In this document: piece after piece, positions 1 through 64,000 of the stretch
How positions within the stretch are numbered: the stretch's first letter is position 1
Layout: the number at the start of each line of letters is the position of its first letter
Origin: Macrostomum lignano
Taxonomy: Eukaryota
Direction: 5' to 3'
DNA: 64,000 nucleotides
NCBI GenBank assembly: GCA_002269645.1
Contig: NIVC01000330.1
Coordinates: 310,001-374,000 of the forward strand
The notes under the pieces: model-generated
Told to the model about the DNA's origin: nothing
Databases searched by the model: none
What the model saw: the letters and a program-made list of their open reading frames with translations, nothing else
Position numbers and translations under genes: made by a program

Positions 1-96
1 ACAGAGGGAGACAGACACAGACAGAGGGAGACAGACACAGACAGTGGGAGACAGACACAGACAGAGGGAGACAGACACATACAGAGGGAGACAGAA
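1..96. repeat. 20-bp minisatellite (ACAGAGGGAGACAGACACAG)
   Basis: Tandem copies visible. Confidence 0.9.
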
Positions 97-497
97 AGTG
101 AGCAGGAGCAGAGGTGGTGAGTGGGAGAGGAACAGGAGAGCTCGTTAAGAACGCAGGATGAGAGGAGAGAGGTTACCTTGTATAGTGGTCAATTACGAGG
201 TCAAATTAGGTGAGTAATTTCGATACACTCAGAGAGTAGCACATTACACCCAAGCTACAAATTCCCTCTGCAGCAAGATACGAGCTGAGTGAATTTATTG
301 ACTCCGCTAAAACGCTCGGACAGAAACACTTTGAACCCTCAATAAAAGCCTGTTCCATGCAGTGTCTCCTGTGTGCCAGTCAATCTGGTTAGAAACTGAC
401 GCATCTCCGATGCTACGAGCTAAATTATTGATTTCCTGAAACATTTAGCAGATTGCAAGATTAGAAAGTTTCCTTTCGACAGAATTTTATTACAGTT

Positions 498-528
<31 letters not shown>

Positions 529-719
529 TCTGTCTTTAATTCCTTGGAGACAAGCGAAATTAAGCAGCTTTTATTGCGATGTCCATTAGGCCGAAGCTCG
601 AATGAATTTTGACTGGGAGAAAAAGAAGTGACAGTCTAAAATCTAGAAATAAAATTCGTACCTTAAGCCAACTAAAATAGAACTGAGTTCAATAGCATTC
701 AACCTGCCCGCCGCCTCAG

Positions 720-853
720 GCGCTCCATGCCTCTTCACCGGCATCTGGGTGGCGCTGCGGCTCCGGCTGGACAATCGGGAGTGCTGGCGCAAGTACATGC
801 CGATGGGCGCTGACATCTGGCTGGTGAACGTCTACCTCTGCCTGCTCGTGTTC
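720..853 (+). CDS. Class B (secretin-family) GPCR, internal exon (TM4-ECL2-TM5)
   Basis: cag|GC GCT CCA... translates (G)APCLFTGIWVALRLRLDNRECWRKYMPMGADIWLVNVYLCLLVF, then |gtgagt. Shows the class B GxP..W..R..CW pattern; phases 1/0 fit the following exons. Confidence 0.9.
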
Positions 854-881
854 GTGAGTGCCCGGCTGCTGATGAGGGTCG

Positions 882-925
<44 letters not shown>

Positions 926-968
926 GGCAGACAGACAGACAGACAGGCAGACAGACAGACAGACAGAC

Positions 969-1009
<41 letters not shown>

Positions 1010-1010
1010 C
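882..1010. repeat. (GACA)n microsatellite in GPCR intron
   Basis: Direct inspection. Confidence 0.95.
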
Positions 1011-1331
1011 ATTGATAGAAAATGGTAAACTGTAATAAAGTACTAAAGTTCCCATGTACTAACGGTTCGCTTAGGTGAGGTGAGCACTAATTAATTAGAA
1101 AATCTGATTAAATAAATCTACTAATCTGATAGAGATTGACAAGCTCAAAACCTTCCTTACACTGACATTTTCGAATTACTTTTCAACAGAAAAAGATCTG
1201 ACAACTTTTAAAAAAATCGCAACTTGCCTCAGCAAAGTGTAATCCTTCGCGCGAGATGTTTCTACCTGTTTAGCTCGTGCAGCGCCCCGGACACCATCTG
1301 CAGATTCAATTCAATGTTCAATCTCCCGCAG

Positions 1332-1423
1332 GTGAACGCCGGCCTGTTCGCCCGAATAGTTCGCGAGCTGTTTGTTAAAATGAGGAACCAACCGCTGAGC
1401 AGCGCTGCGACGCAGAATTATCG
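1332..1423 (+). CDS. Class B GPCR exon (TM5 end-ICL3)
   Basis: cag|VNAGLFARIVRELFVKMRNQPLSSAATQNY(R)|gtgaga; matches the class B vN..f..IvR.L..K motif; phase 0/2. Confidence 0.9.
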
Positions 1424-1593
1424 GTGAGAAGCCCAGCCTCTGCGTTTGCGACATCATTCAATTCTTAGAATTTGATTGAAAATTCCCCATCACTTTGCAC
1501 TTTCGATGACAATTTGAAGTCAGTTTGTGTTTATTTTCTTTTCAAGATGTTCTCACAAGTTTTTCGATTTTCGATCTTGAAAAATACTGCTGT

Positions 1594-1980
1594 ACAGAGT
1601 GACAGAGTCACGGAGTGACAAAGTGACGGAGAGACAGAGTGACGGAGTGACGGAGTGACGGAGAGACAGAGTGACGGAGTGACGGGGTGACAAAGTGATG
1701 GAGAGACAGAGTGACGGAGTGACGGAGTGACGAAGTGACGGAGTGATCGAGTGACAGGGAGACAAAGTGATGGAGAGACAGAGTGAGAGTGACAGAGTGA
1801 CAGAGGGACAGAGTGATAGAGTGATGGAGTGACAAAGTGATGGAGAGACAGAATGAGAGTGACAGAGTGACAGAGTGACAGAGTGATGGAGTGACAAAGT
1901 GATGGAGAGACAGAGTGACAGTGACAGAGGGACAAAAAGATAGAGTGACAGTAATGGAGTGACAGAGCAACATAGTGACG
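1594..1980. repeat. GTGAC(G/A)GA-based 8-bp repeat
   Basis: Direct inspection; a second block lies at about 2204-2450. Confidence 0.9.
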
Positions 1981-2006
1981 GAGTCCTTCGAACTGTCTCA
2001 TTCCAG

Positions 2007-2157
2007 GAAACTGTGGAAATCGACCTCCGTGCTGGTGATTGTGTTCGGCATTTACTATCTCATTTTTCTGCCTCTATCGGTCATACCGAAAGACAAGCTT
2101 GGAGCAACGCTAGACTACATTAAGCTGGCCTATGAGCACTTTTTCAATTCGTTCCAG
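2007..2157 (+). CDS. Class B GPCR exon (TM6-ECL3-TM7)
   Basis: cag|(R)KLWKSTSVLVIVFGIYYLIFLPLSVIPKDKLGATLDYIKLAYEHFFNSFQ|gtaaga; KST..L...FG and NSFQ motifs; phase 2/0. Confidence 0.92.
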
Positions 2158-3568
2158 GTAAGAAATTACCATCCTGTGGTGACTGGGAGAAAAATATTCC
2201 GAGAGTGACGGGGGAAAGAGTGACGGAATGACAGAGTGATAGAGCGACAGAGTGACGGAGTGACGGAGTGACAGAATTAAAAGTGACAACGTGAAAATGT
2301 GATAGAGTGACAAAGTGATGGAATGACAGAGTGACGGAGTGACAAAGTGACGGAGTGACAGAGTGACAGATTGATAAGTGACAGTGAGGTAGTAAAGACT
2401 GAGATTGTGACAAAGTGGGAGTTACAGAGCGACAGTGATAGCGTGACGGTGAGAACGTGAGACAGGTTGAGGGTAGCATCATGAAGGAAGACTGCATAAA
2501 AGCTGGAATGCGAAACCGATACTATTGAAAGCTACGAGATGATAAGCCGGACGGGCAGCAGACAAAAATGAAAAACTGACGCAAACAGTAAAAATGTGTG
2601 AAAATGTAAGCGAGCTGATAAAAGAAACCTGGCTAGGACCCGAGACAGACAGACGGAGTGCGGAGAGAGACGGATCAGACAGAGAGACAAGGCATTACCC
2701 CCCATGGGCCACTGGCCAGTGGAATGTGCAAGCTCAATCCCTTCTCCCCGCCCCTTTGTCGTCGCGTGCAAACGGAGTTTTGCTACCGCCATGCGATCCT
2801 TGTCGGCTCTGCAGGGGTGAGAAGGGAGGAGGTGGGGGCGGAGAAAGCTGGTGGCAACTGCGGGAGTCACGCAAAGGCGGAACGCGACATACATAGAAAT
2901 GGCATGGCTCCGAGGTTTTCTTGCATCTCTTTTAGAAGCGTTCCAGTGCGAAGCTTCCGGTCTCCAACACGAAGTGGGCGGGCCTCGCGCAGAAAGACGG
3001 AGTTGTCGAATTGGGAAGGGATCCTAATCTCCATGTTAGTAATGGGATATCTCAGCACTCTTAGGTACGCAAAAGTATATCGATACCCCAGAGAGTTACG
3101 TTTGAGCGATACCCGGGTCTAAAATCAATATGGCTTTTTTTGCAGTCTGCAGGGAGACGACTGCAGCGTCCAGTCTCTTTCTACCGATATTTAATTGACA
3201 TGACCGTCTTGACGTTTAACTTCGTCCATTCCGTCCAAGGCTTGCATGACTAGGCTGTGCACCCCATCACTGATCTTTATCCACCTTCCCAGCTTATATT
3301 GTCGCTGATTTTAAGGTTAAAAAGCGATGGTTAAGTGTTTAGCAGTCATGAGAGGACTGAGTCAATGCTCCAAAGATTAAGTAAGTCTTTGCTCGCCAGT
3401 GACACTTTTTGGCCATTGACTGTGGGCAGCAGTTGTCTTGAGTGTAGCGCTCTGTCACTCTAGATTAAGTCACCTGCTCCTAAGCTCAAACTGACTGCAA
3501 AAAGCTTATGTTTAAAACGAACACTCAAATTACAAATGAGTAATGCGAACAAGCTCTGCATAATTTAG

Positions 3569-3811
3569 GGATTCTTCGTGTCCCTGCTGTTCTGCTTTGT
3601 GAATTCTGACGTGCTCAAGGAGCTCAAGCGGCACCTGCTAGAGACCAAGCTGGGCCGGAGGCTCAAAAGGCGCGGCTTCATTCGGCCGCCGCAGGACGTC
3701 TACGGCTTGGAGCCCGAGACACGGAGGGCCAATCGGCGAGCCAGGGCGAGGGCCAGCAATGGAGTGAGTTCACCTGATTGCAGATGCGAGATGGAAACAC
3801 GAAAATTTTAA
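3569..3811 (+). CDS. Class B GPCR probable last exon (TM7, helix 8, C-tail)
   Basis: tag|GFFVSLLFCFVNSDVLKELKRHLL...ETRKF*; matches SFQGFFV..FCF.N.(E/D)V. A possible alternative donor (gtgagt) lies at 3774. Confidence 0.88.
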   Translation, partial: GFFVSLLFCFVNSDVLKELKRHLLETKLGRRLKRRGFIRPPQDVYGLEPETRRANRRARARASNGVSSPDCRCEMETRKF

Positions 3812-4109
3812 GGTTGATTATTGAGTCATGAATAAAGAACGCTTCGTACTTTAAGCTGCAACCACTTTCGCGAATACATTCCAGGTAGATGAACAATCTT
3901 TGCAGCTGAAGACGCGCTGCAGTGCTACTGAGCTAAACTAATCAAAGAGGTGTCTGATCAGTATGAATGAAGACAAACTCGTAAGCTGCAGCGACATTCT
4001 TGTATCAAACAGCTCTTGGGTATCACAAGCATGTGAGAATGCGTGAAGCAGACTGATTGATTTAAATGAAAAATTAAGTTATTGGTATCAAAACGCTGGT
4101 CAATGTACC

Positions 4110-4490
4110 TCACTCCCTGCCCCTACCCAGCCACCTCACTCCCTGCCCCTCCCCAACCCAACCTCACACACAGCCCCCAAACCTCGCACCACTGCAGCCA
4201 CCTCACTCCCTGCCCTCAAACCCCTCACCACTGCAGCCACCTCACTCCCTGTCCCAAACCCCTAACCACTGCAGCCACCTCACTCCCTGCCCTCAAACCC
4301 CTCACCACTGCAGCCACCTCACTCCCTGTCCCAAACCCCTAACCACTGCAGCCACCTCACTCCCTGCCCCAAACCCCGCACCACTGCAGCCACCTCACTC
4401 CCTGTCCCAAACCCCTACCACTGCAGCCACCTCACTCCCTGCCCTCAAACCCCGCACCACTGCAGCCACCTCACTCCCTGCCCTTCCCAG
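4110..4490. repeat. ~37-bp minisatellite (CCACTGCAGCCACCTCACTCCCTG...)
   Basis: Tandem copies visible. Confidence 0.9.
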
Positions 4491-5149
4491 CCTCAAGCAT
4501 TCAGCTACCTCACCTCTGATGATTACGTTCGTACGATGTCAACTTAATTTCAAAGCACGCACTTTTGCAGAGACCTTGCCTATTGCTGCAATATTCTAGT
4601 GCTTAGAAGCTACATTCGTCCCATACAAATTTTCAAACACTCGTAGCAGTAAGCTATGCATAATGCGAACTTGCAAATAAAAAAAGCACTATGTGTATTT
4701 AAATGCGCCCTTTTAAATTTCGCATCAAAACTTGCCGAAAAGATTGACGTCTGCTTATCTGTTTAGTGCGACCGCTATGATCAATGATGAAGTTTTTGTC
4801 TTTTTTCCCTCGCTTTTGTGTCCCGTCTTTAATTAGCATCGCAGACTGTCTGTTCAGCTTGAACGCATTGTTAAAACAACGCGCTTAGTTTTTTAGTTTC
4901 ATTGCATTTGCCCGTCGGCTGACTAGCACGCGGAACCAGAGTATGCTGACCCTTCATCGCATCTGAACGCAACGAAATATTGAAAAGATTACTCTTAATT
5001 TGTGTCTATAATAGAAGTTTTAAAAGACCAAGTAGCAAGTTTTGTTTTGGACATGGCCAATTATAACTTATTGGAATTAAATGCTGCACAGTTTTAACTG
5101 CTTTGCGCCAGGCCCGAGAAGGGAGCAAGAGAGTATGTTGGGGGATGAG

Positions 5150-5880
5150 AAAGGAGAGTGAGAAAGAGTTGGGGGATGAGACAGGAGAGTGAGAAAGAGG
5201 GTGACAGGGAGAGAAGGGAGACAGGGGAGCGAGATGAATACAGGGAGAGAAGGGAGACAAGAAGAGAGGGAGAGAGGAGAGAGGAGAGAAAAAAGAAGAG
5301 AGGGGGAGAGAGGAGACAGGAGACAGAGGGAAAGAGGAGAAGAGAAGAGAGAGAGGAGAGAGGAGAGAGGAGAGAGAGAGAAGAGAGAGAGGAGAGAGGA
5401 GAGAGAGGAGAGAGGAGAGAGAGGAGAGAGAGGAGAGAGAGGAGAGAGGAGAGAGAGAAGAGAGAGAGGAGAGAGGAGAGAGAGGAGAGAGGAGAGAGGA
5501 GAGAGAGGAGAGAGAGGAGAGAGAGGAGAGAGGAGAGAGAGAAAGAGAGAGGAGAGAGAGAGGAGAGAGGAGAGAGGAGAGAGGAGAGAGAGGAGAGAGA
5601 GGAGAGAGAGGAGAGAGGAGAGAGAAGAGAGAGAGAGGAAAGAGAGAGGAGAGAGGAGAGAGAGAGGAGAGAGAGGAAAGAGAGAGGAGAGAGGAGAGAG
5701 AGAGAGGAGAGAGGAGAGAGAGAAGAGAGAGAGAGGAGAGAGAGAGGAGAGAGAGGAGAGAGAGAGGAGAGAGGAGAGAGAGAGAGGAGAGAGGAGAGAG
5801 AGAGAGAGAGAGGAGAGAGAGAGGAGAGAGGAGAGAGAGAGAGAGAGGAGAGAGGAGAGAGAGAGGAGAGAGGAGAGAGA
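5150..5880. repeat. Polypurine GA-rich satellite
   Basis: About 700 bp almost entirely G/A. Confidence 0.95.
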
Positions 5881-6237
5881 AGTCTGGACAGAAACAAGTT
5901 AAGAAGGAACAGTCAATCAATCTGGTGGATCAGTGATACCTTAAAAACATACCTTTCTTTCTAATTGGCTTCTTTGATAGAAGCCGTACCGTGGTGCAGT
6001 CTTGATTTATTATCTCTTTGGGAGTCTAAACACGCTATTGCTACCGTATCTGTCTCCGGGGGCAACCCTGTCTGCTGATTGCAAATTTCACCTGTCGATC
6101 AGAGATGCTTGTATACTGCGAGCGATTCGTGATAATTAGACTGGAAAAACTCATTGGCTCAGGGGTTAGTTATGAGCATTTTTTTTACATGATTAAGCCA
6201 TGAGTTTTGCACCGTGACTCTCACTGCCATTGTGATG

Positions 6238-7210
6238 CTCTCACTGTCGCTGTAACTAAGAACCTAACACTGTAGTTTTCATAGTTAAAGTGGCTCAATG
6301 ACCCTCTTTCTGTCGCTATGACCCTCTTTCTGTCGCTATGACCCTAATAATGTCGTTATGACCGTAATACTGTCGGTAGGACCCTTATATTTTCGCTATG
6401 ACCCTCTTTCTGTTGCTATGACCCTCTTTCTGTCGCTATGACCCTCTTTCTGTCTCTATGACCCTCGTTCTGTCGCTATGACCCTAATAATATCGTTATG
6501 ACCGTAATACTGTCGTTATGACCCTAAATACTGTCGCTATGACCCCAATACTGTCGCTATTACCCTAATAATGTCGTTATGACCCTAATACTGTCGCTAT
6601 TACCCTAATAATGTCGTTATGACCCTAAATACTGTCGCTATGACCCTAATACTGTCGCTATGACCATAATAATGTCGTTATGACCCTAATACTGTCGTTA
6701 TGACCCTAATACTGTCGCTATGACCCTAATACTGTCGCTATGACCCTAATACTGTCGCTATGACCCTAATACTGTCGCTATGACCCTAATACTGTCGCTA
6801 TGACCCTATTACCACTATCGGTATGACCCTAATACTATTGCTGTGACCATAATACAATTGGTATGAGCCTAATAATATCGTTTTGAGCCTAATACTATTG
6901 CTATGACCCTAATACTGTCGCTATGACCCTAATACTGTCGCTATGACTCTAATACTGTCGCTATGACCCTAATACTGTCGCTATGACCCTAATACTGTCG
7001 CTATGACCCTATTACCACTATCGGTATGACCCTAATACTATTGCTGTGACCATAATACAATTGGTATGAGCCTAATAATATCGTTTTGAGCCTAATACTA
7101 TTGCTATGACCCTAATACTGTCGCTATGACCCTAATACTGTCGCTATGACCCTAATCTATCGCTATGACCCTAATACTGTCGCTATAACCCTAATACTGT
7201 CGCTATGACA
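6238..7210. repeat. 20-bp minisatellite (ATGACCCTAATACTGTCGCT)
   Basis: Tandem copies visible. Confidence 0.95.
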
Positions 7211-7884
7211 TCTTACTATCACTACTTACAATTCTGCCATGACGCAGCTCATAGCCATAGAAAATGTAATGAGTATTCTGTGCAACAAAGTTAAACTCTC
7301 ATCGTATTTGTAATTTAAACAAATAGTTCGTCACTCACAAAGGAAGCTAGATTGAAGTCACGTGCTTTTTGGAGAATATATTAAAATTCAACGCGAGCGG
7401 GAATTTCAGTCAGGAATTAAAATATGTTAAGTAAAAAGATAAGGGAAATGAGTCACAATGGCTGACAACAGATGAATAACAATGAATATAAATATCCATT
7501 CATATTGGAGTTTGCCAGCGCGGTCTTGACTCTCGGCTGTCAGTTGTCGGTTGGTCAAGTTCAGAACTGGGGCATTTTCTGTAGCCTGCGGGATTTCGGA
7601 GGCAGATGGTGACTATCCATCTGTGTACTTTTTTTCGTACCCATACTGAATGACTGGTGGGATCGCCTATTTCCCCATTTGACATTTGGAATTCAATAAT
7701 AAATACTAGATGTGTATCTGGGGATCTGATCGACAGTAAGGAATATAAATGTTGATAATAGCTAGTGCATGCAACTGTATCGTCTGCCCAGATTAACCAT
7801 CAGTCTAGCTGTAGATGTCTTTGTGTCACAGTTGTGTAAGATCGTATACAGTGAGCTAAGCTGCTAGACTAGATTGGCTGATAT

Positions 7885-8352
7885 TAGCTAGTTGAGTGGC
7901 TGATATTAGATAGTTGAGTGTGTAATAAGCTAGTTGAGTGGGTGATAAGCTTGTTGAGTGGGTGATAAGCTTGTTTGAGTGGGTGATAAGCTAGTTGAGT
8001 GGGTGATAAGCTTGTTGAGTGGGTGATAAGCTAGTTGAGTGGGTGATAAGCTTGTTGAGTGGGTGATAAGCTTGTTGAGTGGGTGATAAGCTAGTTGAGT
8101 GGGTGATAAGCTTGTTGAGTGGGTGATAAGCTTGTTTGAGTGGGTGATAAGCTAGTTGAGTGGGTGATAAGCTTGTTGAGTGGGTGATAAGCTAGTTGAG
8201 TGGGTGATAAGCTAGTTGAGTGGGTGATAAGCTTGTTGAGTGGGTGATAAGCTAGTTGAGTGAGTGATAAGCTTGTTGAGTGGGTGATAGGCTTGTTTGA
8301 GTGGGGGATAAACTATTGTAGTTAAATGGGTGATTAGTTGAGTGGGTGATAA
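7885..8352. repeat. 20-bp minisatellite (GAGTGGGTGATAAGCT(T/A)GTT)
   Basis: Tandem copies visible. Confidence 0.95.
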
Positions 8353-8459
8353 GCTGATAAGCTGAAATTTAAGACCAGAATTCGGATCCTTATTAATACA
8401 ATAGATTATGTTTATTGATACACCCGGGTTCTTCATCAAACATCAGAAGCATATTATTC

Positions 8460-8740
8460 TTACACAAGCTCCGGGTTGCTCAGAGGACCAAACAACTCGA
8501 CAACAGAATCTGCTGATCCCGAGAGCGCATCTTGGAGACCCTGGGAGCTGATGCTGCTGAGGCTGGCATTGCTGCTGGTGTCGCTGCTGCTGCAGCTGCT
8601 GCTGTCGTCGCTGCTGGTCAGGCCAGTGGAGTGGTGATTGAAGTTCTTCTGCAGTCGGCCTCTGCCGGATTTGCCTCCCATGCCAACATCGACACCGACT
8701 GTGGTGCAGCCTGGGCAGCCCAGCTTGCTGACTGGACGGT
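8460..8740 (-). CDS. Gene X exon 8 (Ser-rich, terminal)
   Basis: ctccag|(Y)RPVSKLGCPGCTTVGVDVGMGGKSG...SNPELV*. The eight exons sum to 3372 nt, an intact 1123-aa frame. Confidence 0.8.
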
Positions 8741-8852
8741 CTGGAGATGAGATTATAGGTGAACAGTAGGCAGATGGTCGCCCTCAATGACTTTATCTTT
8801 CACCGACTTCTCCAGTGACTCCTAAGCCACTTTGAGCTTATTAGTAACCTTG

Positions 8853-9541
8853 AAACTTTTCTCTAGTTCTCTAGTGACCTTGAAAGTTCAAATAAGTTCT
8901 CTAGAGACCTTTAAACTTGAAACAAGTTCTCTAGTGACCTTGAAACTTGAAACAAGTTCTCTAGTGACCTTGAAACTTGTTCGAGTTGAAAAGTGACCTT
9001 GAAGCTTTCCTCTATTTCTCAAGTGACCTTGAAACTTTCCTCTAGTTCACTAGTGACCTTGAAACTTGTTCGAGTTGAATAGTGACCTTGGAGCTTTCCT
9101 CTACTCGTAGTTCTCTAGTGACCTTGGAACTTTCCTCTAGTTTTCCAGTGACCTTGAAACTTGTTCGAGCTGATTAGTGACCTTGTAGCTTTCCGCCTAG
9201 TTCTTTAGTGACCTTGAAACTTGTTCGAGTTGAATAATGACCTTGAAATATTCCTCTAATTCTCCAGTGACCTTGAAACTTGTTCGAGTTGATTAATGAC
9301 CTTGAAGCTTTCCTCTAGTTCTCCAGTGACCTTGAAACTTTCCTCTACTTCTCTAGTGACCTTGAAACTTGTTCGAGTTGATTAGTGACCTTGGAGCTTT
9401 CCTCAAGTTCCCTAGTGACCTTGAAACTTGTTCGAGTTGAGTAGTGACCTTATAGCTTTTCTCTAGTTCTCTAGTGACCTTGAAGAAACTTTCCTCTACT
9501 TCTCTCTAGTGACCTTGAAACTTGTTTGAGTTGAATAGTGT
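8853..9541. repeat. 29/30-bp two-variant minisatellite (AGTGACCTTGAAACTT...)
   Basis: Alternating unit types inside a gene X intron. Confidence 0.9.
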
Positions 9542-9764
9542 CCATGGACCTTTCTGCACTATAAAAGTGACTTTAAACCTTTAACGACTGCAGTTCTCGA
9601 GTGAAGGACCATTTATTTCCTATTTTTTCTTGTGCTTTTAATTTATATTCAAACTAAAGCCTTCTTTGCATTCATTTATTGTAATCGAAACTTTCTTCAG
9701 TAACTTGGAAAATTTCCTCAGTGTCTTTCGTTGACAAAAATACAGTAAAATCCAATTGACTCAC

Positions 9765-10142
9765 ACAACAGGGGCAGGGCTGAGCAGCCATAGCTTTCAG
9801 AGTCTCCCAGCGCCACCCGACCGCTCGCGCTTTCCTCATCAATTTTTTCTGAGCCGCCACTTTCACAGCAATCTTTTTGTCTGTCGTCAGCGCTGCCGGC
9901 CACTCCGACCTCGCCGCAGTCGCTGCTGCAGCAGCACTGATGCTGCTGAAACTGACAGCGGCATGACTCCTTGATTGACTGGCCGGTCTCGCGGCTCGGA
10001 GAAGCGGTCGAAGGCGCGGCGGCTACCGAGGATACAGCGGGCAGTCTGGCTTTGTTGACGTCTGCGGAGTTGTTGACAGGCGCCCGGGCGCGCTGCGGCC
10101 TGTCGGACTGTCGCCTATCGTTTCTGCTGTCCTTCTCTTTTT
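9765..10142 (-). CDS. Gene X exon 7
   Basis: ttttgcag|(E)KEKDSRNDRRQ...CRCQFQQHQCCCSSDCGEV...SALPLL|gtgagt; phase 1/1. Confidence 0.82.
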
Positions 10143-10229
10143 CTGCAAAAGAGAATTTGAGTTGGTTTCTAAAATCCAGTAAGGCACCTCAGAATAAAAA
10201 ACAAAACACAGCCACTCTCAGTCCCTCAC

Positions 10230-10394
10230 CTGCAAGTTTGTTCACAAGTCCAGCAATTGATGCCTCAAATTCACCGAGGGTCTGCCGAATCTGCCGTAGC
10301 AGAGTGCGTTCTCGAGCCTCTTGGTCTCTAGAGAGCAGGTCGCGCATGGTCGAAGAAACGACCTGAGCTAGTACGCTTTTCACTTCGCGCGGAT
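10230..10394 (-). CDS. Gene X exon 6 (helical/coiled-coil-like)
   Basis: ctgcag|(D)PREVKSVLAQVVSSTMRDLLSRDQEARERTLLRQIRQTLGEFEASIAGLVNKLA|gtgagg; phase 1/1. Confidence 0.85.
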
Positions 10395-10526
10395 CTGCAG
10401 TGCATGTTTTGGCAGAAAAGGAACTCGTAGAGTTTACTTCGCTATTTTACATTACACTCTACTCATAGTAGATATTCGAGTTTTTTTTCTTGCCATCAAA
10501 TAAATCGGAGCAGACACTGAACTCAC

Positions 10527-10703
10527 CCATCACAAGCAGAGGCCTGCCGGCGCTGGCACTGCGGCTACTGTGCTCAGTCCTCGATTCTTTGAGTTGCTGC
10601 TCCGGCTTTGCAGACTCCGCAGTCGCGTTATAGTCGTAGTCAGCGACATGCCACGGCAATTGCGTCTCAGCAATGAGGCTTCTATGCCTCTTGGCTGGCG
10701 AAG
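10527..10703 (-). CDS. Gene X exon 5
   Basis: cttttag|(A)SPAKRHRSLIAETQLPWHVADYDY...PLLVM|gtgagt; phase 1/1. Confidence 0.8.
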
Positions 10704-10800
10704 CTAAAAGTTTTATAAATACGTTTAGAGAACATTTTAGAATGAAGCTTTAGTCTAATTATATCCTATTATATTCTATTAGGGGGTTTTAGTCTAGTAA

Positions 10801-10897
10801 GGGGTTGTAGCCTAGTGGCTAGAGCGTCGGACACGAAGGTAGGAGGTTCGATTCCCTATTCCACTGGAACTATTTGTGTCCTTAAGCAAGACATTAA
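10801..10897 (+). mobile_element. tRNA-derived CORE-like SINE, 5' part
   Basis: A-box TAGCCTAGTGG, B-box GGTTCGATTCC, then TGTGTCCTTAAGCAAGACA (CORE-like). Confidence 0.75.
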
Positions 10898-10985
10898 CAT
10901 GTCAAAGACTCAAAGTCACGTGACACAATCTTGGTTTTCCTTCGGCGTAAAGATGTTATCACATGTAGAAATACTAGAAACTCAC

Positions 10986-11485
10986 CTCGCCGTTTCGACC
11001 TTCGATTAGATGAATAAATTTCTGTCTCGGCCGCGTCCGCTGCTGACCCTGCGGTTGATGGAGCTGCTTGAGGAACCGGCTGTTTCTGCTGCGGTTGCTG
11101 CTGCGGTTGTTGCGGTTGCCAAGTGGAGGCATCAGAGGTGGCGCTCGGTGGCAGGCTGGCGGTCAAGCGGCTGCTGGTCGGCGATGGTGCCCTGCCCAGC
11201 AGCCGGGGCATGACCCTCCCGATGCCGCTGAGCAATGAGCTGGCCATTGCGAGCTCCTGACCTTGAGCCACCGGCTGCGGTAGCCGCTGCTGCTGCTGAT
11301 GCGGCTGCTGCGACAGCTGCTGCTGCTGCTGATGATGATGTTCCTGACGCGTCTGTCGCTGCTGATGCCGCTGACGAGACGATGACGGTTGCTGCCGTTG
11401 GACATCCGCGGAGCAACGATTGTACTCCTGGTACAGCAGGCCGATGTCCAGGCTGTCAGCTGACTGCGCCAGGATTGTCGAGTTG
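10986..11485 (-). CDS. Gene X exon 4 (poly-Q/H rich); join to exon 3 inferred
   Basis: CTGAC branch-like motif, then aaaacag|(A)NSTILAQSADSLDIGLLYQEYNRCSADVQRQQ...HHHQQQQQ...SKRR|gtgag; phase 2/1 matches the exon 3 donor. Confidence 0.72.
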
Positions 11486-11704
11486 CTGTTTTATATGCAC
11501 CAAAATATTCGGTCAGCCTAGCGACTTGACGCAACTCCGGGTGATTTTTTAATTACATTTGACAGACGCAGTCACAAAGTCAAATTGACTTTCGGCCATA
11601 GACTGCGGGTACCATGCAGTAGCGGCTTTTGTTTATTCCATAATTTAGAAACTTAATTAAAAATTACACGAATCGAAGTATACTTTTTTTGCGTACGACA
11701 AAAG

Positions 11705-13128
11705 CTCGCGCTTTTCCTGGACATTGAGGAGGCCTTCGACAATATGATCTTCGAGGCCTTTGGCAGAGCCCTTGAAATCCAGGGCCACCCAGCCTCTCCT
11801 TGTCCTTACCCCTGTTCTTTGGAACATGGTCATGAATTAGTCGTTTTTAGGGATTTTCATGACCTCATTTATAGTGGGCTATGCAGCGTTGAGCAAACGA
11901 ATGTGGCCTCAGGCTCTCAGAGTCGCAAACCACAGCGGTTATGTTTTCCAACAAACTGCTCTGGAAATGTGACATTTCTATGGAGAAGCAGGTCTGCTGC
12001 CTGGGCCTCACTCTAGACCACAGGCTTAACTGGACCCCCACATCCAAGCTGAAGCTAAAAAAAGCCCTGGCAGTCCACCTGGGAGCTCACCCCCAGGAAG
12101 CTGTGATGGATTTACACTGTCATCATCCGCCCTTCGATCAGTTACGCCAGCCTCGTGTGGTCTAGCGGTCTGAGCGTCAAGGGCAAACTCGACGCTCTCT
12201 ACAAAATCCAGGGCAGAGCCTGCCGCATGACTATGGACGCTCCACCCTCTGCTGGAGGCATGATCCTCCTCTGGATATTTATATCAAAGTAGAGGGGGCG
12301 AAGAGCACCCGGCGCCTTCTGGATGCTGGGGGTGGCCTTTAAAAAAGTGCGGACCTTTAAGACGCGGTCGCTTATCACGCACTCCGACCTCTGCCTCAAG
12401 ACTCTCGAGAAGTGTGGCGGGCTCAACATCCTCACGGACTCGATTCAAGCCACCCTTCTCCTGAGACAGAGGTATAAGGTCACTATTCAGCCTCGACACG
12501 AGGCGAGTGACAGCTGGAGCGATTCCGAAGTCAACTGTTACACTGACGGCTCTATGAGGCATTGGTCTCTCAAGCTTCGGAGCTTGCGTCCTTATCAAGA
12601 TAGAAGCGGTGTGAAGCTACTCCAAGCACTTGACTCAACTTCGCAACTGGCAACGAGTGCGTTGACCTGCTGGTCAAGGCTGGCTCCGCACAGGGGCCCC
12701 TATCCTCGCCTCGGTGATCAACTCCCGCGTTAAGCGCTGAGCTGACTCCAAGCATCTCCGCTGGTGGCACGACCACTCGAAATTGCAGGAAATCCCGCGC
12801 TGCCGTCCCCTGCCTTCCCATCTCATGCGTAGAGCCCTCCTTAGGCTCCACTGCAGCGACCTCAGAGCAGTCAGCATGGCCCTCTCCGGCATGGCTGCTT
12901 CTATCGCCATCGCTTTCTTCAGGGCCAGGTACCTGAGGAGCGGTGCCCCTTCTGTCGCTCAGGCAAAGAAAGCGCCGAGCACTTTTCTGCCACTGCCTGG
13001 TCTTCACCAGGGCCAGGCTCACTCACTCGTTCCAATCCCGGTTCTCTTCGAGAGCATACCTATAACACCTTGTAAAACGTCTGGCTAGCTAAACATCCAG
13101 GATATTGGACATCCAACAGTTTAAAAAA
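11705..13128 (+). mobile_element. Decayed, internally deleted non-LTR retrotransposon (RT, RNase H, CCHC; R1/LOA/I-group-like)
   Basis: Frameshifted remnants FLDIEEAFDN (RT), LGLTLDHRLNW, CYTDGS (RNase H) and HGCF...CPFC...AEH (C-terminal zinc knuckle), with an A-rich end. Confidence 0.85.
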
Positions 13129-13483
13129 AGAACGTGTCAGTCCCAGAAAAGATTTCTTAGAATTACCTCGTAGTATTTCGCGTGGAGGCAAGTTAACTAC
13201 AAACGCGCTCTGTGTGCTGTAGTAAGCTGGGTAGAACTCTATGCTATTGTTGGGGCAGAAAGTGACAGACAGCCTAAAAAAAGAAACAATAAAATTAAGA
13301 AGCCAGACCCACCAACTCCATTTAATTGCTGCTAGATCCATGTTAAGCTATTTATAGCACAGGGCTGTACAGTCACTGAGCACCACGGGCTCATTGCCTC
13401 ATTCTGCGGGTAGACAGTAGCGGCCATCGTGGAAATCCCAAGCATTTTTGAAACAGAAGTTCCAAGGTTTTTTATTCTGCAAT

Positions 13484-13490
13484 TATAAAA
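13484..13490 (+). promoter_or_regulatory. Candidate TATA box of paralogue A
   Basis: TATAAAA about 60 bp upstream of the ATG; position is the only support. Confidence 0.35.
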
Positions 13491-13548
13491 GCGTAAAAGA
13501 AAAATTGACAAACGCTCAGACACTCGAACCACAAACTTCGATACAAAA

Positions 13549-14343
13549 ATGCATCTCAGCCAGGTAATTTTCCTGTGCCCGCTGCTGCTGCTGCTCACCA
13601 GCGCCCAGTCACCGCCCGAGCCCCGACGGCTGCTCCGCTGTCCCGCCGAGTTTGCCGCTCTCGTTGAGCCGCTGCCCGACAATCCGGACGTGCAGCCGGT
13701 GCTCACGACCGGCCCCGGTGTCCGGCTGCAGACTGTTGGGTTTCTGCGGGACTCCGAGCTGCGGCTGGACTCGGACGGCCGACTGTGGCTGAGCAGCAGG
13801 TTGGCTGGCAACCGCTTCAGCGGGCCGCACGTGCTGCTGTGCTCCGACACCGAGCGCCGCGGCCTCATCACTTTCTCGCTGTTCGTCAGACTGGCGCCGC
13901 CGGACCTCACCGAGGTCAACACTCCAGACGCCCTGCCTGAAGCAACCGCGACATCCGCTGCTCCGTCTGCAGCCACCAAGACTTCCGCTGCTTCGTCTGC
14001 AACTACCAAGACCTCTGCTGCTACGTCTGCAACTACCAAGACCTCTGCTGCTACGTCTACAGCTGTCAAGGCATCAGGCGCTCCGGAGAGGCTCGCCGCA
14101 GCTCTCGCCTCCGCCGCCAACGGAGCCGTCAGCCACATCGACGACCCGCTGTTCTGCGCTCTCGCCGCTGCCGTCCTGTTGCTCCTCGCAATCTGCGTCG
14201 CTCTCGCCGTCACCCTCGTAGTCGCCCTTCGCCGACGTCGCTGCACCCAGCGCGGTCTGAAGGGCCCGATCTTCGTCTCCAACCTGGGGTGCAGCGCCGA
14301 GCCGCTGTTTCAGCAGAGCGAGGAGGTCAAGATGGAAGTTTGA
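13549..14343 (+). CDS. Intronless type I membrane protein, paralogue A (signal peptide, ~90-aa beta-rich domain, Thr/Ala stalk, TM, short tail)
   Basis: 264-aa ORF; hydrophobic signal peptide; domain shared with three neighbours; TM LFCALAAAVLLLLAICVALAVTLVVAL followed by RRRR. Confidence 0.9.
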   Translation: MHLSQVIFLCPLLLLLTSAQSPPEPRRLLRCPAEFAALVEPLPDNPDVQPVLTTGPGVRLQTVGFLRDSELRLDSDGRLWLSSRLAGNRFSGPHVLLCSDTERRGLITFSLFVRLAPPDLTEVNTPDALPEATATSAAPSAATKTSAASSATTKTSAATSATTKTSAATSTAVKASGAPERLAAALASAANGAVSHIDDPLFCALAAAVLLLLAICVALAVTLVVALRRRRCTQRGLKGPIFVSNLGCSAEPLFQQSEEVKMEV

Positions 14344-14796
14344 AAAGCAGATTAGGAACCTTTTCGAACTGGGAAGATGATGCTTAATCTGTCATTCTTT
14401 GCAGATATTTTTACTCGAAAGACAATATTGTACATGTATTCTTTTTTGGATGAATTGAACTTTTTCACTGCATATTCTCTCCAGCTTTATCCTGAATCTC
14501 ATAAACACTTAGCTGTCTGTCTGAATATGTTTTTCCATTATGAATACAAGAATAATTTAATTGATTGTTATCAAATAATGAAGACATTGTTATTCAGTAA
14601 ACATGTGCTAAACTTTCACAACTGAGTAAATAAATTTTACTAAATTCGCTATGCAATTCGAGTCATTGGTGCAAAATGGTAAACAGATTATTAACAGTCT
14701 TGATGCGGTATATTGTTCGGTTCCCATGAATCAATAACAAAAAGCGCAGATTTGTTTAAACATTGTCAAGGAGTTAGAAAAAAACCGCAAAGAATG

Positions 14797-15447
14797 TCAG
14801 ACATCCGTGACCTCGTGAAACTCCCCTAGCGACTTGCCCAGCAGCTGCTGGTGCCCGCTCTTCAGACCTGTCAGCGGCACGAATATTTTCTTTTGCCTGT
14901 GCTGCCAGCAGCAGGTTCGCCTTGTTGACACCACCACGAGAGCAGCGGTGAGGCAGAGGCAGGCCAATAGGAGCAGCAGTGCAGTTCCAGCCAGGACCAG
15001 TTCCCGCGGTCTGAGTCCACCGATGTCCTCAGCAGCAGCTTCTGAACTGTTATGCGGTGCCGTTGTCACAGGATTTGCCAGCGACTCTGTCCTCAGGCGG
15101 ATGTACAGCACGAAGCTGACAGTTTTCCGGTCGTTTTGGCACTCTAGATGGTGCGGCCCGCTGAAGCGGCTGCCGGCCGACCTGCTGGAGGCGCCAACGT
15201 TCAGCCACAGTCGGCCGGCCGAGTCCAGCCTCAGCTCGGAGTCGCGCAAGAACCGGACAGTCTGCAGCCGGACACCAGGGCCGGTCGTGAGCACCGGCTG
15301 CAGGTTCGGGTCGTCGGGCAGCGGCTCAACGAGGGTGGCGAACTCGGCGGGACATCGGAGCAGCCGTCGGGGCCCGGGCGGTGGCTGGGCAGCAGCTGCC
15401 GTTACGCAGAGCAGCAGTGCAGCGAGAAGGATTCCAGCAAAGTTCAT
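14797..15447 (-). CDS. Intronless type I membrane protein, paralogue B
   Basis: 216-aa ORF with the same RRLLRCPAEF...RLDSAGRLWL...RFSGPH domain, a short stalk, TM and tail. Confidence 0.9.
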   Translation of the reverse strand: MNFAGILLAALLLCVTAAAAQPPPGPRRLLRCPAEFATLVEPLPDDPNLQPVLTTGPGVRLQTVRFLRDSELRLDSAGRLWLNVGASSRSAGSRFSGPHHLECQNDRKTVSFVLYIRLRTESLANPVTTAPHNSSEAAAEDIGGLRPRELVLAGTALLLLLACLCLTAALVVVSTRRTCCWQHRQKKIFVPLTGLKSGHQQLLGKSLGEFHEVTDV

Positions 15448-15519
15448 TTCAGAGTCTGTAGAGGCTAGCGGAGATTTACTAGAGAGCTGAGCTCAATGTT
15501 CTCAAAGCTCTCGCACAGC

Positions 15520-15527
15520 TTTAAATA
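15520..15527 (-). promoter_or_regulatory. Candidate TATA box of paralogue B
   Basis: TATTTAAA about 75 bp upstream of the ATG; position is the only support. Confidence 0.3.
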
Positions 15528-15994
15528 GTGCTCGCGGCGGACCCGAGGACAGAGCGGCGTGAATAGATGAATAAGCAAATTAGCCTCCGCATAACTCATG
15601 GTTTCAACCCCTCTCACGGGTTTCTCTGGGTAGCCCGACTGCCCCTTGCCATTGTCAGTTGAGCAGGCTGAGTCTAGTATATATCTAGAGCTTATTTGTG
15701 GCTCAGTGGGAGGGAGGGTGGTTCTTGTTGGCATCCGCATGACCCATCCAAAAATAGGCTCACTGCGGCTATATCTGACGACTGCCCACACGGAACACAA
15801 AAAACTAGTTTTTTTTAACGCGGATTTTCTATTTACATCGAAGATTTTTATTACTTTGTCGGCAAATGCAGACTGTCAATTGCGGAAGCAGTGCTCTAGG
15901 AAGCTAAAAAAAGGCACCAAAAACTGTAAAATTACTTAATTTATGTATTTTATGAGTTTTAGACACCTTAGACTTGTCTAAAAGTAGCTTTTTT

Positions 15995-16690
15995 CAGGCT
16001 GGGCCACCGCCCCCCCCCCCTCAGATTCTCAGGCTGGGCCACCGCCCCCCCCTCAGATTCTCAGGCTGGGCCACCGCCACCGCCTCCCCCTCAGATTCTC
16101 AGGCTGGGCCACCGCCCCCCCCCCTCAGATTCTCAGGCTGGGCCACCGCCCCCCCCCTCAGATTCTCAGGCTGGGCCACCGCCCCCCCCTCAGATTCTCA
16201 GGCTGGGCCACCGCCCCCCCCCTCAGATTCTCAGGCTGGGCCACCGCCCCCCCCTCAGATTCTCAGGCTGTGCCACCGCCACCGCCCCCCCTCAGATTCT
16301 CAGGCTGTGCCACCGCCACCGCCCCCCCTCAGATTCTCAGGCTGGGCCACCGCCACCGCCTCCCCCTCAGATTCTCAGGCTGGGCCACCGCCCCCCCCCC
16401 TCAGATTCTCAAGCTGTGCCACCGCCACCGCCTCCCCTCAGATTCTCAGGCTGGGCCACCGCCACCGCCTCCCCCTATAATTCTCAGGCTGGGCCACCGC
16501 CCCCCCCTCAGATTCTCAGGCTGGGCCACCGCCCCCCCTCAGATTCTCAGGCTGGGCCACCGCCACCGCCTCCCCCTCAGATTCTCAGGCTGGGCCACCG
16601 CCCCCCCCCTCAGATTCTCAGGCTGGGCCACCGCCCCCCCCCCTCAGATTCTCAGGCTGGGCCACCGCCCCCCCTCAGATTCTCAGGCTG
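15995..16690. repeat. ~32-bp minisatellite (CAGGCTGGGCCACCGC(C)nTCAGATTCT)
   Basis: Tandem copies with variable C-runs. Confidence 0.95.
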
Positions 16691-16931
16691 AGAAAGAAAC
16701 TACACGAAAGCAGAAACTTCACGCTCTATCTATGTTTGACAGTTTGTTGTATTGTGGCAAAAAATTCAACAAAAGCTACAAAATTCATCAAAGGATAAAA
16801 CGAAAAAGTCAGTACAGGTGTGGGTAAGAATTTGAATGCAGTGGATCTACAATGCCTAATGTTTATATTGTCAATATTGTCGATCGAATAATCTATTAAA
16901 ATACTTTAGATATTCAAGCTGTATATTCTAG

Positions 16932-17359
16932 TAGGTGTTCAGCAGGTGTTCAAGCCAGATGTTCAGCAGATGCTCAGCAGGTCTTCAAGCCAGATGCTCA
17001 GCAGGTGTTCGGGCCAGATGCTCAGCAGGTATTCAGGCCAGATGCTCAGCAGGTGTTCAAGCCAGATGCTCAGCAGGTATTCAGGCCAGATGCTCAGCAG
17101 GTGTTCAAGCCAGATGCTCAGCAGGTATTCAGGCCAGATGCTCAGCAGGTGTTCGAGCCAGATGTTCAGCAGGTGTTCGAGCCAGATGTTCAGCAGGTGT
17201 TCGAGCCAGATGTTCAGCAGGTGTTCGAGCCAGATGTTCAGCAGGTGTTCGAGACAGATGTTCAGCAGGTGTTCGAGCCAGATGTTCAGCAGGTGTTCGA
17301 GCCAGATGTTCAGCAGGTGTTCGAGCCAGATGTTCAGCAGGTGTTCGAGCCAGATGCTC
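16932..17359. repeat. 24-bp array (CAGCAGGTGTTC(G/A)AGCCAGATG(T/C)T)
   Basis: The inverted counterpart lies at about 18810-19262. Confidence 0.95.
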
Positions 17360-17407
17360 GGAAGACACCACTTCTAAAACACACGGTTTTCATTCTCTGA
17401 CTTCCTG

Positions 17408-17485
17408 TTGCACTGGCGGGAGTCGAACCCGCGCCAGCTCGTCCGTCCTCAGGACGAGTTGCTCTACCGCTAAAGCTACAGTGCA
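17408..17485 (-). ncRNA. tRNA-like gene copy 1 (non-canonical anticodon arm)
   Basis: Acceptor TGCACTG/CAGTGCA, A-box TAGCTTTAGCGG, T arm GCGGG-TTCGACT-CCCGC, hairpin CTCGTCC/GGACGAG; TATA at 17527-17532 and T4 at 17376-17379. Confidence 0.6.
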
Positions 17486-17972
17486 ACCTTAGCTGTCTGC
17501 TCTCATCTGGACTGCATGAATCACAATTTATAGCCCAGCTTAGTTGGATAATTCCGGAGTCATGGAAAAGCCACGCCATCCTTTGTGAATTATTTGAGCT
17601 ATTTTAAGGAGGGGCCTTTTTTTAAGAGGCAATCGCCTATTTTAAACTCTAGTTGTGTGTAACAGTCGTAGAAGTAATATTAATTTTAATAATTGTATTC
17701 AAGACGTGAAGCGGCCACTCAGAGCTGCAGTCTATTTAGAGACAGTTTATGTGCTAAAAATATCCGTTCCTTTAGCCCGGCTTCACTTGGAGATTGAATC
17801 TGTACTGCTGCAGCAGATGAATCATTTTTACAGGTATTACTTTTGAAAGACACAGAAAACATTTCATTAATTAAAGTTATCTCTCTTTCAACTTTTTATT
17901 GTATTCAAAATTCTGAATCATTGAGCATATCTCTATGGTGTTAAATGACTTGTTACAGTATATCTCAGTATT

Positions 17973-18341
17973 GCTGAGGTGCCCTGACACAGGGGGAATG
18001 CTGAGGTGCCATGACACAGGGGGAATGCTGAGGTGCCATGACACAGGGGGAATGCTGAGGTGCCATAACACAGGGGGAATGCTAAGGTACAATGACACAG
18101 GGGAATGCTGAGGTGCCATGACACAGGGGGAATGCTGAGGTGCCATAACACAGGGGGAATGCTGAGGTACAATGACACAGGGGGAATGCTGAGGTGCCAT
18201 GACACAGGGGGAATGCTGAGGTGCTATAACACAGGGGGAATGCTGAGGTACAATGACACAGGGGGAATGCTGAGGTACAATGACACAGGGGGAATGCTGA
18301 GGTACAATGACACAGGGGGAATGCTGAGGTACAATGACACA
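17973..18341. repeat. 27-bp minisatellite block 1 (GCTGAGGTGCCATGACACAGGGGGAAT)
   Basis: Tandem copies visible. Confidence 0.95.
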
Positions 18342-18684
18342 GGTCAACAGATTTAATCTCCAAGTGAAGCCGGGCCTAAGTGGCGGCTATTTTTAGCACA
18401 CAAACTGTCTCTAAATAGACTGCAGCTCTGAGTGGCTGCTGCAGATCGTGAACACAACTTGAGCCGCCAGTTCCTTGTGACGATTTTATTACTTCTACGA
18501 CTGTACATTCGGCTTGAGCTTAAAATAGGTGACTTTCCTCGGCGGCCCTCCTAAAAATACTCGCTTTTTTAGCTCAATAATTCACAAAGGATGGCGTGGC
18601 TTTTCCATGACTCCGGAATTATCCAACTAAGCTGGGCTATAAATTATGATTCAAGCAGTCCAGCTGAGATCAGACTGCTAAGGT

Positions 18685-18761
18685 TGCACTGTAGCTTAAC
18701 GGTAGAGCAACTCGTCCTGAGGACGGACGAGCTGGCGCGGGTTCGACTCCCGCCAGTGCAA
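18685..18761 (+). ncRNA. tRNA-like gene copy 2
   Basis: Same fold as copy 1; TATAAA at 18638-18643 and TTTT at 18790-18793. Confidence 0.6.
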
Positions 18762-18789
18762 CAGGAAGTCAAAGAATGAAGACCATGTG

Positions 18790-18793
18790 TTTT
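18790..18793 (+). terminator. Candidate Pol III T4 terminator
   Basis: First TTTT, about 29 nt after the tRNA-like domain; conserved in copy 1. Confidence 0.4.
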
Positions 18794-19723
18794 AGAAGTG
18801 GTGCCTCCGGCGCATCTGGCTTGAACACCTGCTGAACACTTGGCTCGAACACCTGCTGAGCATCTGGCTCGAACACCTGCTGAACACTTGGCCTGAACAC
18901 CTGCTGAACATCTGGCTTGAATACCTGCTGGGCATCTGGCTTGAACACCTGCTGAGCATCTGGCTCGAACACCTGCTGAACACTTAGCCTGAACACCTGC
19001 TGAACATCTGGCTTGAACACCTGCTGGGCATCTGGCTTGAACACCTGCTGAACATCTGGCTTGAACACCTGCTGAGCATCTGGCTTGAACACCTGCTGAG
19101 CATCTGGCTCGAACACCTGCTGAGCTTCTGGCTTGAACACCTGCTGAGCACCTGGCTTGAACACCTGCTGAGCATCTGGCTTGAACACCTGCTGAGCATC
19201 TGGCTTGAACACCTGCTGAGCATCTGGCTTGAACACCTGCTGAACATCTGCCTCGAACGCCTGCCAAAATATACGGCTTGAATATCGAAAGTACTCAAAT
19301 AGATGATTCAATATTACTGACATTATAAGTATATATTAATAACTATAGATAATTTGTATTCATACTCTTACCTACGCTTGTATTGACATTATTGTTTCAT
19401 CCGTTGTTGACTGTTGCCATAAATTTAAAATTTACTGTCAAGCAGCAATAGAGCGTGAAGTTCTTTTGGTGACGTTGTTGACTTTTTGTCAGTTTACCTT
19501 TTTTACGTTTACTTTTACAACCATTATAAACTGCCTACTTGATAAAGGCATAGCTTGAGTCCCTAATTTCGACATACCCACCCGTCCATCAGATCTTGAC
19601 GATGCTTCAGATTTGGCAAACGATAAAAATTTCAGGTGCCTACCGACATCCCAATCCCCCATACCCCTGTCTACCGCTAAGTACAATACTCCCCATTGCG
19701 ACTGTGTAATGTTCGTACAACAC

Positions 19724-20300
19724 CCAGGGGGAATGCTGAGGTGCCATGACACAGGGGGGATGCTGAGGTGCCATGACACAGGGGGAATTCTGAGTTGCCA
19801 TGACACAGGGGGAATTCTGAGGTGCCATCACACAAGGGGAATGCTGAGGTGCCATGACACAGGGGGATGCTGAGGTGCCATGACACAGGGGGAATGCTGA
19901 GGTGCCATGACACAGGGGGAATGCTGAGGTGCCATGACACAGGGGGAATGCTGAGGTGCCATGACACAAGGGGAATTCTGAGGTGCCATGACACAGGGGG
20001 ATGCTGAGGTGCCATGACACAGGGGGAATGCTGAGGTGCCATGACACAGGGGGAATGCTGAGGTGCCATCATACAAGGGGAATTCTGAGGTGCCATGACA
20101 CAGGGAATGCTAAGGTGCCATGACACAGGGGGAATGCTGAGGTGCCATGACACAGGGGGGATGCTGAGGTGCCATCACACAAGGGGAATTCTGAGGTGCC
20201 ATGACACAGGGGGAATGCTGAGGTGCCATGACACAGGGGGGATGCTGAGGTGCCATCACACAAGGGGAATTCTGAGGTGCCATGAAACAGGGGGATGCTG
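19724..20300. repeat. 27-bp minisatellite block 2
   Basis: Same unit and orientation as block 1. Confidence 0.95.
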
Positions 20301-20736
20301 ATATCTGAGGCGCGAAAGCTTGTTTTCTGTGAAGGATATTTCTGTTTTATAAAAAACCAGCCATTCTGACTATGTAAGGATAGTATAATTTTTAAAAAGA
20401 TTTTGTTAACCTCAACTTGTTGAATTGAATAAAAAATCAATAAAAAGGCAAAATCTTGATAATTATTGAATATTAGTTGTATATTTCGGAAATCGATCAC
20501 ACACTTGGGTACCAGTTAGGTACTGACAAAACATTTTTAGTGTATGGATTGGAAACGTGTAAGCTAGAAGAAGAATAATAATAATGTAATACATTAATGA
20601 GTCTGAATGATATTTCAGATGAATGAAATCATACTCGCAATAAGGAACGCCTGAAACTCAAAGATATGTACAAGTTTGAGCCGTCAATGAAGCACTGAAA
20701 GAGACTAGGCAAAACTGTCATTAGTAACCATCGGAA

Positions 20737-21513
20737 TTAGACTTGATCGCGCTCGAGGATCACGACTTCATGCGAAGTTGGCTTGCTCTGCTGGAACAGC
20801 GGCTCGGCGCTGCCCTTGACGATCGGTTTGAAGATCGGGCCCTTCAGACCTCGCTGGGTGGTGCGACGGTGGCTGCGACGGCCGACGGCTAAAAGGGCGA
20901 AGGCGAGAGCGATGCAGATTGCGAGGAGCAACAGGACGGCAGCGGCGAGAGCGCAGAACAGCGGGTCGTCGATGCGGCTGACGGCTCGGTTGGCGGCGGA
21001 GGCGGGAGCTGCGGCGAGCCTCTCGGGAGCGGCTGATGCCTTGACAGCTGTAGACGGAACAGCGGAGGTCTTAGTGGCTGCAGACGGAGCAGCTGATGTC
21101 GCGGTTGCTTCAGGCAGAGAGTCTGGAGTGTTGACCTCGGTGATGTCCGGTGCCAGTCTGACGAACAGCGAGAAGGTGGCGAGGCCGCGGCGCTCGGTGT
21201 CGGAGCACAGCAGCACGTGCGGCCCGCTGAAGCGATTGCCAGCCGACCTGCTGAAGTTGCCGCCGATCAGCCACAGTCGGCCGGCCGAGTCCAGCCTCAG
21301 TTTGGAGGCCCACATGAACCGGACAGTCTGTAGTCGGACACCGGGGCCGGTCGTGAGCACCGGCTGCACGTCCGGATTGTCGGGCAGCGGCTCCACGAGG
21401 GTGGAGAGCTCGGCTGGACAGCGGAGCAGCCGTCGGGGCCCAGGCGGTGACTGGGCGCTGGCGAGCAGCAGCAGCAGAGGCCAGAGTGCCAGCAGCTTGA
21501 TGACGCTGAGCAT
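20737..21513 (-). CDS. Intronless type I membrane protein, paralogue C
   Basis: 258-aa ORF; the domain, stalk, TM and GLKGPIF tail motif are close to paralogue A. Confidence 0.9.
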   Translation of the reverse strand: MLSVIKLLALWPLLLLLASAQSPPGPRRLLRCPAELSTLVEPLPDNPDVQPVLTTGPGVRLQTVRFMWASKLRLDSAGRLWLIGGNFSRSAGNRFSGPHVLLCSDTERRGLATFSLFVRLAPDITEVNTPDSLPEATATSAAPSAATKTSAVPSTAVKASAAPERLAAAPASAANRAVSRIDDPLFCALAAAVLLLLAICIALAFALLAVGRRSHRRTTQRGLKGPIFKPIVKGSAEPLFQQSKPTSHEVVILERDQV

Positions 21514-22308
21514 TATTTAAACTAACAGTTGAATAAAATATTCGTCAGAGTTCTTGCAGACCTGGCAGGGTGTATAAAATAGTGTCAGCTGCAGCGGGCC
21601 TCTATATACTTGTGGTTTGGAAGCTGGCACTACCCCGTAAATTCCAGCCCTTTACCCGCGGGAAATCCAGCCGCGCTCATTGGCCACTACAAGCGGATGA
21701 ATATCTTGCGTAAATCTAAAAATAGTAACAAATCTGTTCTAATTTCTGATGCAGAACATGGAACGGACTGCTTATGTCACAACGGTTTGTTCCTAGCTCG
21801 TAGTAGCTAAACTAACGGTTGATGCAATTGACGTCAGAAAATTTTGTTTAACTTTCTAACTGTTAGTTACACTCTTACCTTTCAAAGCCTTTGAAATTAC
21901 CTTTCATGTCTTCCCTTTCAAAGTCCCAAAGGCATTTAAAACCGCCATAATAATTCAATACTGAAAAGTCTAACAAACTCCTATCTCGTCAATGTGTTTT
22001 TTGCCTGAAAATTTTCATTAGCTTCCAAAAAAATCTTAATGAAATGCTAGGAACGTCCGATTGCTGAGAAACTTTCAATAATTTCGGCCTTACAAAAAAG
22101 CCAAACTGCTTGTATTTGCAATGTTTTGAACGGAATGCCAAGCCAAGTATATTTTACAGAAATGATTCGTGAAGCAGTTACTTCCGGCATGTACAATTAA
22201 AATGACAATTCATTACGAAGTGCTACAAAGATGCGTCTATTATGTTGCATACAAAATATTGTCAACGGCGATATAAATCGATCTTTTATCGATTCCGTGT
22301 CGCAGAAA

Positions 22309-22883
22309 TCAAACTGGCAGTTTCTGAGCTCTGCTCGCCGCCGCGGTGAAGTGTCGAAAGTCGCGGTAGGGCCGGGCGCTCTGGCTGCGAACTCGCCGAT
22401 CCCGCAGTCCAGCCGCGCAGGCCAGGGCGGCCGTCAGGACGGCGGCGAGGACTCCGACTGCGGCCAGGGCAATTTTGGTGGTCTTGCCGTCAACTAAAAA
22501 CCGGTCTGCTTGCAAAGGAGATGACGACAATGACAGGTCGCCCGGAGGCTGGTGGCTGACGAACAGCGAGAAGGTGGCGAGGCCGCGGTGCTGAGTGTCG
22601 GAGCACAGCACGAAGTGCGGCCCGCTGGAGGTGCCACCGCTCAGCCACAGTCGGCCGGCCGAGTCCAGCCGCAGCTTGGAGTCGCGCAGGAACCGGACAG
22701 TCTGCAGCCGGACACCGGGCCGGTTGTGAGCACCGGCTGCACGTCTGGGTTGTCGGGCAGCGGCTTAACGAGGACGGCGAACTCGGCGGGACAGCGGAGC
22801 AGCCGTCGGGGCCCGGGCGGTGACTGGGCGCTGGTGAGCAGCAGCAGCAGTGAGCACAGGAAAATCACCTGGCTGAGATGCAT
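22309..22883 (-). pseudogene. Paralogue D, with a 1-bp frameshift (pseudogene or sequencing error)
   Basis: The G4 run present in paralogue C is G3 here (22717-22719). Restoring one base gives an intact ORF with signal peptide, domain, TM and tail. Confidence 0.8.
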
Positions 22884-23265
22884 GCTGTCTACTTGCTACT
22901 GAAGTGGCTGAGGTTAAAGCTTTTTTACATTAAGCAGCTGCATTGCTTTTAAAGGCCACAGCAGAGTAGCAGAATTTCTACCCCGCCTCGACCCCAGCGG
23001 AGAGTTGTTTTCAAAAATATACCAGAGAAAACCCGCGGAAAACTCTCAAGCCAATCTGAGGCAAGAAAACAAGGCACAAGGGTTTTGGTTTATTTTTAGT
23101 CCCCTGCGTCACCGCCAGCCAGCAGGTTAAGGCATGCAGAATTCAAGCATTTGTTTACAACAAATGCGTAAGAGGAGTGAAAATTTGACAGGCTGCTTAT
23201 TTGTGAAGCATCTGTTCTATGTGAGATACTCGATCTTATTTTTGATTGTGGCCAGTTCATAGACT

Positions 23266-23690
23266 AATTACACTCTCGCTTGTGTAGGTCATACACTAAT
23301 TACACTCTCGCTTGTGTAGGTCATACACTAATTACACTCTCGCTTGTGTAGGTCATAGACTAATTACACTCACGCTTGTGTAGGTCATAGACTAATTACA
23401 CTCTCGCTTGTGTAGGTCATAGACTAATTACACTCTCGCTTGTCTAGGTCATAGACTAATTACAATCTTGCTTGTGTAGGTCATAGACTAATTACACTCT
23501 CGCTTGTCTAGGTCATAGACTAATTACACTCTCGCTTGTGTAGGTCATAGACTAATTACACTCTCGCTTGTGTAGGTCATAGAATAATTACAATTTCAAT
23601 TGTCTAGGTCATAGAGTAATTGTATTCTAGCTATTCTAGGTCATAGACTAATTGCATTCTCGCTTGTCTTGATCATAGACTAATTACATC
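23266..23690. repeat. 32-bp minisatellite (TCATAGACTAATTACACTCTCGCTTGTGTAGG)
   Basis: Tandem copies decaying at the 3' end. Confidence 0.92.
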
Positions 23691-24363
23691 CTGCCGTGCC
23701 CGAGTCCTAGAATATATTTGCAGTGTTCTCTAACATTTTTCTGAAATTCTTACTTCAAAAAACAAGCGATAGCGGAAATTCTAATTAATGCAAAAAACTA
23801 AGGTCGTCACAAGATTCAAAGCAAAGCGCAAACGGGCTTTTCTGACGCAGCAATTAGTGAGGCAATCCAGAAAATGGGTAGAAAAAAGGGAGTGTCTAAA
23901 CAATTTCAAGCGTTTATTAAATTACTCGCACATGTACTTAAAGTGGTTCAGCCTAGAGCAGTAGTGGGGAGATGGGGCGCAAAGCTATTCCTTCGGTAGG
24001 AGGAGGGACTTAGGGGCTCGTAAATCCGCGACAGTCAATTTTGAGACAAAATCAAGAAACGATTCGCTGCAAATGTCTGTTTCTAAATAAGCTGATGATC
24101 ATTCATCTTAGACTATCTCTTTGAGCTAGCTAATAGTTAAAGTCTGCCTGTTTGTTTGTCTGTTGCTTCTGTCACTCAGCTGGCGGAGCCTCCGACTGGC
24201 TGCTGTCACAGCGTGAGGTCAAAGTTGAGTCGGCGCTGTCTGAAAAATGGCGGTTAATAAAGTAAAACAGTGAGCATGACTGACGAAGAGACCTCGAGTC
24301 TTCATTTTTGTGCGCCCAGTTTTAAAGCCGTAAAATTTGCCCCACAAAGCCAAGCCGGCTCAC

Positions 24364-24797
24364 GCACAGAAATCCGTGCTGCTCCTCCTGGAAGTCCTGG
24401 TGGCGGCAGCGGCTGCCCCCGTGGCCGCTGGCTCGCCGGTGTCGCTGCCCTCGCTGTCGCCGTCGCCGCAGCCACCGCCGGACGAGGACGCATCCGAGGA
24501 GTACAGAAAGCGGAGATACTCGGCATCCGTACCGACGCCGGCGCCGACTTTGCCAGCGCAGAGGTCTCCAAGAGCGGCAAACTGGGTGACGGCGTCGGCG
24601 GCAGCTCTGGCAGCCGACAGGGCGGACGCGGCGGCCATCGGATCCTCAACGCCGACGCTGCCGCGGACGGCGTCCCCGGTGTCCCCGGCGCTGACCGTGG
24701 CCAGCTCGATTGACGATCCGTCGGCGGGGCTCCGCGAGCCGGGCAGAAACTCGTCCACCCCAGGGCTGCTGGACGACTCAAGTTGATCGGCCACCTC
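24364..24797 (-). CDS. Gene X exon 3
   Basis: Open frame EVADQLESSSSPGVDEFLPG...TDFC(A)|gtgagc; phase 0/2. The acceptor could be at 24797 or 24794. Confidence 0.7.
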
Positions 24798-24842
24798 CTT
24801 GTTGTTGTCAGTTTATTATTAATGTGTTTACCGCCATTGGCT

Positions 24843-24966
24843 TAACAATAACAATAATTGATTACAAATGCCCCAATTGGGCCAGATGTGCAACCGATAG
24901 CTCAGCCGCAGCTGTTGCGCAGCGCATCTGAAGGCTGCGTACGGCTGTTCAGTCCAAGGACTGGGG
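24843..24966 (-). mobile_element. 3' tail fragment of the same SINE family
   Basis: Reverse complement of about 45249-45340, with a simple-repeat tail. Confidence 0.75.
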
Positions 24967-25172
24967 GTGTTCATTTTACGCGAGTGTAATTGTGCTAATT
25001 GTCATTAGGAGAAGTTTACATAGCAAAAGATACTCTCTCACCTGCATGCTGATGGCGGCCCATTTTGTAGCGGCGGAGGCGGCAGCCCGCTTGCGCAACG
25101 AGGACCACTCGGTCTGGGCGCTCTGCGATTGACAAGCGCGACTTTTATGCTTTTGCTATATCTCGCGATTAC

Positions 25173-25173
<1 letters not shown>

Positions 25174-25261
<88 letters not shown>

Positions 25262-25400
25262 AACCAAACAAACAAACAAACAAACAAACAAACAAACAAA
25301 CAAACTAACTAACTAACAACCAAACAAACAAACAAACAAACAACTAACTAACTAACTAACTAACAACCAAACAAACAAACAAACAAACTAACTAACTGAC
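25174..25400. repeat. (TAAC)n/(CAAA)n microsatellite
   Basis: Direct inspection. Confidence 0.95.
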
Positions 25401-25439
25401 TAATTAGTTAATGCTCTCTAAAGTCAATCGCTCTCTCAC

Positions 25440-25696
25440 CACCGTTGAAGTGCTGGCCGCGTCGCAGTCCGACATGGTCGTGTCGATAGACATGGCAGCG
25501 GCGGTAATCGCGACTGTTGAAGCGGTGGGAGCGACAGAAGCGGCAGCAGCCGCAGACGCAGCGGTAGTGAAGACATCTTCGTCGTCACTGTTGTTATCAT
25601 CATTGCCGGTGTCCGGTTCGGTGTCGGCGTCGGCGCTGACCTCCTCGGACCGGCACAGGTGGTGGTTGCTGGCGCTGATTTGTTGCGGCTGCTTGG
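25440..25696 (-). CDS. Gene X exon 2 (acidic, Ala/Thr-rich)
   Basis: cccgcag|(S)KQPQQISASNHHLCRSEEVSADADTEPDTGNDDNNSDDEDVFTT...STSTV|gtgaga; phase 1/0. Confidence 0.8.
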
Positions 25697-25833
25697 CTGC
25701 GGGTTTTTTAATTTAACTTAAAAAACAGCATGCGAACTGCCATACTGTAAGTAGGCGAACAAAGAAAATAAGCTCCGGAAAATGTGATCGAATAAAAACT
25801 CAAGCAGGAAGCCATGGCACTCTCTTAGCTTAC

Positions 25834-27013
25834 AGTTCAATTCGTTCACTGCCTCGACGCGCTCGCTAGCAGCGGAGGCCGGCGCCTTTTGCTTCATCCA
25901 GACGGCCTGTTGAAAAGCTTCGAAACGCTTAGCGCTGCTAGGCTCTATAGCGGCCAAGTCAAGACCGGCGTCGTTGTTTTCGTCGTTGTCCGGCACCTCC
26001 GCGCCGAACTGAATGACTACAGTCTGGTAGTCGGAGCCGACGCCGCCAGTGCAGGACGTTGATGGCGGCAGCGGCAGGCGGACCAGGCAGGACAGCGGCC
26101 CGGCGTAGGCTGTCGAGGCGATCCACACCCGGCGGCCGCTCCGACGATGGTCGAAGAGAATCTCGCCGCCTCCGCCGTCGACGTTGCCGCAGTTTTCGCG
26201 TCTCGGCGTCAAATGAAAGCTGAGCAGCGGCCGGCAGCGGTGGCACAGCAGCGACTTGGCGGCGTGGTGGGCGGGGCAGCGCCACAGGCGATAGTCGTGA
26301 CCCGGTAGGGCGGCCAAGCTGGCGACGCCCGAGCTGGGCACCCGCTCCACCAGCTGGTGCTCGGGGGGCTGCACGCCCCGGTGGAAAAAGTAGGACGCCG
26401 CCGCGTCCACGTCGCAGTCCCGCTTGTAGCAGTCGTCGTCGCTCTCAGCGACGTCCTTTTCGCCGCCTGAGAAGCTCAGCCGGCTGCCGATGCCGTCGCT
26501 GGCCAGACCGCGGCGGAACTCGACGTCGGCGGCGGTGACTTTGATTTCGCCGCGGACGCGACAGGCTCGAAGACGGCGCAGTGCGGCGTCGGTGTCGTCA
26601 AAATCGTCGCCGCTGTTCGAAGCGCTGTTGTCCACGTTGCTGGCAGCGGTGGCGACAGCGGCAGCGGAGCTGCAGCTGCCGGGCACCGAGCAGAAGAAGC
26701 CACCGCAGAGGTGGCAGGTCGCCTTGGCAACAGCGACGTCGGCCAGGTCGGCCTGGGCATCCTCCGAGTCCAGGTCGAGCTCCAGGCCGGGCGGGGTGAC
26801 GCGCTGGTCGCTGCTGCTGCTGCTGTCGCCCAGGTCGACCGGCTGCAGCTCGAAGTCGAGAGTCGGGGCTGTCGCAGCCTTGACGGAGTCCTGCAGCTTC
26901 CGGCGCCGGTGCCGACGGACGGCGACCACGCCGACGACGACTGCGGTAGTCAGGACACCGCCAAATACGGTCAATATGATGAAGGGCACGACTCCTGACA
27001 CTACTGCGGCCAT
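25834..27013 (-). CDS. Gene X exon 1: unknown protein, N-terminal TM anchor plus Cys/His clusters
   Basis: ATG with an in-frame TGA 24 nt upstream; TM segment PFIILTVFGGVLTTAVVVGVVAV followed by RRHRRRK; GC-rich third positions; donor T|gtaagc (phase 1). Confidence 0.85.
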
Positions 27014-28181
27014 GGATTGAGTAGCTCCACAGCCTCAGGCTGTGTACAGTAGCAGCTGATGATGGGCGGGCCTGCCCATTCAATTGAATAGATGAGCTGT
27101 GTGACTTTCAACTTGCACAACTCATTGCCGAGTAATGCGCTGTGTAAATGCCTGTTTCCAAGTTATAGTGTGGTATAATACATGTAGGGTAAAGCTTCGA
27201 TTAGAAAAGGATTGACTTTTTAACTAACGATGTAGCTTTGAAGTGGAATCGCTTCTTGATATGGATGTAAAAGGTATGGTCAGAGTCTCTATGGTATCGC
27301 CATAATCTTTATAAAATGCGTTGGCTTAAAAGTGTACTTATATAGCTTCAAATATGTTAAATAAGGAGCCAAAACACGGCAGCTTGTTGCCATAGACTAT
27401 TCTCAGGCGCTTCTGGATTTCGGCTTTGCTATAGGCAAAGTATTTATTGACTGACCTACAATCTCAGATGTTTTTAGCCTGTAATCAAATATATTGATTA
27501 ATGTTTCATGCTGATAATTCCTATTGACAATTTTTCTAATGATTTAAATAATGACAATTCTATATCATTAATGTAGGGTGATATGTTTTCATAGAAAGTG
27601 CATTGTTTTTTAGTAAGGTGTTAGTAAAGATCGTATTATTTTAATGTAAATCTTTCTTTTTCTAGTGAGTCACTTGTAATTAATTAATAACTGGCTGGTT
27701 TATTTTCGTTTTCCAAGTTCCGTTAGTTGTTTGTTCGCGTGCGCGTTACTGTATATTAGTGTGAGTATTAAAGTCTACTACTAATTTTCTTATCTTATCA
27801 GCCAGACCACGTGTGATCGACCTTGAGGGAAAGCCGCGCTAGCTACGCCGACCCCCCGGGCCAAGGTCACAGCTCGGCTAGCCGTGAAATCCACTAGTAA
27901 AAAATTCCCGGCTCAGCCGGTGGATCCCACCGTGGACCCACGCTCGGCTAGCCGTACTGGCTGTGAACTTGCGATTTTTTTATTGCCCTATGCTCTACTC
28001 CGTACTAGTTTGAGTAGAGCATAATAAATATAGCAACACTCATTGCACTGTATATAAAAATATGATAAATTTTGGCATTTTGCTGTTAGAGATTAGTCTG
28101 ATCGTTAAGTAGGATTATGGATAGTGAATGATTTTGATGAAAAATCATAAGCAAAATATCGAATTGTTTTAATTCATTTTT

Positions 28182-31100
28182 CACTAGTTCCACCAGTGAA
28201 CGAGCCGAGCCCGGCGCCGCCGAAGGCGGCGTCGGGCGAGAGCGAGAGAACCCGAGGCCCCGACAGGGGCCGAGGGCGAGTGAATAATTTCTACCCATGG
28301 CGGCCGAAGGCTGACATGGGCTAGAAAGTATTTACGAGTAAATAAGTTAGACTCTAATGCATTTTGAAATTTCACGTTTTTTCGCCAAAAAATGCTCCTG
28401 TTTTGCAACCACTGCACCGATTGAGTTGAGTGAGGTGTCGATCGATAGAAAACTTTTAAATCTATCGAATGAATATACTTTTAAGTGCAGAGATTTTATT
28501 ACTGAGCCGTAAATTAAGTGGAAAGACGATTTTTTCAAAAGTGCTTCTGGGAGATCTCAAAATTCTGGTACACCTTACGAGATACGGCTTCGACATCTAA
28601 GGATCAAAGTTGTAAAACTAAATTTCCTACAAAATGGTATATGGCACTTTAATTTATTTCGGCGTTTTTATGCAGTTTTGGTGGGTTTTTTGGGTAAAAA
28701 AATGACCTTCATTTTATTATTTCGCCAATTTTTCCTACGAAGCTTTTTGAGTTTGGGCTTCAAAGCAGTGCAGTTGGATGCGCAATGCAAATATCTACAA
28801 GTGTCTAAAGTTTTGTTTTCCTACAGTTTTGCAGTGCTGAGAAAATTGACAAAAATCGATTTTTCAAAAAATCACATGACTTTCGCATTATTGCTCATTA
28901 TAATTTTGAGAACATGGTGCGAATAAGCCAATATCGAATTTCTATAGCATAGTTGCTGTACTATATTGGTGTAAATTGCTGCCGTCTGCTTTCGCTACTT
29001 TCGGATTGAAAAATCGATCAGAAATCGATAATTTGTGATTTTTGGCTGATTGGGTGCCAGAAAAATGGGTGATTAAAATTTTAAAAGAATTTTAAAAGAC
29101 GTGGGTCTTCATACTACTTGATAAACCTAGTTTTGTACCGATGAAAAAGAACTTTGAGAAGCTCAATAAAAATGTAAATCTCTACTTCTCCCATTTTCTC
29201 TCTTTGTCTGTTCTGTTTCTCTCCACTCTAATCTCTCTCTAGTCTCCCCTCTCCTCTCCTCTCGCTTCTAGCTCTCGTTTTATCTCTTATCTTCTCTTTA
29301 GTCTTATCTCTTCTCTATTCTCTTTCTCTCTCATCTGACCCGCAGCCATGAGCTGGAATCGAGTCTTCTATAATAGGCTTTAGAAGGCCTCGATATAAAA
29401 AAATTTCTAATGACTCCAGAGCGTAGCAGGGTTATATTTTGCAAAGAAAGCTATAAATAAAGTCTTTCCAAAACACTGTACATTCCTACTTCAGAAGCCG
29501 TATCGCCTGACTTTTTAGTCGGGGGAGGATTGTACACGTAGTGACTTGGATCTTGCGCCCGACAAACTTTGTACTGGGCTTGCAATTCAAATGTGCAGTT
29601 AAAGAGCTAAATTTAATACGAAATTCTAATCACGTGACGCCCGTTTATCGATCTAATTTCCCTTGGTCTGTGTGCGAGTCAAATGAAGCTCTATTACACG
29701 CCCTCCAAACCAAGCCGCCAAGCCCTCTCGCGTTGCCACAACCCCACTTGGAAGGGACGGGTGTGTACATTGTATGTACGATTATTCCTTCCTTTCCTTT
29801 CCTTTCCTTCCTTTCTAACCAGCTTAACTCAGCCCAATGCCAAAGCCATGCAAGCAATCACATGCAAATGCAGATTATGCAAAGCGGTATGCAGCTTAAT
29901 GTGATGAATTTCGATGCAAAAAAGGCATTTTTTACATGAAAAAAACATCGAATGGTTATGAAATTCAAGAAATTTGTTAAATTAACTATATGGAACACTG
30001 TGCATTGGTTTCAGTGCGAAATTCCTACCATTTCCAGTTTAAATAGCCCAGGAACTAACATAAAAGTAAAAAGTCAAGTTTTCAGTTTTTTATCGATAAT
30101 TTTTTACTCAATAAACCGAATCTCTAGAAATTGCACACAAATATGCCTCGTTTTTTTGGGAAATCAGCCGTCATAAAAATAATGCCGTCTTATTGCGTTT
30201 TTTGCCTGATTTCAAGCAAAATATTAAAAAATCACTACTCTGATCGATTTCCAATCACTTTTGACACATGAGCACTTGTTGCAGACACTCAAAAACTTGG
30301 TCAATTTTAGCCAGACATTAGTACAACTCGTTGCAGTATCCGCATTTGATCTAGCATTCTTTTAAAATTTTAATCACCCATTTTTCTGGCACCCAATCAG
30401 CCAAAAATCACAAATTATCGATTTCTGATCGATTTTTCAATCCGAAAGTAGCGAAAGCAGACGGCAGCAATTTACACCAATATAGTACAGCAACTATGCT
30501 ATAGAAATTCGATATTGGCTTATTCGCACCATGTTCTCAAAATTATAATGAGCAATAATGCGAAAGTCATGTGATTTTTTGAAAAATCGATTTTTGTCAA
30601 TTTTCTCAGCACTGCAAAACTGTAGGAAAACAAAACTTTAGACACTTGTAGATATTTGCATTGCGCATCCAACTGCACTGCTTTGAAGCCCAAACTCAAA
30701 AAGCTTCGTAGGAAAAAGTGGGGAAATAATAAAATGAGGGTAATTTTTTTACCCAAAAAACCCACCAAAACTACATAAAGATACCAAAATAAATCAAAGC
30801 GCCATATACCATTTTATAGGAAATTTAGTTTTACAACTTTGATCCTTAGATGTCGAAGCTGTATCTCGTAAGGTGTACCAGAATTTTGAGATCTCCTAGA
30901 AGCACTTTTGAAAAAATCGTCTTTCCACTTAATTTACGGCTCATTTAAAAAATCTTTGCATTTAAAGGTATATTCATTCGATAGATCTAAAAGTTTTCTA
31001 TCGATCGACACCTCACTCAACTCAATCCGTGCAGTGGTTGCAAAACAGGAGCATTTTTTGGCGAAAAAACGTGAAATTTCAAAATGCATTAGAGTCTAAC

Positions 31101-31226
31101 TTATTTACTCGTAAATACTTTCTAGCCCATGTCGGCCTTCGGCCGCCATGGGTAGAAATTATTCACTCGCCCTCGGCCCCTGGCGGGGCCTCGGGTTCTC
31201 TTGCTCGTTCACTGGTGGAGCTAGTG
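28182..31226. mobile_element. Non-autonomous foldback / long-TIR DNA element with CACTAG...CTAGTG termini
   Basis: Arms 28182-29090 and 30356-31226 are near-identical reverse complements; no transposase is recognisable in the 1.26-kb centre. Confidence 0.85.
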
Positions 31227-32867
31227 GATTTCACGGCTAGCGGTCGGCCGTTAGATAAGGCCAAGATTTCAAGTCTGCCCCAGGTCGACACCCCCTCGGC
31301 TGGGCCAATCAGAGAGCGCCAGGCTGAGAGGAGGGGTTTTCGTCAACATTTGGGTCAGCGGCAACGCAAGCAAAGAAAGAATACAAAGAATAAGACAAGA
31401 ATGCCAACCTCGCAGCTGCAGCTGTAGCTAAGAGTACAATATGCTCGTATAATGTATAAGTTTGTTGTCAAGCAAGATGATCGTATTGATCTTATCGTCG
31501 GTCGGAATTTGTGCACAGAATTCCACAGCGGCATAAAATTCCCCATCTCCTCCACTACTCCCGTCCGTTGCATGGACCGCTAGACTTGAAATGTTGGATC
31601 CTTGTTAGTTTAAACCCTAGCTCATATTGTCTCCATTAAACATCGGATCCTTTAACCCACCACCCGATAATTTCCTTGCTGCGCCGGAAGGGAGCAACGC
31701 AGACACACGAAATTCAAGAACACGAGCTGACTTTGTTGCACACCTTCTCAAGAAGCACGTCGCCAGCCTACCAGAAGGTCGGATTTTTTCCATAAACTCC
31801 AGTGTACTCAATACAGCCCTGTGCGCCAATCAGCACTGCGCCTCAGTGCAGCGTCACCCAGACGCCGTCAGCACCTTCAACAGATGACAACAGGCGACTA
31901 TGGACTAGACGGATTTAGGGGGGTGGCGTGGTGCGAAATTTGTTGTTTTTGTTTATCTGCGCAGTGTCCGGTGGTATTTCAGTTTATTTTTTGTTTTTGG
32001 TGCTGGATCTGCCTATATTTTCTTGCAACAGTCTATTGTACCACTAGTACCTACTCGACCTTTTTAAGGTCGGGGCGGAGGATTGAAGGACGCCGTCTGG
32101 GGGGGGGGGACCTATCATCGATCATCAAAAGTCACTAAATTGAAAAAAAACTGCTGTGAAAAGGGCATTCAAAAATTTTAGTTGTTTTATCCGCAAAGCT
32201 TTGTAAGGCATGGGAGATTAATAACTGTTAGACAAAAACTGAAGTATACAAACAAACTAACAAATTAAAGCGTCGAAAATTTATTTTTAAACGGTTTTAT
32301 GATATACTAAAGAAACAAGTATAATATAAACAGTGCTGCAGGTTAAACAAGATGTTTGCAAAAAATAAGCAACGATATGCTTAACACAAACAAGCGATAC
32401 GCAAACATTTAAGCTATATAGGATGAATATATAAAACTTAAATATAAAAAACGCTGAGATAACAATAAATTTAATTTAAAAGTAGATAAATTTTCAGCAG
32501 ATTTGTTGACCAAACATTGAGCAGCAACACGAGGAAAAACTTGCCTGGATTCAAGCCACGCGAGGGTTAATATGGACTTAATTTACGAGTATATGCAATA
32601 CAAAAAAGTGCCTAGAATACCGAATGGAACACTATCAGTTTCAATGAGAAATAGGCGACAATACACCAACCAAAGGGAAAATGCAAGGGACTAAAACATT
32701 AAGGCCATCGTTCTTTCGCTAGATTTGCAAATATCATCCTTCAAATTTGATGCCAAAAAGCATCGCATCAGATTGAAAACTTTAGCAAGGGTTGGAATGA
32801 GTGCAGTCGCTTAATATGGCTGGGCGTATGTACATTGAGAGGGAAATGGGGTTGGTATCTAGGCTTG

Positions 32868-33148
32868 GTGGGGGCGGGTGTACACTGAGAGAGGGATATG
32901 GGGTTGGTATAGGCTTGGTGGGGGCAGGCGAGTGTACACTGAGAGAGGGATATGGGGTTGGTATAGGCTTGGTGGGGGCAGGCGAGTGTACACTGAGAGA
33001 CGGAAATGGGGTTGGTATAAGCTTGGTGGGGGCAGGCGAGTGTACACTGAGAGAGGGAAATCGGGTTGGTATAGGCTTGGTGGGGGCAGGCGAGTGTACA
33101 CTGAGAGACGGAAATGGGGTTGGTATAAGCTTGGTGGGGGCGGGTGTA
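32868..33148. repeat. 57-bp minisatellite
   Basis: About 5 copies of GTGTACACTGAGAGA...GGGGGCAGGCGA. Confidence 0.9.
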
Positions 33149-34485
33149 CAGGTGTATTAAGAGATGGGAAGTTATTAGTAACGTTTGACAGATCAGTAGT
33201 ATATTAAAGTTAACTTGATGGTTTGGGGTTACGGGTTGAAATTAGACTTAGATTTTGGGCAGTTGGGGTGTGTTTTCATGATGGATTAATAATCATCACC
33301 AAGTCGTATTGAGCTTGAAAATCGCCTTCATTCGCCCGTATCACTCGGGTAAATGCAAGGGGCATTGTACATTGTACAAAATTCTGGATTGCTCTTGACT
33401 AGTAAAAAACCAATAAGCTATAAGGGACATTAATTAGAGACAAAAATGAAACATTGCGACAATGAAAATACAGTATATAAAATACTATTCTAGCAAAAAT
33501 CACTGACGAGCCTCAACAAGAGAATTAATAACCCGTCGATGTAAAACAAGAAAACGAAGACAAATTCGTTACAAAAGTCACTGAGTCTAAATGTTCACAG
33601 ATAAACAAAAGCGTGAAGTAGGTTTAAACAAAAATGGCAGGTAGAGGTAACAGTAGTAAATATATTGCAGATGACAAATTCAGGGAAAGCATGAAAAAAC
33701 GGGGAATCTGGTGGGTTGAATAAACATCAAGACTTTCCTAGACGTATGGGAGAGTAAAGAAATATGAAACCATTTCGAACACAGAGTCAAAATACTGAAA
33801 TTTAAATCTACTGAACTTGGCTATTTTTATCGAAACAGTTTTTTTAATTAATAAGGTGGCTACCGAATAACTACGGCAGCCAACTCACTCTCCAGACTAC
33901 TAACAGTAGCTAGGTCAGCAAGTGAAATTTAGACATGTACAACGCATGCAAAAACTGGTGCCGCAGAAGCAGTAGTCGGCTTCCTTGGGCGCAATCTCCA
34001 TCGAAATTTTATTTTGAAGAATCCATTTTTCTGGCACAAATTCGCTTTTCACATTCGTTCTTATGAATCTTAACCGCTCTAACCAATCAAACAATTAAAG
34101 ACTTGACGCTTTGCAAAAGAAACAAAAACACAAAAGCAGACTTGGATTAATTATTCATATTTATTATTTTTGTTTCAAAAGCGACAATATGAGGGAAAAG
34201 CAAACAGCTATAGAAATGATGATTAAATTTGAAACTAAAGAAAGAAAACGAAAAACAACACGCGCGCAGACAACAGAATACCAACACTGTGAAATCAGAT
34301 ATATGGATATTTATTTTTTAATCAAGAAAGTAATAAACATTTTTTGATTCGATCTAACCGAATTGGTGATGATTTAGCTGCAGTGGGATCGCGATCGAAT
34401 TGCATGCTTAACAATTTAATAAGCATTCGGCATCAGCAATATGGATTTATATGCACAGCTCAGACTACTACTGGCCGAGTAGTAG

Positions 34486-34920
34486 TCAGTAAGGCGCCCC
34501 GTTAGGCTGGGAGATGCTGACCAGCTGCCAGTCAGCGGAACCTGCGGCCTGTAGCAGGGCCAGCAGCATTAGCAGGCCGCAGCAGCAGCAGCCCAGCAGG
34601 ATCAACACGTTAGACGCGCCGGCAGATTTTGTTGTCAAATCTGACGAGACGCTACAGCTGGTTGGCGTTGTCAATGGCAACGGTGAAGAGTCCGTAGTCT
34701 GCAATTGCTGCGACAGCTGCTGCTGTTTCCTCAGCTCGTTAACCAAATTAAGCAGGCGGGCAGCTTCGCAGTGCAGAGCGTTGAACCGGCCGTCCAGCTC
34801 GGACAGGCGGCCAGTCACGCCGCAGGTGTCCTCGTCGGACAGTTCCCCACCGGCTAGCAGGCTGCGGCAGTGCCCGACCGAGGACTGACTGGCCTCGGGC
34901 AGGCGGCGATCGATGCAGAT
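34486..34920 (-). CDS. KASH/spectrin-repeat gene, terminal exon (TM plus KASH-like luminal peptide)
   Basis: ctccag|ICIDRRLPE...VLILLGCCCCGLLMLLALL-QAAGSADWQLVSISQPNGAPY*; a C-terminal TM followed by a ~21-aa tail ending NGAPY. Confidence 0.85.
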   Translation of the reverse strand: MCIDRRLPEASQSSVGHCRSLLAGGELSDEDTCGVTGRLSELDGRFNALHCEAARLLNLVNELRKQQQLSQQLQTTDSSPLPLTTPTSCSVSSDLTTKSAGASNVLILLGCCCCGLLMLLALLQAAGSADWQLVSISQPNGAPY

Positions 34921-34934
34921 CTGGAGACCGAGTG

Positions 34935-35296
34935 TGGGGGCGGTGATGAAGCTGTATTGGGGGCGTGATGAGGCTGAATTGGGGGTGTGATGAGGCTGAA
35001 TTAGGGGTGTGATGAGGCTGAATTGGGGGCGGTGATGAGGCTGAATTGGGGGTGTGATGAGGCTGAATTGGGGGCGGTGATGAGGCTGAATTGGGGGTGT
35101 GATGAGGCTGAATTGGGGGTGTGATGAGGCTGTATTGGGGGCGGTGATGAGGCTGAATTGGGGGTGTGATGAGGCTGAATTGGGGGCGGTGATGAGGCTG
35201 AATTGGGGGTGTGATGAGGCTGAATTGGGGGTGTGATGAGGCTGTATTGGGGGCGGTGATGAGGCTGAATTGGGGGTGTAATGAGGATGTATTGTG
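34935..35296. repeat. 22-bp minisatellite (GTGATGAGGCTGAATTGGGGG..)
   Basis: Fills the last intron of the KASH gene. Confidence 0.92.
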
Positions 35297-35397
35297 GGCG
35301 GTAATGAGAATGTATTATACTACTTAAGGGTAATGACAAACAGTTTTGAAGCCTATGAGACTTTAATCAATATAATGATAAAGAGCAGCGTGCGCAC

Positions 35398-35599
35398 CTG
35401 CATCTCCGCAGCCAGCAAGTCCAGCTGGTCAACGCGCAACCGAGGCGCCGAGGCCGGATCGAAGCCAGCCAGCTCCTCAGCGCACTGGCGCAATCGCTGC
35501 TCTTCGCCTGCGACTGCGCAGTCCATTTGGGCGACGGCCGACTCCACCTGATGCAGCCGGTCTTGAGCGCGCTGCAGACTGAACAGGCGGCTGCCGCAG
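35398..35599 (-). CDS. KASH/spectrin-repeat gene, exon j
   Basis: acttcag|CGSRLFSLQRAQDRLHQVESAVAQMD...LLAAEMQ|gtgcgc; phase 2/0. Confidence 0.85.
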
Positions 35600-35786
35600 C
35601 TGAAGTTAATATTGAATTGGCTGGTAATAGATTGAGCAGTTTACTGGGATGAGGATCTGGGTCAGGCTGGTTGCCCAGCAACTGAGGGTCTAAGAGGGCG
35701 GCAACTCAGCCTGAGGGTCTGGGAGGGCGGAAACCCAGCCGGAGGATGATCCTCTGGGAGCGGTCAAGACGAAAAGTGCGACGAAC

Positions 35787-36538
35787 CCCTCGTGGATGGA
35801 GCCCAGCCAGTGGGACAGCATCCCAATCTGGTCCACCCGGCACTGCAGAAGCTGCGCCAGCCATCTGGGTGAGTCGACGGCGCCGCCGCATGCAGTCTGG
35901 AGGCGCCGGTGCAGGTCGACCAGCTGGCCCAGCGAGTCGCGCAGAGCCGCCTCGCTGTCGCGCAGCAGCCGGATCCGATCGGCCAGGCGGCCGCCATCGC
36001 CGGAAGCGGCCGCGCGCAGCCGAGACTCGACGGCCTCTGCGTCGGCGCGCATCCTGGCCAAGTTGGCACCGACTTCGGCCAGCGCCGAGCAGGCCTCGGA
36101 CAGGCCGGCTAGTTCGCTGGCCAACTGGTGCCAGTCGGCGGCTAGCTGACAGCGAGGCGACGAAGAGGTTGAAGCCTCGATGACGACGACAGGCGACGAC
36201 GATGGCGAAGAGGCCCCGTCGATGGAGGCCGAAGACGCGGATGTGGGGTTGAGCTCGTCCAGTCGGATTCTGGCCGCGCCAGCCAGCCGATCGAGCCGAG
36301 CGGCTTCGTCCGCCAGAGCGGCTTCGTCAGCATCGAAGCTCGGGCCGCACGCCGCTGTCCGACGCAGTTCGGCCAACAGGTCGGCCAGGGCGGCGCGGGA
36401 CTCGGCCAGCAGCGGGCCGTCCGACAGCGATTCGACGGTGTCGGCTGGCAGAGGCAGGCCGGCGGCCGACTCAGATTCGGACAGGGAGGCGGACTTGGCG
36501 GAAACCGTGTCCGCTAGTTCCCGCTCAGTGTCCGGATG
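35787..36538 (-). CDS. KASH/spectrin-repeat gene, exon i (spectrin-like helices)
   Basis: ccccgacag|HPDTERELAD...ADWHQLASELAGL...MLSHWLGSIHE(G)|gttcgt; phase 0/2. Confidence 0.85.
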
Positions 36539-36759
36539 CTGTCGGGGGATAAATAGTTGATTTATTTCATTGCAATGCAGCATCAGAAGATTTGTATTCG
36601 TAGTTTAGATTCAGAGAGAAATCGACGAATGATCTTGGCAGTGTTGAATATTTGTAAAAAATAATCGCCGTTAGAAAAAATTAGCGAATTAAGACACAGC
36701 TTGGTAGCTGTCTGATATGGGAAAATCAGACAAAATGTGTCCGCTGCTTTTCATAGCGT

Positions 36760-36975
36760 CTGTCTGCCTGCCTGTCTGTCTGTCTGTCTGTCTGTCTGTC
36801 TGCCTATCTGTCCGTCTGTCTGTCCGTCTGTCTGTCTGTCCGTCTGCCTGCTATCTGCCTGCCTGTCTTTCTGTGTGTCTGTCTGCCTGCCTGTCTTTCT
36901 GTCTGTCTACCTGCCTGCCTATCTGTCCGTCTGCCTGCCTGCCTATCTGTCCGTCTGCCTGCCTGCCTTCTGTCC

Positions 36976-37023
<48 letters not shown>

Positions 37024-37046
37024 GTCTGTCTGTCTGTCTGTCTGTC
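36760..37046. repeat. (TCTG)n microsatellite
   Basis: Direct inspection. Confidence 0.95.
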
Positions 37047-38006
37047 CATCCCTAGCAGTGTACATCTCTATCACAGTGTATTTCTCTCTTTATCATGGTT
37101 CAATAAAGCAATAGCTCGTAAACCACTATTAAACGAATACTTATGCAAGCCATAAAAGCTACGAGTGCGCAACACTTTACGAGCCTATACTATAGTGCCA
37201 TTTCAATTGTCTTCCACTTAAAAAGCTTCGAAAAGATGTTGAAGAAAAAGACGAGATTTAATGAAAGTAGAAATGTGCACCTGGACCAGCTGCCTTAATT
37301 AGATTCACAGCCACAATATTTTTGGCATTAAAAATGAGACGCTGACAGAAGCGGAGAAAGAGCTAAACTGCTTGGGCGCAGAGCACAGTGCAAACTATAA
37401 TATATGACTCATCGAGGACACGGGACAGAGAAATTGCCAACTACTCCTCAAAATGCCACGTATAGGCTATAGGTGGGGTATATAAAACTCTCCAATAACA
37501 TATTGAGAACGGCAGGGCTTGGAGACTAGCAGGGGGTTAATGGTAGGGGACACAGTATTGCGTTTTGTTGGGACGCGAGAATCCCCCCTTTACTACACCG
37601 CCCCCTCCCCAGCTGAGTTGGGATTTCCATTCCTAATCCAACAATGGAAATTTGCCAGCCCCGGCAACTACAGGGACTGAGTTCCTTCAACTTCGCGCCG
37701 GGAAGGGGGCAGTGCCAAGCAACGAGCACAGGGCATGAGTCATCAAACAGAGGAACAAGTTAATAAGTTTAGAGCAATGCCTCCAAGAGAAAGTTTTCAA
37801 TGAATGCGTAAAGGGGGCGATTTTTACTGATTACATAAGACAAGCAACAGCTGCTGGCAAGTGTGCCGGCCCGTGATCAGTGACTGATTCCTACAGCACC
37901 TGGTTACGTTCAGCGAGAATTATGCTTTTAGTAGCTATTTAATGTGCTCCACAATTAACCTGCGCAATTGAGAGGACTGCGGTCCAATCTTGGGTTGGAG
38001 AGGGTC

Positions 38007-38760
38007 ACGGCCCAGCACCTGAGGATCTGGGAGACTGGCCCAGCAACTGAGGATCTGGGAGACTGGCCCAGCAACTGAGGATCTGGGAGTCTGGCCCAGT
38101 AACTGAGGATCTGGGAGGCTGGCCCAGCATCTGAGGATCTGGGAGTCTGGCCCAGTAACTGAGGATCTGGGAGACTGGCCCAGCACCTGAGGATCTGGGA
38201 GTCTGGCCCAGTAACTGAGGATCTGGGAGACTGGCCCAGCAACTGAGGATCTGGGAGGCTGGCCCAGTAACTGAGGATCTGGAAGGCTGGCCCAGCAACT
38301 GAGGATCTGGGAGGCTGGCACAGCAACTGAGGATCTGGGAGGCTGGCACAGCAACTGAAGATCTGGGAGGCTGGCCCAGCAACTGAGGATCTGGGAGGCT
38401 GGCCCAGCAACTGAGGATCTGGGAGGCTGGCCCAGTAACTGAGGATCTGGGAGACTGGCCCAGCAACTGAGGATCTGGGAGGCTGGCCCAGTAACTGAGG
38501 ATCTGGAAGGCTGGCCCAGCAACTGAGGATCTGGGAGGCTGGCACAGCAACTGAGGATCTGGGAGGCTGGCACAGCAACTGAGGATCTGGGAGGCTGGCC
38601 CAGCAACTGAGGATCTGGGAGGCTGGCCCAGCAACTGAGGATCTGGGAGGCTGGCCCAGCAACTGAGCATCTGGGAGGCTGGCACAGCAACTGAAGATCT
38701 GGGAGGCTGGCCCAGCAACTGAGGATCTGGGAGGCTGGCCCAGCAACTGAGCATCTGGGA
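38007..38760. repeat. 28-bp minisatellite (GGCCCAGCAACTGAGGATCTGGGAGGCT)
   Basis: The same family recurs at about 63697-64000. Confidence 0.95.
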
Positions 38761-38779
38761 TGGATCAGACGCAACCCAC

Positions 38780-38979
38780 CTCAGCAGGCTGGCGCTGGTC
38801 CTGCCCTGATTCGAACTGCTGCTGGTCGGCCTCCCACTGCAGGTGGCTGTCGTCAAGTCTTTCCTCGGCGGCCTCGTCGACGCCAACAGCATAGGGCTGG
38901 GGCTGATAGTGGTCCCAGAGCTGGTCCAGGTCCTCTGGCCCGTTAGTAGCGACGGCTTCCTCCTCAGCCTCGTCTTGGC
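38780..38979 (-). CDS. KASH/spectrin-repeat gene, exon h (acidic, Trp motifs)
   Basis: ctcacag|(G)QDEAEEEAVATNGPEDLDQLWDHYQPQPYAVGVDEAAEERLDDSHLQWEADQQQ...PAE|gtgggt; phase 1/0. Confidence 0.85.
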
Positions 38980-39311
38980 CTGTGAGTAGTTCAATTTAAC
39001 AAATCATAACATTAGCAAATTTTAATTTCTATTTACGATTGAAATATTGAACTTTATGGAAACAAACAGTTAATATAGTGTTTAAACATCTGAAGCTTAA
39101 GTGCTTAACTAATATTGTAAAGCAATAAAAACTGGCTGTATAACATTGTTTAACATGCAAATCATACGATATGATTAATAAAAACTGCAACTTGTCATCA
39201 TCAACATTTCTATTGATCGAATCGATGCTAAAACAGTAAAAACAGATAGGAGAACTTGATTGCTAAAACAGGGAATAAATAAATGGCTGACTTATGTAAA
39301 AAAAACTATAC

Positions 39312-39470
39312 CATCGGTAATCGCTTCGGGTCTGTCGTTAAAGGACAAATGATTGACAAGAATGTCGGGCTCTGATGCCGAAGATACGGCGGTGACGGTG
39401 GCCGTTGCCACCGGGTGGACGGCTGCGACAGAGGCCGAGACGACAGTCTCGTTGGAAGCGGTGACGCAGA
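39312..39470 (-). CDS. KASH/spectrin-repeat gene, exon g
   Basis: ccccag|(V)CVTASNETVVSAS...PEAITD|gtatag; phase 1/1. Confidence 0.72.
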
Positions 39471-39622
39471 CTGGGGTCAGACAGAGTGGTTGGAGTGGCG
39501 GGGTTATGAAGGGAAATATAGCTGAGCACGAGAGAATTTTCGAGAGAAACGGGACGCTGCCAACCAAAGCCACTGTCGGACATAGTAAACCTATGGCTAT
39601 GGGCTAGCGATAAATCAATGAG

Positions 39623-40255
39623 TCTGTCTGTCTCTCTGCCGGTCTGTTTCTGTCATAATGTCTTAGTGTCTGCCTGTGTCTCAGTGTCTGTCTGTGTCTC
39701 AGTGTCTGTGTCTTAGTGTCTGCCTGTGTCTCAGTGTCTGTCTGTGTCTCAGTGTCTGTCTGTGTCTCAGTGTCTGTGTCTTAGTGTCTGCCTGTGTCTC
39801 AGTGTTTGTCTGTGTCTCAGTGTCTGTCTGTGTCTCAGTGTCTGTCTGTGTCTTAGTGTCTGTCTGTGTCTCAGTGTCTGTCTGTGTCTCAGTGTCTGTC
39901 TGTGTCTCAGTGTCTGTCTGTGTCTCAGTGTCTGTCTGTGTCTTAGTGTCTGTCTGTGTCTCAGTGTCTGTCTGTGTCTCAGTGTCTGTCTGTGTCTTAG
40001 TGTCTGTCTGTGTCTCAGTGTCTGTCTGTGTCTCAGTGTCTGTCTGTGTCTTAGTGTCTGTCTGTGTCTCAGTGTCTGTCTGTGTCTCAGTGTCTGTCTG
40101 TGTCTCAGTGTCTGTCTGTGTCTCAGTGTCTGTCTGTGTCTTAGTGTCTGTCTGTGTCTTAGTGTCTGTCTGTGTCTCAGTGTCTGTCTGTGTCTTAGTG
40201 TCTGCCTGCCTGTCTGTCTTTCTGTCTTAGTGTTTGTCTGTCTGTCTGTCTGTCC
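39623..40255. repeat. 18-bp (TCTCAGTGTCTGTCTGTG) satellite
   Basis: Direct inspection. Confidence 0.95.
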
Positions 40256-40352
40256 GTCAGCAATTCGACGCTCCACAGGGCGGCCCCAAACGGAGCTGCA
40301 GGGCAGCAATATGAATATAAATATATAGATGGATCAAGCAACGGCAGCTCAC

Positions 40353-40714
40353 CGCTCTGGTCCTCCTGGCTGAGAAAGCCGACAGCGGAGGCGCACAGCT
40401 GGCCGGCAGACCTGGTGAAGTACCGCTCCGCTTTGCAGGCCAGCCTTCTGGCGTCCATCAGCCGGTGCCGCTGCTCGGACTGTCGGGCCAGCAGCGCCTC
40501 GCGACTTCGCCGACGCCGAGACGACCGGCCTCCGCCTCCGCCGCCGCCTCGCTGGGATTGCCGATAGCTGACAGTCGCCGTAGCCGAAGCCGACATGGCT
40601 GGCGGCGGCATCGGCTCCGTCGGCGTCGGCGCCGGGGCCGGCGAAGGCGACGGCGGACTTGAACTGTGGTCGATGGACGACTCGTCGGCCAGTGAGCCGT
40701 CGGTTGAGTCCGTA
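40353..40714 (-). CDS. KASH/spectrin-repeat gene, exon f
   Basis: ggacag|TDSTDGSLADES...RLACKAERYFTRS...EDQS|gtgagc; phase 2/1. Confidence 0.78.
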
Positions 40715-41167
40715 CTGTCCGGATTCCGGTGTGTTAAAATAAGGATTCGATACATATCGGCAAAAAATGATAGGTCAAAGAAGCATTAGTAGTAAGAAGA
40801 TTAACTTCAAACAATAAATTCAGGAGGCTGAAGGCTGGGAAGTGAACCCTTGATGCTTAAAAACTACACGACTAAAGCGCAGGGCAAAAGCCTAAAAAAA
40901 AACTACGACCCTGGCGGCCGGGTGGGGAAGCGGGAAGTGGGGGAAAGGGGGTCAGACCGCAAAGCGAGACTAAGAGGACTGCAGAACTGAGAAGAGTTCA
41001 CGGGACTGACTCATTCATTCATAGCACTTACTGCCGAAAGCTGTCATTCACTCCTCTCCCTTCAAATGCAACTCTGTCTTGCCTTGCAGTTTATACTTAT
41101 TTATTTTTCTAACCTCAAACCAAACCACTGAAAAAATTTAAGGCCATTTTAAATCGTCGGTGAGTCA

Positions 41168-42386
41168 GATCACGTATCTGAGACCATCGGATGAGAGAGC
41201 CAGGAGATGCACCTGAGACAATCAGGTCAGAGTCAATAGATGCACCTGAGACAATCGGGTGAGAGTCAGGAGATGCACCTGAGACAATAGGGTGAGAGTC
41301 AGGAGATGCACCTGAGACCATCGGATGAGAGAGTCAGGAGATGCACCTGTGACAATCAGATGAGAGTCAGGAGATGCACCTGAGACAATAGGGTGAGAGT
41401 CAGGAGATGCACCTGAGACCATCGGATGAGAGAGTCAGGAGATGCACCTGAGACAATCAGATTAGAGTCAGGAGATGCACCTGAGACCATCGGATGAGAG
41501 AGTCAGGAGATGCACCTGAGGCAAATGGGATGAGAGTCAGGAGATGCACCTGAGGCAATCGGATGAGAGTCAGGAGATGCACCTGAGGCAATCGGATGAG
41601 AGTCAGGAGATGCACCTGAGACAATCAGGTCAGAGTCAGGAGATGCACCTGAAACAATAGGGTGAGAGTCAGGAGATGCACCTGAGACCATCGGATGAGA
41701 GAGTCAGGAGATGCACCTGTGACAATCAGATGAGAGTCAGGAGATGCACCTGAGACAATAGGGTGAGAGTCAGGAGATGCACCTGAGACCATCGGATGAG
41801 AGAGTCAGGAGATGCACCTGAGACAATCAGATTAGAGTCAGGAGATGCACCTGAGACCATCGGATGAGAGAGTCAGGAGATGCACCTGAGGCAAATGGGA
41901 TGAGAGTCAGGAGATGCACCTGAGGCAATCGGATGAGAGTCAGGAGATGCACCTGAGGCAATCGGATGAGAGTCAGGAGATGCACCTGAGACAATCAGGT
42001 CAGAGTCAGGAGATGCACCTGAGACAATAGGGTGAGAGTCAGGAGATGCACCTGAGACCATCGGATGAGAGAGTCAGGAGATGCACCTGTGACAATCAGA
42101 TGAGAGTCAGGAGATGCACCTGAGACAATAGGGTGAGAGTCAGGAGATGCACCTGAGACCATCGGATGAGAGAGTCAGGAGATGCACCTGAGACAATCAG
42201 ATTAGAGTCAGGAGATGCACCGAGACCATCGGATGAGAGAGTCAGGAGATGCACCTGAGGCAAATGGGATGAGAGTCAGGAGATGCACCTGAGACAATCA
42301 GATTAGAGTCAGGAGATGCACCTGAGGCAATCGGATGAGAGTCAGGAGATGCACCTGAGACAATCAGGTCAGAGTCAGGAGATGCA
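41168..42386. repeat. 33-35-bp minisatellite with 370-bp higher-order period
   Basis: Matching variant strings start at 41461, 41831 and 42201. Confidence 0.92.
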
Positions 42387-42849
42387 TTATAAAAGCATAA
42401 AAAGCTGCTTACAATCTGAGATGAAATGTGCAGACAACCTGACGTGCCCAGAGCACAGTTTTGTTAACAAACAAATGAAATCGCTCTGGGCACTTGCTCG
42501 CGCCCGCTAATTTCTGCTGTAGCGCACCTCATAATTGACACCCGCTTATTATATATGTGCGTGCAGTTACACATAAGAATATCGAGGTCTAGCACTGCTT
42601 GGAGCAGCAATTCGCTGATAAGGTGCGCGCTATAAAACGTACTTGCTAAATTTCTCTATTAGGTCACATCTGGCTGGGTGGCCGCAACACAGGCGCAGAC
42701 AGGACCCCCGGCCTTAATTAGCTCAGATATTAACAAAGGCATAAAGCTTTAGCTAAAAAATTCGAACTTGATTGCGAACTTATGAATTTTGATTCATTTG
42801 AGTTTACAGAAAGATCTGAGGTACTCGTACTAAAAACGGCAGATCAACG

Positions 42850-44035
42850 GGAGGGGCAGCAGCGGCTGATCACAGAGGAAACAGCGGGAAGGGGGCAGCA
42901 GCAGCTGATCACAGAGGAATCAGCGGGAAGGGGGCAGCAGCGGCAGATCACAGAGGAATCAGCGGGAAGGGGCAGCAGCGGCAGATCACAGAGGAATCAG
43001 CGGGAAGGGGCAGCAGCGGCAGGTCACAGAGGAATCAGCGGGAAGGGGGCAGCAGCGGCAGATCACAGAGGAATCAGCGGGAAGGGGGCAGCAGTGGCAG
43101 GTCACAGAGGAATCAGCGGGAAGGGGGCAGCAGTGGCAGATCACAGAGGAATCAGCGGGAAGGGGGCAGCAGCGGCAGGTCACAGAGGAATCAGCGAAGG
43201 GGGCAGCAGCGGCAGGTCACAGAGGAATCAGCGGGAAGGGGGCAGCAGCGGCTGATCACAGAGGAATCAGCGGGAAGGGGGCAGCAGCAGCTGATCACAG
43301 AGGAATCAGCGGGAAGGGGGCAGCAGCGGCAGATCACAGAGGAATCAGCGGGAAGGGGGCAGCAGCGGCAGATCACAGAGGAATCAGCGGGAAGGGGGCA
43401 GCAGCGGCAGGTCACAGAGGAATCAGCGAAGGGGGCAGCAGCGGCAGGTCACAGAGGAATCAGCGAAGGGGGCAGCAGCGGCAGGTCACAGAGGAATCAG
43501 CGGGAAGGGGGCAGCAGCGGCTGATCACAGAGGAATCAGCGGGAAGGGGGCAGCAGCAGCTGATCACAGAGGAATCAGCGGGAAGGGGGCAGCAGCGGCA
43601 GATCACAGAGGAATCAGCGGGAAGGGGGCAGCAGCGGCAGATCACAGAGGAATCAGCGGGAAGGGGGCAGCAGCGGCAGGTCACAGAGGAATCAGCAAAG
43701 GGGGCAGCAGCGGCAGGTCACAGAGGAATCAGCGGGAGGGGGCAGCAGCGGCAGGTCACAGAGGAACCAGCGGGAAGGGGGCAGCAGCAGCTGATCACAG
43801 AGGAATCAGCGGGAGGGGGCAGCAGCGGCAGGTCACAGAGGAATCAGCGGGAAGGGGGCAGCAGCGGCAGATCACAGAGGAATCAGCGGGAAGGGGGCAG
43901 CAGCGGCAGGTCACAGAGGAATCAGCGGGAAGGGGGCAGCAGCGGCAGATCACAGAGGAATCAGCGGGAAGGGGGCAGCAGCGGCAGGTCACAGAGGAAT
44001 CAGCGGGAAGGGGGCAGGCGCGGCAGGTCACAGAG
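42850..44035. repeat. 39-bp minisatellite (GCAGCAGCGGCAGGTCACAGAGGAATCAGCGGGAAGGGG)
   Basis: Tandem copies visible. Confidence 0.95.
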
Positions 44036-44061
44036 TAACAAATTCAAACACGGAGACTCAC

Positions 44062-44689
44062 CTCGTAAAACCGGCATCGAGCAGCTCCACCGCCAGGCCA
44101 GTCTCAGACTCGGCGGTCTCCATCGCCATAACAATAGACAGAGCGCCACTGCTGCTGCCGCCAATGGCGCCGAGACTGGCGGCTCTGGGGATGGGCTGCT
44201 GTTGCTGCTGCTGGCTGCCGCCGCCCAGCAGCAGAGCGCTAGCGTCAACGTACAGCTCTCTGGTGACCACGGCCAGAGGCGAGAAGGACCTAGTAAAGCG
44301 ACGCTTCTGACCGGAGATTCCACATTTGCTGCCGCTGCTGCTCGAGTCGTCTTCAACCGCTTGACGATCCCCGCCGCTTCGTCCAGCCGGCGTCGCCGAA
44401 GTTCCAGTGGTGGTCATCGATGAGGACGCAACTGCGACTGCCGCTGCGTCCGAGGCGGCGTCGGGCGGCTGGCCGCAATCGTCGGAGTCGGCCGGGGTCA
44501 TGATGCGATAGTAGCAACGAGACTGCTGCTCGCCCGCAGTCCGATCGCGAACCCGACGCCGCCGATGCGCAGAGGGCTGGTCCGCCGAGCGAGGCAGCTT
44601 GCGACCGCCAGCTTGCTGCCTCTGTTCCAGGTCGTCTAGGGAGAATATTGGCTCGCTAGACTGGTTGCTGATCTTCTCGTATTCGTCCT
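44062..44689 (-). CDS. KASH/spectrin-repeat gene, exon e (disordered)
   Basis: gcgcag|(E)DEYEKISNQSSEPIFSLDDLEQ...DAGFT(S)|gtgagt; phase 1/2. Confidence 0.78.
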
Positions 44690-45066
44690 CTGCGCAGGGT
44701 TGTGGATTGAGTGGCGCAATAATCATAGAATTTGAAAAAATAGCAACCATAGCAACAGAGTGAAAACAAATCGACTGACAATGAAAAACTACGAGAGTCG
44801 CAACTGGTGAAATTTTCAAGGGGCAGAGCAGCTTATGCTTTCGTACATAGCCGTACGAAAGTACCTCGATTTGTACCTCGATTTACAGACTAATTATTCA
44901 TATTTCAGAGAATAATCGCAGGTGAATTAAGTTTCCTAAATCATAACCTAAAAGACTAAGGTTCAAAGGCTTGGGGTCCCGGGATCAACAGAAAATTTGA
45001 CCCCGGATTTCAGAAAAGTCCCATTATTTTACCAGATTTAGCCCAGTATAAGGATAAATATTCTTC

Positions 45067-45362
45067 CTAATGGGAGTTTCTAGCGTCGGACTGACGACTG
45101 AAAGGTCGGAGGTTCGATTCACGACCCAGTAGGAAAAATTTGTGTCCTTGAGCAAGACACTTAACTCTGCATTGCTTCAGCTCACCCAGCTGTAAAATGG
45201 GTGCCAGCATTAGCTGGGGTAATTGAGGGTGTGTGTGCCCCCCCCCCCCAGTCCTTGGACTGAACAGCCGTACGCAGCCTTCAGATGCGCCGCGCAATAG
45301 CTGCGGCTGAGCTGTCGGTTGCACATCTGCCCATTAGGGCTGGTATAATCTATTATTACTAC
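45067..45362 (+). mobile_element. tRNA-derived CORE-like SINE, near full length
   Basis: B-box GGTTCGATTC; TGTGTCCTTGAGCAAGACACTTAAC...CTGTAAAATGGG resembling the MIR CORE; 3' tail shared with 24843-24966; ends in (TAT)n. Confidence 0.8.
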
Positions 45363-46214
45363 AATGGAATAAGTATTACACCAATATATTTCACACAGCA
45401 AAACAACTCACAGAATCGCCCCCAATGGAACGCCTCTCTTTCCTACCTGAATTATAAATCTTTAAAAATCGTCAACACACAAGCATAAGGCACGCTATTT
45501 CAATAACTAACGACCAAACGAATCCTACAGATGGCGATACACCTGCCCGGGGCTCTCAATCACCGAGTCACGCAATAATAAAACAACAATAATAAAAGAA
45601 AACTTGTAGGGCCTTCCTTGCGTGTAATTCTTCTCCCAACAGCTTTAATAACTAACTAGTAGTAGACTTAGTAGCTCCAGCTGACATATATAGGCATAGG
45701 CTATAATGCGAATACGATCGAAGAGATATGCAGGCCCCGTTGCAATAATGCAATAACGTAGAAACAGGAAGGTGAAGTCTGGAAGCCTGGTGACGTAACA
45801 GACTTGCTGGGGGGGGGTACGGCGAGATTGAGGAGAGCAGGCAGAAAGTAGGCAGCTAAGACAAAGCATGCCAGACAGAGAGACTGACGGGAAGAGGTGA
45901 ATCGAGGTAGGGAGAAAGGCGGAGGAAGCGAGAGGGCTAGCTAGAGTCGGGATTGGAGAAGCGGAAAAGAATATCAAGCGGAAAGAAAAGCTAAGTCACT
46001 CGAACAGCTGCCGGGGGGGGGGGGGTAGCTGGCGGCGAAATACTTCGGCTAAGCGGCTGCCTACCTACGCGTTGATGGCATTAGCTCATTTTACTCAGTC
46101 TAGGGAATATTAGCCTGGCTCACCAACTAAAGCATTAAATTCATATAGCCAACTTGTTCAGCATTGCTTAACGTTTTCGTGTTGCTCATTCAGTCATTCA
46201 CTTGCTCTGACTGA

Positions 46215-47095
46215 CCCTCTTAACCGATCAGTGACTGACCCATTCACTCACTAGCTGACCCATTCACTCACTAGCTGACCCATTCTCTCACTAGCTGACC
46301 CATTCACTCACTAGCTGACCCTTTCACTCGTTAAGCTGACCCATTCACTCACTAGCTGACCCATTCACTCACTAGCTGACCCATTCACTCACTAGCTGAC
46401 CCATTCACTCACTAGCTGACCCTTTCACTCGTTAAGCTGACCCATTCACTCACTAGCTGACCCATTCTCTCACTAGCTGACCCATTCACTCACTAGCTGA
46501 CCCATTCACTCACTAGCTGACCCATTCACTCACTAGTTGACCCATTCACTCACTAGCTGACCCATTCACTCACTAGCTGACCCATTCACTCACTAGCTGA
46601 CCCTTTCACTCGTTAAGCTGACCCATTCACTCACTAGCTGACCCTTTCACTCGTTAAGCTGATTCATTCACTCACTAGCTGACCCATTCTCTCACTAGCT
46701 CACTAGCTGACCCATTCACTCACTAGCTGACCCATTCACTCACTAGCTGACCCTTTCACTCGTTAAGCTGACCCATTCACTCGCTAGCTGACCTATTCAC
46801 TCACTAGCTGACCCATTCTCTCACTAGCTGATCCATTCACTCGCTAGCTGACCTATTCACTCACTAGCTGACCCATTCACTCACTAGCTGACCCTTTCAC
46901 TCGTTAAGCTGACCCATTCACTCACTAGCTGACCCATTCACTCGCTAGCTGACCTATTCACTCACTAGCTGACCCATTAACTCACTTGCTGACCCTTTCA
47001 CTCGTTAAGCTGACCCATTCTCTCACTAGCTGACCTATTCACTCACTAGCTGACTCATTCACTCACTAGCTGACCTATTCACTCAATAGCTGACC
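46215..47095. repeat. 20/21-bp minisatellite (CTGACCCATTCACTCACTAG)
   Basis: Tandem copies visible. Confidence 0.95.
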
Positions 47096-48132
47096 TTTAT
47101 TACTCTTCACTACTTTTTTCATTACGCTAGTAGTTAATAAATCAATACGAGCTACAGGTATCTTAGCTGTGAGTAAAATTAATTGTAACAACATATGAGA
47201 TATATGTAATGTATCTAATCACAGGTGTATGAGTTCGAGTATGATCTTCTTATACTTAAAATTTGGGCCATCGTCTAGTACAAGCTAGCTCTATATATTT
47301 TCCATTAGTCTAATTACCCTCTCTATCAGTCGGACCTTCTAACCACTTCCGAGCGGGCAATTAGTTAGACTCTTGTAAAATATGAATAATTAGCCAAGAT
47401 TTTTATTATCTCAGATCTCTCGTAAAGCTAACAGAGCTCGAGATAGATAAGTAACTAATAAGTTAAATAATATATAACTCACTTAATCGTCGGCAGTGGA
47501 TTGTCATCGGCGTAGATTGAACGATAAATGGACTGACTGGGCTAAATTACTTCTTAATGTTGTAAAATAATTAATACATAGCATTACTATCAATTATCTA
47601 GAGTAACATTCTCTGAGTCCCACTTTTCTCGTAGCGCATTTTGAAAACACAAACTCAGCATGAGTAGCCACAGTTATAGTAGAAACTACCAACTGACAGG
47701 GGCCATAAAGTGTGTTGCATTTATCTCAACGGGTTTGAGGCCTTCTCTCACTGTGTGGTGGGGGGAGGGGGCTGTGAGGGGTGGCTGGCGGCCACGGCGA
47801 ATCAACGCGACTGGAAATGGGGGGGGGGTGGAGGGGGGTGGAGAGGGGGTGCAGTGTGGCGAGAGAGCTTTAATCAGGGTGCAGCTGTTAGTTAAACGCC
47901 GGTGCGAGGCCGTTCTCGCTGCACCTATTATATTTTATTATCAGAACGTGGCTTGCTGATTTTAAGGGTACACACAACAAACAAATTATTCTACAAATCG
48001 GAAAAAATAATATCAATTAAACCCTGTGAGCGCAGGTGAACTTATACAAAAATAATTTTGTTTATCTGTTTATTCAACTGATAACAAACAGCAACACAAT
48101 TGCCACTAAAGTACAACTTGATAAAGAAATCG

Positions 48133-48751
48133 ATTCTAGTCATCAATCAGAGTAATAAATTTATATCTATTACTCGTACAATAGATGCCAAATTCATATC
48201 TATTACTCGTACAATAGATGCCAAATTCATATCTATTACTCGTACAATAGATGCCAAATTCATATCTATTACTCGTACAATAGATGCCAAATTCATATCT
48301 ATTACTCGTACAATAGATGCCAAATTCATATCTATTACTCGTACAATAGATGCCAAATTCATATCTATTACTCGTACAATAGATGCCAAATTCATATCTA
48401 TTACTCGTACAATAGATGCCAAATTCATATCTATTACTCGTACAATAGATGCCAAATTCATATCTATTACTCGTAAAATAGATGCCAAATTCATATCTAT
48501 TACTCGTAAAATAGATGCCAAATTCATATCTATTACTCGTACAATAGATGCCAAATTCATATCTATTACTCGTACAATAGATGCCAAATTCATATCTATT
48601 ACTCGTACAATAGATGCCAAATTCATATCTATTACTCGTACAATAGATGCCAAATTCATATCTATTACTCGTACAATAGATGCCAAATTCATATCTATTA
48701 CTCGTACAATAGATGCCAAATTCATATCTATTACTCGTACAATAGATGCCA
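48133..48751. repeat. 33-bp near-perfect array (ATAGATGCCAAATTCATATCTATTACTCGTACA)
   Basis: About 18-19 copies, with only one base variant seen in two adjacent units. Confidence 0.97.
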
Positions 48752-49080
48752 AAGATTTCTGTAGCTAAATAATTGATGCCAAATGCACATACTACATAGT
48801 AACTTGGGTCTTGACTGCGTTTCTAGTTCTAGGAGGCAGACTAAATGTTAATCTTCAATATTTTTCATAAAAATGGCACAAATCGACTCATTGGTTAATT
48901 GGTTTTATGAATCTTTATAATTTTGTTTTGTTACACAGTCAGCTAAGAATGATAAAATAGATTCATAAAACCAAATAAGTTTTATTAATAGGATTTTTAG
49001 GCACAGTAAAATTAACATAGATCTTATTTTTTAAACGAAAAGCTTTATAAATATAAATAGATAGAAAGGCAAGACATATA

Positions 49081-49478
49081 CTCAGCAACAGCTAACCCCC
49101 CCCCCCCCCCAACTCACGCTGTCACACGGGCACAAAAGTTAAGCAATGTCTTTAATTCTAGTCTCAGTATCGTGTGTAGGAACCACGAGCATGCAAAAGT
49201 GCCGTGACTCGTCGTGGCATCCTGATCACCAGCCGGTTGATGAACTCTTGGGGCAGCTGCTGCCAGGCATTCAGCACCGCCAGTCGCAACTGTTCAGCAT
49301 TCTGTGGGGCATCCTGCTGAACTCTTCGCTTTACAAAGTCCCAGACATGCTCGATGGGGTTCATGTCTGGAGACTTTGACGGCCAGTTCAATGTGCGAAT
49401 GCCGAGTCACCGATGGCATACAAAACTTTTGGGCCGTGTGACAGCGTGAGTTGGGGGGGGGTTTTAGCTGTTGCTGAG
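49081..49478 (-). mobile_element. Miniature Tc1 derivative (TA-flanked, ~60-bp TIRs, transposase C-terminus only)
   Basis: TA|CTCAGCAACAGC...GCTGTTGCTGAG|TA; the 49164-49391 frame gives WPSKSPDMNPIEHVW...GSYTRY*. Confidence 0.88.
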
Positions 49479-49499
49479 TATATAAGGAAGGCGACTCAC

Positions 49500-49677
49500 C
49501 AGAAAATGGTAGAACATCGTAAGAATCAGTGGTCGCATGGACGCCCTCAGTCAGGGTCCGGTTTAGGCCGGCTGCGCCTCTGCCGCCGCCTGTGGGGCTG
49601 AGCTCCGACACGAAGCCGCTCTCTGCGCCCCAACTAGACGATGGCACAGCGACTGAAGCTGCAGCCGCGGCCGCTTC
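49500..49677 (-). CDS. KASH/spectrin-repeat gene, exon d
   Basis: tttcacag|EAAAAAASVAVPSSSW...SYDVLPFS|gtgagt; phase 0/1. Confidence 0.72.
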
Positions 49678-49700
49678 CTGTGAAACACGATAAAATTGAC

Positions 49701-49957
49701 GGGTGGATTTCATAAACGCGAAATTTCACAACCGCTAAATCAACTTCTTACATAAGCGCTAAATTTCATAAACGCAAAACTTCACAACCGCGAAACTTCA
49801 CAACCGCGAAATGTCTTCTATAGATGAATGAACTGCTAAAAAGACTGTCGTATATGAAAGTAAGTGCAAAAATTTTAGCGGTTGTAAAGTTTCGCGGTTA
49901 TGAAAGTGACTGCAATTTTTTAGCGGTTGTGAAATTTCGCGCTTGTGAAAGCAACCC
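49701..49957. mobile_element. Small inverted-repeat MITE-like element
   Basis: CGCGAAATTTCACAACCGCTAAA on the left and its reverse complement on the right, with internal sub-repeats. Confidence 0.6.
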
Positions 49958-50097
49958 AAATTGACTAGATCGATAATACTCAATTATTGTAAAGGTAACA
50001 ATGAAAGCCTAAACCCTACAAGGGAAAAACTGATAAATGATAACTGACAATTTCTTGCTGAAAGCAAAATGATGCTTAAAGTTGATGGCAGGTAATT

Positions 50098-50763
50098 TAC
50101 TGAAATGAACCGAATTGATTGGATTATGGACATTGAAATAAATTGAATTGATTGGATTATGGACATTGAAATGAATTGAATTGATTGGATTATGGACATT
50201 GAAATGAATTGAATTGATTGGATTATGGACATTGAAATGAATTGAATTGATTGGATTATGGACATTGAAATAAATTGAATTGATTGGATTATGGACATTG
50301 AAATGAATTGAATTGATTGGATTATGGAAATTGAAATGAATTGAATTGATTGATTCTGGACATTGGAATGAACCGAATTGATTGGATTCTGGACACTGGA
50401 ATGAACCGAATTTGTTGGATTCCGGACACTGGAATGAACCGAATTTGTTGGATTCCGGACACTGGAATGAACCAAATTGATTGGATTCTGGACACTGGAA
50501 TGAACCGAATTTGTTGGATTCTGGACATTGGAATGAACCGAATTGATTGGATTCTGGACACTGGAATGAACCAAATTGATTGGATTCTGGACACTGGAAT
50601 GAACCAAATTGATTGGATTCTGGACACTGGAATGAACCGAATTTGTTGGATTCTGGACACTGGAATGAACCGAATTTGTTGGATTCTGGACACTGGAATG
50701 AACCGAATTTGTTGGATTCTGGACCCTGGAATGAACCGAATTTGTTGGATTCTGGACACTGGA
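50098..50763. repeat. 33-bp two-subtype array
   Basis: AT-richer units lie 5' and GC-richer units 3'. Confidence 0.92.
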
Positions 50764-51006
50764 ATCAGCTGTTGAACCGGCGGATAATCTGAGAGAATTA
50801 CCCTGCTTAGAATAAGCATTAATTATAGAGATACTCTGCCAATATGCTCGTAATAAAAAGTCCTCCTACTGTTAATCGAAATTACTGCATTAACAATAAG
50901 TCATCAATTTGCATTATTGACAAGCACGACACACATCAATCCATAAGCATATTAAAGGCATATCCAGTATTGCTTCTGGATTGCTTAAAGGATGTAACAC
51001 TACTAT

Positions 51007-51285
51007 TGTAGTAAATCAGCTATGCTGCTTGTTTAAAGTGGTTGAAGACTACGAAAGAGCTATCAAAGCTCTGATGTCTGTATTTATATTGTAAAGCGAT
51101 GCTGCGTGCGCGAGAGTGATGACATAATTTAAGCGTACACAATTTGCCCATAACTCAAATAGCAATAACTCAAACCTAACGTGCCAAGCTTGCATAGATA
51201 ATAATAGAGAAAGAAATAATAGGAAAGTACAAATACAAATCAATACTCGTACTGAGTGCATGCACATACTGGTAGCTACACGACA
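51007..51285 (-). repeat. 3' LTR
   Basis: TG...CA termini, adjacent to the PPT. Confidence 0.95.
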
Positions 51286-51369
51286 CTTCCTCCCCACAGG
51301 GAGTTAAAACTCGAAAAAAAAGCATGGTGATTCAAGATTAGTTTGTGAGTCAAGTCAGTGTCACAAGGT

Positions 51370-54300
51370 TCAATCACTGCCCGCCTGAAACCTGGCAGGC
51401 GCGAGCCGAATGCGTTCTGGATATCGGCGCATTGCTCCGGCCTGCTGTCCGGCGACTTCCGTGATCGGAGCAGGAGCAGGTCCAGCGAGAGCAGCTGTCG
51501 GGGCCGCTGCCGAAGTCTCCGAAGTTGAGCTGTCCGGGCCCACCTCAGACGGCGGTGTCGTTTCGGAGATTGATGGTGGTACTCGGTCGGATGCCGCGAC
51601 AGCCGGTACTGCTGGAGGCTGCTGACGCTGCTCTGGCAGGAGTTGGTCGATGTGGCGCTGGACGATGCCCTCGCCGACCTTGACATCGTAGTTGCGCTTG
51701 CCCGCCGCCATGACGAGGCCAGGCCGCCAGCCGACGAGGTGGCCGAGTGGTTATGGCAATGGATTGCTAATCCATTGGGGTTTCCCCGCGTGGGTTCGTT
51801 CGAAGGACCGGGCTTGGCGGGGCGTCGAGTTGGTGCTCGCACTCTGACGGTGTCGCATCTGTTCAGCCAGGGACGGTCGCAGGAGGTCCAGCCGGGATCG
51901 CAGGCGACGTCCGAATAGCAGTTCGCTTGGTGAGGCACCGGTGCTCGAATGCGGCGTGATCCGGTAGGCAAACAGGAAGCGCTGCATGGCTTCCGCAGAG
52001 TGACCCGACTTCCTGATGTGAGATTTCAGCGTCTGCACGAATCTTTCGGCCTGTCCGTTGGTGGCCGGGTGGTAGGGCGCTGAAGTCACGTGCCGGATCC
52101 CGTTGCTACGCATGAAGTCAGCGAACTCACGAGAGGCGAACTGGGGGCCGTTGTCGGAGACGAGAATCCTTGGCAGGCCCAAGTTGCAGAATACGTCACG
52201 GAGATGCCCGATGGTCCCGCCAGCAGACGTGTCGCTGATGAGGCGAACTTCGGGCCATTTGCTGTAGGCGTCGACAATGACTATGTACATTCGACCGTTG
52301 ACTGGGCCGGCGAAGTCGACATGTAGGCGGCTCCATGGTTCGTTGGGGAACAGCCAGGGATGCACTGGAGCCTTTGCTGGGTCTGCCTGATGAGCTCTGC
52401 AGGTGTCGCACTCTCTCCCGAGCTGCTCTAGTTCCTTGTCTAGCCCAGGCCACCAGACGAAGCTCCGTGCGAGGGCCTTCATTCGGCTCGCACCGGGATG
52501 TGCCAGATGCAGCTCCCGCAGCACCGACTGGCGCAGGGTGTCCGGGATAACGACGCGAGATCCCATCAGCACACAACCGGCTTCGACTGAAAAGCTCTGC
52601 TTGACGATGGGCGAAGTCCGGGAAGTCGTTAGCTGGCAGCTCCTGTCCCGACCGCAGGGCCCACAGCAGCTTTGACAGTGCCGTGTCGGCTTGAGTTGCC
52701 TTGGCAATGGCAGCAGCAGTCACTGCGACGCTCGAATCGTCCTCTAGAGTGAGCGAGTGCACCGCGGCTTCTTCGACGAAGTTGCCCTTGAGCGGCAGGC
52801 GGGAGAGGGAATCGCAGTTTCCGTGCTTCTCGGTCGGCCGGAACTCCATGGAGTACTGGTAGCCCGATAGTCGGATGGCCCACCTCTGCATTCTGGCAGC
52901 AGCACGGGTCGGGATTTCCTTGTCCGGGCCCAGCAGTCCGAGGAGCGGCCGATGATCCGTCACGATGGTGAAGTTGCGACCGTAAAGAAATTGGTGAAAG
53001 CGCTGCACGCCGTAGATGATTGCCAGCGCCTCCTTGTCCAGCTGGGAGTAATTGCGCTGGGCTGAGGTCAGAGACTTGCTGGCGAACGCGATCGCTTGGT
53101 CTTGGCCGTTCACGCGGTGGCTGAGCACGACGCCAATGCCGTATGCTGACGCGTCGCACTCCAGCCGAAGAGGCAAGTCCGGGTTGAAGTGCATCAGGGC
53201 ACCAGAGTCCAGCAACAGCTGCTTTGAAGCACGGAAGGCCTGGTCCTCGGGATCGCCCCACTTCCAAGTTGCGCCCTTGGTAAGCAGGTGGTTGAGAGGT
53301 GCTACAACCGACGCCAAGTTGGGCAGGAACTTTGCATAGTGAGTCAGCATGCCCAGGTAGGAGCGCACCTGACTCACATCGGTCGGCGCCGGCGCACGCT
53401 GCACGGCCTCGATCTTGTCAGCGAGTGGCCGCAAACCGTGACGGTCGATCCGGTGACCCAGGTAGTCGATCGAATCTCTGAAGAAGGCGCACTTGGTCAC
53501 GTTGATGTGCAGACCGGCCACTTGCAGCTTTTGCAGCACTTGCATCAGGTTGGCCTTGTGCGCAGCCAATGTAGAGCCCGTCACCAAGATGTCATCCTGG
53601 TAGACTTGAACACCGTTGAGGTGCCCCACCAGGGTGTCGAGCACGCGCTGGAAGATGGCGCTGGCCGAGCAGATGCCGAAGGGCAAGCGGTTGACTTGAA
53701 ACAGTCCTCGCTGGGTGTTGACGACGAGGAACTGCTTGCTATCCTCGGAGATCGGCAGCTGCATAAACGCCTTGGCCAGGTCGAGCTTGCTCCAGTTGTA
53801 GCCGCCGCCCAGCCGTGCGAACAGGTCCTCGATCCTCGGCAATGGATAGTGCTCCTGCTTGGCCACGCGGTTGAAGGTGCATTTGTAGTCTCCGCATATG
53901 CGCACCGAGCCATCCTTCTTAACGACCGGAACAATCGGCGCCGCCCAGTCGGAGGTGGTGATTGGAGTGATGACGCCCTCTGCCTCCATTCGCTGCAGTT
54001 CCTTGTCTACGCTGTCACGTAGGGCGTAAGGTACTGGCCGGGCCTTGTAGAAACGGGGCGTGGCGCTGTCCTGGACGTGCAACTTCACCTCTCCCAGTCG
54101 GTACTTGCCCAGGTTGTCCGCGAAGACGTCTGGAAACTGCTGAATTATTTCTGCAGCGATGTCGTTGGGGTTCTCCGCTACGGCGTTGACTGGAGCAGTC
54201 AAGCGGGGCCAGTCCAGTCGGATGGCCGTCAGCCAGTTGAGGCCAAGGAGCCGAGCGCCGCCTTCGGACACGATGAGCAGTGGCAGCGCATAGGACTGTC

Positions 54301-55351
54301 CCTCATAGTTGATACTGACAGTCACCTCGCCGAGCGGGCAAAACTCCTGGTCAGTGTAGGTACGCAGTGTGGTCCTCGATGGGCGCAGCGGTAGGTGGCT
54401 GAGATGCTGGTCGTAGAAGGACTTTGGTGCCAAGCTGACAGCTGATCCGGTGTCCAGCTCAAACTGCGTCAGCGTCTTTTCCACCTGCAGAGGCACCATG
54501 ATGGCCGACCGGGAGGCGCTCGATACGTGGAAGATGGGCTCCTCCTCCTGTTCGTCCTCTGTGGCGGAGTCAGACTCGTCTACCATCTTGATGGAAGCAT
54601 TGGATGAACGGCAGACCTTCTTGAGATGACCGAGCCTGCCGCAGCCGTGGCACTTGGCGCTGCGATGCCTGCAGGTCTGTCGCGAATGAGAGCCTCCGCA
54701 GCTGTCGCAACGGTTAGTCTTGGGCGATGCCGCGCCGGCTGATGGTCTCATCGAGTTGGCTTGCCTGCTGCTGGGGCGTGCGGTTGGAGCTGGTTGAGCT
54801 GTGACTCGGTGTGCAGACGACGGTAGCGACATTTCGCTTGAAGATCTCTGCGAAGTCTCCAAGGAAATAGCCAGGGTGGTCAGCGCCTCGTAGGAGTTGT
54901 TCGCACTCTCCAACAACTTGGAGCGCATTGCATCGCTACTCATGCCAAATACCAGCTGATCACGAAGTCGCTCATTCAGTGTTGAGCCGAAATTGCAGTG
55001 CACCGCCGCAGACTTGAGACCTGCCAGGAAGACTGTGAACGATTCGCCTTCTTGCTGCATCCTGCGCTGAAACTTGAATCTGGCAGCAATCTCGGAAGGA
55101 GCAGGTGAGCAGTGGTTCTTAAGGACGTCTCTGAGTTGCTCGAATGTCTTAGTGGTCAGCTTGTCCGGATGGCACAGGTCCCGAAGCAGTTTGTAGTGTT
55201 TCTCTCCAATGGCAGTGAGAAATGTAGCGCGCTTGGCCTCGGTGGACTCGACCTTGTTGCAGATGAAATACTGCTCCATTCTCTCCACGTAAATCTCGAA
55301 GTCGGAGTCTTGTGTGAGCTCCGGAATCCGTCCATTTGAACTCGTCGCCAT
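51370..55351 (-). pseudogene. gag-pol polyprotein, disrupted
   Basis: CCHC knuckles, LDTGS protease, YQDD RT, CDAS RNase H, HHCC plus DDE integrase. There is a +1 frameshift in the A4 run at 52590-52593 and an in-frame TAA at 51751-51753. Confidence 0.93.
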
Positions 55352-55630
55352 TGTGGTAAATCAGCTATGCTGCTTGTTTAAAGTGGTTGAAGACTACGAG
55401 AGAGCTATCAAAGCTCTGATGTCTGTATTTATATTGTAAAGCGATGCTGCGTGCGCGAGAGTGATGACATAATTTAAGCGTACACAATTTGCCCATAACT
55501 CAAATAGCAATAACTCAAACCTAACGTGCCAAGCTTGCGTAGATAATAATAGAGAAAGAAATAATAGGAAAGTACAAATACAAATCAATACTCGTACTGA
55601 GTGCATGCACATACTGGTAGCTACACGAAA
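55352..55630 (-). repeat. 5' LTR
   Basis: Direct repeat of 51007-51285; the outer terminal dinucleotide is mutated. Confidence 0.95.
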
Positions 55631-56425
55631 ACTATAAGTAGCTAATTAAATTTTCAATAAAATCAAACATATACCGTCTGTCCCTTGACAAACCATCAGT
55701 AAACCATGAATAACTGCAAGTAAACAGCATTCGCAGATTTGAGGCTTGACACAACTTAAATAATTCTTCATTATTCGACAAATCTATCTCTTTTTATATA
55801 CAAGAGACACTTCAACAAAACTTCTTGAAAGATTTTTGATAATCTCTAATCTATCATCTTCTTGATTAATAATAAGATCGGCGCAATGGTACAGAGCCGA
55901 GATAAGCACAGTAGGTCCAATTCTCCATAGCTTCATTTATATGTAGCTTCCTCTCTTAGTTGTTCGCGTTAAGTGTCGCCAAAATTCTCATAGACGCTGT
56001 CAGCTGGTCAGGTTCCCCAAATATTCAGTTCGTAGCAACCCCCTCATTCATTGCTTGAGGGCGGACCTAGAAGGCGATCGCTCCCCTTCCGCAAGGATTA
56101 CGCAATCATAAGCGAAGTGAAACGCCTCTTACCTCTGCTTTACTTCTCAATTTTATGAGACAGTGGGGAATGATTTTCGAATCTGTAGAGCTGTGTGCGC
56201 CAGTAATATAGCAACACAAATACTTATCTTGCTCAGTGTGCTCAGGGCACAAACAGCAAACACATCGGTGGCCAGGGGGCGAATATAGCCCCAAGGGGGA
56301 GTGGGCCCGACTGGGCCAAACATTGAATAAGGGTTTGTCACGCACAGGCCAGTGGACAAGGCTATTCTAGGCATTGTTGCAACGTTGGATGTGCATTAGG
56401 GACGATTTTTCGAAAGCTAATAAAG

Positions 56426-56910
56426 GCGATTTTTAGGTCTATGAGCAATTTTTAGGTCTATGGGCGATTTTTAGGTCTATGGGCGATTTTTAGGTCTATG
56501 GGCGATTTCTAGGTCTATGAGCAATTTTTAGGTCTATGGGCGATTTTTAGGTCTATGAGCAATTTTTAGGTCTATGGGCGATTTTTAGGTCTATTGGCGA
56601 TTTTTAGGTCTATGAGCAATTTTTAGGTCTATGGGCGATTTTTAGGTTTATGGGCGATTTTTTGTATATGGACGAATTTTTAGGTCTATGAGCAATTATT
56701 AGGTCTATGGGCGAATTTTTAGGTCTATGGGCGAATTTTTAGGTCTATGGGCATTTTTTAGTCGATAGGCGATTTTCAGGTCTATGGGCGATTTTTAGGT
56801 CCATAAGCAACTTTTAGGTCTATGGGCGATTTTTAGGTCTATGGTAAATTTTAGATCGACGAGCGTATAGGCAATTTTAAAGTATCTAGGCGACTTTTAG
56901 GGCTATAAGC
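56426..56910. repeat. 19-bp minisatellite (TTTTTAGGTCTATGGGCGA)
   Basis: Tandem copies visible. Confidence 0.92.
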
Positions 56911-57126
56911 AATTTTAACAATGATCCAGGGAAGAGTTTTAGACAGGATGCAGGGGAGTTTTAGGTAAGGTCTTATAGGCGATTTTTCGGCGGTGGTCTT
57001 GATGATCATCTGGATTTCTGCTCCTAAATCTGAACACGATATGATTGCTGCTGAGCATCAATTTTTTATAAAAATCGAAAAAACCTAACACCTGTATACA
57101 TACGAAGGAGCAAGTTTATGACTAAC

Positions 57127-57357
57127 CGAAACGCTGCCACGAAGCGATCGGCCGAATTGCTGAAATTCATCGTCTAGCAAGATTTTCGCCTCCATTAGTT
57201 GCAGCAATAGTTCGAAAAACTGCGACCGAAGCAGCTCGGCATCCGACATCAGCTTAGCAACTCGATCGTCGGGCTCGCAATCGTCCGATAGGCGATTCAG
57301 AACCTTCACAACTGCGTCTAAAGCTTTCAAGCGCGACTGGATCTCCTCTTCGCGTGC
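57127..57357 (-). CDS. KASH/spectrin-repeat gene, exon c
   Basis: ttttgacag|AREEEIQSRLKALDAVVKVLNRL...LLLQLMEAKILLDDEF...GSVS|gttagt; continues the spectrin-like helices; phase 0/0. Confidence 0.75.
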
Positions 57358-58104
57358 CTGTCAAAATGTGATGCAAACAAAAACGATTCAAGCTACTGAC
57401 AGTAGGCTGTATAAGAAAATTTAGCTTAATTTTACAAATATTGAACATAATGTAATGACTGATACATTGATATACAAGTCCCGCTTATAGCTTAGGCCAA
57501 ATCTCTGATTAGAATAAGAATAAAAAATACGCGAGTTAGTATTCTCAATGGAAATGCTCTGATAATAAAATAGTCAAAGCTACATACAGGCTACCCAAAA
57601 AAGCACTCCTGACTCATCATGACTTGGCCTGCTGAGCCGGCTCTGGGGAATAGCGTCATGCCTCATCACGTACTAAGCACACTCGTATTAGTAGAGAAAG
57701 AGACGGAAAATCCATATTGGGGGGGGGGCAATTCAGCCCAGCCCAGCAGACCGGGCTGGTGGTTGGTAGGGAGGGCCGATGAACTTTCGCAGACAGAAAC
57801 GGTCCCCGGTCTCGCCATCCTTTTTTGCCTTATCTAAATCCGTATTACTAGGCTTGGCTGGGCCTGAATCCCAGCCAGCCTTACCCCGAATTCGTTCGGG
57901 AGCCAGGACTGAAAGGAGACGCTCTAACGGTGGCGAGCGAGAGCTAAAACACGGAGGGGCAGAAGATGGCGGGGCAGCTGTACACTCTCTAGCACCCGCG
58001 CGTGCCCGCCTGTACAGGCAGTGTAGCGGACAGCAATGAAGGAGAGAGGCTGGCTGGCTGGGTAGGAACAGTTGCCAGCAAATGAACATCAGCAAAATCT
58101 ACCA

Positions 58105-58943
58105 GTAAGTAGTTTCGAAAGCCTTGAATTGAACAGCGCAATCATTCGCTTGCTTAAGCCTCTCCGCTGTCTGCTTTCAGTTTTCACTCACTCTCTGCGT
58201 GCTAACCGTACGCGGAGACTCGTAAAATTCTGAATCAGGGCCGCAAAGTAGTTTAAAACAGTGAGAAAGGCTTGAAAGTTAAAAGGTTGGATACATTTCA
58301 GTGTGTATTGATAATTATTTGTAGTGCGGCTACAGACTCCAGTTCAGAGCCATCAGAAGCCGTTAATTTGCAACGAGAAGTCTGCTAACAAAGGTAAGAT
58401 AATATGAATTTTGATTATAACACCCGAAACAGAGAAGTGAATGGTCGGCTGTTTCTGCATTTTGCTGGGTTAAACTTCGGAACTTAGCTCTGAAAGCTAG
58501 TGGTATTAATTTATAGCAAGTGGTTGAGTATAGATTGGGAGCTATCTAGAAAAAGGAACCGGAGAAAGATAGAAGATAGAGAGGAAATAAAAAAGAGAAC
58601 AGGCCGAATTTAGGCTCGAGGCGGAACTAGGCTGTCTCACAGCTCGTGAACAGGCCGCTGAATATCGATCGATCTCTTTCTAGGGCTGGTGGAAGGAGGT
58701 GGAGAGAAAAAGGAAGAGATGAGGAGGCGAAACTAGGGATTGGAGAAAAAGAGAAGAGAGAAAATAAGATTGAGGAGCAGGCGGGATAGGGTAAATACTC
58801 GTAGTATTGGAGCAAGGGGGAATATCGATGCTGCTGAGCATAGTACAGCCTAGGATTATACTGCACTGGAAATATTTAAACCTCTGAGCTTCGAAACCAC
58901 TAAACCAAAGCCAGAACACTAAAATTGCTTTAAAGCCTTCTAG
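58105..58943 (+). other. Possible 5'UTR intron of KLC (or an SL trans-splice acceptor at 58943)
   Basis: GTAAGT at 58105 and ccttctag| 7 nt before the ATG. Confidence 0.4.
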
Positions 58944-58950
58944 CGCCGAA

Positions 58951-59214
58951 ATGCCGCCCGGCCTGCTGCACGAAGAGATCCTCACCGGGGTGCAGGCGGT
59001 CAAGCAGAGCTTGGCTAGCTTGAAACTAGACCAGCAAGAGAAGCTGCGCCAAGCCGCCGAAGCGGATCATCAGCAGCAGCAGCAACAACAGTCGCCATGT
59101 CTGCGACAGGCGCTAGAGCGAATTGAACAGGGCCTGGATGAGGCCGAGATTCTGGCTGCATTGGCGCAGTACCTGCAGTACAGCGAATCTGAGAAGCAAA
59201 AACTCAAGAGCCAG
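58951..59214 (+). CDS. KLC: Kinesin light chain exon 1 (heptad-repeat region)
   Basis: MPPGLLHEEILTGVQAVKQSLASLK...ESEKQKLKSQ|gtaagc; matches KLC ESEKQKLRAQ. Confidence 0.93.
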
Positions 59215-59474
59215 GTAAGCGGATAACCAGGTAGAGACCTCTCGTATTTGCCAGTTTAAACATGTCTGACTCTCGCGCCAAAAACAATTTGGTTCGTGCA
59301 TGGATATCGGCCGACGAGCTTGCTATGTGATTCATGCCTATGAGGACCGACTAGGTCAGATGACTAGGCCCTCACGATGTGATAATTAGGCCAGATGTCC
59401 AAGTGTGCAGAGCATACGAGGGTTGTGTTATTACCACATTTCTACCACGGCTCAAAACTCAACAAATGAGCTAA

Positions 59475-60269
<795 letters not shown>

Positions 60270-60386
60270 TGAGCAATGCAGTTGCTGTAAATCGAAAAAC
60301 TACTGTCAATTCGCGATTCAAGTACACGTGCACTTTTGGTGATTGAGTTCTCGCTAGTTGCCTGCATTCTTAGTTGGTTTGCCTTC

Positions 60387-60930
60387 TGATTGGCTCTCAG
60401 TCTCAATCTTACTGTCCCTCTTTCCCGTCTTCGCCTCATGATTGGCTGTCAGTTTTCTATCTCACTGTCTCTCTCTTTCCCGTCTTCGCCTCATGATTGG
60501 CTCTCAGTCTCAATCTTACTGTCCCTCTTTCCCGTCTTCGCCTCATGATTGGCTCTCAGTCTCAATCTTACTGTCCCTCTTTCCCGTCTTCGCCTCATGA
60601 TTGGCTGTCAGTTTTCTATCTCACTGTCTCTCTCTTTCCCGTCTTCGCCTCATGATTGGCTCTCAGTCTCAATCTTACTCTCCCTCTTTCCCGTCTTCGC
60701 CTCATGATTGGCTGTCAGTCTCAATCTTACTGTCCCTCTTTCCCGTCTTCGCCTCATGATTGGCTCTCAGTCTCAATCTTACTGTCCCTCTTTCCCGTCT
60801 TCGCCTCATGATTGGCTGTCAGTTTTCTATCTCACTGTCTCTCTCTTTCCCGTCTTCGCCTCATGATTGGCTCTCAGTCTCAATCTTACTCTCCCTCTTT
60901 CCCGTCTTCGCCTCATGATTGGCTGTCAGT
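60387..60930. repeat. 52/54-bp minisatellite in KLC intron 2
   Basis: About 10 units, each starting TGATTGGCT. Confidence 0.93.
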
Positions 60931-61105
60931 TCTCAAACTCACAACCCTGCTTAAGCTTTTCTGTTCCTAGTCTCTTGACTCCTAAAATCAACATTATCTC
61001 TTCTCTCTTCCGACTCCTGATTGACTAGCAGTTTTCTTCCTTAATTTTAATCGCAATAAATTAAAAATAAATATTAATCATTCCCGCAAAACGCTAATGA
61101 ATTAA

Positions 61106-61654
<549 letters not shown>

Positions 61655-62085
61655 TGATAGTTAGTGACAATTTCACTAGTTGACTATTGAGAACCAGTTC
61701 TCAAGCTTAATACATTAGCGATATAACAAACAAAAGTTACAACTCTAAAACATGGCATACGGCTTATTGATTCAACATTCTTGCCCGAGATTAACAAACA
61801 GACTGAATAAAAAAAGCGTGTTATGCATTATGAAACATTTTATTATACTTGCACTTGTCTGCTTCGAGAATGCAACTAATCGAATTTATCTAAAAATACA
61901 AACGTGTTTATTTACGCCTATTGGAATCAATTTTTACAAATATTTTAATCGTCAATAAAAGCCTAAACAAGATCTATAAGTACAATACTAGCCTACTGAT
62001 AGTAGTTAGGCTAAATTTTCCAAATTAGCTAAATTAAATATGGAGACAATCGTCACTACTAGGATAAGCTTTCAGTTACAATCAA

Positions 62086-62535
62086 AGATACTAAAATAAC
62101 TAGATGGGCCACTCTGGCATAAATACGTAGTAAAACAGCTTTCTACTTCCAGCTCAGTAGCAAAGAAGAATACATAAGCTATTTTATAAAAATCAAGGGC
62201 AAGGCAGCTGAAATGACTTTGATAAGTTTAGAAGCCCAAGCTTGCAGGCGTAAACAACTTGCTAATTGGTTCAGCCATAATGTACATTAGCCAGTCTACT
62301 GAAATGTACATGGCAGCTTTAGGCTGGAATTCCGAGGAAGGCAATAAAATTGGGGCGGGGCGGGGGGTGGTAGTGTGGAAAGGCTCAGTTAGATGGTTTA
62401 AGCTGGGGGTAAGAGCCAATAAATTGAGCCTTGGCTTTAAAAATATATAAAAATGCTTCTGTTTTACTTACTACTGAACTGAAAGTAGTTTACACGTAAA
62501 TGTGCTGAGTGGCCCATCTAGTTATTCTAGTATCT
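62086..62535. mobile_element. MITE-like inverted-repeat element
   Basis: AGATACTA(A/G)AATAACTAGATGGGCCACTC at both ends in inverted orientation, decaying inwards. Confidence 0.65.
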
Positions 62536-62622
62536 GTGGTTACAATACTTCGGCCTACTGATAGTAGTGCGATATAAAAAAGTATCGACAATAAAAAAGC
62601 ATCATAAAAAGAAGAAAATTAC

Positions 62623-62699
62623 CTGAACAGAGCGCAACAACTCGGTCTTCTGCTCCGAGGTCAGCATGGTTACATCCGGCGGCACTTTAATACGGTTTT
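62623..62699 (-). CDS. KASH/spectrin-repeat gene, exon b
   Basis: ttcag|(E)NRIKVPPDVTMLTSEQKTELLRSVQ|gtaatt; phase 1/0. Confidence 0.72.
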
Positions 62700-62787
62700 C
62701 TGAATAAAAAATGAACAAAACATAAACACGATTATAAAGAAAATACTAAAACAGTGGTGTTAAATAATACTTGAAAATAATACAGAC

Positions 62788-62838
62788 CATTAGCCGTATC
62801 TAGCCAATCTTGAGCTTCCTGGAGGTCGCATTCCAAGT
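62788..62838 (-). CDS. KASH/spectrin-repeat gene, exon a (gene begins further upstream)
   Basis: ttattttcag|(D)LECDLQEAQDWLDTAN|gtctgt; spectrin helix-A-like WL motif; phase 1/1. Confidence 0.7.
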
Positions 62839-63696
62839 CTGAAAATAATGGTGTGAAAAATTGGATGCTTAATTTTTCTTCTACCATTTTTTATAGAAAA
62901 TCGGGAGAAATTAACGAAAAGGATGTGTTCAACTGGGAGTATACTACGGAAGGCGAGGGTCATTTCGGGTCACTGTCACTTGAGAGGAAAGGTTGGGTGA
63001 ACAATTAATTCCCACACTTGCACTAGCAGGTGAGCTAGTGTAGATGAGCCAGAAATTACAATTCAAGCCCCAGCTAGTGTCGTGAATGAGTTTTGTCACG
63101 CAACAATAGAATAAATAATTATGATGAGTAGTGGGGATCTGATGCTGCAGAAGCAAAAATTTCCACTGCCTAACGAGCCACTTCAGCATAACTGTTACAG
63201 CAGAAACTACAGCTTCAAAGACTAAAAGCTATTACGTCAGGCACTCATTGTATTCTATATTTTCTAGAGTATGGACGGGAAATCAATATGAGTGCCGATT
63301 CTGGCATTCCCAGCTATTGCAGCTGGCAAGCGCGAGTGACTCATCACCGCTCTCAGGGTAGGCGATTAGAGCAGTCACCCCCACACTGCCCTCAGACCCT
63401 CTAAGCAGGGCTGAGCTCGCACTGGGTTGAAAAAACACACAACTGGGATCTGCGTTAACAATGGCGATGAAATGAAGCTGGCCTAGGCTTATATTGAGGA
63501 GGGCATTGTTGAATGAATAATATGATTGAGCCTGCAGATCTGAAACCCCCATCACTGAGTTCAATAATTTACACCGCCAGTGTTCAGATGCTGCATGCCA
63601 TTAAGCTTAATTAGATCCGATCTGATAACAAAAAATACCACCTAACCTAATGAACCCGGAATGACCCATCACAAGTATCTATAGACGGAATAAGTG

Positions 63697-64000
63697 GCGG
63701 CCCAGCAACAGAGGATCTGGGAGGCTGGCTCAGCAACTGATGATTTGGGAGGCTGGCCCGGCAACTGAGGATCTGGGAGGCTGGCTCAGCAACTGATGAT
63801 TTGGGAGGCTGGCCCGGCAACTGAGGATCTGGGAGGCTGGCTCAGCAACTGATGATTTGGGAGGCTGGCCCGGCAACTGAGGATCTGGGAGGCTGGCCCG
63901 GCAACTGAGGATCTGGGAGGCTGGCTCAGCAACTGATGATTTGGGAGGCTGGCCCGGCAACTGAGGATCTGGGAGGCTGGCTCAGCAACTGATGATTTGG
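63697..64000. repeat. 28-bp minisatellite (same family as 38007-38760), truncated by the window end
   Basis: Direct inspection. Confidence 0.93.

What the first reader, a model, noticed from the sequence alone, without database searches (positions are those of the whole stretch)
13549..22883. Cluster of four intronless, unrecognised single-pass membrane-protein genes with one compact beta-rich ectodomain
Seen: paralogues A (+), B, C and D (-) share a signal peptide and a ~90-aa domain (RRLLRCPAEF..LVEPLPD.P..QPVLTTGPGVRLQTV.F...S.LRLDS.GRLWL..SGPH..C). Two invariant Cys, a stalk, a TM helix and a short tail follow. Inference: the LRLDS.GRLWL strand pattern resembles a single cadherin-like or Ig-like beta-sandwich, but I cannot match it to a named family. 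Tandem intronless, diversifying surface proteins are typical of recognition, adhesion or gamete-interaction systems.
Basis: partly seen in the sequence, partly recalled or inferred. Interest (0 to 1): 0.75.

Follow-up and report, generated by a model that had tools for sequence, protein, structure and literature searches.

The report
Flatworm-only surface membrane protein gene cluster
Four neighbouring genes of the flatworm Macrostomum lignano encode small cell-surface membrane proteins with no detectable relative in any other organism; they are real genes under selection, and gene-to-gene copying keeps one shared outer segment alike, but their fold and function are still unknown.

Summary
The window is Macrostomum lignano contig NIVC01000330.1 (310001-374000). 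Four paralogous single-exon ORFs sit at the stated coordinates. Each has a signal peptide, a ~100-aa ectodomain with two Cys, a stalk, one TM helix and a short tail ending in Val. Copy D has a 1-nt deletion here and is split into an 80-aa stub plus an out-of-frame remainder. Intact D copies exist on two other contigs.

Pfam, PDB sequences and an exhaustive profile search of 1.84 billion representatives find no relatives outside M. lignano. Two AlphaFold runs failed (pLDDT 41-43), and Foldseek gave only insignificant beta-sandwich hits. The cadherin/Ig idea is therefore neither confirmed nor excluded.

The genes are real. Copies on duplicated contigs give omega = 0.37 (p = 8e-5) in the annotated frame only, and B, C and D carry transcript-based gene models. 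A carries none.

"Diversifying" selection is not shown: paralogue omega is 0.55-0.9. The near-invariant block (about codons 31-105) is also conserved at synonymous sites, while the rest is saturated and the flanks are unrelated. That points to patchy gene conversion.

Verdict: a lineage-restricted family of type I membrane glycoproteins of unknown function. Moderate-low interest.

The parts
13549..14343 (+). Gene A, 264 aa, intact. Signal peptide 13549-13605, ectodomain 13606-13896, Ser/Thr/Ala/Pro-rich stalk 13897-14142, TM 14143-14229, tail 14230-14340 ending KMEV.
   Evidence: It is not called as a gene in either assembly copy. The ORF is intact in both copies, with omega 0.29.
13950..14058 (+). 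30-bp coding tandem repeat (10-aa unit) in the stalk of A, 3.6 copies. The copy on contig NIVC01001406.1 has one unit fewer (254 aa).
14797..15447 (-). Gene B, 216 aa, intact, convergent with A. Signal peptide 15388-15447, ectodomain 15094-15387, short stalk 15001-15093 (NSS sequon), TM 14923-15000, tail 14800-14922 ending VTDV.
   Evidence: The 98%-identical copy is GenBank PAA68283.1 (BOX15_Mlig009548g1).
20737..21513 (-). Gene C, 258 aa, intact. Signal peptide 21454-21513, ectodomain 21151-21453 (NFS sequon), STAP-rich stalk 20968-21150, TM 20881-20967, tail 20740-20880 ending RDQV.
   Evidence: It is called as a gene on this contig and is identical on NIVC01001406.1. The divergent copy is BOX15_Mlig007760g1.
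22309..22883 (-). Gene D, interrupted here. One base is missing between 22716 and 22717, so an 80-aa ORF (22641-22883) is followed by an out-of-frame remainder (22309-22716). Intact 191-aa copies (Mlig010170g1 and g3) exist on two other contigs.
13603..13792 (+). Homogenised block in A (N-terminal part of the mature ectodomain, QSPP..RLWL), 88-93% nt-identical among all four paralogues.
   Evidence: (pair I23)
15201..15390 (-). The same homogenised block in B. It is the only part of B with high nucleotide identity to A, C and D.
21265..21454 (-). The same block in C.
22641..22829 (-). The same block in D. It contains the 1-nt deletion.
   Evidence: (pair I24)
13484..13489 (+). TATA-like element 65 nt upstream of the ATG of A. 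Similar elements lie at 15521-15527 (B, 80 nt upstream), 21603-21608 (C, 95 nt) and 22946-22953 (D, 70 nt). These are putative separate promoters, by inference only.

Best explanation
This is a small family of type I membrane glycoproteins restricted to Macrostomum, with four paralogues per locus. The locus is present three times in the redundant M. lignano assembly.

Each protein enters the secretory pathway through a cleavable signal peptide. It displays a ~100-aa ectodomain: a Pro-rich N-terminal stretch followed by five predicted beta-strands, probably closed by one disulphide. The ectodomain sits on a stalk that is long and mucin-like in A and C and short in B and D. One TM helix anchors the protein, and a short basic tail always ends in valine.

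The paralogues are old, since their flanks, signal peptides, TM segments and tails are saturated. Patchy gene conversion keeps the ectodomain-coding segment alike: nearly the whole CDS between A and C, signal peptide plus ectodomain between A/C and D, and only about codons 16-105 in B.

Inferred function: the proteins present one common extracellular binding module, at different heights and with different cytoplasmic ends. The C-terminal Val may serve as a PDZ ligand or an ER-export signal. That would make them cell-surface receptors or adhesion molecules for a shared, unknown ligand.

Shown: the genes are real, the protein layout, the lineage restriction, purifying selection and DNA-level homogenisation. 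Inferred: the disulphide, glycosylation, the binding role and the tail motif.
For: Identity of the window: NIVC01000330.1 of GCA_002269645.1.

Lineage restriction: only M. lignano hits among 5.8e9 proteins and among 1.84e9 representatives read exhaustively with a profile.

Real coding genes: the copies on duplicated contigs give a pooled omega of 0.37, with 32 of 65 changes non-synonymous against 72% expected (p = 8e-5). The annotated frame has the lowest omega of all six frames and is the only one with no stop. The ORFs are intact in 9 of the 10 copies seen. The assembly's annotation is built only from RNA evidence, and B, C and D have gene models.

Protein layout: one leader and one TM segment, two ectodomain Cys, STAP content of 0.66-0.71 in the A and C stalks with a variable 30-bp repeat, and a terminal Val in every copy.

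Homogenisation: dS within the block is 0.09-0.24 for all pairs, while it is saturated elsewhere. At identical amino acids, codons are the same/different 45/8 in the block against 27/25 elsewhere for A-B (p = 3e-4), and 49/5 against 18/18 for B-D (p = 4e-5). A sliding identity plot shows sharp mosaic boundaries. The flanks share no similarity.
Against: There is no direct expression, localisation or binding data. A has no gene model in either copy, and B has none in this window. The fold is unknown because AlphaFold reached only pLDDT 41-43.

The conserved N-terminal 38 residues are Pro-rich and predicted to be unstructured, so 'compact domain' may overstate it.

Synonymous conservation could in principle reflect a nucleotide-level constraint rather than gene conversion. 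A cassette duplication onto different backbones could also produce the same mosaic pattern. The PDZ/ER-export reading of the terminal Val rests on general knowledge only.
Confidence: 0.6

Rival explanations
1. The ectodomain is a single cadherin-like or Ig-like beta-sandwich, and the cluster is a diversifying recognition, adhesion or gamete-interaction system.
For: Beta-strands are predicted in the C-terminal 60 residues. The Cys-Cys spacing of 63-71 residues falls within the Ig range. The weak Foldseek top hits include the N-cadherin prodomain, desmocollin and C-cadherin ectodomains and a palladin Ig domain. The second half of the ectodomain has omega of about 1.0-1.4 in pairs that involve B, and 1.08 for A-D.
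Against: No cadherin or Ig Pfam hit appeared at E <= 10. No PDB sequence hit appeared. hhalign against cadherin EC1 gave 0.1%. There are no DRE or DxNDN Ca-binding motifs and no Ig-type Trp or YxC pattern (read). The Foldseek hits had E >= 0.2 and TM < 0.5 on a model of pLDDT 43. Whole-gene omega is 0.55-0.9 between paralogues and 0.24-0.69 between duplicated copies. The counts behind omega > 1 are tiny.
Confidence: 0.15
2. The ORFs are not functional genes. They are decaying or spurious open frames in duplicated GC-rich DNA.
For: D is frameshifted in this window. A is never annotated, and B is not annotated here. No homologue exists outside the species. Long antisense ORFs overlap the genes.
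Against: Purifying selection acts specifically in the annotated frame: omega 0.37, p = 8e-5, no stops. Nine of ten copies are intact. The signal peptide, TM segment and terminal Val are retained despite saturated divergence. The gene models are transcript-based. The D lesion is a single base in a C run within an otherwise identical copy from a PacBio assembly, so it may be an assembly error.
Confidence: 0.05
3. The shared block is conserved by selection on the nucleic acid itself (an RNA structure, a regulatory element or an antisense product), not by gene conversion.
For: Synonymous sites are conserved. The block in A folds better than shuffled controls, with z = -3.4 and z = -3.1.
Against: The same block in B, C and D has unremarkable z-scores of -0.4 to -1.7. 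No compensatory changes were found, with 1 of 62 pairs. The best antisense frame shows a mirror-image omega of 0.42 but contains stops.
Confidence: 0.08
4. The ectodomain is one or two beta-propeller (NHL-like) blades that assemble into a propeller by oligomerisation.
For: One bacterial NHL/SGL propeller protein (P0005) matches profile positions 57-101 in 7 repeats, with a summed E of 5e-7.
Against: Only one of the very many NHL proteins in the library was hit, and its score is the sum of short repeats. Pfam NHL and SGL models do not match the family. The motif L-x-L-D-S-x-G-x-L-W carries little information.
Confidence: 0.03

Closest known systems
Small mucin-like type I membrane glycoproteins (architectural class, e.g. 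podoplanin, endomucin, CD164, TMEM154-type proteins)
   Same: Signal peptide, Ser/Thr/Ala/Pro-rich stalk with a variable tandem repeat (A and C), a single TM helix and a short basic tail. The only Pfam near-hits are such composition-driven families (TMEM154, Mucin, Stevor, FAM174-like), and all fall below cut-off.
   Different: There is no sequence homology. These proteins carry a distinct ~100-aa two-Cys module at the N-terminus, and B and D have almost no mucin-like stalk.
Cadherin repeat / cadherin-like domains (classical cadherins, cadherin prodomain, dystroglycan- and sarcoglycan-type cadherin-like domains)
   Same: Similar size of about 100 aa, predicted all-beta C-terminal half, membrane-anchored extracellular position, and weak Foldseek neighbours.
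   Different: There is no HMM or profile similarity and no Ca-binding motifs. The N-terminal third is Pro-rich and predicted to be coil. The structure model is too poor to judge.
Clustered inverted or tandem paralogues homogenised by gene conversion (concerted evolution; named from general knowledge, e.g. inverted hsp70 pairs, globin and palindrome genes)
   Same: Neighbouring paralogues in both orientations, with sharp mosaic boundaries of high identity inside otherwise saturated genes and unrelated flanks.
   Different: Here the common denominator of all the tracts is one ~190-nt segment that encodes the N-terminal part of the ectodomain. This suggests that selection favours keeping that module identical.
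NHL / SMP-30-type beta-propeller blade
   Same: The motif L-x-L-D-S-x-G-x-L-W, preceded by G-V-x-x-Q-T, resembles the blades of one bacterial protein.
   Different: It occurs once rather than as a 6-fold repeat. There is no Pfam NHL match.

Membership tests
Cadherin superfamily | Significant match to a cadherin-repeat profile | tested here: not met
   No Cadherin or Cadherin-like Pfam family at E <= 10 for any of the five ORF pieces.
Cadherin superfamily | Ca2+-binding motifs (DxD, DRE, DxNDNxP) at the domain ends | tested here: not met
   Reading the alignments shows no DRE or DxNDN. The only acidic cluster is LPDNPD in the Pro-rich N-terminal part.
Cadherin superfamily | Seven-strand Greek-key beta-sandwich fold | tested here: inconclusive
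   AlphaFold reached pLDDT 41 and 43. Foldseek found no hit with E <= 1e-3, and the cadherin-related hits had E = 0.3-0.7 and TM 0.38-0.48.
Immunoglobulin superfamily | Match to Ig/V-set/I-set/C2-set profiles, and a Cys...Trp...Cys core with a YxC motif | tested here: not met
   No Ig Pfam hit. The two Cys are 63-71 residues apart, which is compatible. However, the only Trp lies 50 residues after Cys1, and Cys2 sits in the context HxLxC, not YxC.
NHL-repeat / SGL beta-propeller | Several tandem ~40-aa blades that match the NHL/SGL profiles | tested here: not met
   There is a single blade-like stretch. No NHL or SGL Pfam hit. Only one library protein was hit, through 7 summed repeats.
Mucin-like type I membrane glycoprotein (architectural class) | Signal peptide, STP-rich repeat stalk, single TM helix and short tail | tested here: met
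   Hydropathy, composition and tandem-repeat analysis. Fully met in A and C. B and D have short stalks that are not mucin-like.
Mucin-like type I membrane glycoprotein (architectural class) | Dense O-glycosylation and surface localisation | not testable with these tools
   Needs biochemistry and imaging.
PDZ-ligand / C-terminal-valine cargo | Hydrophobic C-terminal residue within an x-x-Phi motif | tested here: met
   All ten copies end in Val: KMEV, VTDV, RDQV, KLPV. Binding or export function was not tested.
   Gene models exist for B, C and D, in an annotation built solely from RNA-seq and transcriptome assemblies. A has none. No tissue data could be found.

The most novel reading that the evidence does not exclude
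The ~100-aa module is a previously undescribed extracellular fold. It would act as a shared recognition surface that selection keeps identical among paralogues through gene conversion, while stalk length and cytoplasmic ends diverge. On this reading the cluster is a Macrostomum-specific cell-cell or mate/gamete recognition system in a hermaphroditic flatworm.
Probability: 0.12. Interest if true: 0.6.

Novelty: new variant of a known kind. Interest (0 to 1): 0.3.

Why it matters
Lineage-restricted surface proteins are candidates for species-specific biology such as adhesion, mating and self/non-self recognition. M. lignano is a tractable regeneration and sexual-selection model with RNAi and transgenesis, so the family can be tested directly.

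The clear mosaic of gene conversion around one extracellular segment is a neat small example of concerted evolution acting on a module rather than on a whole gene. Orphan membrane proteins are common in flatworm genomes, however, and nothing here yet points to an unusual mechanism.

Tried and rejected
(1) Pfam on all ORF pieces gave only sub-threshold, composition-driven hits.

(2) PDB sequence searches with a single sequence and with a profile found nothing.

(3) AlphaFold2 was run on the family alignment with and without the signal peptide. It reached pLDDT 41 and 43, which is unusable. Foldseek on the second model gave no significant hit, and its list is not evidence.

(4) The NHL-propeller lead from the profile search was rejected as a repeat-summed chance match. 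P0006 is a junk repeat translation.

(5) An RNA-structure explanation for the synonymous conservation was rejected. Only A shows excess stability, and there is no covariation.

(6) A run test in the style of GENECONV, using variable sites only, was uninformative for B because the block has few variable sites at all. It was significant for A-C, A-D and C-D.

(7) A search for relatives of D's unrelated stalk/TM/tail returned nothing, not even the D copies themselves. A local phmmer scores those copies at E = 1e-42, so that negative result is uninformative.

(8) Expression look-ups by gene ID in the full text and in five papers' supplements found nothing.

(9) The neighbouring 671-aa gene was checked for context. 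It is also an orphan with no Pfam domain.
Full report
**What is there**

The ORF list shows four related frames: A 13549-14343(+), 264 aa; B 14797-15447(-), 216 aa; C 20737-21513(-), 258 aa; and D, split into 22641-22883(-), 80 aa, and 22309-22611(-) in another frame. tblastn of each against the window finds exactly these four places (E = 1e-38 to 1e-81) and no others.

D lacks one base between 22716 and 22717. The sequence reads ggccc-ggtg where the other copies read ggccctggtg or ggccccggtg. D is otherwise 100% identical to an intact 191-aa copy elsewhere. This is either a very young null allele or an indel error of the long-read assembly.

**Where it comes from**

The closest proteins are all from Macrostomum lignano. 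The window is NIVC01000330.1:310001-374000 of assembly GCA_002269645.1.

The locus exists at least three times in the assembly. NIVC01001406.1 is 98-99% identical and carries all four genes, with D intact. NIVC01000587.1 is 93-96.5% identical; D and C lie within reach of the fetched flank. [quoted passage not shown]

The gene models are BOX15_Mlig010170 (D), Mlig007760 (C) and Mlig009548 (B), all with single-exon coding regions. A has no model in either copy, and B has none in this window. An older UniProt entry, A0A1I8IJA8 ('ZU5 domain-containing', 1147 aa), is a chimera of B, the antisense of A and a neighbouring gene. It has no Pfam domain.

**Are they real genes?**

Comparing the same gene between the duplicated contigs gives omega of 0.29 (A), 0.24 (B), 0.41 (C) and 0.69 (D). 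Pooled, 32 of 65 changes are non-synonymous against 72% expected, giving omega 0.37 and p = 8e-5. Of the six reading frames, the annotated one has the lowest omega and is the only one free of stops. The long antisense ORFs are therefore mirror effects of a GC-rich coding region. Together with the RNA-based models, this excludes the reading that these are spurious ORFs.

**Anatomy**

- Each protein has an N-terminal hydrophobic leader that ends in ..SA/AA-Q.
- The mature ectodomain is about 100 aa and has exactly two Cys.
- The stalk is 66-71% Ser/Thr/Ala/Pro in A and C. In A it contains a 30-bp coding repeat that differs by one unit between contigs. The stalk is short in B and D.
- There is one strongly hydrophobic TM segment and a basic tail of 28-47 residues.
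- N-glycosylation sequons occur in B (NSS) and C (NFS).
- Every copy ends in Val (KMEV, VTDV, RDQV, KLPV), although the tails are otherwise saturated. From general knowledge, a C-terminal Val can act as a PDZ ligand (VTDV resembles the class I consensus) or as an ER-export signal. This is inference only.
- Each gene has a TATA-like element 65-95 nt upstream of its ATG. The 5' and 3' flanks share no similarity. This suggests four separate promoters.

**What is the ectodomain?**

No family could be assigned.

- Pfam gives no hit on the ectodomain at E <= 10.
- PDB sequences give nothing.
- A profile read against every one of 1.84 billion representatives returns only the family itself plus two artefacts. 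One is a bacterial NHL-propeller protein whose seven near-identical blades each weakly match L-x-L-D-S-x-G-x-L-W. The other is a junk repeat translation.
- Two AlphaFold2 runs gave pLDDT 41 and 43. Strands were predicted only in the C-terminal 60 residues (VRLQTV, SELRL, RLWLSS, GPHVLLCSD, LITFSLFVR), and the Pro-rich N-terminal 38 residues came out as coil.
- Foldseek on such a model is not evidence. The best hits had E = 0.2-1 and TM 0.36-0.48, and were mixed small beta-sandwiches that included a cadherin prodomain and cadherin ectodomains.
- hhalign against a classical cadherin EC1 gave 0.1%.

The cadherin/Ig idea is thus untested at the fold level and fails at the sequence level.

**How the family evolves**

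Between paralogues, whole-gene omega is 0.55-0.9. dS is 0.20 for A-C, about 0.5 for A-D and about 0.8 for A-B.

The picture changes when the genes are split into regions. In alignment codons 23-85, dS is only 0.09-0.24 for every pair, while the signal peptide, stalk, TM and tail are saturated for all pairs except A-C. At positions where the amino acid is identical, the codon is also identical in 85-91% of cases inside the block. Elsewhere the figure is about 50%, which is the saturation level (A-B p = 3e-4, B-C p = 1e-3, B-D p = 4e-5).

Sliding identity shows a mosaic:
- All pairs are 80-100% identical over codons 31-105.
- D matches A and C at 85-97% from the ATG to codon 120, then drops to 28-48%.
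- B drops to 33-51% outside about codons 16-105.
- A and C are about 90% identical from codon ~9 to ~255, yet their flanks are unrelated.

Within the block A-C is the most distant pair, although A and C are the closest pair elsewhere. Old paralogues with patchy, repeated gene conversion explain all of this. The ectodomain N-part is the one segment that every tract includes.

An RNA-structure constraint was tested and rejected. Only the block in A is unusually stable (z = -3.4), the blocks in B, C and D are not, and there is no covariation. In the second half of the ectodomain omega is about 1.0-1.4 for pairs that involve B, and 1.08 for A-D. These values rest on 3-10 synonymous changes, so positive selection is not demonstrated.

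**Best reading**

This is a Macrostomum-restricted family of type I membrane glycoproteins. They display a common N-terminal module on stalks of different length and carry different cytoplasmic ends. They most likely act as surface receptors or adhesion molecules for a shared ligand. The anatomy, the reality of the genes, the lineage restriction and the homogenisation are shown. The binding role, the disulphide, glycosylation and the tail motif are inferred. Tissue expression could not be retrieved.

**Novelty and score**

The sequences are already in GenBank as hypothetical proteins, and nothing has been published on them under their IDs in the held library. The architecture is a familiar kind, and the ectodomain has no detectable relatives. 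Orphan membrane proteins are frequent in this genome, so a specialist would not be surprised. The module-centred gene conversion is the most instructive feature. Interest: 0.3.

Noticed in passing
window 15994-20301: The 5-kb spacer between B and C consists almost entirely of minisatellites. There is a 32/38-bp array (15994-16690), 24-bp arrays in inverted orientation (16933-17359 and 18812-19264, arms 92% complementary) and 27-bp arrays (17972-18343 and 19725-20301). On NIVC01000587.1 the 27-bp array is expanded to about 4 kb.
   Followed up: partly
window 24172-27013 (-): Upstream of D on the same strand lies a 671-aa gene (BOX15_Mlig030438g2) with an N-terminal TM segment. It has no Pfam domain and no homologue outside M. 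lignano, so it is another orphan.
   Followed up: partly
window 51751-55351 (-): Ty3/Gypsy-type LTR-retrotransposon pol. One 1051-aa ORF holds RT and RNase H, and the integrase (zinc-binding and core domains) continues in a different frame, so this copy carries a frameshift.
   Followed up: partly
window 59556-60272 (+): An exon that encodes a coiled-coil and TPR protein (TPR_12/TPR_10, E = 1e-30). By recall it looks like a kinesin light chain; this was not tested further.
   Followed up: no
window 13332-15447 and leftwards (-): UniProt A0A1I8IJA8 ('ZU5 domain-containing protein', 1147 aa) is a chimeric gene model. It joins B, the antisense strand of A and a neighbouring gene, and it has no Pfam hit. 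The database name is misleading.
   Followed up: yes
window 13603-13792 (+): The conserved block of gene A alone folds much better than shuffled controls (z = -3.4). The equivalent blocks of B, C and D do not. This is unexplained and possibly chance.
   Followed up: yes
window 22312-22557 (-): The large word-indexed protein search with D's C-terminal 82 aa returned no hit at all, not even the identical D copies. A local phmmer scores those copies at E = 1e-42. Negative results from that tool for short, TM-rich queries should not be trusted.
   Followed up: yes
window 5006-5964, 37935-38994, 39676-40330, 48100-48768, 49984-50607: Further long minisatellite arrays produce long artefactual ORFs in several frames.
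   Followed up: no
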